Assembly (NCBI GenBank): GCA_964016885.1
Contig: OZ024741.1
Location: 395,560,001-395,624,000 of the forward strand
From: Eledone cirrhosa
Lineage: Eukaryota
Direction: 5' to 3'
Length of the DNA stretch: 64,000 bases
Positions 1 to 64,000 of the stretch are shown in pieces (within the stretch, counting starts at the first letter, position 1; every line of letters starts with the position of its first letter). The notes under the pieces were generated by a model. It had not been told where the DNA came from and searched no databases. It saw only the letters and a program-made list of their open reading frames with translations. Both the position numbers and the translations under genes were made by a program.

Positions 1-3000
1 ACAGGGAAACCGGAGATATATACCGACAGTAGTTGGGGAGTTAATCCTGTGATAGACTGACGTCTTGTCCAGTGACAGTCTTACACTCTCAGTGGCTTAA
101 AAACAGGGAAACGGAGATAAATACCGACATTAGCTGTGGAGTTGATCCTGTGATAGACTGGCACCTTTTCCAGGGAGAGTCTTACACTCTCAGTGGCTTA
201 ACAACAGGGAAACCGGAGATATATACCGACAGTAGCTGGGGAGTTAATCCTGTGATAGACTGCCACCTTGTCCAGGGAGTGTCTTACACTCTCTGTGGCT
301 TAACAGCAGGGAAACCGGAGATATATACTGACAGTAGCTGGGGAGTTAATCCTGTGATAGACTGACGTCTTGTCCAGGGAGTGTCTTACCCTCTCAGTGG
401 CTTAACAACAGGGAAAACGGAGATATATACCGACAGTAGCTGGGGAGTTAATCCTGTGATAGACTGACATCTTGTCCAGGTAGAGTCTTACGCTCTCAGT
501 GGCTTAACAACAGGGAAAACGGAGATAATTACCGACAGTAGCTGGGGAGTTAATCCTGTGATAGACTGACGTCTTGTCCAGGGAGTGTCTTACCCTCTCA
601 GTGGCTTAACAACAGGGAAACCGGAGATATATACCGACAGTAGCTGGGGAGTTAATCCTGTGATAGACTGACACCTTGTCCAGGTAGAGTCTTACACTCT
701 CAGTGTCTTAACAACAGGGAAACCGGAGATAAATACCGACAGTAACTGGGGAGTTAATTCTGTGATAGACTGACGTCTTGTCCAGTGACAGTCTTACACT
801 CTCAGTGGCTTAACAACAGGGAAACTGGAGATATATACCGACAGTAGCTGGGGAGTTAATCCTGTGATAGACTGACGTCTTGTCCAGTGACAGTCTTACA
901 CTCTCAGTGGCTTAACAACAGGGAAACTGGAGATATATACCGACAGTAGCTGGGGAGTTCATTCTGGGATAGAGTGACACCTTGTCCAGGGACAGTCTTA
1001 CACTCTCAGTGGCTTAACAACAGGGAAACTGGAGATATATACCGACAGTAGCTGGGGAGTTCATTCTGGGATAGAGTGACACCTTGTCCAGGGACAGTCT
1101 TACACTCTCAGTGGCTTAACAACAGGGAAACTGGAGATATATACCGACAGTAGCTGGGGAGTTCATTCTGGGATAGAGTGACACCTTGTCCAGGGACAGT
1201 CTTACACTCTCAGTGGCTTAACAACAGGGAAACTGGAGATATATACCGACAGTAGCTGGGGAGTTAATTCTGTGATAGACTGACACCTTGTCCAGGGAGT
1301 GTCTTACATTCTTAGTGGCTTAACAACAGGGAACCCGGAGATATATACCGACAGTAGATGGGGAGTTAATTCTGTGATAGACTGACATCTTGTCCAGGGA
1401 GTGTCTTACATTCTTAGTGGCTTAACAACAGGGAACCCGGAGATATATACCGACAGTAGATGGGGAGTTAATCCTGTGATAGACTGGCACATTTTCCAGG
1501 GAGAGTCTTACACTCTCAGTGGCTTAACAACAGGGAACCCGGAGATATATACCGACAGTAGCTGGGGAGTTAATCCTGTGATAGACTGACGTCTTGTCCA
1601 GGGAGTGTCTTACCCTCTCAGTGGCTTAACAACAGGGAAACTGGAGATATATACCGACAGTAGCTGGGGAGTTAATCCTGTGATATACTGACACCTTGTC
1701 CAGGTAGAGTCTTATACTCTCAGTGGCTTAACAACAGGGAAAACGGAGATAATCACCGACAGTAGCTGGGGAGTTAATCCTGTGATAGACTGACACCTTG
1801 TCCAGGGACAGTCTTACACTCTCAGTGGCTTAACAACAGGGAAACTGGAGATATATACCGACAGTAGCTGGGGAGTTAATTCTGTGATAGAGTGACATCT
1901 TGTCCAGGGAGAGTCTTAAATTCTTAGTGGCTTAACAACAGGGAAACCGGAGATAAATACCGACAGTAGCTGGGGAGCTAATCCTGTGATAGACTGCCAC
2001 CTTGTCCAGGGACAGTCTTACACTCTCTGTGGCTTAACAACAGGGAAACCGGAGATATATACCGACAGTAGCTGGGGAGTTAATCCTGTGATAGACTGAC
2101 ATCTTGTCCAGGGAGTGTCTTACATTCTTAGTGGCTTAACAACAGGGAACCCGGAGATATATACCGACAGTAGCTGGGGAGTTAATCCTGTGATAGACAG
2201 GCACCTTTTCCAGGGAGAGTCTTACACTCTCAGTGGCTTAACAACAGGGAAACCGGAGATATATACCGACATTAGCTGTGGAGTTAATCCTATGATAGAC
2301 AGGCACCTTTTCCAGGGAGAGTCTTACACTCTCAGTGGCTTAACAACAGGGAAACCGGAGATATATACCGACAGTAGCTGGGGAGTTAATCCTGTGATAG
2401 AATGACGTCTTGTCTAGGGAGTGTCTTACCTTCTCAGTGGCTTAACAACAGGGAAACCGGAGATAACTACCGACAGTAGCTGGGGAGTTAATCCTGTCAT
2501 AGACTGACACCTTGTCCAGGGAGAGTCTTACACTCTCAGTGTCTTAACAACAGGGAAACCGGAGATATATACCGACAGTAGCTGGGGAGTTAATTCTGTG
2601 ATAGACTGACACCTTGTCCAGGGAGAGTCTTACACTCTCAGTGTCTTAACAACAGGGAAACCGGAGATAAATACCGACAGTAAGTGGGGAGTTAATACTG
2701 TGATAGACTGACATCTTGTCCAGGGAGTGTCTTACATTCTTAGTGGCTTCACAACAGGGAACCCGGAGATATATACCGACAGTAGCTGGGGAGTTAATCC
2801 TGTCATAGACTGACACCTTGTCCAGGGAGAGTCTTACACTCTCAGTGGCTTAACAACAGGGAAAACAGAGATAAATACCGACATTAGCTGTGGAGTTAAT
2901 CCTGTGATAGACTGGCACCTTTTCCAGGGAGAGTCTTACACTCTCAGTGGCTTAACAACAGGGAAACCGGAGATATATACCGACAGTAGCTGGAGAGTTA

Positions 3001-6000
3001 ATCCTGTGATAGACTGACACCTTGTCCAGTGACAGTCTTACACTCTCAGTGGCTTAACAACAGGGAAACCTGAGATATATACCGACAGTAGCTGGGGAGT
3101 TAACCCTGTGACAGACTGACACCATTTCCAGGGAGAGTCTTACACTCTCTGTGTCTTATCAACAGGGAAACCGGAGATAAATAACGACAGTAGCTGGGGA
3201 GTTAATCCTGTGACAGACTGACGCCTTGTCCAGTGACAGTCTTACACTCTCAGTGGCTTAACAACAGGGAAATTGGAGATATATACCGACAGAAGCTGGG
3301 GAGTTAATTCTGTGATAGACTGACACCTTGTCCAGTGATAGTCTTACACTCTCGGTAGCTTAACAACAGGGAAGTTGGAGATATATACCGACAGTAGCTG
3401 GGGAGTTAATTCTGTGATAGACTGACACCTTGTCCAGTGACAGTCTTACACTCTCAGTCGCTTTACAACAGGGAAACCGGAGATATATACCGACAGTAGT
3501 TGGGGAGTTAATCCTGTGATAGACTGACACCTTGTCCAGGGACAGTCTTACATTCTCAGTGGCTTAACAACAGGGAAACTGGAGATATATACCGACAGTA
3601 GCTGGGGAGTTAATTCTGTGATAGAGTGACATCTTGTCCAGGGAGAGTCTTAAATTCTTAGTGGCTTAACAACAGGGAAACCGGAGATAAATACCGACAG
3701 TAGCTGGGGAGGTAATCCTGTGATAGACTGACACCTTGTCCAGTGACAGTTTTACACTCTCAATGGCTTAACAACAGGGAAACCGGAGATAAATACCGAC
3801 AGTAGCTGGGGAGTTAATCCTGTGATAGACTGACACCTTTTCCAGGGAGAGTCTTACACTCTCAGTGGCTTAACGACAGGGAAACCGGAGATATATACCG
3901 ACAGTAGCTGGGGAGTTAATCCTGTGATAGACTGCCACCTTTTCCAGGGAGAGTCTTACACTCTCAGTGGCTTAACAACAGGGAAACCGAGGATATATAC
4001 CGACAGTAACTGGGGAGTTAATCCTGTGATAGACTGCCACCTTGCCCAGGGAGTGTCTTACACTCTCTGTGGCTTAACAACAGGGAAACCGGAGATATAT
4101 ACCGACAGTAGCTGTGGAGTTAATTCTGTGATAGACTGACACCTTGTCCAGGGAGAGTCTTACACTCTCAGTGGCTTAACAACAGGGAGACCGGAGATAA
4201 ATAACGACAGTAGCTGGGGAGTTAATTCTGTGATAGACTGACATCTTTTCCAGGGACAGTTTTACACTCTCAGTGGCTTAACAACAGGGAAACCGGAGAT
4301 ATATACCGACAGTAGCTGGGGAGTTAATTCTGTGATAGACTGACATCTTTTCCAGGGAGAGTCTTACATTCTCAGTGGCTTAACAACAGGGAAACCGGAG
4401 ATATATACCGACAGTAACTGGGGAGTTAATACTGTGATAGACTGACGTCTTGTCCAGTGACAGTCTTACACTTTCAGTGGCTTAACAACAGCGAAATCGG
4501 AGATAAATACCGACAATTGCTGGGGAGTTAATTCTGTGATAGACTGACACCTTTTCCAGGGATAGTCTTACACTCTCAGTGGCTTAACAACAGGGAAACT
4601 GGAGATATATACCGACAGTAGCTGGGGAGTTAATTCTGTGATAGAGTGACACCTTGTCCAGGGACAGTCTTACACTCTCAGTGGCTTAACAACAGGGAAA
4701 CCGGAGATATATACCGGCAGTAGCTGGGGAGTTAATTCTGTGATAGACTGACATCTTGTCCAGGGAGAGTCTTAAATTCTTAGTGGCTTAACAACAGGGA
4801 AACCGGAGATAAATACCGACAGTAGCTGGGGAGGTAATCCTGTGATAGACTGACACCTTGTCCAGTGACAGTCTTACACTCTCTGTGGCTTAACAACAGG
4901 GAAACCGGAGATAAATACCGACAGTAGCTGTGGAGTTGATCCTGTGATAGACTGGCACCTTTTCCAGGGAGAGTCTTACACTCTCAGTGGCTTAATAACA
5001 GGGAAACCGGAGATATATACCGACAGTAGCTGGGGAGTTAATCCTGTGATAGACTGCCACCTTGTCCAGGGAGTGTCTTACACTCTCTGTGGCTTAACAG
5101 CAGGGAAACCGGAGATATATACTGACAGTAGCTGGGGAGTTAATCCTGTGATAGACTGACGTCTTGTCCAGGGAGTGTCTTACCCTCTCAGTGGCTTAAC
5201 AACAGGGAAAACGGAGATATATACCGACAGTAGCTGGGGAGTTAATCCTGTGATAGACTGACATCTTGTCCAGGTAGAGTCTTACGCTCTCAGTGGCTTA
5301 ACAACAGGGAAAACGGAGATAATTACCGACAGTAGCTGGGGAGTTAATCCTGTGATAGACTGACGTCTTGTCCAGGGAGTGTCTTACCCTCTCAGTGGCT
5401 TAACAACAGGGAAACCGGAGATATATACCGACAGTAGCTGGGGAGTTAATCCTGTGATAGACTGACACCTTGTCCAGGTAGAGTCTTACACTCTCAGTGT
5501 CTTAACAACAGGGAAACCGGAGATAAATACCGACAGTAACTGGGGAGTTAATTCTGTGATAGACTGACGTCTTGTCCAGTGACAGTCTTACACTCTAAGT
5601 GGCTTAACAACAGGGAAACTGGAGATATATACCGACAGTAGCTGGGGAGTTAATCCTGTGATAGACTGACGTCTTGTCCAGTGACAGTCTTACACTCTCA
5701 GTGGCTTAACAACAGGGAAACTGGAGATATATACCGACAGTAGCTGGGGAGTTCATTCTGGGATAGAGTGACACCTTGTCCAGGGACAGTCTTACACTCT
5801 CAGTGGCTTAACAACAGGGAAACTGGAGATATATACCGACAGTAGCTGGGGAGTTCATTCTGGGATAGAGTGACACCTTGTCCAGGGACAGTCTTACACT
5901 CTCAGTGGCTTAACAACAGGGAAACTGGAGATATATACCGACAGTAGCTGGGGAGTTCATTCTGGGATAGAGTGACACCTTGTCCAGGGACAGTCTTACA

Positions 6001-9000
6001 CTCTCAGTGGCTTAACAACAGGGAAACTGGAGATATATACCGACAGTAGCTGGGGAGTTAATTCTGTGATAGACTGACACCTTGTCCAGGGAGTGTCTTA
6101 CATTCTTAGTGGCTTAACAACAGGGAACCCGGAGATATATACCGACAGTAGATGGGGAGTTAATTCTGTGATAGACTGACATCTTGTCCAGGGAGTGTCT
6201 TACATTCTTAGTGGCTTAACAACAGGGAACCCGGAGATATATACCGACAGTAGATGGGGAGTTAATCCTGTGATAGACTGGCACATTTTCCAGGGAGAGT
6301 CTTACACTCTCAGTGGCTTAACAACAGGGAACCCGGAGATATATACCGACAGTAGCTGGGGAGTTAATCCTGTGATAGACTGACGTCTTGTCCAGGGAGT
6401 GTCTTACCCTCTCAGTGGCTTAACAACAGGGAAACTGGAGATATATACCGACAGTAGCTGGGGAGTTAATCCTGTGATATACTGACACCTTGTCCAGGTA
6501 GAGTCTTATACTCTCAGTGGCTTAACAACAGGGAAAACGGAGATAATCACCGACAGTAGCTGGGGAGTTAATCCTGTGATAGACTGACACCTTGTCCAGG
6601 GACAGTCTTACACTCTCAGTGGCTTAACAACAGGGAAACTGGAGATATATACCGACAGTAGCTGGGGAGTTAATTCTGTGATAGAGTGACATCTTGTCCA
6701 GGGAGAGTCTTAAATTCTTAGTGGCTTAACAACAGGGAAACCGGAGATAAATACCGACAGTAGCTGGGGAGCTAATCCTGGGATAGACTGCCACCTTGTC
6801 CAGGGACAGTCTTACACTCTCTGTGGCTTAACAACAGGGAAACCGGAGATATATACCGACAGTAGCTGGGGAGTTAATCCTGTGATAGACTGACATCTTG
6901 TCCAGGGAGTGTCTTACATTCTTAGTGGCTTAACAACAGGGAACCCGGAGATATATACCGACAGTAGCTGGGGAGTTAATCCTGTGATAGACAGGCACCT
7001 TTTCCAGGGAGAGTCTTACACTCTCAGTGGCTTAACAACAGGGAAACCGGAGATATATACCGACATTAGCTGTGGAGTTAATCCTATGATAGACAGGCAC
7101 CTTTTCCAGGGAGAGTCTTACACTCTCAGTGGCTTAACAACAGGGAAACCGGAGATATATACCGACAGTAGCTGGGGAGTTAATCCTGTGATAGAATGAC
7201 GTCTTGTCTAGGGAGTGTCTTACCTTCTCAGTGGCTTAACAACAGGGAAACCGGAGATAACTACCGACAGTAGCTGGGGAGTTAATCCTGTCATAGACTG
7301 ACACCTTGTCCAGGGAGAGTCTTACACTCTCAGTGTCTTAACAACAGGGAAACCGGAGATATATACCGACAGTAGCTGGGGAGTTAATTCTGTGATAGAC
7401 TGACACCTTGTCCAGGGAGAGTCTTACACTCTCAGTGTCTTAACAACAGGGAAACCGGAGATAAATACCGACAGTAAGTGGGGAGTTAATACTGTGATAG
7501 ACTGACATCTTGTCCAGGGAGTGTCTTACATTCTTAGTGGCTTCACAACAGGGAACCCGGAGATATATACCGACAGTAGCTGGGGAGTTAATCCTGTCAT
7601 AGACTGACACCTTGTCCAGGGAGAGTCTTACACTCTCAGTGGCTTAACAACAGGGAAAACAGAGATAAATACCGACATTAGCTGTGGAGTTAATCCTGTG
7701 ATAGACTGGCACCTTTTCCAGGGAGAGTCTTACACTCTCAGTGGCTTAACAACAGGGAAACCGGAGATATATACCGACAGTAGCTGGAGAGTTAATCCTG
7801 TGATAGACTGACACCTTGTCCAGGGAGAGTCTTACATTCTCAGTGGCTTAACAACAGGGAAACCGGAGATATATACCGACAGTAGCTGGGGAGTTAATCC
7901 TGTGATAGACTGCCACCTTGTCCAGGGAGTGTCTTACACTCTCTGTGGCTTAACAACAGGGAAACCGGAGATATATACCTTACAGTAGCTGGGGAGTTAA
8001 TCCTGTGATAGACTGACACCTTGTCCAGTGACAGTCTTACACTCTCAGTGGCTTAACAACAGGGAAACCTGAGATATATACCGACAGTAGCTGGGGAGTT
8101 AACCCTGTGACAGACTGACACCATTTCCAGGGAGAGTCTTACACTCTCTGTGTCTTATCAACAGGGAAACCGGAGATAAATAACGACAGTAGCTGGGGAG
8201 TTAATCCTGTGACAGACTGACGCCTTGTCCAGTGACAGTCTTACACTCTCAGTGGCTTAACAACAGGGAAATTGGAGATATATACCGACAGAAGCTGGGG
8301 AGTTAATTCTGTGATAGACTGACACCTTGTCCAGTGATAGTCTTACACTCTCGGTAGCTTAACAACAGGGAAGTTGGAGATATATACCGACAGTAGCTGG
8401 GGAGTTAATTCTGTGATAGACTGACACCTTGTCCAGTGACAGTCTTACACTCTCAGTCGCTTTACAACAGGGAAACCGGAGATATATACCGACAGTAGTT
8501 GGGGAGTTAATCCTGTGATAGACTGACACCTTGTCCAGGGACAGTCTTACATTCTCAGTGGCTTAACAACAGGGAAACTGGAGATATATACCGACAGTAG
8601 CTGGGGAGTTAATTCTGTGATAGAGTGACATCTTGTCCAGGGAGAGTCTTAAATTCTTAGTGGCTTAACAACAGGGAAACCGGAGATAAATACCGACAGT
8701 AGCTGGGGAGGTAATCCTGTGATAGACTGACACCTTGTCCAGTGACAGTTTTACACTCTCAATGGCTTAACAACAGGGAAACCGGAGATAAATACCGACA
8801 GTAGCTGGGGAGTTAATCCTGTGATAGACTGACACCTTTTCCAGAGAGAGTCTTACACTCTCAGTGGCTTAACAACAGGGAAACCGGAGATATATACCGA
8901 CAGTAGCTGGGAAGTTAATCCTGTGATAGACTGCCACCTTTTCCAGGGAGAGTCTTACACTCTCAGTGGCTTAACAACAGGGAAACCGAGGATATATACC

Positions 9001-12000
9001 GACAGTAACTGGGGAGTTAATCCTGTGATAGACTGCCACCTTGCCCAGGGAGTGTCTTACACTCTCTGTGGCTTAACAACAGGGAAACCGGAGATATATA
9101 CCGACAGTAGCTGTGGAGTTAATTCTGTGATAGACTGACACCTTGTCCAGGGAGAGTCTTACACTCTCAGTGGCTTAACAACAGGGAGACCGGAGATAAA
9201 TAACGACAGTAGCTGGGGAGTTAATTCTGTGATAGACTGACATCTTTTCCAGGGACAGTTTTACACTCTCAGTGGCTTAACAACAGGGAAACCGGAGATA
9301 TATACCGACAGTAGCTGGGGAGTTAATTCTGTGATAGACTGACATCTTTTCCAGGGAGAGTCTTACATTCTCAGTGGCTTAGCAACAGGGAAACCGGAGA
9401 TATATACCGACAGTAACTGGGGAGTTAATACTGTGATAGACTGACGTCTTGTCCAGTGACAGTCTTACACTCTCAGTGGCTTAACAACAGCGAAATCGGA
9501 GATAAATACCGACAATTGCTGGGGAGTTAATTCTGTGATAGACTGACACCTTTTCCAGGGACAGTCTTACACTCTCAGTGGCTTAACAACAGGGAAACTG
9601 GAGATATATACCGACAGTAGCTGGGGAGTTAATTCTGTGATAGAGTGACAGCTTGTCCAGGGACAGTCTTACACTCTCAGTGGCTTAACAACAGGGAAAC
9701 CGGAGATATATACCGGCAGTAGCTGGGGAGTTAATTCTGTGATAGACTGACATCTTGTCCTGGGAGAGTCTTAAATTCTTAGTGGCTTAACAACAGGGAA
9801 ACCGGAGATAAATACCGACAGTAGCTGGGGAGGTAATCCTGTGATAGACTGACACCTTGTCCGGTGACAGTCTTACACTCTCTGTGGCTTAACAACAGGG
9901 AAACCGGAGATAAATACCGACAGTAGCTGGGGAGTTAATCCTGTGATAGACTGACACCATGTCCAGTGACAGTCTTACTCTCTCAGTGGCTTAACAACAG
10001 GGAAACCGGAGATATATACCGACAGTAGTTGGAGAGTTAATCCTGTGATAGACTGACGTCTTGTCCAGTGACAGTCTTACACTCTCAGTGGCTTAAAAAC
10101 AGGGAAACGGAGATAAATACCGACATTAGCTGTGGAGTTGATCCTGTGATAGACTGGCACCTTTTCCAGGGAGAGTCTTACACTCTCAGTGGCTTAACAA
10201 CAGGGAAACCGGAGATATATACCGACAGTAGCTGGGGAGTTAATCCTGTGATAGACTGCCACCTTGTCCAGGGAGTGTCTTACACTCTCTGTGGCTTAAC
10301 AGCAGGGAAACCGGAGATATATACTGACAGTAGCTGGGGAGTTAATCCTGTGATAGACTGACGTCTTGTCCAGGGAGTGTCTTACCCTCTCAGTGGCTTA
10401 ACAACAGGGAAAACGGAGATATATACCGACAGTAGCTGGGGAGTTAATCCTGTGATAGACTGACATCTTGTCCAGGTAGAGTCTTACGCTCTCAGTGGCT
10501 TAACAACAGGGAAAACGGAGATAATTACCGACAGTAGCTGGGGAGTTAATCCTGTGATAGACTGACGTCTTGTCCAGGGAGTGTCTTACCCTCTCAGTGG
10601 CTTAACAACAGGGAAACCGGAGATATATACCGACAGTAGCTGGGGAGTTAATCCTGTGATAGATTGACACCTTGTCCAGGTAGAGTCTTACACTCTCAGT
10701 GTCTTAACAACAGGGAAACCGGAGATAAATACCGACAGTAACTGGGGAGTTAATTCTGTGATAGACTGACGTCTTGTCCAGTGACAGTCTTACACTCTCA
10801 GTGGCTTAACAACAGGGAAACTGGAGATATATACCGACAGTAGCTGGGGAGTTAATCCTGTGATAGACTGACGTCTTGTCCAGTGACAGTCTTACACTCT
10901 CAGTGGCTTAACAACAGGGAAACTGGAGATATATACCGACAGTAGCTGGGGAGTTCATTCTGGGATAGAGTGACACCTTGTCCAGGGACAGTCTTACACT
11001 CTCAGTGGCTTAACAACAGGGAAACTGGAGATATATACCGACAGTAGCTGGGGAGTTCATTCTGGGATAGAGTGACACCTTGTCCAGGGACAGTCTTACA
11101 CTCTCAGTGGCTTAACAACAGGGAAACTGGAGATATATACCGACAGTAGCTGGGGAGTTAATTCTGTGATAGACTGACACCTTGTCCAGGGAGTGTCTTA
11201 CATTCTTAGTGGCTTAACAACAGGGAACCCGGAGATATATACCGACAGTAGATGGGGAGTTAATTCTGTGATAGACTGACATCTTGTCCAGGGAGTGTCT
11301 TACATTCTTAGTGGCTTAACAACAGGGAACCCGGAGATATATACCGACAGTAGATGGGGAGTTAATCCTGTGATAGACTGACGTCTTGTCCAGGGAGTGT
11401 CTTACCCTCTCAGTGGCTTAACAACAGGGAAACTGGAGATATATACCGACAGTAGCTGGGGAGTTAATCCTGTGATAGACTGACACCTTGTCCAGGTAGA
11501 GTCTTATACTCTCAGTGGCTTAACAACAGGGAAAACGGAGATAATCACCGACAGTAGCTGGGGAGTTAATCCTGTGATAGACTGACACCTTGTCCAGGGA
11601 GAGTCTTACACTCTCAGTGTCTTAACAACAGGGAAACCGGAGATAAATACCGACAGTAACTGGGGAGTTAATTCTGTGATAGACTGACGTCTTGTCCAGT
11701 GACAGTCTTACACTCTCAGTGGCTTAACAACAGCGAAACCGGAGATAAATACCGACAATTGCTGGGGAGTTAATTCTTTGATAGACTGATACCTTGTCCA
11801 GGGACAGTCTTACATTCTCAGTGTCTTAACAACAGGGAAACTGGAGCTATATACCGACAGTAGCTGGGGAGTTCATTCTGGGATAGAGTGACACCTTGTC
11901 CAGGGAGTGTCTTACATTCTTAGTGGCTTAACAACAGGGAACCCGGAGATATATACCGACATTAGCTGTGGAGTTAATTCTGTGATAGACTGACATCTTG

Positions 12001-15000
12001 TCCAGGGAGTGTCTTACATTCTTAGTGGCTTAACAACAGGGAAACCGGAGATATATACCGACAGTAGCTGGGGAGTTAATCCTGTGATAGACTGACATCT
12101 TTTCCAGGGACAGTTTTACACTCTCAGTGGCTTAACAACAGGGAAACCTGAGATATATACCGACAGTAGCTGGGGAGTTAACCCTGTGACAGACTGACAC
12201 CATTTCCAGGGAGAGTCTTACACTCTCTGTGTCTTATCAACAGGGAAACCGGAGATAAATAACGACAGTAGCTGGGGAGTTAATCCTGTGACAGACTGAC
12301 GCCTTGTCCAGTGACAGTCTTACACTCTCAGTGGCTTAACAACAGGGAAATTGGAGATATATACCGACAGAAGCTGGGGAGTTAATTCTGTGATAGACTG
12401 ACACCTTGTCCAGTGATAGTCTTACACTCTCGGTAGCTTAACAACAGGGAAGTTGGAGATATATACCGACAGTAGCTGGGGAGTTAATTCTGTGATAGAC
12501 TGACACCTTGTCCAGTGACAGTCTTACACTCTCAGTCGCTTTACAACAGGGAAACCGGAGATATATACCGACAGTAGTTGGGGAGTTAATCCTGTGATAG
12601 ACTGACACCTTGTCCAGGGACAGTCTTACATTCTCAGTGGCTTAACAACAGGGAAACTGGAGATATATACCGACAGTAGCTGGGGAGTTAATTCTGTGAT
12701 AGAGTGACATCTTGTCCAGGGAGAGTCTTAAATTCTTAGTGGCTTAACAACAGGGAAACCGGAGATAAATACCGACAGTAGCTGGGGACGTAATCCTGTG
12801 ATAGACTGACACCTTGTCCAGTGACAGTTTTACACTCTCAATGGCTTAACAACAGGGAAACCGGAGATAAATACCGACAGTAGCTGGGGAGTTAATCCTG
12901 TGATAGACTGACACCTTTTCCAGAGAGAGTCTTACACTCTCAGTGGCTTAACAACAGGGAAACCGGAGATATATACCGACAGTAGCTGGGAAGTTAATCC
13001 TGTGATAGACTGCCACCTTTTCCAGGGAGAGTCTTACACTCTCAGTGGCTTAACAACAGGGAAACCGAGGATATATACCGACAGTAACTGGGGAGTTAAT
13101 CCTGTGATAGACTGCCACCTTGCCCAGGGAGTGTCTTACACTCTCTGTGGCTTAACAACAGGGAAACCGGAGATATATACCGACAGTAGCTGTGGAGTTA
13201 ATTCTGTGATAGACTGACACCTTGTCCAGGGAGAGTCTTACACTCTCAGTGGCTTAACAACAGGGAGACCGGAGATAAATAACGACAGTAGCTGGGGAGT
13301 TAATTCTGTGATAGACTGACATCTTTTCCAGGGACAGTTTTACACTCTCAGTGGCTTAACAACAGGGAAACCGGAGATATATACCGACAGTAGCTGGGGA
13401 GTTAATTCTGTGATAGACTGACATCTTTTCCAGGGAGAGTCTTACATTCTCAGTGGCTTAACAACAGGGAAACCGGAGATATATACCGACAGTAACTGGG
13501 GAGTTAATACTGTGATAGACTGACGTCTTGTCCAGTGACAGTCTTACACTCTCAGTGGCTTAACAACAGCGAAATCGGAGATAAATACCGACAATTGCTG
13601 GGGAGTTAATTCTGTGATAGACTGACACCTTTTCCAGGGACAGTCTTACACTCTCAGTGGCTTAACAACAGGGAAACTGGAGATATATACCGACAGTAGC
13701 TGGGGAGTTAATTCTGTGATAGAGTGACAGCTTGTCCAGGGACAGTCTTACACTCTCAGTGGCTTAACAACAGGGAAACCGGAGATATATACCGGCAGTA
13801 GCTGGGGAGTTAATTCTGTGATAGACTGACATCTTGTCCTGGGAGAGTCTTAAATTCTTAGTGGCTTAACAACAGGGAAACCGGAGATAAATACCGACAG
13901 TAGCTGGGGAGGTAATCCTGTGATAGACTGACACCTTGTCCGGTGACAGTCTTACACTCTCTGTGGCTTAACAACAGGGAAACCGGAGATAAATACCGAC
14001 AGTAGCTGGGGAGTTAATCCTGTGATAGACTGACACCATGTCCAGTGACAGTCTTACTCTCTCAGTGGCTTAACAACAGGGAAACCGGAGATATATACCG
14101 ACAGTAGTTGGAGAGTTAATCCTGTGATAGACTGACGTCTTGTCCAGTGACAGTCTTACACTCTCAGTGGCTTAAAAACAGGGAAACGGAGATAAATACC
14201 GACATTAGCTGTGGAGTTGATCCTGTGATAGACTGGCACCTTTTCCAGGGAGAGTCTTACACTCTCAGTGGCTTAACAACAGGGAAACCGGAGATATATA
14301 CCGACAGTAGCTGGGGAGTTAATCCTGTGATAGACTGCCACCTTGTCCAGGGAGTGTCTTACACTCTCTGTGGCTTAACAGCAGGGAAACCGGAGATATA
14401 TACTGACAGTAGCTGGGGAGTTAATCCTGTGATAGACTGACGTCTTGTCCAGGGAGTGTCTTACCCTCTCAGTGGCTTAACAACAGGGAAAACGGAGATA
14501 TATACCGACAGTAGCTGGGGAGTTAATCCTGTGATAGACTGACATCTTGTCCAGGTAGAGTCTTACGCTCTCAGTGGCTTAACAACAGGGAAAACGGAGA
14601 TAATTACCGACAGTAGCTGGGGAGTTAATCCTGTGATAGACTGACGTCTTGTCCAGGGAGTGTCTTACCCTCTCAGTGGCTTAACAACAGGGAAACCGGA
14701 GATATATACCGACAGTAGCTGGGGAGTTAATCCTGTGATAGATTGACACCTTGTCCAGGTAGAGTCTTACACTCTCAGTGTCTTAACAACAGGGAAACCG
14801 GAGATAAATACCGACAGTAACTGGGGAGTTAATTCTGTGATAGACTGACGTCTTGTCCAGTGACAGTCTTACACTCTCAGTGGCTTAACAACAGGGAAAC
14901 TGGAGATATATACCGACAGTAGCTGGGGAGTTAATCCTGTGATAGACTGACGTCTTGTCCAGTGACAGTCTTACACTCTCAGTGGCTTAACAACAGGGAA

Positions 15001-18000
15001 ACTGGAGATATATACCGACAGTAGCTGGGGAGTTCATTCTGGGATAGAGTGACACCTTGTCCAGGGACAGTCTTACACTCTCAGTGGCTTAACAACAGGG
15101 AAACTGGAGATATATACCGACAGTAGCTGGGGAGTTCATTCTGGGATAGAGTGACACCTTGTCCAGGGACAGTCTTACACTCTCAGTGGCTTAACAACAG
15201 GGAAACTGGAGATATATACCGACAGTAGCTGGGGAGTTAATTCTGTGATAGACTGACACCTTGTCCAGGGAGTGTCTTACATTCTTAGTGGCTTAACAAC
15301 AGGGAACCCGGAGATATATACCGACAGTAGATGGGGAGTTAATTCTGTGATAGACTGACATCTTGTCCAGGGAGTGTCTTACATTCTTAGTGGCTTAACA
15401 ACAGGGAACCCGGAGATATATACCGACAGTAGATGGGGAGTTAATCCTGTGATAGACTGACGTCTTGTCCAGGGAGTGTCTTACCCTCTCAGTGGCTTAA
15501 CAACAGGGAAACTGGAGATATATACCGACAGTAGCTGGGGAGTTAATCCTGTGATAGACTGACACCTTGTCCAGGTAGAGTCTTATACTCTCAGTGGCTT
15601 AACAACAGGGAAAACGGAGATAATCACCGACAGTAGCTGGGGAGTTAATCCTGTGATAGACTGACACCTTGTCCAGGGAGAGTCTTACACTCTCAGTGTC
15701 TTAACAACAGGGAAACCGGAGATAAATACCGACAGTAACTGGGGAGTTAATTCTGTGATAGACTGACGTCTTGTCCAGTGACAGTCTTACACTCTCAGTG
15801 GCTTAACAACAGCGAAACCGGAGATAAATACCGACAATTGCTGGGGAGTTAATTCTTTGATAGACTGATACCTTGTCCAGGGACAGTCTTACATTCTCAG
15901 TGTCTTAACAACAGGGAAACTGGAGCTATATACCGACAGTAGCTGGGGAGTTCATTCTGGGATAGAGTGACACCTTGTCCAGGGAGTGTCTTACATTCTT
16001 AGTGGCTTAACAACAGGGAACCCGGAGATATATACCGACATTAGCTGTGGAGTTAATTCTGTGATAGACTGACATCTTGTCCAGGGAGTGTCTTACATTC
16101 TTAGTGGCTTAACAACAGGGAAACCGGAGATATATACCGACAGTAGCTGGGGAGTTAATCCTGTGATAGACTGACATCTTTTCCAGGGACAGTTTTACAC
16201 TCTCAGTGGCTTAACAACAGGGAAACCGGAGATATATACCGACAGTAGCTGGGGAGTTAATTCTGTGATAGACTGACATCTTTTCCAGGGAGAGTCTTAC
16301 ATTCTCAGTGGCTTAACAACAGGGAAACCGGAGATATATACCGACAGTAACTGGGGAGTTAATACTGTGATAGACTGACGTCTTGTCCAGTGACAGTCTT
16401 ACACTCTCAGTGGCTTAACAACAGCGAAATCGGAGATAAATACCGACAATTGCTGGGGAGTTAATTCTGTGATAGACTGACACCTTTTCCAGGGACAGTC
16501 TTACACTCTCAGTGGCTTAACAACAGGGAAACTGGAGATATATACCGACAGTAGCTGGGGAGTTAATTCTGTGATAGAGTGACAGCTTGTCCAGGGACAG
16601 TCTTACACTCTCAGTGGCTTAACAACAGGGAAACCGGAGATATATACCGGCAGTAGCTGGGGAGTTAATTCTGTGATAGACTGACATCTTGTCCTGGGAG
16701 AGTCTTAAATTCTTAGTGGCTTAACAACAGGGAAACCGGAGATAAATACCGACAGTAGCTGGGGAGGTAATCCTGTGATAGACTGACACCTTGTCCAGTG
16801 ACAGTCTTACACTCTCTGTGGCTTAACAACAGGGAAACCGGAGATAAATACCGACAGTAGCTGGGGAGTTAATCCTGTGATAGACTGACACCATGTCCAG
16901 TGACAGTCTTACTCTCTCAGTGGCTTAACAACAGGGAAACCGGAGATATATACCGACAGTAGTTGGAGAGTTAATCCTGTGATAGACTGACGTCTTGTCC
17001 AGTGACAGTCTTACACTCTCAGTGGCTTAAAAACAGGGAAACGGAGATAAATACCGACATTAGCTGTGGAGTTGATCCTGTGATAGACTGGCACCTTTTC
17101 CAGGGAGAGTCTTACACTCTCAGTGGCTTAACAACAGGGAAACCGGAGATATATACCGACAGTAGCTGGGGAGTTAATCCTGTGATAGACTGCCACCTTG
17201 TCCAGGGAGTGTCTTACACTCTCTGTGGCTTAACAGCAGGGAAACCGGAGATATATACTGACAGTAGCTGGGGAGTTAATCCTGTGATAGACTGACGTCT
17301 TGTCCAGGGAGTGTCTTACCCTCTCAGTGGCTTAACAACAGGGAAAACGGAGATATATACCGACAGTAGCTGGGGAGTTAATCCTGTGATAGACTGACAT
17401 CTTGTCCAGGTAGAGTCTTACGCTCTCAGTGGCTTAACAACAGGGAAAACGGAGATAATTACCGACAGTAGCTGGGGAGTTAATCCTGTGATAGACTGAC
17501 GTCTTGTCCAGGGAGTGTCTTACCCTCTCAGTGGCTTAACAACAGGGAAACCGGAGATATATACCGACAGTAGCTGGGGAGTTAATCCTGTGATAGATTG
17601 ACACCTTGTCCAGGTAGAGTCTTACACTCTCAGTGTCTTAACAACAGGGAAACCGGAGATAAATACCGACAGTAACTGGGGAGTTAATTCTGTGATAGAC
17701 TGACGTCTTGTCCAGTGACAGTCTTACACTCTCAGTGGCTTAACAACAGGGAAACTGGAGATATATACCGACAGTAGCTGGGGAGTTAATCCTGTGATAG
17801 ACTGACGTCTTGTCCAGTGACAGTCTTACACTCTCAGTGGCTTAACAACAGGGAAACTGGAGATATATACCGACAGTAGCTGGGGAGTTCATTCTGGGAT
17901 AGAGTGACACCTTGTCCAGGGACAGTCTTACACTCTCAGTGGCTTAACAACAGGGAAACTGGAGATATATACCGACAGTAGCTGGGGAGTTCATTCTGGG

Positions 18001-21000
18001 ATAGAGTGACACCTTGTCCAGGGAGTGTCTTACACTCTCAGTGGCTTAACAACAGGGAAACTGGAGATATATACCGACAGTAGCTGGGGAGTTCATTCTG
18101 GGATAGAGTGACACCTTGTCCAGGGACAGTCTTACACTCTCAGTGGCTTAACAACAGGGAAACTGGAGATATATACCGACAGTAGCTGGGGAGTTCATTC
18201 TGGGATAGAGTGACACCTTGTCCAGGGACAGTCTTACACTCTCAGTGGCTTAACAACAGGGAAACTGGAGATATATACCGACAGTAGCTGGGGAGTTAAT
18301 TCTGTGATAGACTGACACCTTGTCCAGGGAGTGTCTTACATTCTTAGTGGCTTAACAACAGGGAACCCGGAGATATATACCGACAGTAGATGGGGAGTTA
18401 ATTCTGTGATAGACTGACATCTTGTCCAGGGAGTGTCTTACATTCTTAGTGGCTTAACAACAGGGAACCCGGAGATATATACCGACAGTAGATGGGGAGT
18501 TAATCCTGTGATAGACTGACGTCTTGTCCAGGGAGTGTCTTACCCTCTCAGTGGCTTAACAACAGGGAAACTGGAGATATATACCGACAGTAGCTGGGGA
18601 GTTAATCCTGTGATAGACTGACACCTTGTCCAGGTAGAGTCTTATACTCTCAGTGGCTTAACAACAGGGAAAACGGAGATAATCACCGACAGTAGCTAGG
18701 GAGTTAATCCTGTGATAGACTGACACCTTGTCCAGGGAGAGTCTTACACTCTCAGTGTCTTAACAACAGGGAAACCGGAGATAAATACCGACAGTAACTG
18801 GGGAGTTAATTCTGTGATAGACTGACGTCTTGTCCAGTGACAGTCTTACACTCTCAGTGGCTTAACAACAGCGAAACCGGAGATAAATACCGACAATTGC
18901 TGGGGAGTTAATTCTTTGATAGACTGATACCTTGTCCAGGGACAGTCTTACACTCTCAGTGGCTTAACAACAGGGAAACTGGAGCTATATACCGACAGTA
19001 GCTGGGGAGTTCATTCTGGGATAGAGTGACACCTTGTCCAGGGAGTGTCTTACATTCTTAGTGGCTTAACAACAGGGAACCCGGAGATATATACCGACAT
19101 TAGCTGTGGAGTTAATTCTGTGATAGACTGACATCTTGTCCAGGGAGTGTCTTACATTCTTAGTGGCTTAACAACAGGGAAACCGGAGATATATACCGAC
19201 AGTAGCTGGGGAGTTAATCCTGTGATAGACTGACGTCTTGTCCAGTGACAGTCTTACACTCTCGGTAGCTTAACAACAGGGAAATTGGAGATATATACCG
19301 ACAGTAGCTGGGGAGTTAATTCTGTGATAGACTGACACCTTGTCCAGGTAGAGTCTTATACTCTCAGTGTCTTAACAACAGGGAAACCGGAGATAAATAC
19401 CGACAGTAACTGGGGCGTTAATACTGTGATAGACTGACGTCTTGTCCAGTGACAGTCTTACACTCTCAGTGGCTTAACAACAGCGAAACCGGAGATAAAT
19501 ACCGACAATTGCTGGGGAGTTAATTCTTTGATAGACTGATTCCTTGTCCAGGGACAGTCTTACACTCTCAGTGGCTTAACAACAGGGAAACTGGAGATAT
19601 ATACCGACAGTAGCTGGGGAGTTCATTCTGTGATAGAGTGACACCTTGTCCAGGGACAGTCTTACACTCTCAGTGGCTTAACAACAGGGAAACTGGAGAT
19701 ATATACCGACAGTAGCTGGGGAGTTAATTCTGTGATTGACTGACATCTTGTCCAGGGAGTGTCTTACATTCTTAGTGGCTTAACAACAGGGAACCCGGAG
19801 ATATATACCGACAGTAGCTGGGGTGTTAATCCTGTGATAGACTGACACCTTGTCCAGGGAGAGTCTTACACTCTCAGTGGCTTAACAACAGGGAAACCGG
19901 AGATATATACCGACACTAGCTGGGGAGTTAATCCTGTGATAGACTGCCACCTTGTCCAGGGAGTGTCTTACACTCTCTGTGGCTTAACAGCAGGGAAACC
20001 GGAGATATATACCGACAGTAGCTGGGGAGTTAATCCTGTGATAGACTGCCACCTTGTCCAGGGAGTGTCTTACACTCTCTGGCTTAACAGCAGGGAAACC
20101 GGAGTTATATACCGACAGTAGCTGGGGAGTTAATCCTGTGATAGACTGACACCTTGTCCAGGGAGAGTCTTACACTCTCTGTTTCTTATCAACAGGGAAA
20201 CCGGAGATAAATAACGACAGTAGCTGGGGAGTTAATTCTGTGATAGACTGACACCTTGTCCAGGGACAGTCTTACACTCTCAGTGGCTTAACAACAGGGA
20301 AACCGGAGATATATACCGACAGTAGCTGGGGAGTAAATTCTGTGATAGACTGACACCTTGTCCAGGGACAGTCTTACATTCTCAGTGGCTTAACAACAGG
20401 GAAACCGGAGATATATACCGACAGTAGCTGGGGAGTTAATCCTGTGATAGACTGACACCTTGTCCAGGGAGAGTCTTACACTCTCAGTGGCTTAACAACA
20501 GGGAAACCGGAGATATATACCGACAGTAGCTAGGGAGTTAATTCTGTGATAGACTGACACCTTGTCCAGGGACAGTCTTACACTCTCAGTGGCTTAACAA
20601 CAGGGAAACCGGAGATATATACCGACAGTAGCTAGGGAGTTAATTCTGTGATAGACTGACGTCTTGTCCAGGGAGAGTCTTACACTCTCAGTGGCTTAAC
20701 AACAGGGAAACCGGAGATATATACCGACAGTAGCTGGGGAGTTAACCCTGTGACAGACTGACACCATTTCCAGGGAGAGTCTTACACTCTCTGTATCTTA
20801 TCAACAGGGAAACCGGAGATAAATAACGACAGTAGCTGGGGAGTTAATCCTGTGACAGACTGACGCCTTGTCCAGGGAGAGTCTTACACTCTCAGTGGCT
20901 TAACAACAGGGAAACCCGAGATATATACCGACAGTAGTTGGGAAGTTAATCCTGTGATAGACTGACGTCTTGTCCAGTGACAGTCTTACACTCTCAGTGG

Positions 21001-24000
21001 CTTAACAACAGGGAAACTGGAGATATATACCGACAGTAGCTGGGGAGTTAATTCTGTGATAGAGTGACACCTTGTCCAGGGACAGTCTTACACTCTCAGT
21101 GGCTTAACAACAGGGAAACCGGAGATATATACCGGCAGTAGCTGGGGAGTTAATTCTGTGATAGACTGACATCTTGTCCAGGGAGAGTCTTAAATTCTTA
21201 GTGGCTTAACAACAGGGAAACCGGAGATAAATACCGACAGTAGCTGGGGAGTTAATCCTGTGATAGACTGACACCTTGTCCAGTGACAGTCTTACACTCT
21301 CTGTGGCTTAACAACAGGGAAACCGGAGATAAATACCGACAGTAGCTGGGGAGTTAATCCTGTGATAGACTGACACCATGTCCAGTGACAGTCTTACTCT
21401 CTCAGTGGCTTAACAACAGGGAAACCGGAGATATATACCGACAGTAGTTGGAGAGTTAATCCTGTGATAGACTGACGTCTTGTCCAGTGACAGTCTTACA
21501 CTCTCAGTGGCTTAAAAACAGGGAAACGGAGATAAATACCGACATTAGCTGTGGAGTTGATCCTGTGATAGACTGGCACCTTTTCCAGGGAGAGTCTTAC
21601 ACTCTCAGTGGCTTAACAACAGGGAAACCGGAGATATATACCGACAGTAGCTGGGGAGTTAATCCTGTGATAGACTGCCACCTTGTCCAGGGAGTGTCTT
21701 ACACTCTCTGTGGCTTAACAGCAGGGAAACCGGAGATATATACTGACAGTAGCTGGGGAGTTAATCCTGTGATAGACTGACGTCTTGTCCAGGGAGTGTC
21801 TTACCCTCTCAGTGGCTTAACAACAGGGAAAACGGAGATATATACCGACAGTAGCTGGGGAGTTAATCCTGTGATAGACTGACATCTTGTCCAGGTAGAG
21901 TCTTACGCTCTCAGTGGCTTAACAACAGGGAAAACGGAGATAATTACCGACAGTAGCTGGGGAGTTAATCCTGTGATAGACTGACGTCTTGTCCAGGGAG
22001 TGTCTTACCCTCTCAGTGGCTTAACAACAGGGAAACCGGAGATATATACCGACAGTAGCTGGGGAGTTAATCCTGTGATAGATTGACACCTTGTCCAGGT
22101 AGAGTCTTACACTCTCAGTGTCTTAACAACAGGGAAACCGGAGATAAATACCGACAGTAACTGGGGAGTTAATTCTGTGATAGACTGACGTCTTGTCCAG
22201 TGACAGTCTTACACTCTCAGTGGCTTAACAACAGGGAAACTGGAGATATATACCGACAGTAGCTGGGGAGTTAATCCTGTGATAGACTGACGTCTTGTCC
22301 AGTGACAGTCTTACACTCTCAGTGGCTTAACAACAGGGAAACTGGAGATATATACCGACAGTAGCTGGGGAGTTCATTCTGGGATAGAGTGACACCTTGT
22401 CCAGGGACAGTCTTACACTCTCAGTGGCTTAACAACAGGGAAACTGGAGATATATACCGACAGTAGCTGGGGAGTTCATTCTGGGATAGAGTGACACCTT
22501 GTCCAGGGACAGTCTTACACTCTCAGTGGCTTAACAACAGGGAAACTGGAGATATATACCGACAGTAGCTGGGGAGTTCATTCTGGGATAGAGTGACACC
22601 TTGTCCAGGGACAGTCTTACACTCTCAGTGGCTTAACAACAGGGAAACTGGAGATATATACCGACAGTAGCTGGGGAGTTCATTCTGGGATAGAGTGACA
22701 CCTTGTCCAGGGACAGTCTTACACTCTCAGTGGCTTAACAACAGGGAAACTGGAGATATATACCGACAGTAGCTGGGGAGTTAATTCTGTGATAGACTGA
22801 CACCTTGTCCAGGGAGTGTCTTACATTCTTAGTGGCTTAACAACAGGGAACCCGGAGATATATACCGACAGTAGATGGGGAGTTAATTCTGTGATAGACT
22901 GACATCTTGTCCAGGGAGTGTCTTACATTCTTAGTGGCTTAACAACAGGGAACCCGGAGATATATACCGACAGTAGATGGGGAGTTAATCCTGTGATAGA
23001 CTGACGTCTTGTCCAGGGAGTGTCTTACCCTCTCAGTGGCTTAACAACAGGGAAACTGGAGATATATACCGACAGTAGCTGGGGAGTTAATCCTGTGATA
23101 GACTGACACCTTGTCCAGGTAGAGTCTTATACTCTCAGTGGCTTAACAACAGGGAAAACGGAGATAATCACCGACAGTAGCTGGGGAGTTAATCCTGTGA
23201 TAGACTGACACCTTGTCCAGGGAGAGTCTTACACTCTCAGTGTCTTAACAACAGGGAAACCGGAGATAAATACCGACAGTAACTGGGGAGTTAATTCTGT
23301 GATAGACTGACGTCTTGTCCAGTGACAGTCTTACACTCTCAGTGGCTTAACAACAGCGAAACCGGAGATAAATACCGACAATTGCTGGGGAGTTAATTCT
23401 TTGATAGACTGATACCTTGTCCAGGGACAGTCTTACACTCTCAGTGGCTTAACAACAGGGAAACTGGAGCTATATACCGACAGTAGCTGGGGAGTTCATT
23501 CTGGGATAGAGTGACACCTTGTCCAGGGAGTGTCTTACATTCTTAGTGGCTTAACAACAGGGAACCCGGAGATATATACCGACATTAGCTGTGGAGTTAA
23601 TTCTGTGATAGACTGACATCTTGTCCAGGGAGTGTCTTACATTCTTAGTGGCTTAACAACAGGGAAACCGGAGATATATACCGACAGTAGCTGGGGAGTT
23701 AATCCTGTGATAGACTGACGTCTTGTCCAGGGAGTGTCTTACCCTCTCAGTGGCTTAACAACAGGGAAACTGGAGATATATACCGACAGTAGCTGGGGAG
23801 TTAATCCTGTGATAGACTGACACCTTGTCCAGGTAGAGTCTTATACTCTCAGTGGCTTAACAACAGGGAAAACGGAGATAATTACCGACAGTAGCTGGGG
23901 AGTTAATCCTGTGATAGACTGACGTCTTGTCCAGGGAGAGTCTTACACTCTCAGTGGCTTAACAACAGGGAAACCGGAGATATATAGCGACAGTAGCTGG

Positions 24001-27000
24001 GGAGTTAACCCTGTGACAGACTGACGCCTTGTCCAGGGAGAGTCTTACACTCTCAGTGGCTTAACAACAGGGAAACCCGAGATATATACCGACAGTAGTT
24101 GGGGAGTTAATCCTGTGATAGACTGACGTCTTGTCCAGTGACAGTCTTACACTCTCGGTAGCTTAACAACAGGGAAATTGGAGATATATACCGACAGTAG
24201 CTGGGGAGTTAATTCTGTGATAGACTGACACCTTGTCCAGGTAGAGTCTTACACTCTCAGTGTCTTAACAACAGGGAAACCGGAGATAAATACCGACAGT
24301 AACTGGGGCGTTAATACTGTGATAGACTGACGTCTTGTCCAGTGACAGTCTTACACTCTCAGTGGCTTAACAACAGCGAAACCGGAGATAAATACCGACA
24401 ATTGCTGGGGAGTTAATTCTTTGATAGACTGATTCCTTGTCCAGGGACAGTCTTACACTCTCAGTGGCTTAACAACAGGGAAACTGGAGATATATACCGA
24501 CAGTAGCTGGGGAGTTCATTCTGTGATAGAGTGACACCTTGTCCAGGGACAGTCTTACACTCTCAGTGGCTTAACAACAGGGAAACTGGAGATATATACC
24601 GACAGTAGCTGGGGAGTTAATTCTGTGATTGACTGACATCTTGTCCAGGGAGTGTCTTACATTCTTAGTGGCTTAACAACAGGGAACCCGGAGATATATA
24701 CCGACAGTAGCTGGGGTGTTAATCCTGTGATAGACTGCCACCTTGTCCAGGGAGTGTCTTACACTCTCTGTGGCTTAACAGCAGGGAAACCGGAGATATA
24801 TACCGACAGTAGCTGGGGAGTTAATCCTGTGATAGACTGCCACCTTGTCCAGGGAGTGTCTTACACTCTCTGGCTTAACAGCAGGGAAACCGGAGTTATA
24901 TACCGACAGTAGCTGGGGAGTTAATCCTGTGATAGACTGACACCTTGTCCAGGGAGAGTCTTACACTCTCTGTTTCTTATCAACAGGGAAACCGGAGATA
25001 AATAACGACAGTAGCTGGGGAGTTAATTCTGTGATAGACTGACACCTTGTCCAGGGACAGTCTTACACTCTCAGTGGCTTAACAACAGGGAAACCGGAGA
25101 TATATACCGACAGTAGCTGGGGAGTAAATTCTGTGATAGACTGACACCTTGTCCAGGGACAGTCTTACATTCTCAGTGGCTTAACAACAGGGAAACCGGA
25201 GATATATACCGACAGTAGCTGGGGAGTTAATCCTGTGATAGACTGACACCTTGTCCAGGGAGAGTCTTACACTCTCAGTGGCTTAACAACAGGGAAACCG
25301 GAGATATATACCGACAGTAGCTAGGGAGTTAATTCTGTGATAGACTGACACCTTGTCCAGGGACAGTCTTACACTCTCAGTGGCTTAACAACAGGGAAAC
25401 CGGAGATATATACCGACAGTAGCTAGGGAGTTAATTCTGTGATAGACTGACGTCTTGTCCAGGGAGAGTCTTACACTCTCAGTGGCTTAACAACAGGGAA
25501 ACCGGAGATATATACCGACAGTAGCTGGGGAGTTAACCCTGTGACAGACTGACACCATTTCCAGGGAGAGTCTTACACTCTCTGTATCTTATCAACAGGG
25601 AAACCGGAGATAAATAACGACAGTAGCTGGGGAGTTAATCCTGTGACAGACTGACGCCTTGTCCAGGGAGAGTCTTACACTCTCAGTGGCTTAACAACAG
25701 GGAAACCCGAGATATATACCGACAGTAGTTGGGAAGTTAATCCTGTGATAGACTGACGTCTTGTCCAGTGACAGTCTTACACTCTCAGTGGCTTAACAAC
25801 AGGGAAACCGGAGATATATACCGACAGTAGCTGGGGAGTTAATTCTGTGATAGACTGACACCTTGTCCAGGGAGAGTCTTACACTCTCAGTGGCTTAACA
25901 ACAGGGAGACCGGAGATAAATAACGACAGTAGCTGGGGAGTTAATTCTGTGATAGACTGACATCTTTTCCAGGGACAGTTTTACACTCTCAGTGGCTTAA
26001 CAACAGGGAAACCGGAGATATATACCGACAGTAGCTGGGGAGTTAATTCTGTGATAGACTGACATCTTTTCCAGGGAGAGTCTTACATTCTCAGTGGCTT
26101 AACAACAGGGAAACCGGAGATATATACCGACAGTAACTGGGGAGTTAATACTGTGATAGACTGACGTCTTGTCCAGTGACAGTCTTACACTTTCAGTGGC
26201 TTAACAACAGCGAAATCGGAGATAAATACCGACAATTGCTGGGGAGTTAATTCTGTGATAGACTGACACCTTTTCCAGGGACAGTCTTACACTCTCAGTG
26301 GCTTAACAACAGGGAAACTGGAGATATATACCGACAGTAGCTGGGGAGTTAATTCTGTGATAGAGTGACACCTTGTCCATGGACAGTCTTACACTCTCAG
26401 TGGCTTAACAACAGGGAAACCGGAGATATATACCGGCAGTAGCTGGGGAGTTAATTCTGTGATAGACTGACATCTTGTCCAGGGAGAGTCTTAAATTCTT
26501 AGTGGCTTAACAACAGGGAAACCGGAGATAAATACCGACAGTAGCTGGGGAGGTAATCCTGTGATAGACTGACACCTTGTCCAGTGACAGTCTTACACTC
26601 TCTGTGGCTTAACAACAGGGAAACCGGAGATAAATACCGACAGTAGCTGGGGAGTTAATCCTGTGATAGACTGACACCATGTCCAGTGACAGTCTTACTC
26701 TCTCAGTGGCTTAACAACAGGGAAACCGGAGATATATACCGACAGTAGTTGGGGAGTTAATCCTGTGATAGACTGACGTCTTGTCCAGGTAGAGTCTTAC
26801 ACTCTCAGTGGCTTAAAAACAGGGAAACGGAGATAAATACCGACATTAGCTGTGGAGTTGATCCTGTGATAGACTGGCACCTTTTCCAGGGAGAGTCTTA
26901 CACTCTCAGTGGCTTAACAGGGAAACCGGAGATATATACCGACAGTAGCTGGGGAGTTAATCCTGTGATAGACTGCCACCTTGTCCAGGGAGTGTCTTAC

Positions 27001-30000
27001 ACTCTCTGTGGCTTAACAGCAGGGAAACCGGAGATATATACTGACAGTAGCTGGGGAGTTAATCCTGTGATAGACTGACGTCTTGTCCAGGGAGTGTCTT
27101 ACCCTCTCAGTGGCTTAACAACAGGGAAAACGGAGATATATACCGACAGTAGCTGGGGAGATAATCCTGTGATAGACTGACATCTTGTCCAGGTAGAGTC
27201 TTACGCTCTCAGTGGCTTAACAACAGGGAAAACGGAGATAATTACCGACAGTAGCTGGGGAGTTAATCCTGTGATAGACTGACGTCTTGTCCAGGGAGTG
27301 TCTTACCCTCTCAGTGGCTTAACAACAGGGAAACCGGAGATATATACCGACAGTAGCTGGGGAGTTAATCCTGTGATAGACTGACACCTTGTCCAGGTAG
27401 AGTCTTACACTCTCAGTGTCTTAACAACAGGGAAACCGGAGATAAATACCGACAGTAACTGGGGAGTTAATTCTGTGATAGACTGACGTCTTGTCCAGTG
27501 ACAGTCTTACACTCTCAGTGGCTTAACAACAGCGAAACCGGAGGTAAATACCGACAATTGCTGGGGAGTTAATTCTTTGATAGACGGATACCTTGTCCAG
27601 GGACAGTCTTACACTCTCTGTGGCTTAACAACAGGGAAACTGGAGATATATACCGACAGTAGCTGGGGAGTTCATTCTGGGATAGAGTGACACCTTGTCC
27701 AGGGACAGTCTTACACTCTCAGTGGCTTAACAACAGGGAAACTGGAGATATATACCGACAGTAGCTGGAGAGTTCATTCTGGGATAGAGTGACACCTTGT
27801 CCAGGGACAGTCTTACACTCTCAGTGGCTTAACAACAGGGAAACTGGAGATATATACCGACAGTAGCTGGGGAGTTCATTCTGGGATAGAGTGACACCTT
27901 GTCCAGGGACAGTCTTACACTCTCAGTGGCTTAACAACAGGGAAACTGGAGATATATACCGACAGTAGCTGGGGAGTTCATTCTGGGATAGAGTGACACC
28001 TTGTCCAGGGACAGTCTTACACTCTCAGTGGCTTAACAACAGAGAAACTGGAGATATATACCGACCGTAGCTGGGGAGTTCATTCTGTGATAGACTGACA
28101 CCTTGTCCAGGGAGTGTCTTACATTCTTAGTGGCTTAACAACAGGGAACCCGGAGATATATACCGACAGTAGATGGGGAGTTCATTCTGGGATAGAGTGA
28201 CACCTTGTCCAGGGAGTGTCTTACATTCTTAGTGGCTTAACAACAGGGAACCCGGAGATATATACCGACATTAGCTGTGGAGTTAATTCTGTGATAGACT
28301 GACATCTTGTCCAGGGAGTGTCTTACCCTCTCAGTGGCTTAACAACAGGGAAACTGGAGATATATACCGACAGTAGCTGGGGAGTTAATCCTGTGATAGA
28401 CTGACACCTTGTCCAGGTAGAGTCTTATACTCTCAGTGGCTTAACAACAGGGAAAACGGAGATAATCACCGACAGTAGCTGGGGAGTTAATCCTGTGATA
28501 GACTGACACCTTGTCCAGGGAGAGTCTTACACTCTCAGTGTCTTAACAACAGGGAAACCGGAGATAAATACCGACAGTAACTGGGGAGTTAATTCTGTGA
28601 TAGACTGACGTCTTGTCCAGTGACAGTCTTACACTCTCAGTGGCTTAACAACAGCGAAACCGGAGATAAATACCGACAATTGCTGGGGAGTTAATTCTTT
28701 GATAGACTGATACCTTTTCCAGGGACAGTCTTACACTCTCAGTGGCTTAACAACAGGGAAACTGGAGCTATATACCGACAGTAGCTGGGGAGTTCATTCT
28801 GGGATAGAGTGACACCTTGTCCAGGGAGTGTCTTACATTCTTAGTGGCTTAACAACAGGGAACCCGGAGATATATACCGACATTAGCTGTGGAGTTAATT
28901 CTGTGATAGACTGACATCTTGTCCAGGGAGTGTCTTACACTCTCTGTGGCTTAACAGCAGGGAAACCGGAGATATATACTGACAGTAGCTGGGGAGTTAA
29001 TCCTGTGATAGACTGACGTCTTGTCCAGGGAGTGTCTTACCCTCTCAGTGGCTTAACAACAGGGAAACTGGAGATATATACCGACAGTAGCTGGGGAGTT
29101 AATCCTGTGATAGACTGACACCTTGTCCAGGTAGAGTCTTATACTCTCAGTGGCTTAACAACAGGGAAAACGGAAATAATTACCGACAGTAGCTGGGGAG
29201 TTAATCCTGTGATAGACTGACGTCTTGTCCAGGGAGAGTCTTACACTCTCAGTGGCTTAACAACAGGGAAACCGGAGATATATAGCGACAGTAGCTGGGG
29301 AGTTAACCCTGTGACAGACTGACGCCTTGTCCAGGGAGAGTCTTACACTCTCAGTGGCTTAACAACAGGGAAACCCGAGATATATACCGACAGTAGTTGG
29401 GGAGTTAATCCTGTGATAGACTGACGTCTTGTCCAGTGACAGTCTTACACTCTCGGTAGCTTAACAACAGGGAAATTGGAGATATATACCGACAGTAGCT
29501 GGGGAGTTAATTCTGTGATAGACTGACACCTTGTCCAGGGAGAGTCTTACACTCTCAGTGTCTTAACAACAGGGAAACCGGAGATAAATACCGACAGTAA
29601 CTGGGGCGTTAATACTGTGATAGACTGACGTCTTGTCCAGTGACAGTCTTACACTCTCAGTGGCTTAACAACAGCGAAACCGGAGATAAATACCGACAAT
29701 TGCTGGGGAGTTAATTCTTTGATAGACTGATTACTTGTCCAGGGACAGTCTTACACTCTCAGTGGCTTAACAACAGGGAAACTGGAGATATATACCGACA
29801 GTAGCTGGGGAGTTAATTCTGTGATTGACTGACATCTTGTCCAGGGAGTGTCTTACATTCTTAGTGGCTTAACAACAGGGAACCCGGAGATATATACCGA
29901 CAGTAGCTGGGGTGTTAATCCTGTGATAGACTGACACCTTGTCCAGGGAGAGTCTTACACTCTCAGTGGCTTAACAACAGGGAAACCGGAGATATATACC

Positions 30001-33000
30001 GACAGTAGCTGGGGAGTTAATCCTGTGATAGACTGCCACCTTGTCCAGGGAGTGCCTTACACTCTCTGTGGCTTAACAGCAGGGAAACCGGAGATATATA
30101 TCGACAGTAGCTGGGGAGTTAATCCTGTGATAGACTGCCACCTTGTCCAGGGAGTGTCTTACACTCTCTGGCTTAACAGCAGGGAAACCGGAGATATATA
30201 CCGACAGTAGCTGGGGAGTTAATCCTGTGATAGACTGACACCTTGTCCAGGGAGAGTCTTACACTCTCTCTTTCTTATCAACAGGGAAACCGGAGATAAA
30301 TAACGACAGTAGCTGGGGAGTTAATTCTGTGATAGACTGACACCTTGTCCAGGGACAGTCTTACACTCTCAGTGGCTTAACAACAGGGAAACCGGAGATA
30401 TATACCGACAGTAGCTGGGGAGTAAATTCTGTGATAGACTGACACCTTGTCCAGGGACAGTCTTACATTCTCAGTGGCTTAACAACAGGGAAACCGGAGA
30501 TATATACCGACAGTAGCTGGGGAGTTAATCCTGTGATAGACTGACACCTTGTCCAGGGAGAGTCTTACACTCTCAGTGGCTTAACAACAGGGAAACCGGA
30601 GATATATACCGACAGTAGCTAGGGAGTTAATTCTGTGATAGACTGACACCTTGTCCAGGGACAGTCTTACACTCTCAGTGGCTTAACAACAGGGAAACCG
30701 GAGATATATACCGACATTAGCTGGGGAGTTAATCCTGTGATAGACTGACGTCTTGTCCAGGGAGAGTCTTACACTCTCAGTGGCTTAACAACAGGGAAAC
30801 CGGAGATATATACCGACAGTAGCTGGGGAGTTAACCCTGTGACAGACTGACACCATTTCCAGGGAGAGTCTTACACTCTCTGTATCTTATCAACAGGGAA
30901 ACCGGAGATAAATAACGACAGTAGCTGGGGAGTTAATCCTGTGACAGACTGACGCCTTGTCCAGGGAGAGTCTTACACTCTCAGTGGCTTAACAACAGGG
31001 AAACCCGAGATATATACCGACAGTAGTTGGGAAGTTAATCCTGTGATAGACTGACGTCTTGTCCAGTGACAGTCTTACACTCGCGGTAGCTTAACAACAG
31101 GGAAATTGGAGATATATACCGACAGTAGTTGGGGAGTTAATCCTGTGATAGACTGACACCTTGTCCAGGGAGAGTCTTACACTCTCAGTCGCTTTACAAC
31201 AGGGAAACCGGAGATATATACCGACAGTAGTTGGGGAGTTAATCCTGTGATAGACTGACACCTTGTCCAGGGAGAGTCTTACACTCTCAGTGTCTTAACA
31301 ACAGGGAAACCGGAGATATATACTGACAGTAGTTGGGGAGTTAATACTGTGATAGACTGACGTCTTGTCCAGTGACAGTCTTACACTCTCAGTGGCTTAA
31401 CAACAGCGAGACCGGAGATAAATACCGACAATTGCTGGGGAGTTAATTATTTGATAGACTGACACCTTGTCCAGGGACAGTCTTACACTCTCAGTGGCTT
31501 AACAACAGGGAAACTGGAGATATATACCGACAGTAGCTGGGGAGTTAATTCTGTGATAGAGTGACACCTTGTCCAGGGACAGTCTTACACTCTCAGTGGC
31601 TTAACAACAGGCAAACTGGAGATATATACCGACAGTAACTGGGGAGTTAATTCTGTGATAGAGTGACACCTTGTCCAGGGACAGTCTTACACTCTCAGTG
31701 GCTTAACAACAGGCAAACTGGAGATATATACCGACAGTAACTGGGGAGTTAATTCTGTGATAGAGTGACACCTTGTCCAGGGACAGTCTTACACTCTCAG
31801 TGGCTTAACAACAGGGAAACCGTAGATATATACCGACAGTAGCTGGGGAGTTAATTCTGTGATAGACTGACATCTTGTCCAGGGAGTGTCTTACATTCTT
31901 AGTGGCTTAACAACAGGGAACCCGGAGATATATACCGACAGTAGCTGGGTGTTAATCCTGTGCTAGACTGACACCTTGTCCAGGGAGAGTCTTACACTCT
32001 CAGTGGCTTAACAACAGGGAAACCGGAGATAAATACCGACAGTAGCTGGGGATGTAATCCTGTGACAGACTGACACCATTTCCAGGGAGAGTCTTACACT
32101 CTCAGTGTTTTATCAACAGGGAAACCGGAGATAAATAACGAAAGTAGCTGGGGAGTTAATCCTGTGACAGACTGACGCCTTGTCCAGGGAGAGTCTTACA
32201 CTCTCAGTGGCTTAACAACAGGGAAACCCGAGATATATACCGACAGTAGTTGGGGAGTTAATCCTGTGATAGACTGACGTCTTGTCCAGTGACAGTCTTA
32301 CACTCTCGGTAGCTTAACAACAGGGAAATTGGAGATATATACCGACAGTAGCAGGGGAGTTAATTCTGTGATAGACTGACACCTTGTCCAGTGACAGTCT
32401 TACACTCTCAGTCGCTTTACAACAGGGAAACTGGAGATATATACCGACAGTAGTTGGGGAGTTAATCCTGTGATAGACTGACACCTTGTCCAGGGAGAGT
32501 CTTACACTCTCAGTGTCTTAACAACAGGGAAACCGGAGATAAATACCGACAGTAGCTGGGGAGTTAATACTGTGATAGACTGACGTCTTGTCCAGTGACA
32601 GTCTTACACTCTCAGTGGCTTAACAACAGCGAAACCGGAGATAAATACCGACAATTGCTGGGGAGTTAATTCTTTGATAGACTGATTCCTTGTCCAGGGA
32701 CAGTCTTACACTCTCAGTGGCTTAACAACAGGGAAACTGGAGATATATACCGACAGTAGCTGGGAGTTCATTCTGTGATAGAGTGAGACCTTGTCCAGGG
32801 AGAGTCTTACACTCTCAGTGGCTTAACAACAGGGAAACTGGAGATATATACCGACAGTAGCTGGGGAGTTAATTCTGTGATAGACTGACATCTTGTCCAG
32901 GGAGTGTCTTACATACTTAGTGGCTTAACAACAGGGAACCCGGAGATATATACCGACAGTAGCTGGGGTGTTAATCCTGTGATAGACTGACACCTTGTCC

Positions 33001-36000
33001 AGGGAGAGTCTTACACTCTCAGTGGCTTAACAACAGGGAAACTGGAGATATATACCGACAGTAGCTGGGGAGTTCATTCTGGGATAGAGTGACACCTTGT
33101 CCAGGGACAGTCTTACACTCTCAGTGGCTTAACAACAGAGAAACTGGAGATATATACCGACCGTAGCTGGGGAGTTCATTCTGTGATAGACTGACACCTT
33201 GTCCAGGGAGTGTCTTACATTCTTAGTGGCTTAACAACAGGGAACCCGGAGATATATACCGACAGTAGATGGGGAGTTAATTCTGTGATAGACTGACATC
33301 TTGTCCAGGGAGTGTCTTACATTCTTAGTGGCTTAACAACAGGGAACCCGGAGATATATACCGACAGTTGATGGGGAGTTAATCCTGTGATAGACTGGCA
33401 CATTTTCCAGGGAGAGTCTTACACTCTCAGTGGCTTAACAACAGGGAAACTGGAGATATATACCGACAGTAGCTGGGGAGTTAATTCTGTGATTGACTGA
33501 CACCTTGTCCAGGGACAGTCTTACACTCTCAGTGGCTTAACAACAGGGAACCCGGAGATATATACCGACAGTAGCTGGGGAGTTAATCCTGTGATAGACT
33601 GACGTCTTGTCCAGGGAGTGTCTTACCCTCTCAGTGGCTTAACAACAGGGAAACTGGAGATATATACCGACAGTAGCTGTGGAGTTAATCCTGTGATAGA
33701 CTGACACCTTGTCCAGGGAGAGTCTTACACTCTCAGTGTCTTAACAACAGGGAAACCGGAGATAAATACCGACAGTAGCTGGGGAGTTAATACTGTGATA
33801 GACTGACGTCTTGTCCAGTGACAGTCTTACACTCTCAGTGGCTTAACAACAGCGAAACCGGAGATAAATACCGACAATTGCTGGGGAGTTAATTCTTTGA
33901 TAGACTGATTCCTTGTCCAGGGACAGTCTTACACTCTCAGTGGCTTAACAACAGCGAAACCGGAGATAAATACCGACAATTGCTGGGGAGTTAATTCTTT
34001 GATAGACTGATTCCTTGTCCAGGGACAGTCTTACACTCTCAGTGGCTTAACAACAGGGAAACTGGAGATATATACCGACAGTAGCTGGGAGTTCATTCTG
34101 TGATAGAGTGAGACCTTGTCCAGGGAGAGTCTTACACTCTCAGTGGCTTAACAACAGGGAAACTGGAGATATATACCGACAGTAGCTGGGGAGTTAATTC
34201 TGTGATAGACTGACATCTTGTCCAGGGAGTGTCTTACATACTTAGTGGCTTAACAACAGGGAACCCGGAGATATATACCGACAGTAGCTGGGGTGTTAAT
34301 CCTGTGATAGACTGACACCTTGTCCAGGGAGAGTCTTACACTCTCAGTGGCTTAACAACAGGGAAACTGGAGATATATACCGACAGTAGCTGGGGAGTTC
34401 ATTCTGGGATAGAGTGACACCTTGTCCAGGGACAGTCTTACACTCTCAGTGGCTTAACAACAGAGAAACTGGAGATATATACCGACCGTAGCTGGGGAGT
34501 TCATTCTGTGATAGACTGACACCTTGTCCAGGGAGTGTCTTACATTCTTAGTGGCTTAACAACAGGGAACCCGGAGATATATACCGACAGTAGATGGGGA
34601 GTTAATTCTGTGATAGACTGACATCTTGTCCAGGGAGTGTCTTACATTCTTAGTGGCTTAACAACAGGGAACCCGGAGATATATACCGACAGTAGATGGG
34701 GAGTTAATCCTGTGATAGACTGGCACATTTTCCAGGGAGAGTCTTACACTCTCAGTGGCTTAACAACAGGGAAACTGGAGATATATACCGACAGTAGCTG
34801 GGGAGTTAATTCTGTGATTGACTGACACCTTGTCCAGGGACAGTCTTACACTCTCAGTGGCTTAACAACAGGGAACCCGGAGATATATACCGACAGTAGC
34901 TGGGGAGTTAATCCTGTGATAGACTGACGTCTTGTCCAGGGAGTGTCTTACCCTCTCAGTGGCTTAACAACAGGGAAACTGGAGATATATACCGACAGTA
35001 GCTGGGGAGTTAATCCTGTGATAGACTGACACCTTGTCCAGGTAGAGTCTTATACTCTCAGTGGCTTAACAACAGGGAAAACGGAGATAAACACCGACAG
35101 TAGCTGGGGAGTTAATCCTGTGATAGACTGACACCTTGTCCAGGGAGAGTCTTACACTCTCAGTGTCTTAACAACAGGGAAACCGGAGATAAATACCGAC
35201 AGTAACTGGGGAGTTAATTCTGTGATAGACTGACGTCTTGTCCAGTGACAGTCTTACACTCTCAGTGGCTTAACAACAGCGAAACCGGAGATAAATACCG
35301 ACAATTGCTGGGGAGTTAATTCTTTGATAGACTGATACCTTTTCCAGGGACAGTCTTACACTCTCAGTGGCTTAACAACAGGGAAACTGGAGCTATATAC
35401 CGACAGTAGCTGGGGAGTTCATTCTGGGATAGAGTGACACCTTGTCCAGGGAGTGTCTTACATTCTTAGTGGCTTAACAACAGGGAAACCGGAGATATAT
35501 ACCGACAGTAGCTGGGGAGTTAATCCTGTGATAGACTGCCACCTTGTCCAGGGAGTGTCTTACACTCTCTGTGGCTTAACAGCAGGGAAACCGGAGATAT
35601 ATACTGACAGTAGCTGGGGAGTTAATCCTGTGATAGACTGACGTCTTGTCCAGGGAGAGTCTTACACTCTCAGTGGCTTAACAACAGGGAAACCGGAGAT
35701 ATATAGCGACAGTAGCTGGGGAGTTAACCCTGTGACAGACTGACGCCTTGTCCAGGGAGAGTCTTACACTCTCAGTGGCATAACAACAGGGAAACCCGAG
35801 ATATATACCGACAGTAGTTGGGGAGTTAATCCTGTGATAGACTGACGTCTTGTCCAGTGACAGTCTTACACTCTCGGTAGCTTAACAACAGGGAAATTGG
35901 AGATATATACCGACAGTAGCTGGGGAGTTAATTCTGTGATAGACTGACACCTTGTCCAGGGAGAGTCTTACACTCTCAGTGTCTTAACAACAGGGAAACC

Positions 36001-39000
36001 GGAGATAAATACCGACAGTAACTGGGGCGTTAATACTGTGATAGACTGACGTCTTGTCCAGTGACAGTCTTACACTCTCAGTGGCTTAACAACAGCGAAA
36101 CCGGAGATAAATACCGACAATTGCTGGGGAGTTAATTCTTTGATAGACTGATTACTTGTCCAGGGACAGTCTTACACTCTCAGTGGCTTAACAACAGGGA
36201 AACTGGAGATATATACCGACAGTAGCTGGGGAGTTCATTCTGTGATAGAGTGACACCTTGTCCAGGGACAGTCTTACACTCTCAGTGGCTTAACAACAGG
36301 GAAACTGGAGATATATACCGACAGTAGCTGGGGAGTTAATTCTGTGATTGACTGACATCTTGTCCAGGGAGTGTCTTACATTCTTAGTGGCTTAACAACA
36401 CGGAACCCGGAGATATATACCGACAGTAGCTGGGGTGTTAATCCTGTGATAGACTGACACCTTGTCCAGGGAGAGTCTTACACTCTCAGTGGCTTAACAA
36501 CAGGGAAACCGGAGATATATACCGACAGTAGCTGGGGAGTTAATCCTGTGATAGACTGCCACCTTGTCCAGGGAGTGTCTTACACTCTCTGTGGCTTAAC
36601 AGCAGGGAAACCGGAGATATATATCGACAGTAGCTGGGGAGTTAATCCTGTGATAGACTGCCACCTTGTCCAGGGAGTGTCTTACACTCTCTGGCTTAAC
36701 AGCAGGGAAACCGGAGATATATACCGACAGTAGCTGGGGAGTTAATCCTGTGATAGACTGACACCTTGTCCAGGGAGAGTCTTACACTCTCTCTTTCTTA
36801 TCAACAGGGAAACCGGAGATAAATAACGACAGTAGCTGGGGAGTTAATTCTGTGATAGACTGACACCTTGTCCAGGGACAGTCTTACACTCTCAGTGGCT
36901 TAACAACAGGGAAACCGGAGATATATACCGACAGTAGCTGGGGAGTAAATTCTGTGATAGACTGACACCTTGTCCAGGGACAGTCTTACATTCTCAGTGG
37001 CTTAACAACAGGGAAACCGGAGATATATACCGACAGTAGCTGGGGAGTTAATCCTGTGATAGACTGACACCTTGTCCAGGGAGAGTCTTACACTCTCAGT
37101 GGCTTAACAACAGGGAAACCGGAGATATATACCGACAGTAGCTAGGGAGTTAATTCTGTGATAGACTGACACCTTGTCCAGGGACAGTCTTACACTCTCA
37201 GTGGCTTAACAACAGGGAAACCGGAGATATATACCGACAGTAGCTAGGGAGTTAATTCTGTGATAGACTGACGTCTTGTCCAGGGAGAGTCTTACACTCT
37301 CAGTGGCTTAACAACAGGGAAACCGGAGATATATACCGACAGTAGCTGGGGAGTTAACCCTGTGACAGACTGACACCATTTCCAGGGAGAGTCTTACACT
37401 CTCTGTATCTTATCAACAGGGAAACCGGAGATAAATAACGACAGTAGCTGGGGAGTTAATCCTGTGACAGACTGACGCCTTGTCCAGGGAGAGTCTTACA
37501 CTCTCAGTGGCTTAACAACAGGGAAACCCGAGATATATACCGACAGTAGTTGGGAAGTTAATCCGGTGATAGACTGACGTCTTGTCCAGTGACAGTCTTA
37601 CACTCTCGGTAGCTTAACAACAGGGAAATTGGAGATATATACCGACAGTAGTTGGGGAGTTAATCCTGTGATAGACTGACACCTTGTCCAGGGAGAGTCT
37701 TACACTCTCAGTCGCTTTACAACAGGGAAACCGGAGATATATACCGACAGTAGTTGGGGAGTTAATCCTGTGATAGACTGACACCTTGTCCAGGGAGAGT
37801 CTTACACTCTCAGTGTCTTAACAACAGGGAAACCGGAGATAAATACCGACAGTAGCTGTGGAGTTAATACTGTGATAGACTGACGTCTTGTCCAGTGACA
37901 GTCTTACACTCTCAGTGGCTTAACAACAGCGAAACCGGAGATAAATACCGACAATTGCTGGGGAGTTAATTCTTTGATAGACTGATTCCTTGTCCAGGGA
38001 CAGTCTTACACTCTCAGTGGCTTAACAACAGGGAAACTGGAGATATATACCGACAGTAGCTGGGAGTTCATTCTGTGATAGAGTGAGACCTTGTCCAGGG
38101 ACAGTCTTACACTCTCAGTGGCTTAACAACAGGGAAACTGGAGATATATACCGACAGTAGCTGGGGAGTTAATTCTGTGATAGACTGACATCTTGTCCAG
38201 GGAGTGTCTTACATACTTAGTGGCTTAACAACAGGGAACCCGGAGATATATACCGACAGTAGCTGGGGTGTTAATCCTGTGATAGACTGACACCTTGTCC
38301 AGGGAGAGTCTTACACTCTCAGTGGCTTAACAACAGGGAAACCGGAGATAAATACCGACATTAGCTGTGGAGTTAATCCTGTGATAGACTGGCACCTTTT
38401 CCAGGGAGAGTCTTACACTCTCAGTGGCTTAACAACAGGGAAACCGGAGATATATACCGACAGTAGCTGGGGAGTTAATCCTGTGATAGACTGCCACCTT
38501 GTCCAGGGAGTGTCTTACACTCTCTGTGGCTTAACAGCAGGGAAACCGGAGATATATACCGACAGTACCTGGGGAATTAATCCTGTGATAGACTGCCACC
38601 TTGTCCAGGGAGTGTCTTACACTCTCTGTGGCTTAACAGCAGGGAAACCGGAGATATATACCGACAGTAGCTGGGGAGTTAATCCTGTGATAGACTGACA
38701 CCTTGTCCAGGGAGAGTCTTACACTCTCAGTGGCTTAACAACAGGGAAACCGGAGATATATACCGACAGTAGCTGGGGAGTTAATTCTGTGATAGACTGA
38801 CACCTTGTCCAGGGACAGTCTTACATTCTCAGTGGCTTAACAACAGGGAAACCTGAGATAAATACCGACAGTAGCTGGGGAGTTAATCCTGTGATAGACT
38901 GACACCTTGTCCAGGGACAGTCTTACATTCTCAGTGGCTTAACAACAGGGAAACCGGAGATATATACCGACAGTAGCTGGGGAGCTAATCCTGTGATAGA

Positions 39001-40456
39001 CTGACACCTTGTCCAGGGAGAGTCTTACACTCTCAGTGGCTTAACAACAGGGAAACCGTAGATATATACCGACAGTAGCTGGGGAGGTAATCCTGTGACA
39101 GATTGACACCATTTCCAGGGAGAGTCTTACACTCTCTGTGGCTTAACAACAGGGAAACCGGAGATAAATAACGACAGTAGCTGGGGAGTTAATTCTGTGA
39201 TAGACTGACACCTTGTCCAGGGACAGTCTTACACTCTCTGTAGCTTAACAACAGGGAAACCGGAGATATATACCGAAAGTAGCTGGGGAGTTAATTCTGT
39301 GATAGACTGACGTCTTGTCCAGGGAGAGTCTTACACTCTCAGTGGCTTAACAACAGGGAAACCGGAGATATATACCGACAGTAGCTGGGGAGTTAACCTG
39401 TGACAGACTGACACCATTTCCAGGGAGAGTCTTACACTCTCTGTATCTTATCAACAGGGAAACCGGAGATAAATAACGACAGTAGCTGGGGAGTTAATCC
39501 TGTGACAGACTGACGCCTTGTCCAGGGAGAGTCTTACACTCTCAGTGGCTTAACAACAGGGAAACCCGAGATATATACCGACAGTAGTTGGGGAGTTAAT
39601 CCTGTGATAGACTGACGTCTTGTCCAGTGACAGTCTTACACTCTCGGTAGCTTAACAACAGGGAAACTGGAGATATATACCGACAGTAGCTGGGGAGTTC
39701 ATTCTGTGATAGAGTGACACCTTGTCCAGGGACAGTCTTACACTCTCAGTGGCTTAACAACAGGGAAACTGGAGATATATACCGACAGTAGCTGGGGAGT
39801 TCATTCTGTGATAGAGTGACACCTTGTCCAGGGACAGTCTTACACTCTCAGTGGCTTAACAACAGGGAAACCGGAGATATATACCGACAGTAGCTGGGGA
39901 GTTAATCCTGTGATAGACTGACACCTTGTCCAGGGAGAGTCTTACACTCTCAGTGGCTTAACAACAGGGAAACCGGAGATATATACCGACAGTAGCTGGG
40001 GAGTTAATCCTGTGATAGACTGGCACCTTTTCCAGGGAGAGTCTTACACTCTCAGTGGCTTAACAACAGGGAAACCGGAGATATATACCGACAGTAGCTG
40101 GGGAGTTAATCCTGTGATAGACTGCCACCTTGTCCAGGGAGTGTCTTACACTCTCTGTGGCTTAACAGCAGGGAAACCGGAGATATATACCGACAGTAGC
40201 TGGGGAGTTAATCCTGTGATAGACTGACGTCTTGTCCAGGGAGTGTCTTACCCTCTCAGTGGCTTAACAACAGGGAAACCGGAGATATATACCGACAGTA
40301 GCTGGGGAGTTAATCCTGTGATAGACTGACACCTTGTTCAGGGAGAGTCTTACACTCTCAGTGGCTTAACAACAAGTAAACCGGAGATAAATAACGACAG
40401 TATCTGGAGAGTTGATCCTGTGATAGACTTACACTGTCAGTGGCATAAATACCAAC
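1..40456. repeat. SatA: tandem satellite array, 102-bp monomer, ~396 copies, continues beyond left window edge
   Basis: Read directly. Consensus ACAGGGAAACCGGAGATATATACCGACAGTAGCTGGGGAGTTAATCCTGTGATAGACTGACACCTTGTCCAGGGAGAGTCTTACACTCTCAGTGGCTTAACA (102 bp) repeats head-to-tail in one orientation, with a few substitutions per copy and rare 1-3 bp indels. Last copies (40330-40456) are degenerate and internally deleted. Confidence 0.99.
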
Positions 40457-40584
40457 CTAATCAGACTTTATTTTAGAACAGATTTTAACTAACTTCCACG
40501 TTATACATTCATATTGGTACGTTTCACTGCACTACACTGTTAAATCATTGGACATTGATAGATAGTATCGTTAATTGAGTATAA
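40457..40584. other. Unique AT-rich island 1 between SatA and SatB
   Basis: About 130 bp without the 102-bp or 37-bp periodicity; boundaries approximate (+/-10 bp). Confidence 0.85.
40477..40516 (+). CDS. Putative 40-nt internal micro-exon (one open frame: QILTNFHVIHSY + TG)
   Basis: CTAAT branch-like motif at 40457-40461, TTTATTTTAG acceptor ending 40476 (alternative AACAG ending 40481, same frame) and TTG|GTACGT donor at 40517. Only one of the three frames is open. Motif-based inference only; no homology evidence. Confidence 0.3.
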
Positions 40585-43500
40585 TTGTACTATACTATAT
40601 ACACCTCTCTATTATACACCACTGTACTGTACTATATACACCTCTCTATTATACACCACTGTACTGTACTATACTATATACACCTCTCTATTATACACCA
40701 CTGTACTGTACTGTACTATATACACCTTTCTATTATACACCATTGTACTGTACTGTACTATATACACCTCTCTATTATACACCACTGTACTGTACTATAT
40801 ACACCTCTCTATTATACACCATTGTACTGTACTGTACTATATACACCTCTCTATTATACACCACTGTACTGTACTATACTATATACACCTCTCTATTATA
40901 CACCACTGTACTGTACTGTACTATATACACCTCTCTATTATACACCACAGTACTGTACTGTACTATATACACCTCTCTATTATACACCACTGTACTGTAC
41001 TGTACTATATACACCTCTCTATTATACACCATTGTACTGTACTATATACACCTCTCTATTATACATGACTGTACTGTACTGTACTATACACACCTGTCTA
41101 TTATACACCACTGTATTGTACAGTACTATATAACCCTCTCTATTATACACAACTGTACTGTACTATATACACCTCTCTATTATACACCACTGCACTGTAC
41201 TATATACACCTCTCTTTAATACACCACTGTACTGTACTATATACACCTCCCTATTATACACCACTGTACTGTACTGTACTATATACACCTCTCTATTATA
41301 CACCACTGTAGTGTACTGTACTATACACACCTGTCTATTATACACCACTGTACTGTACTGTACTATATACGCCTCCCTATTATACACAACTGTACTGTAC
41401 TATATACACCTCTCTATTATACACCACTGCACTGTACTATATACACCTCTCTTTAATACACCACTGTACTGTACTATATACACCTCCCTATTATACACCA
41501 CTGTACTGTACTGTACTATATACACCTCTCTATTATACACCACTGTACTGTACTGTACTATACACACCTGTATATTATACACCACTGTACTGTACTATAT
41601 ACACCTCTCTATTATACACCACTGTACTGTACTGTACTATATACACCTCCCTATTATACAGAACTGTACTGTACTATATACACCTCTCTATTATACACCA
41701 CAGTACTGTGCTGTACTATATACCCCTCTCTATTATACACCACAGTACTGTACTATATACCCCTCTCTATTATACACTACAATACTGTACTATATACACC
41801 TCTCTATAATACACCACTGTACTGTACTATATACACCTCTCTATTATACACCACTGTACTGTACTGTACTATATACACCTCTCTATTATACACCACTGTA
41901 CTGTACTGTACTATATACACCTCTCTATTATACACCACTGTACTGTACTATATACACCTCTCTATTATACACCACTGTACTGTACTATATACACCTCTCT
42001 ATAATACACCACTGTACTGTACTGTACTATATACACCTCTCTATTATACACCACTGTACTGTACTTTACTGTACTGTACTATATACACCTCTCTATTATA
42101 CACCACTGTACTGTACTGTACTGTACTGTACTATATACACCTCTCTATTATACACCACTGTACTGTACTGTACTATATACACCTCTCTATTATAGACCAC
42201 TGTACTGTACTGTACTATACACACCTGTCTATTATACACCACTGTACTGTACTATATACACCTCTCTATTATACACCACTATACTGTACTGTACTATATA
42301 CACCTCTCTATTATACACCACTGTACTGTACTGTACTATATACACCTCTCTATTATACACCACTGTACTGTACTGTACTATACACACCTGTCTATTTTAC
42401 ACCACTGTACTGTACTATATACACCCCTCTATTATACACCACTGTACTGTACTATACACACCTCACTATTATACACCACTGTACTATACTGTACTATATA
42501 CACCACTGCACTGTACTATATATACCTCTCTATTATACACCACTGTACTGTACTATATACACCCCTCTATTATACACCACTGTACTGTACTATATACACC
42601 TCTCTATTATACACCACTTTACGGTACTCTACTATATACACCTCTCTATTATACACCACTGTACTGTACTGTACTATATACACCTCACTATTATACACCA
42701 TTGTACTGTACTATATACACCTCTCTATTATACACCACTGTACTGTACTATATACACCTCTCTATAATACACCACTGTACTGTACTGTACTATATACACC
42801 TCTCTATTATACACCATTGTACTGTACTGTACTATATACACCTCTCTATTATACACCACTGTACTGTACTGTACTATATACACCTCTCTATTATACACCA
42901 CTGTACTGTACTGTACTATACACACCTGTCTATTTTACACCACTGTACTGTACTATATACACCCCTCTATTATACACCACTGTACTGTACTATACACACC
43001 TCACTATTATACACCACTGTACTATACTGTACTATATACACCACTGCACTGTACTATATATACCTCTCTATTATACACCACTGTACTGTACTATATACAC
43101 CCCTCTATTATACACCACTGTACTGTACTATATACACCTCTCTATTATACACCACTGTACTGTACTGTACTATATACACCTCTCTATTATACACCACTGT
43201 ACTGTATTATATACACCTCTCTATTATACACCACTCTACTGTACTGTACTATATACACCTCTCTATAATACACCACTGTACTGTACTGTACTATATACAC
43301 CTCTCTATTATACACCACTATACTGTACTGTACTATATACACCTCTCTATTATACACCACTGTACTGTACTGTACTATATACACCTCTCTATTATACACC
43401 ACTGTACTGTACTGTACTATACACACCTGTCTATTTTACACCACTGTACTGTACTATATACACCCCTCTATTATACACCACTGTACTGTACTATACACAC

Positions 43501-45530
43501 CTCACTATTATACACCACTGTACTATACTGTACTATATACACCACTGCACTGTACTATATATACCTCTCTATTATACACCACTGTACTGTACTATATACA
43601 CCCCTCTATTATACACCACTGTACTGTACTATATACACCTCTCTATTATACACCACTTTACGGTACTCTACTATATACACCTCTCTATTATACACCACTG
43701 TACTGTACTGTACTATATACACCTCACTATTATACACCATTGTACTGTACTATATACACCTCTCTATTATACACCACTGTACTGTACTATATACACCTCT
43801 CTATAATACACCACTGTACTGTACTGTACTATATACACCTCTCTATTATACACCATTGTACTGTACTGTACTATATACACCTCTCTATTATACACCACTG
43901 TACTGTACTGTACTATATACACCTCTCTATTATACACCACTGTACTGTACTGTACTATACACACCTGTCTATTTTACACCACTGTACTGTACTATATACA
44001 CCCCTCTATTATACACCACTGTACTGTACTATACACACCTCACTATTATACACCACTGTACTATACTGTACTATATACACCACTGCACTGTACTATATAT
44101 ACCTCTCTATTATACACCACTGTACTGTACTATATACACCCCTCTATTATACACCACTGTACTGTACTATATACACCTCTCTATTATACACCACTGTACT
44201 GTACTGTACTATATACACCTCTCTATTATACACCACTGTACTGTATTATATACACCTCTCTATTATACACCACTGTACTGTACTGTACTATATACACCTC
44301 TCTATTATACACCACTGTACTGTACTGTACTGTACTATATACACCTCTCTATTTTATACCACTGTACTATACCATATACACTGCTCTATTATACACCATT
44401 GTACTGTACTGTACGATATACACCTCTCTATTACCCCTCTCTATTATACACCACTGTACTGTACTATATAACCCTCTCTATTATACACACCTCTCTTTTA
44501 TACACCACTGTACTGAACTGTACTGTACTATATACTCCTCCTCTCTATTATACACCACTTTACTGTACTAGATACCCCTCTCTATAATACACCACTGTAG
44601 TGTCCTATATACACCTCTCTATTATACACCACTGTACTGTACTGTACTATATCCAACTCTCTATTATACACCACTGTACTGTACTATATACACCTCTCTA
44701 TAATACACCACTGTACTGTACTATTTACACCTCTCTATTATACACCACTGTACTGTACTGTACTGTACTATATACACCTCTCTATTATACACCACTGTAC
44801 TGTACGATATACACCTCTCTATAATACACCACTGTACTGTACTATATACACCTCTCTATTATACACCACTGTACTGTACTGTACTATATACACCTCTCTA
44901 TTATACACAACTGTACTGTACTATATGCACCTCTCTATTATACACCACTGTACTGTACTATATACCCCTCTCTATTATACACCACAGTACTGTACTATAT
45001 ACCCCTATCTATTATACACCACTGTACTGTACTATATACACCCCTCTATTATACACCACTGTACTGTACTATATACACCTCTCTATTATACACCACTTAA
45101 TTGTACTGTATACACATCTCTATTATACACTACTGTACTGTACTATATACACCTCTCTATCATACACCACTGTACTGTACTATATACACCTCTCTATTAT
45201 ACACCACTTAACTGTACTGTATACACATCTCTATTATACACTACTGTACTGTACTATATACACCTCTCTATCATACACCACTGTACTGTACTAAATACAC
45301 CTCTCTATTATACACCACTTAACTGTACCGTATACACATCTCTGTTATACACCACTGTACTGTTCTGTACTATATACACCTCTCTATTATACACCACTCT
45401 ATGTACTGTACTATATACACCTCTCTATAATACACCACTCTACTGTACTATATACACCTCTCTATTATACACCACTGTATGTACTGTATTATATACCCCT
45501 ATCTATTATACACCACTTAACTACACTATA
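40585..45530. repeat. SatB: tandem minisatellite, 37-bp base monomer with variable (ACTGT)n (37/42/47 bp units), roughly 125 copies
   Basis: Unit ACACCTCTCTATTATACACC(ACTGT)nACTATAT with n mostly 2-3; successive unit starts 40601, 40638, 40680 give 37 and 42 bp. The + strand is strongly G-poor. Confidence 0.97.
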
Positions 45531-45627
45531 CAACACTTTGAGTGGTGAACATTACGTAACTGTACTTCACAACACCTTGTGTGGTGAACACCACTCAACT
45601 AGACTGCATAACACTTTGAGTGTGACA
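45511..45627. repeat. Three degenerate 39-bp composite units (SatB-like half + SatC-like half)
   Basis: CACCACTTAACTACACTATACAACACTTTGAGTGGTGAA (45511), CATTACGTAACTGTACTTCACAACACCTTGTGTGGTGAA (45550), CACCACTCAACTAGACTGCATAACACTTTGAGTGTGACA (45589); a fourth copy follows SatC at ~45854-45894. Confidence 0.8.
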
Positions 45628-45854
45628 CAACACGTTGAGTGTGGCACAACACGTTGAGTGTGACACAACACGTTGAGTGTGGCACAACACGTTGAGTGTG
45701 ACATAACACGTTGCGTGTGGCACAATACGTTGAGTGTGTCACAACACGTTGAGTGTGGCACAACACGTTGAGTGTGACACAACACTTTGAGTGTGACACA
45801 ACACTTTGAGTGTGACACAACACTTTGAGTGTGACACAACACGTTGAGTATGGC
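45608..45854. repeat. SatC: 19-bp minisatellite, 13 tandem copies
   Basis: ACAACAC(G/T)TTGAGTGTG(A/G)C repeated at exact 19-bp spacing (45608, 45627, 45646 ... 45836). Confidence 0.97.
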
Positions 45855-45972
45855 ACCACCCTTAACTACACTCTACAACACTTTGAATGTGACACGCCAC
45901 TACACACGCCTATGTAGAACACTAAGCCGCACTGATTGAACGATTGGAACACAAGTTCTAATCTTGTACCAG

Positions 45973-45985
45973 TAATATACTATGA
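45973..45985 (+). CDS. Putative coding part of a terminal exon (completes ...C-N-I-L-stop if spliced to 40477-40516)
   Basis: CTAAT at 45958-45962, CTTGTACCAG acceptor ending 45972, then T AAT ATA CTA TGA. Phase fits the upstream micro-exon (TG|T = Cys). Inference from short motifs; weak pyrimidine tract and short branch-to-AG distance. Confidence 0.28.
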
Positions 45986-46024
45986 CGAACTTTAAAGTAG
46001 AAATACTCTTGCGGGTATTTTAGA

Positions 46025-46030
46025 AATAAA
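46025..46030 (+). promoter_or_regulatory. Candidate polyadenylation signal AATAAA
   Basis: Canonical hexamer 40 nt after the putative stop codon, followed by GT-rich sequence (TTGTCAGTGTCGT...TGTTGTG). The hexamer is seen directly; function is inferred. Confidence 0.3.
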
Positions 46031-46032
46031 CA

Positions 46033-46480
46033 TTGTCAGTGTCGTAACGCTAGCTCCGTGCTCCTGTTGTGAGTGCATCGTTTATCAGGCTCTGTGCCCC
46101 TGTTGTCAACACCACAGTGCAACCCCCTATACTCTTATTGCGAGCACCACAGAACAACCCCTATACTCTCGTTGCGAGCACCACAGAGCAACCCCCTATA
46201 CTCTTGTTGTGAGCACCACAGAGCAACCTCCTATACTCTTGTTGCGAGCGCGTCGTACAGCAACTTCTGTGCATCAGTTGTGATCATCGTACAGCAAGTT
46301 CTGGGCTCCGGTTGCAAGCGTCACACATCTAGCTCTATGCTAGAATTGTGAGGGCAATACAACTAGCTATATACTACAGTTGTGAGCGTCATACAACACA
46401 CTATATACAATTGTTGTAAGCGCATCGTACAGCAAGCTCTATGCTTTTGTTGCGATCATCGATCAGCAAGCACGATGCTA
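46033..46480. repeat. Diverged, GC-richer edge monomers of SatD (34-36 bp), including a local ~35-bp subfamily
   Basis: Units retain TTG(T/C)GAG...CTAT...CTCTTG landmarks at ~34-36 bp spacing; about four copies of GAGCACCACAGAGCAACCCCCTATACTCTTGTTG-like sequence at ~46105-46250. Confidence 0.85.
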
Positions 46481-49400
46481 CTGTTGTGAGTGTCATACAA
46501 CTAGCTATATGCTACTGTTGCGAGTGTCATACAACTAGCTATATGCTACTGTTGTGAGTGTCATACAACTAGCTATATGCTACTTTTGTGAGTGTCATAC
46601 AACTAGCTATATGCTCTTGTTGTGAGTGTCATACAACTAACTATATACTCTTGTTGTGAGTGTCATACAACTAGCTATATTCTCTTGTTATGAGTGTCAT
46701 ACGACTAGCTATATGCTACTGTTGTGAGTGTCATACAACTAACTATATACTCTTGTTGTGAGTGTCATACAACTAACTATATTCTCTTGTTGTGAGTGTC
46801 ATACAACTAACTATTTTCTCTTGTTGTGAGTGTCATACAACTAGCTATATACTCTTGTTGTGAGTGTCATACAACTAACTATATTCTCTTGTTGTGAGTG
46901 TCATACAACTAACTATATTCTCTTGTTGTGAGTGTCATACAACTAACTATATACTCTTGTTGTGAGTGTCATACAACTAAATATTTTCTCTTGTTGTGAG
47001 TGTCATACAACTAGCTATATGCTACTTTTGTGAGTGTCATACAACTAGCTATATGCTCTTGTTGTGAGTGTCATACAACTAACTATATACTCTTGTTGTG
47101 AGTGTCATACAACTAGCTATATTCTCTTGTTATGAGTGTCATACGACTAGCTATATGCTACTGTTGTAAGTGTCATACAACTAACTATATACTCTTGTTG
47201 TGAGTGTCATACAACTAACTATATTCTCTTGTTGTGAGTGTCATACAACTAACTATTTTCTCTTGTTGTGAGTGTCATACAACTAGCTATATACTCTTGT
47301 TGTGAGTGTCATACAACTAACTATATTCTCTTGTTGTGAGTGTCATACAACTAACTATATTCTCTTGTTGTGAGTGTCATACAACTAGCTATATATTCTT
47401 GTTGTAAGTGTCATACAACTAGCTATATTCTCTTGTTGTGAGTGTCATACAACTAGCTATATACTCTTGTTGTGAGTGTCATACAACTAACTATATTCTC
47501 TTGTTCTGAGTGTCATACAACTAGCTATATGCTACTGTTGTGAGTTTCATACAACTAGCTATATGCTACTGTTGTGAGTGTCATACAGCTAGCTATATGC
47601 TCTTGTTGTGAGTGTCATACAACTAGCTATATTCTCTTGTTGTGAGTGTCATACGACTAGCTATATGTTCTTGTTGTGAGTGTCATACAACTAGCTATAT
47701 TCTCTTGTTGCGAGTGTCATACAACTAGCTATATGCTCTTGTTGTGAGTGTCATACAACTAAATATATTCTCTTCTTGCTAGTGTCATACAACTAGCTAT
47801 ATTCTCTTGTTGTGAGTGTCATACAACTAACTATATGCTCTTGTTGTGAGTGTCATACAACTAGCTATATACTCTTGTTGTGAGTGTCATACAACTAGCT
47901 ATATTCTCTTGTTGTGAGTGTCATACAACTAACTATATTCTCTTGTTGTGAGTGTCATACAACTAACTATATACTCTTGTTGTGAGTGTCATACAACTAG
48001 CTATATACTCTTGTTGTGAGTGTTATACAACTAACTATATGCTCTTGTTGTGAGTGCCATACAACTAGCTATATACTCTTGTTGTGAGTCTCATACAACT
48101 AGCTATATGCTACTGTTGTGAGTGTCATATAACTAACTATATTCTCTTGTTGTGAGTGTCATACAACTAACTATATGCTCTTGTTGTGAGTGTCATACAA
48201 CTAACTATATTCTCTTGTTGTGAGTGTCATACAACTAGCTACTTTCTATTTATATAAGTGTCATACAACTAACTATATTCTCTTGTTGTGAGTGTCATAC
48301 AACTAACTATATACTCTTGTTGTCAGTGTCATACAACTAACTCTATTCTCTTGTTGTGAGTGTCATACAACTAACTATATTCTCTTGTTGTGAGTGTCAT
48401 ACAACTAACTATATGCTCTTGTTGTGAGTGTCATACAACTAACTATATTCTCTTGTTGCGAGTGTCATACAACTAACTATATTCTCTTGTTGCGAGTGTC
48501 ATACAACTAACTATATACTCTTGTTGTGAGTGTCATACAACTAACTATATTCTCTTGTTGTGAGTGGCATACAACTAACTATATACTCTTGTTGTGAGTG
48601 TCATACAACTAGCTATATTCTCTTGTTGTGAGTGTCATACAACTAGCTATAATCTCTTGTTGTGAGTGTCATACAACTAGCTATATACTCTTGTTGTGAG
48701 TGTCATACAACTAGCTATATTCTCTTGTTGTGAGTGTCATACAACTAACTATATTCTCTTGTTGTGAGTGTCATACAACTAACTATATACTCTTGTTGTG
48801 AGTGTCATACAACTAACTTATATTCTCTTGTTGTGAGTATCATACAACTAACTATATACTCTCGTTGTGAATGTCATACAACTAACTACATGCTCTTGTT
48901 GTGAGTGTCATACAACTAACTATATTCTCTTGTTGTGTGTGTCATACAACTAACTATATTCTCTTGTTGTGAGTGTCATACAACTAGCTATATGCTCTTG
49001 TTGTGAGTGTCATACAACTAACTATATACTCTTGTTGCGAGTGTCATACAACTAACTATATGCTCTTGTTGTGAGTGTCATACAACTAACTATATTCTCT
49101 TGTTGTGAGTGTCATACAACTAACTATATTCTCTTGTTGTGAGTGTCATACAACTATATTCTCTTGTTGTTAGTGTCATACAACAAGCTATATTCTCTTG
49201 TTGTGAGTGTCATACAACTAACTATATTCTCTTGTTGTGAGTGTCATACAACTAACTATTTACTCTTATTGTGAGTGTCATACAACTAACTATATGCTCT
49301 TGTTGTGAGTGTCATACAACTAACTATATACTCTTGTTGTGAGTGTCATACAACTAGCTATATTCTCTTGTTGTGAGTGTCATACAACTAACTATATTCT

Positions 49401-52400
49401 CTTGTTGTGAGTGTCATACAGCTAGCTATATTCTCTTGTTGTGAGTGTCATAAAACTAACTATATTCTCTTGTTGTTAGTGTCATACGACAAGCTATATT
49501 CTCTTGTTGTGAGTGTCATACAACTAGCTATTTTCTCTTGTTGTGAGTGTCATACAACTAACTATATTGTCTTCTTGTTAGTGTCATACAACTAACTATA
49601 TTCTCTTGTTGTGAGTGTCATACAACTAACTATATGCTCTTGTTGTGAGTGTCATACAACTAACTATATTCTCTTGTTGTCAGTGTCATACAACTAACTC
49701 TATTCTCTTGTTGTGAGTGTCATACAACTAACTATATACTCTTGTTGTGAGTGTCATACACCTAAATGTATTCTCTTGTTGTGAGTGTCATACAACTAAC
49801 TATATACTCTTGTTATGAGTGTCATACAACTAAATGTATTCTCTTGTTGTGAGTGTCATACAACTAGCTATATTCTCTTGTTGCGAGTGTCATACAACTA
49901 ACTATATACTCTTGTTGTGAGTGTCATACAACTAGCTATATGCTCTTGTTGTTAGTGTCATACAACTAACTATATACACTTGTTGTGAGTGTCATACAAC
50001 TAACTATATACTCTTGATGTGAGTGTCATACAACTGACTATATACTCTTGTTGTAAGTGTCATACAACTAGCTATATGCTCTTGTTGCGAGTGTCATACA
50101 ACAAACTAAATTCTCTTGTTGTGAGTATCATACAACTAACTATATTCTCTTGTTGTGAGTGTCATACAACTAACTATATTCTCTTGTTGTATGTGTCATA
50201 CAACTAGCTATATTCTCTTATTGTGAGTGTCATACAACTAACTCTATTCTCTTGTTGTGAGTGTCATACAACTAAGTATATTCTCTTGTTATCAGTGTCA
50301 TACAACTAGCTATATTCTCTTGTTGTGAGTGTCATACAACTAACTATATACTCTTGTTGTGATTGTCATACAACTAACAATATTCTCTTGTTGTGAGTGT
50401 CATACAACTAGCTATATTCTCTTGTAGTGAGTGTCCTACAACTAACTATATACTCTTGTTATGAGTGTCATACAACTAGCTATATTTTCTTGTTGTGAGT
50501 GTCATACAACTAACTATATACTCTTGTTGTGAATGTCATACAACTAACTATATACTCTTGTTGTGAGTGTCATACAACTAACTATATTCTCTTGTTATCA
50601 GTGTCATACAACTAGCTATATTCTCTTGTTGTGAGTGTCATACAACTAACTATATACTCTTGTTGTGATTGTCATACAACTAACAATATTCTCTTGCTGT
50701 GAGTGTCATACAACTAGCTATATTCTCTTGTTGTGAGTGTCCTACAACTAACTATATACTCTTGTTATGAGTGTCATACAACTAGCTATATTTTCTTGTT
50801 GTGAGTGTCATACAACTAACTATATACTCTTGTTGTGAATGTCATACAACTAACTATATACTCTTGTTGTGAATGTCATACAACTAGCTATATGCTCTTG
50901 TTGCCAGTGTCATACAACTAACTATATTCTCTTGTTGTGAGTGTCATACAACTAGCTATATGCTCTTGTCGTGAGTGTCATACAACTAACTATATACTCT
51001 TGTTGCGAGTGTCATACAACTAACTATATACTCTTGTTGTGAATGTTATACAACTAACTATATACTCTTGTTGTGAGTGTCATACAACTAACTATATGCT
51101 CTTGTTTCGAGTATCATACAACTAACTATATCCTCTTGTTGTGAGTGTCATACAACTAACTATATACTCTTGTTGCGAGTGTCATACAACTAACTATATA
51201 CTCTTGTTGTGAATGTCATACAACTAACTATATACTCTTGTTGTGAGTGTCATATAACTAACTATATGCTCTTGTTTCGAGTATCATACAACTAACTATA
51301 TCCTCTTGTTGTGAGTGTCATACAACTAACTATATTCTCTTGTTGCGAGTATCATACAACTAACTATATCCTCTTGTTGTGAGTGTCATACAACTAACTA
51401 TATACTCTTGTTGCGAGTGTCATACAACTAACTATATACTCTTGTTGTGAGTGTCATACAACTAGCTATATGCTCTTGTTGCGAGTGTCATACAACTAAC
51501 TATATACTCTTGTTGTGAGTGTCATACAATTAAATATATTCTCTTGTTGTGAGTGTCATACAACTAGCTATATTCTCTTGTTGTGCGTGTCATACCACTA
51601 ACTATATTCTCTTGTTGCGAGTGTCATACAACAAGCTATATTCTCTTGTTGTGAGTGTCATACAACTAACTATATTCTCTTGTTGTGAGTGTAATACAAC
51701 TAACTATATTCTATTGTTGTGAGTGTCATACAACTAGCTATATTCTCTTGTTGTGAGTGTCATACAACTCACTCTATTCTCTTGTTGTGAGTGTCATACA
51801 ACTAACTATATTCTCTTGTTGTGAGTGTCATACAACTAACTATATACTCTTGTTGTGAGTGTCATACAACTAACTATATACTCTTGTTGTGAGTGTCATA
51901 CAACTAACTATATTCTCTTTTTGTGAGTGTCATACAACTAACTATATACTCTTGTTGTGAGTGTCATACAACTAACTATATTCTCTTGTTGTGAGTGTCA
52001 TACAACTAGCTATATTCTCTTGTTGTGAGTGTCATACCACTAACGATGTTCACGTGTTGCGAGTGTGATACAACTAACTATATACTCTTGTTGTGAGTGT
52101 CATACAACTAGCTATATGCTCTTGTTGTGAGTGTCATACCACTAACTATATTCTCTTGTTGTGAGTGTCATACAACTAACTATATACTCTTGTTGTGAGT
52201 GTCATACAACAAGCTATATTCTCTTGTTGTGAGTGTCATACAACTAGCTATATTCTCTTGTTGTGAGTGTCATACAACTAGCTATATGCTCTTGTTGTGA
52301 ATGTCATACAACTAGCTATATTCTCTTGTTGTGAGTGTCATACAACTAACTATATTCTCTTGTTGCGAGTGTCCTACAACTAACTATATGCTCTTGTTGC

Positions 52401-55400
52401 GAGTATCATACAAGTAAATATATACTCTTGTTGCGAGTGTCATACAACTAACTATATACACTTGTTGTAAGTGTCATACAACTAGCTATATGCTCTTGTT
52501 GCGAGTGTCATATAACTAACTATATACTCTTGTTGTGAGTGTCATACAACTAACTATATTCTCTTGTTGTGTGTGTCATACAACTAACTATATACTCTTG
52601 TTGTGAGTGTCTTACAACTAGCTATATACTCTTGTTGCGAGTGTCATACAACTAACTATATACTCTTGTTGTGAATGTCATACAACTAACTATATACTCT
52701 TGTTGTGAGTGTCATACAACTAACTATATGCTCTTGTTTCGAGTGTCATACAACAAGTTATATTCTCTTGTTGTGAGTGTTATACCACTAATTATATTCT
52801 TTTGTTGCGAGTGTCATACAACTAACTATATACTCTTGTTATCAGTGTCATACAACTAGCTATATTCTCTTGTTGTGAGTGTCATACAACTAACTATATA
52901 CTCTTGTTGTGATTGTCATACAACTAAAAATATTCTCTTGTTGTGAGTGTCATACAACTAGCTATATTCTCTTGTTGTGAGTGTCCTACAACTAACTATA
53001 TACTCTTGTTATGAGTGTCATACAACTAGCTATATTTTCTTGTTGTGAGTGTCATACAACTAACTATATACTCTTGTTGTGAATGTCATACAACTAGCTG
53101 TATGCTCTTGTTGCCAGTGTCATACAACTAACTATATTCTCTTGTTGTGATTGTCATACAACTAGCTATATGCTCTTGTCGTGAGTGTCATACAACTAAC
53201 TATATACTCTTGTTGTGAGTGTCATACAACTAGCTATATGCTCTTGTTGCGAGTGTCATACAACTAAATATATACTCTTGTTGTGAATGTCATACAACTA
53301 ACTATATACTCTTGTTGTGAGTGTCATACAACTAACTATATGCTCTTGTTTCGAGTATCATACAACTAACTATATACTCTTGTTGTGAGTGTCATACAAC
53401 TAAATATATACTCTTGTTGCGAGTGTCATACAACTAACTACATACACTTGTTGTGAGTGTCATACAACTAGTTATATGCTCTTGTTGCGAGTGTCATACA
53501 ACTAACTATATACTCTTGTTGTGAGTGTCATACAACTAACTATATTCTCTTGTTGTGAGTGTCATACAACTAACTATATTCTCTTGTTGTCAGTGTCATA
53601 CAACTAACTCTATTCTCTTGTTGTGAGTGTCATACAACTAACTATATACTCTTGTTGTGAGTGTCATACACCTAAATGTATTCTCTTGTTGTGAGTGTCA
53701 TACAACTAACTATATACTCTTGTTATGAGTGTCATACAACTAAATGTATTCTCTTGTTGTGAGTGTCATACAACTAGCTATATTCTCTTGTTGCGAGTGT
53801 CATACAACTAACTATATACTCTTGTTGTGAGTGTCATACAACTAGCTATATGCTCTTGTTGTTAGTGTCATACAACTAACTATATACACTTGTTGTGAGT
53901 GTCATACAACTAACTATATACTCTTGATGTGAGTGTCATACAACTGACTATATACTCTTGTTGTAAGTGTCATACAACTAGCTATATGCTCTTGTTGCGA
54001 GTGTCATACAACAAACTAAATTCTCTTGTTGTGAGTATCATACAACTAACTATATTCTCTTGTTGTGAGTGTCATACAACTAACTATATTCTCTTGTTGT
54101 ATGTGTCATACAACTAGCTATATTCTCTTATTGTGAGTGTCATACAACTAACTCTATTCTCTTGTTGTGAGTGTCATACAACTAAGTATATTCTCTTGTT
54201 ATCAGTGTCATACAACTAGCTATATTCTCTTGTTGTGAGTGTCATACAACTAACTATATACTCTTGTTGTGATTGTCATACAACTAACAATATTCTCTTG
54301 TTGTGAGTGTCATACAACTAGCTATATTCTCTTGTAGTGAGTGTCCTACAACTAACTATATACTCTTGTTATGAGTGTCATACAACTAGCTATATTTTCT
54401 TGTTGTGAGTGTCATACAACTAACTATATACTCTTGTTGTGAATGTCATACAACTAACTATATACTCTTGTTGTGAGTGTCATACAACTAACTATATTCT
54501 CTTGTTATCAGTGTCATACAACTAGCTATATTCTCTTGTTGTGAGTGTCATACAACTAACTATATACTCTTGTTGTGATTGTCATACAACTAACAATATT
54601 CTCTTGCTGTGAGTGTCATACAACTAGCTATATTCTCTTGTTGTGAGTGTCCTACAACTAACTATATACTCTTGTTATGAGTGTCATACAACTAGCTATA
54701 TTTTCTTGTTGTGAGTGTCATACAACTAACTATATACTCTTGTTGTGAATGTCATACAACTAACTATATACTCTTGTTGTGAATGTCATACAACTAGCTA
54801 TATGCTCTTGTTGCCAGTGTCATACAACTAACTATATTCTCTTGTTGTGAGTGTCATACAACTAGCTATATGCTCTTGTCGTGAGTGTCATACAACTAAC
54901 TATATACTCTTGTTGCGAGTGTCATACAACTAACTATATACTCTTGTTGTGAATGTTATACAACTAACTATATACTCTTGTTGTAAGTGTCATATAACTA
55001 ACTATATGCTCTTGTTTCGAGTATCATACAACTAACTATATCCTCTTGTTGTGAGTGTCATACAACTAACTATATACTCTTGTTGCGAGTGTCTTACAAC
55101 TAACTATATACTCTTGTTGTGAGTGTCATACAACTAGCTATATGCTCTTGTTGCGAGTGTCATACAACTAACTATATACTCTTGTTGTGAATGTCATACA
55201 ACTAACTATATACTCTTGTTGTGAGTGTCATATAACTAACTATATGCTCTTGTTTCGAGTATCATACAACTAACTATATCCTCTTGTTGTGAGTGTCATA
55301 CAACTAACTATATACTCTTGTTGCGAGTGTCATACAACTAACTATATACTCTTGTTGTGAGTGTCATACAACTAGCTATATGCTCTTGTTGCGAGTGTCA

Positions 55401-58400
55401 TACAACTAACTATATACTCTTGTTGTGAGTGTCATACAATTAAATATATTCTCTTGTTGTGAGTGTCATACAACTAGCTATATTCTCTTGTTGTGCGTGT
55501 CATACCACTAACTATATTCTCTTGTTGCGAGTGTCATACAACAAGCTATATTCTCTTGTTGTGAGTGTCATACAACTAACTATATTCTCTTGTTGTGAGT
55601 GTAATACAACTAACTATATTCTATTGTTGTGAGTGTCATACAACTAGCTATATTCTCTTGTTGTGAGTGTCATACAACTCACTCTATTCTCTTGTTGTGA
55701 GTGTCATACAACTAACTATATTCTCTTGTTGTGAGTGTCATACAACTAACTATATACTCTTGTTGTGAGTGTCATACAACTAACTATATACTCTTGTTGT
55801 GAGTGTCATACAACTAACTATATTCTCTTGTTGTGAGTGTCATACAACTAACTATATACTCTTGTTGTGAGTGTCATACAACTAACTATATTCTCTTGTT
55901 GTGAGTGTCATACAACTAGCTATATTCTCTTGTTGTGAGTGTCATACCACTAACGATGTTCACGTGTTGCGAGTGTGATACAACTAACTATATACTCTTG
56001 TTGTGAGTGTCATACAACTAGCTATATGCTCTTGTTGTGAGTGTCATACCACTAACTATATTCTCTTGTTGTGAGTGTCATACAACTAACTATATACTCT
56101 TGTTGTGAGTGTCATACAACAAGCTATATTCTCTTGTTGTGAGTGTCATACAACTAGCTATATTCTCTTGTTGTGAGTGTCATACAACTAGATATATGCT
56201 CTTGTTGTGAATGTCATACAACTAGCTATATTCTCTTGTTGTGATTGTCATACAACTCACTCTATTCTCTTGTTGTGAGTGTCATACAACTAACTATATT
56301 CTCTTGTTGCGAGTGTCCTACAACTAACTATATGCTCTTGTTGCGAGTATCATACAAGTAAATATATACTCTTGTTGCGAGTGTCATACAACTAACTATA
56401 TACACTTGTTGTAAGTGTCATACAACTAGCTATATGCTCTTGTTGCGAGTGTCATATAACTAACTATATACTCTTGTTGTGAGTGTCATACAACTAACTA
56501 TATTCTCTTGTTGTGTGTGTCATACAACTAACTATATACTCTTGTTGTGAGTGTCTTACAACTAGCTATATACTCTTGTTGCGAGTGTCATACAACTAAC
56601 TATATACTCTTGTTGTGAATGTCATACAACTAACTATATACTCTTGTTGTGAGTGTCTTACAACTAACTATATGCTCTTGTTTCGAGTGTCATACAACAA
56701 GCTATATTCTCTTGTTATCAGTGTCATACAACTTACTACATACTCTTGTTGTGAGTGTCATACAACTAACTATATACTCTTGTTGTGATTGTCATACAAC
56801 TAAAAATATTCTCTTGTTGTGAATGTCATACAACTAGCTATATTCTCTTGTTGTGAGTGTCCTACAACTAACTATATACTCTTGTTATGAGTGTCATACA
56901 ACTAGCTATATTTTCTTGTTGTGAGTGTCATACAACTAACTATATACTCTTGTTGTGAATGTCATACAACTAGCTGTATGCTCTTGTTGCCAGTGTCATA
57001 CAACTAACTATATTCTCTTGTTGTGATTGTCATACAACTAGCTATATGCTCTTGTCGTGAGTGTCATACAACTAACTATATACTCTTGTTGTGAGTGTCA
57101 TACAACTAGCTATATGCTCTTGTTGCGAGTGTCATACAACTAAATATATACTCTTGTTGTGAATGTCATACAACTAACTATATACTCTTGTTGTGAGTGT
57201 CATACAACTAACTATATGCTCTTGTTTCGAGTATCATACAACTAACTATATACTCTTGTTGTGAGTGTCATACAACTAACTATATTCTCTTGTTGTGAGT
57301 GTCATACCACTAACTATATTCTCTTGTTGCGAGTGTCACACAACAAGCTATATTCTCTTGTTGTGAGTGTCATACAACTAACTATATTCTCTTGTTGTGA
57401 GTGTCATACAACTAACTATATTCTCTTGTTGTGAGTGTCATACGACTAGCTATATTCTCTTGTTGTGAGTGTCATACAACTAACTATATTCTCTTGTTGT
57501 GAGTGTCATACAACTAACTATATTCTCTTGTTATCAGTGTCATACAACTTACTACATACTCTTGTTGTGAGTGTCATACAACTAGCTATATGCTCTTGTT
57601 GCGAGTGTCATACAACTAACTATATACTCTTGTTGTGTGTGTCATACAACTAACTATATTCTCTTGTTGTGAGTGTCATACAACTAGCTATATTCTCTTG
57701 TTGTGAGTGTCATACCACTAACTATATTCTCTTGTTGCGAGTGTCATACAACTAACTATATACTCTTGTTGTGAGTGTTATACAACTAACTATATTCTCT
57801 TGTTGTGAGTGTCATACCACTAAGTATATTCTCTTGTTGCGAGTGTCATACAACTAACTATATTCTCTTGTTGTGAGTGTCATACAACGAGCTATAGTCT
57901 CTTGTCGTGAGTGTCATACAACTAACTATATACTCTTGTTGTGAGTGTCATACAACTAGCTATATTCTCTTGTTGTGAGTGTCATACCACTAACTATATT
58001 CTCTTGTTGTGAATGTCATACAACAAGCTATATTCTCTTGTTGTGAGTGTCATACAACTAGCTATATTCTCTTGTTGTGAGTGTCATACAACTAGCTATA
58101 TTCTCTTGTTGTGAGTGTCATACAACTAACTATATTATCTTGTTGTGAGTGTCATACAACTAACTATATGCTCTTGTTGCGAGTGTCATACAACAAGCTA
58201 TATTCTCTTGTTGTGAGTGTCATACAACTAACTATATTCTCTTGTTGTGAGTGTAATACAACTAACTATATTCTATTGTTGTGAGTGTCATACAACTAGC
58301 TATATTCTCTTGTTGTGAGTGTCATACAACTCACTCTATTCTCTTGTTGTGAGTGTCATACAACTAACTATATTCTCTTGTTGTGAGTGTCATACAACTA

Positions 58401-61400
58401 ACTATATACTCTTGTTGTGAGTGTCATACAACTAACTATATACTCTTGTTGTGAGTGTCATACAACTAACTATATTCTCTTGTTGTGAGTGTCATACAAC
58501 TAACTATATACTCTTGTTGTGAGTGTCATACAACTAACTATATTCTCTTGTTGTGAGTGTCATACAACTAGCTATATTCTCTTGTTGTGAGTGTCATACC
58601 ACTAACGATGTTCACGTGTTGCGAGTGTGATACAACTAACTATATACTCTTGTTGTGAGTGTCATACAACTAGCTATATGCTCTTGTTGTGAGTGTCATA
58701 CCACTAACTATATTCTCTTGTTGTGAGTGTCATACAACTAACTATATACTCTTGTTGTGAGTGTCATACAACAAGCTATATTCTCTTGTTGTGAGTGTCA
58801 TACAACTAGCTATATTCTCTTGTTGTGAGTGTCATACAACTAGATATATGCTCTTGTTGTGAATGTCATACAACTAGCTATATTCTCTTGTTGTGAGTGT
58901 CATACAACTCACTCTATTCTCTTGTTGTGAGTGTCATACAACTAACTATATTCTCTTGTTGCGAGTGTCCTACAACTAACTATATGCTCTTGTTGCGAGT
59001 ATCATACAAGTAAATATATACTCTTGTTGCGAGTGTCATACAACTAACTATATACACTTGTTGTAAGTGTCATACAACTAGCTATATGCTCTTGTTGAGA
59101 GTGTCATATAACTAACTATATACTCTTGTTGTGAGTGTCATACAACTAACTATATTCTCTTGTTGTGTGTGTCATACAACTAACTATATACTCTTGTTGT
59201 GAGTGTCTTACAACTAGCTATATACTCTTGTTGCGTGTGTCATACAACTAACTATATACTCTTGTTGTGAATGTCATACAACTAACTATATACTCTTGTT
59301 GTGAGTGTCTTACAACTAACTATATGCTCTTGTTTCGAGTGTCATACAACAAGCTATATTCTCTTGTTATCAGTGTCATACAACTTACTACATACTCTTG
59401 TTGTGAGTGTCATACAACTAACTATATACTCTTGTTGTGAGTGTCATACAACTAAAAATATTCTCTTGTTGTGAATGTCATACAACTAACTATATACTCT
59501 TGTTGTGAGTGTTATACCACTAATTATACTCTTTTGTTGCGAGTGTCATACAACTAACTATATACTCTTGTTATCAGTGTCATACAACTAGCTATATTCT
59601 CTTGTTGTGAGTGTCATACAACTAACTATATACTCTTGTTGTGATTGTCATACAACTAAAAATATTCTCTTGTTGTGAGTGTCATACAACTAGCTATATT
59701 CTCTTGTTGTGAGTGTCCTACAACTAACTATATACTCTTGTTATGAGTGTCATACAACTAGCTATATTTTCTTGTTGTGAGTGTCATACAACTAACTATA
59801 TACTCTTGTTGTGAATGTCATACAACTAGCTGTATGCTCTTGTTGCCAGTGTCATACAACTAACTATATTCTCTTGTTGTGATTGTCATACAACTAGCTA
59901 TATGCTCTTGTCGTGAGTGTCATACAACTAACTATATACTCTTGTTGTGAGTGTCATACAACTAGCTATATGCTCTTGTTGCGAGTGTCATACAACTAAA
60001 TATATACTCTTGTTGTGAATGTCATACAACTAACTATATACTCTTGTTGTGAGTGTCATACAACTAACTATATGCTCTTGTTTCGAGTATCATACAACTA
60101 ACTATATACTCTTGTTGTGAGTGTCATACAACTAACTATATTCTCTTGTTGTGAGTGTCATACCACTAACTATATTCTCTTGTTGCGAGTGTCACACAAC
60201 AAGCTATATTCTCTTGTTGTGAGTGTCATACAACTAACTATATTCTCTTGTTGTGAGTGTCATACAACTAACTATATTCTCTTGTTGTGAGTGTCATACG
60301 ACTAGCTATATTCTCTTGTTGTGAGTGTCATACAACTAACTATATTCTCTTGTTGTGAGTGTCATACAACTAACTATATTCTCTTGTTATCAGTGTCATA
60401 CAACTTACTACATACTCTTGTTGTGAGTGTCATACAACTAGCTATATGCTCTTGTTGCGAGTGTCATACAACTAACTATATACTCTTGTTGTGTGTGTCA
60501 TACAACTAACTATATTCTCTTGTTGTGAGTGTCATACAACTAGCTATATTCTCTTGTTGTGAGTGTCATACCACTAACTATATTCTCTTGTTGCGAGTGT
60601 CATACAACTAACTATATACTCTTGTTGTGAGTGTTATACAACTAACTATATTCTCTTGTTGTGAGGGTCATACCACTAAGTATATTCTCTTGTTGCGAGT
60701 GTCATACAACTAACTATATTCTCTTGTTGTGAGTGTCATACAACGAGCTATAGTCTCTTGTCGTGAGTGTCATACAACTAACTATATACTCTTGTTGTGA
60801 GTGTCATACAACTAGCTATATTCTCTTGTTGTGAGTGTCATACCACTAACTATATTCTCTTGTTGTGAATGTCATACAACAAGCTATATTCTCTTGTTGT
60901 GAGTGTCATACAACTAGCTATATTCTCTTGTTGTGAGTGTCATACAACTAGCTATATTCTCTTGTTGTGAGTGTCATACAACTAACTATATTATCTTGTT
61001 GTGAGTGTCATACAACTAACTATATGCTCTTGTTGTGAGTGTCATACAACTAACTATATTCTCTTGTTGTGTGTGACATACAACTAACTATATTCTCTTG
61101 TTGTGAGTGTCATACAACTAGCTATATTCTCTTGTTTTGAGTGTCATACAACTAACTATATGCTCTTGTTGTGAGTGTCATACAACTAACTATATACACT
61201 TGTTGTGAGTGTCATACAACTAGCTATATGCTCTTGTTGCGAGTGTCATACAACTAACTATATTCTCTTGTTGTGAGTGTCATACAACTAACTATGTGCT
61301 CTTGTTGTGAGTGTCATACAACTAACTATATACTCTTGTTATGAGTGTCATACAAATAGCTATATGCTCTTGTTGTGAGTGTCATACAACTAACTATATA

Positions 61401-64000
61401 CTCTTGTTGTGAGTGTATACAACTAGCTATATGCTCTTGTTGCGAGTGTCATACAACTAACTATATACTCTTGTTGTGAGTGTCATACAACTAACTATAT
61501 TCTCTTGTTGTGAGTGTCATACAACTAGCTATATTCTCTTGTTGTGAATGTCATACCACTAACTATATTCTCTTGTTGCGAGTGTCATACAACTAACTAT
61601 ATACTCTTGTTGTAAGTGTCATACAACTAACTACATTCTCTTGTTGTGAGTGTCATACCACTAACTATATTCTCTTGTTGCGAGTGTAATACAACAAGCT
61701 ATATTCTCTTGTTGTGAGTGTCATACAACTAACTATATTCTCTTGTTGTGAGTGTCATACAACTAACTATATTCACTTGTTGTGAGTGTCATACGACTAG
61801 CTATATTCTCTTGTTGTGAGTGTCATACAACTAACTATATTCTCTTGTTGTGAGTGTCATACAACTAACTATATTCTCTTGTTATCAGTGTCATACAACT
61901 AACTACATACTCTTGTTGTGAGTGTCATACAACTAGCTATATGCTCTTGTTGCGAGTGTCATACAACTAACTATATACTCTTGTTGTGAGTGTCATACAA
62001 CTAACTATATTCTCTTGTTGTGAGTGTCATACAACTAGCTATATTCTCTTGTTGTGAGTGTCATACCACTAACTATATTCTCTTGTTGCGAGTGTCATAC
62101 AACTAACTATATACTCTTGTTGTGAGTGTCATACAACTAACTATATTCTCTTGATGTGAGTGTTATCCAACTAACTATATTCTCTTGTTGTGAGTGTCAT
62201 ACCACTAAGTATATTCTCTTGTTGCGAGTGTCATACAACTAACTATATTCTCTTGTTGTGAGTGTCATACAACTAACTCTATTCTCTTGTTGTGAGTGTC
62301 ATACAACTAACTGTATTCTCTTGTTATCAGTGTCATACAACTAATTATATACTCTTGTTGTGAGTGTCATACAACTAACTATATACTCTTGTTGTGAGTG
62401 TCATACAACTAGCTATATTCTCTTGTTGTGAGTGTCATACAACTAACTATATTCTCTTGTTGTGAGTGTCATATAACTAGCTATATTCTCTTGTTGTGAG
62501 TGTCATACAACTAACTATATTCTCTTTTTGTGAGTGTCATACAACTAACTATACTCTCTTGTTGTGAGTGTCATACAACTAACTATATGCTCTTGTTGTG
62601 AGTGTCATACAACTAACTTTATTCGCTTGTGAGTGTCATACAACTAACTATATACTCTTGTGGTGAGTGTCATACGACAAGCTATATTCTCTTGTTGTGA
62701 GTGTCATACAACTAACTATATTCTCTTTTTGTGAGTGTCATACGACTAACTATATTCTCTTGTTGTGAGTGTCATACAACTAACTATATGCTCTTGTTGT
62801 GAGTGTCATACAACTAATTTTATTCGCTTGTGAGTGTCATACAACTAACTATATACTCTTGTGGTGAGTGTCATACAACAAGCTATATTCTCTTGTTGTG
62901 AGTGTCATACAACGAACTATAGTCTCTTGTCGTGAGTGTCATACAACTAGCTATATGCTCTTGTTGTGAATGTCATACAACAAGCTATATTCTCTTGTTG
63001 TGAGTGTCATACAACTAGCTATATTCTCTTGTTATGAGTGTCATACAACTAGCTATATTCTCTTGTTGTGAGTCTCATACAACTAGCTATATGCTCTTGT
63101 TGCGAGTGTCATACAATTAAATATATTCTCTTGTTGTGAGTGTCATACAACTAGCTATATATTCTCTTGTTGTGAGTGTCATACAACTAGCTATATACTC
63201 TTCTTGTGAGTGTCATACAACTAGCTATATTCTCTTGTTGTGAGTGTCATACAACTAACTATATGCTCTTGTTGTGAGTGTCATACAACTAACTATATAC
63301 TCTTGTTGTGAGTGTCATACAACTAGCTATATGCCCGTGTTGCGATTGTCATACAACTAACTATATTCTCTTGTTGTGAGTGACATACAACTAGCTATAT
63401 GCTCTTGTTGTGAGTGTCATACAACTAACTATATACTCTTGTTATGACTGTCATACAACTAGCTATATTCTCTTGTTGTTAGTGTCATACAACTAACTAT
63501 ATACTCTTGTTGTGAGTGTCATACAACTAACTATATACTCTTGTTGTGAGTGTCATACAACTAACTATAAGCTCTTGTTGCGAGTATCATACAACTAAGT
63601 ATATACTCTTGTTTTGAGTGTCATACAACTAACTATATACTCTTGTTGCGAGTGTCATACAACTAACTATATACTCTTGTTGTGAATGTCATACAACTAG
63701 CTATATGCTCTTGTGGCGAGTGTCATACAACTAACTATATACTCTTGTTGTGAGTGTCATACAACTAACTATATTCTCTTGTTGTGACAGTCATACAACT
63801 AGCTATATTCTCTTGTTGTGAGTGTCAAACCACTAACTATATTCTCTTGTTGCGAGTGTCTTACAACTAACTATATACTCTTGTTGTAAGTGTCATACAA
63901 CTAACTATATTCTCTTGTTGTGAGTGTCATACCACTAACTATATTCTCTTGTTGCGAGTGTCATACAACAAGCTATATTCTCTTGTTATGAGTGTCATAC
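46481..64000. repeat. SatD: tandem satellite array, 34-bp monomer, ~515 copies, continues beyond right window edge
   Basis: Consensus GAGTGTCATACAACTA(A/G)CTATAT(T/A/G)CTCTTGTTG(T/C), 34 bp (e.g. unit starts 50531, 50565), single orientation, very few indels. Confidence 0.99.

What the first reader, a model, noticed from the sequence alone, without database searches (positions are those of the whole stretch)
40457..46045. The only two unique islands splice into a CaaX-terminated C-terminus plus poly(A) signal: possible gene hidden in satellite-filled giant introns
Seen: island 1 has CTAAT...TTTATTTTAG | 40 nt | GTACGT (40477-40516). Island 2 has CTAAT CTTGTACCAG | T AAT ATA CTA TGA ... AATAAA (45973-46030). 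Joining them across a 5456-bp GT-AG intron (40517-45972) in the only open frame gives ...QILTNFHVIHSYCNIL*. Established: Cys-a-a-Leu at a C-terminus is the geranylgeranyltransferase-I CaaX signal (CNIL is, as I recall, the human GBP2 terminus; no homology to GBPs is claimed). Satellite-filled giant introns are known from Drosophila Y fertility genes. Inference: these islands may persist because they are exons, making SatA part of a >40-kb intron, SatB/SatC a 5.5-kb intron and SatD the 3' flank. Caveats: all motifs are short and found post hoc in AT-rich DNA, no polybasic stretch precedes the CaaX, and the second acceptor is weak.
Basis: partly seen in the sequence, partly recalled or inferred. 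Interest (0 to 1): 0.75.

Follow-up and report, generated by a model that had tools for sequence, protein, structure and literature searches.

The report
Satellite-filled giant intron in octopod mucin
The proposed 40-base exon starts inside the tail of a short jumping element whose middle is repeated about 540 times between its own two ends, and the whole satellite block lies between exons of a SCO-spondin-like gene, likely as one 194-kb intron; the proposed lipid-anchor ending would not be made, because splicing from the nearest exon would create a stop codon.

Summary
The motifs and the ...CNIL* frame are in the sequence as described, but the reading fails. Island 1 is not unique: its branch motif, acceptor AG and first 17 'exon' bases are the 3' tail of a tRNA-derived CORE-type SINE. 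That SINE's head sits at the left edge of SatA, and SatA is its 102-bp middle repeated 541 times. A + strand gene does surround the satellites, but it does not end here. One Octopus bimaculoides SCO-spondin-like protein model matches exons on both sides of the block, 14 predicted exons join without a stop across a 193,721-nt gap (98% satellite), and a cystine-knot terminus lies 256 kb past island 2. The nearest upstream exon ends on T, so splicing to island 1 makes TAA and the CaaX frame is not read; the domains are extracellular anyway. Against my reading: the full motif chain is rare in random DNA, the donor is strong, and the tail's acceptor is stronger than in 31 other copies. No RNA test was possible. 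Earlier unchecked notes of this scan describe SINE-born satellites, satellite-swollen introns and cassette mucins elsewhere in this genome.

The parts
1..64000 (+). The whole window lies inside a predicted 193,721-nt intron (C2:395,542,942-395,736,662; window-relative -17058 to 176662), 98.3% tandem repeat, of a SCO-spondin-like gene. Its exons are all outside the window: last upstream LDLa exon at -17172 to -17059 (ends in phase 1 on T); 15-nt micro-exon at 176663-176677; F5/8-C-like, Thr-rich and LDLa exons at 180180-195281; 33 x 1,329-bp two-exon cassette at 215786-259540; cystine-knot exon with stop at 302523-302815.
   Evidence: inferred from DNA and a homologous protein model, no RNA
1..40434 (+). 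SatA, 102-bp unit = SINE profile positions 143-249; the array runs from -14707 to 40434 (541 copies, 55.1 kb). The parent SINE's head (profile 4-250) lies outside the window at -14970 to -14739.
   Evidence: head E 1.2e-51; head 192 of 233 identical to the family consensus; 349 measured units average 94.7% to their consensus
40444..40493 (+). 3' tail of the same SINE; supplies the 'branch point' (family CTGAT), the acceptor AG and the first 17 nt of the proposed exon
   Evidence: tail-only profile: best hit in 340 kb at 40456-40493, E 7.6e-4; 27 of 36 identical
40477..40516 (+). Exon-like 40-mer (likely pseudo-exon): weak acceptor (4.2), strong donor (9.7)
   Evidence: gives TAA when joined to the nearest upstream exon
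40586..45517 (.). SatB, 37/42-bp minisatellite
45510..45849 (.). SatC: 39-bp (3.2 copies) and 19-bp (12.6 copies) arrays
45900..46032 (.). Unmatched core of island 2 with the weak second acceptor (45972|45973, score 2.4), TGA and AATAAA (46025-46030)
   Evidence: present unchanged in contigs of 2 runs of one sample that may be the source of the assembly
46033..46481 (.). Decayed SatD-like edge, including a 35-bp array at 46110-46249
46482..64000 (.). SatD, 34-bp unit; runs on to window-relative 176,347 (3,823 copies, 130 kb)

Best explanation
Island 1 begins as the 3' tail of a single SINE whose 102-bp middle stands 541 times between its own head and tail, and both islands are likely just leftover spacers inside one predicted 194-kb intron of a SCO-spondin-like gene that likely ends 256 kb further on. 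Shown: head-(unit)n-tail collinearity, exons on both sides that match one homologous protein model in order, phase agreement across the block, TAA at the junction the CaaX model needs. Inferred mechanism: a SINE inserted in the intron; slippage or unequal exchange between two short look-alike words (TACCAGC at profile 143, CACCGGC at 245) made the first duplication; repeated unequal exchange lengthened and homogenised the array while the end units and tail decayed towards A/T; neighbouring intron DNA seeded SatB-D in the same way. The spliceosome would join the LDLa donor at -17059 to the strong micro-exon acceptor at 176663 and skip the 40-mer as one of many pseudo-exons.
For: SINE family: 5,316 first-look candidates, 40 scored, about 80% alike. 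Head at -14970, units = profile 143-249, tail to 40493; tail-only profile finds this spot best in 340 kb. Same head-(unit)n-tail plan with both ends at 8 of 11 other places examined. XP_052826933.1 residues 869-1277 map left of the block (60-92% per exon) and 1354-1439 and 1503-1539 right of it (48%, E 1e-19; 65%, E 2e-9). 14 exons join to 640 codons, 0 stops, 247 of 439 aligned residues identical. Junction codon TAA. Second acceptor scores below all 16 real acceptors, the first below 14 of 16. Equal cassettes occur at 0.61 per kb in other introns.
Against: Full motif chain is rare in the null (0-4 of 15,000). The donor scores above all 15 real donors (leave-one-out) and its hexamer is used by two real donors of this gene. 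The tail has gained pyrimidines: 0 of 31 other tails reach even 2.4, against 4.2 here; simulated neutral decay reaches 4.2 in only 0.1-3.5%; 13 of 23 G/C sites changed in the tail against 20 of 107 in the head. The proposed frame is phase-compatible with the gene, and skipping the last LDLa exon would open it. About 30 linker residues of the homolog were not found in this genome, and one small exon in my chain has a weak donor (GTCTGT). The homolog is a predicted model, and no single protein links the repeats to the cystine knot. Splice matrices come from only 16 acceptors and 15 donors.
Confidence: 0.87

Rival explanations
1. The SINE tail has been exonised and the two islands form a minor alternative 3' end. 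Splicing from the last LDLa exon makes TAA at the junction, the islands act as untranslated 3' exons, and AATAAA at 46025 ends the transcript, giving a short secreted VWD-C8-TIL-LDLa protein without the mucin, TSP1 and cystine-knot half. CNIL is then an untranslated coincidence.
For: Strong donor and strengthened acceptor; only 2 AATAAA inside the satellite block, one of them here; the stop would lie 38 nt before the last junction, inside the recalled 50-55-nt NMD escape zone; a limpet mucus protein has only the first third of SCO-spondin (PMC7333891, passages).
Against: Second acceptor is weaker than all 16 real ones and its branch A is only 12 nt from the AG (sequence; 18-40 nt recalled as usual); like cassettes are common; the array edge is decayed generally.
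Confidence: 0.06
2. The 40-mer is occasionally included as a poison or stepping-stone exon in the giant intron, stopping translation at the junction and sending the transcript to decay, or helping to remove the intron in pieces.
For: It is the only acceptor-donor cassette above threshold in the first 63.5 kb of the intron, scored region by region; inclusion gives an immediate stop.
Against: No AG|GT ratchet site scoring 4.2 or more in the whole intron; 61 equal cassettes lie in SatD; no conservation data.
Confidence: 0.04
3. One reading: the islands are coding exons that give a protein ending in CNIL, which is geranylgeranylated.
For: Frame and motifs exist; phase fits the upstream gene; 7 of 8 upstream exons tested would read through if the last LDLa exon were skipped; CNIL alone directs prenylation-dependent localisation of GFP (PMC2998424, passages).
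Against: Nearest exon gives TAA; all domains of the gene are extracellular types and CaaX prenyltransferases are cytosolic (recalled); the gene has a cystine-knot end; CaaX-like ends close 107 of 19,903 random frames; the acceptor is SINE tail.
Confidence: 0.02
4. The block or the gene order is an assembly artefact.
For: The gene's 5' half is on the other strand 1.19 Mb away behind another gap, so the scaffold has a likely orientation error nearby. Array lengths in assemblies can be wrong.
Against: No N gap between -47254 and 390000; SINE head and tail and the exon order agree across the block.
Confidence: 0.01

Closest known systems
SINE-derived satellites (sSat1-3) of squamates, Vassetzky et al. 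2023, PMC10702118 (parts 1-4 of 5 read)
   Same: Unit shorter than the SINE (70-290 nt there, 102 here), hundreds of homogeneous units (up to about 1,200 there, 541 here), terminal units running on to a SINE end, short sibling arrays elsewhere in the genome.
   Different: Mollusc, CORE-type SINE; both SINE ends kept, which that paper calls an uncommon or minor variant; lies in a predicted intron of a protein-coding gene.
CORE-SINE superfamily (BivaCORE-SINE2; octopus OR1/OR2), PMC4824008 (passages, supplement part 1 of 4 and searched passages) and PMC4758252 (passages)
   Same: tRNA-like head followed by a domain 54 of 68 identical, counted by hand, to the printed BivaCORE-SINE2.
   Different: Different 3' half and a (TTTAAC/TAAC)n tail; identity with OR1 or OR2 not tested (sequences not seen).
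Invertebrate SCO-spondin-like / gel-forming mucin-like proteins: O. bimaculoides XP_052826933.1 and XP_014786394.2; PMC4948705 and PMC7333891 (passages)
   Same: VWD-C8-TIL units, LDLa cluster, TSP1, C-terminal cystine knot.
   Different: One more LDLa than the homolog model, 33 tandem F5/8-C-like plus Thr-rich cassettes, and a 194-kb satellite intron.
Satellite-filled giant introns of Drosophila Y fertility genes, PMC11207136 (abstract and outline only)
   Same: An intron of hundreds of kb made almost wholly of tandem repeats (satellite content of the fly introns recalled).
   Different: Smaller (194 kb against Mb); a mucus-type gene on a 416-Mb scaffold; satellites of 19-102 bp, one traceable to a single SINE; no evidence here on expression or special processing.
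CaaX prenylation signal (human GBP2 CNIL), PMC2998424 (passages)
   Same: The four letters CNIL before a stop.

Membership tests
SINE-derived satellite (sSat) | Repeat unit is a part of a dispersed SINE | tested here: met
   Units match profile 143-249 at E about 1e-26
SINE-derived satellite (sSat) | At least four middle monomers, homogeneous | tested here: met
   541 copies, 91% matches; 94.7% mean identity for 349 units
SINE-derived satellite (sSat) | Terminal unit extends to a SINE end | tested here: met
   Head at -14970 and tail to 40493
tRNA-derived SINE | Short dispersed family with sharp ends, tRNA-like head with A and B boxes, simple-repeat tail | tested here: met
   About 290 bp, many contigs; 30-copy alignment shows TGGCCTAATGG, GGTTCAATTCC and the tail; box consensus recalled
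tRNA-derived SINE | Target-site duplication around this copy | tested here: inconclusive
   No shared word of 6 nt or more; the copy is about 18% diverged
tRNA-derived SINE | 3' end shared with a partner LINE | not tested
   No LINE 3' ends compared
CORE-SINE superfamily | CORE domain after the tRNA head | tested here: met
   54 of 68 identical to BivaCORE-SINE2 as printed against the consensus; counted by hand
SCO-spondin-like mucin gene | VWD-C8-TIL units followed by an LDLa cluster | tested here: met
   the VWD exons lie behind an assembly gap on the other strand
SCO-spondin-like mucin gene | TSP1 repeats and C-terminal cystine knot | tested here: met
   (Cys_knot E 2.7e-4, under the curated cut-off); link to the upstream half inferred from order and strand
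SCO-spondin-like mucin gene | Signal peptide | not tested
   First exons not located; the homolog model has no evident N-terminus
Spliced terminal exon pair | Junction-spanning RNA reads and poly(A) after 46030 | not testable with these tools
   No RNA holder listed
Spliced terminal exon pair | Acceptors within the range of the gene's real ones | tested here: inconclusive
   First 4.2 (above 2 of 16), second 2.4 (below all 16); small matrix
CaaX-prenylated protein | CaaX translated as the C-terminus from the preceding exon | tested here: not met
   Junction codon TAA
CaaX-prenylated protein | C-terminus exposed to the cytosol | tested here: not met
   Upstream domains found are VWD, C8, TIL, LDLa, all extracellular types; topology rule recalled

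The most novel reading that the evidence does not exclude
A SINE tail stranded behind its own 55-kb satellite has been exonised: with island 2 it forms an alternative 3' end that cuts a giant mucin gene short after the LDLa cluster, so the cell makes a short secreted isoform without transcribing the remaining 256 kb, a switch born from the same element that swelled the intron.
Probability: 0.06. Interest if true: 0.6.

Novelty: new member of a known kind. Interest (0 to 1): 0.24.

Why it matters
The hidden prenylated protein is very likely not real. What remains is a clean case of a satellite caught between the two ends of its parent SINE, with short sibling arrays that show earlier stages, inside a predicted 194-kb, 98%-satellite intron of a gene whose located exons are all open. 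It extends SINE-born satellites to a mollusc CORE-SINE and offers a locus to test how a conserved gene copes with intron gigantism outside Drosophila Y genes. Both themes are known kinds and recur in this genome, so interest is modest. The locus also flags a likely scaffold orientation error and a gene that annotation would split.

Tried and rejected
RNA evidence: no RNA holder listed; this is no evidence either way. Laying runs on island 2 gave one unchanged contig in each of 2 runs of one sample and 0 reads in 2 RAD-seq runs; on island 1, 0 in 4 of 4 runs: no test. The 16-residue peptide was not searched in protein collections, so related C-termini elsewhere remain untested. The ESM Atlas gave no answer. 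A word search with the first F5/8-C-like exon found 0 of 61 candidates; the profile search gave 7 hits, of which one (a nemertean repeat protein) is a plausible relative and none spans the block (3 of 7 sequences read). Dispersed copies of island 2 or of the right edge of SatD: none listed beyond the locus itself and a 19-bp array on C12 (these searches skip common words, and 289 of 439 matches were not listed). Idea that SatB-D is one inverted-repeat transposon: only a 21-nt inverted SatB match at the right edge, no dispersed family; not pursued. Target-site duplication: none. Recursive AG|GT sites: none above threshold. Homolog linker residues encoded in the islands: no match above noise. 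My first exon chains had off-by-one boundaries, corrected. Of 356 long open frames listed, 139 were scanned against Pfam.
Full report
Observation. The window is G000:C2:395,560,001-395,624,000 of a 3.0-Gb genome. Positions outside it are given window-relative (C2 = 395,560,000 + p). CNIL is the GBP2 CaaX (PMC2998424, passages).

Island 1 is not unique. It matched a place on C15 at 84% that proved to be a dispersed element of about 290 bp: 5,316 first-look candidates, 40 scored. Thirty copies align with sharp ends, a tRNA-like head and a TTTAAC-type tail. The domain behind the head is 54 of 68 identical, counted by hand, to BivaCORE-SINE2 as printed in the supplement of PMC4824008, so it is a CORE-type SINE. 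A profile of the 30 copies places the head (positions 4-250) at -14970 to -14739, directly left of SatA, matches SatA units to positions 143-249, and runs the last unit into the tail up to 40493. A tail-only profile has its best hit in 340 kb at 40456-40493 (E 7.6e-4). SatA has 541 copies over 55.1 kb. The whole array is therefore one SINE with its middle multiplied. Of 30 loci returned by a SatA search I examined 13, covering 11 places; 8 show head, 2 to more than 26 units of 94-104 bp, and tail. PMC10702118 (parts 1-4 of 5 read) describes such satellites in squamates and calls the form with both ends uncommon. Island 2 is SatD-like from 46033 on; its 130-bp core has no match.

A real gene surrounds the block. 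Pfam found TIL and LDLa exons on the + strand left of SatA; seven LDLa exons end at -17059 (my scripts label the last one LDL8). Right of SatD, which ends at 176,347, lie a 15-nt micro-exon, F5/8-C-like and Thr-rich exons, another LDLa, 33 copies of a 1,329-bp two-exon cassette (33 of 33 in frame), TSP1 exons and a cystine-knot exon with a stop at 302,815. The TIL exon retrieves O. bimaculoides SCO-spondin-like XP_052826933.1, whose residues 869-1277 map left of the block and 1354-1439 and 1503-1539 right of it, in order. Fourteen predicted exons join into 640 codons with no stop, 247 of 439 aligned residues identical to that model. The last exon is 61% identical to XP_014786394.2, from a contig of the same length. 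The gap between -17059 and the micro-exon is 193,721 nt, 98.3% tandem repeat, with no N gap. The host is likely an octopod. Proteins named SCO-spondin occur in octopus skin mucus (PMC11431876, passages); whether they come from this gene's ortholog is unknown.

The CaaX model. The last LDLa exon ends in phase 1 on T and the 40-mer begins with AA, so the junction codon is TAA. The frame opens only if that exon is skipped (7 of 8 upstream exons tested read through). The domains are extracellular types, and prenyltransferases work in the cytosol (recalled). CaaX-like ends close 107 of 19,903 random frames nearby.

Chance, with results against my reading. With matrices from 16 acceptors and 15 donors of this gene, the island acceptors score 4.2 and 2.4 against 2.6-13.9 for real ones, and the donor 9.7 against at most 9.4. 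The whole chain was found in 0, 0, 0 and 4 of 15,000 random pairs; its first half in 10, 16, 157 and 525. It is rare, but the criteria were fitted afterwards and the scan holds notes on 1,671 windows of this genome. Cassettes at least as good as the 40-mer's acceptor, with a donor in the real range, occur 42 times in 68.3 kb of other introns and 61 times in SatD. One residue stays unexplained: of 38 tail hits, 31 had a locatable AG (7 dropped), and none scored 2.4 or more; simulated decay reaches 4.2 in 0.1-3.5% of trials. Faster A/T-ward decay at the array edge is my explanation; exonisation is the alternative. If used, the islands would be untranslated exons after a TAA, giving a short secreted isoform like the limpet protein that has only the first third of SCO-spondin (PMC7333891, passages). 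I give that 6%.

How it likely works. Shown: the anatomy above. Inferred: SINE insertion in the intron; a first duplication between the look-alike words at profile 143 and 245; growth and homogenisation by unequal exchange, as PMC10702118 proposes; like growth of SatB-D; splicing from -17059 to the strong acceptor at 176,663. No AG|GT ratchet site passed threshold, so how the intron is removed is open.

Comparison and novelty. SatA meets the three sSat features tested. The gene is SCO-spondin-like by domain order (PMC4948705 and PMC7333891, passages). The intron resembles those of Drosophila Y genes in size class and make-up only (PMC11207136, abstract). Six literature searches (listings, plus passages of PMC11481361 and PMC4758252) showed no report of this locus or of a cephalopod SINE-born satellite; most subscription papers are not searched, and unseen supplements may hold octopus SINE sequences. 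Unchecked notes of this scan report SINE-head satellites, a 171-kb satellite intron and cassette mucins elsewhere in this genome. Verdict: new member of known kinds; hidden CaaX gene not supported; interest 0.24.

Noticed in passing
G000:C2:395,512,546-745 and 396,702,652-851 (N gaps); exons at 396,859,700 down to 396,707,652, minus strand: The 5' half of the SCO-spondin-like gene (matches within homolog residues 2-798) runs on the minus strand into one gap, and the 3' half starts on the plus strand after another: likely a 1.19-Mb contig scaffolded the wrong way round. A real inversion is not excluded. Residues 799-868 were not found.
   Followed up: partly
window-relative 215786-259540 (L023-L025, L014, L035): 33 copies, 99% alike, of a 1,329-bp cassette with two exons (F5/8-C-like module and Thr-rich linker), all in frame; the module has a relative in a nemertean repeat protein.
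   Followed up: partly
window-relative about 176373-176393 (L019:6373-6393): A 21-nt inverted copy of the SatB unit sits at the far edge of SatD, 131 kb from SatB. SatB, SatC, the 35-bp array and SatD also show weak to clear pairwise similarity.
   Followed up: partly
L107, L108, L111, L117/L127/L130, L123, L124, L134, L136: Sibling arrays from the same SINE segment with head and tail kept, units 94-104 bp, 70-80% alike to SatA: a series from 2 to more than 26 units.
   Followed up: partly
window-relative 187023-194156; C2:396,718,107-396,726,394 and 396,762,280 onwards: Other introns of the same gene also hold satellites (57 bp x 125; 26 bp x 319 and x 683 or more).
   Followed up: no
G000:C2:396,853,941-396,854,078, plus strand: A second, partial copy of a VWD exon (74% to the homolog) in opposite orientation inside the gene's 5' half.
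   Followed up: no
G000:C12:6,210,202-6,211,034: A 19-bp array 76-78% alike to SatC on another contig.
   Followed up: no
L034, L033, L010, L022, L023, L009, L027: LINE-like reverse-transcriptase fragments, some with a PHD finger, a GIY-YIG fragment (L009) and an HTH_32 domain (L027) in the flanks and introns.
   Followed up: no
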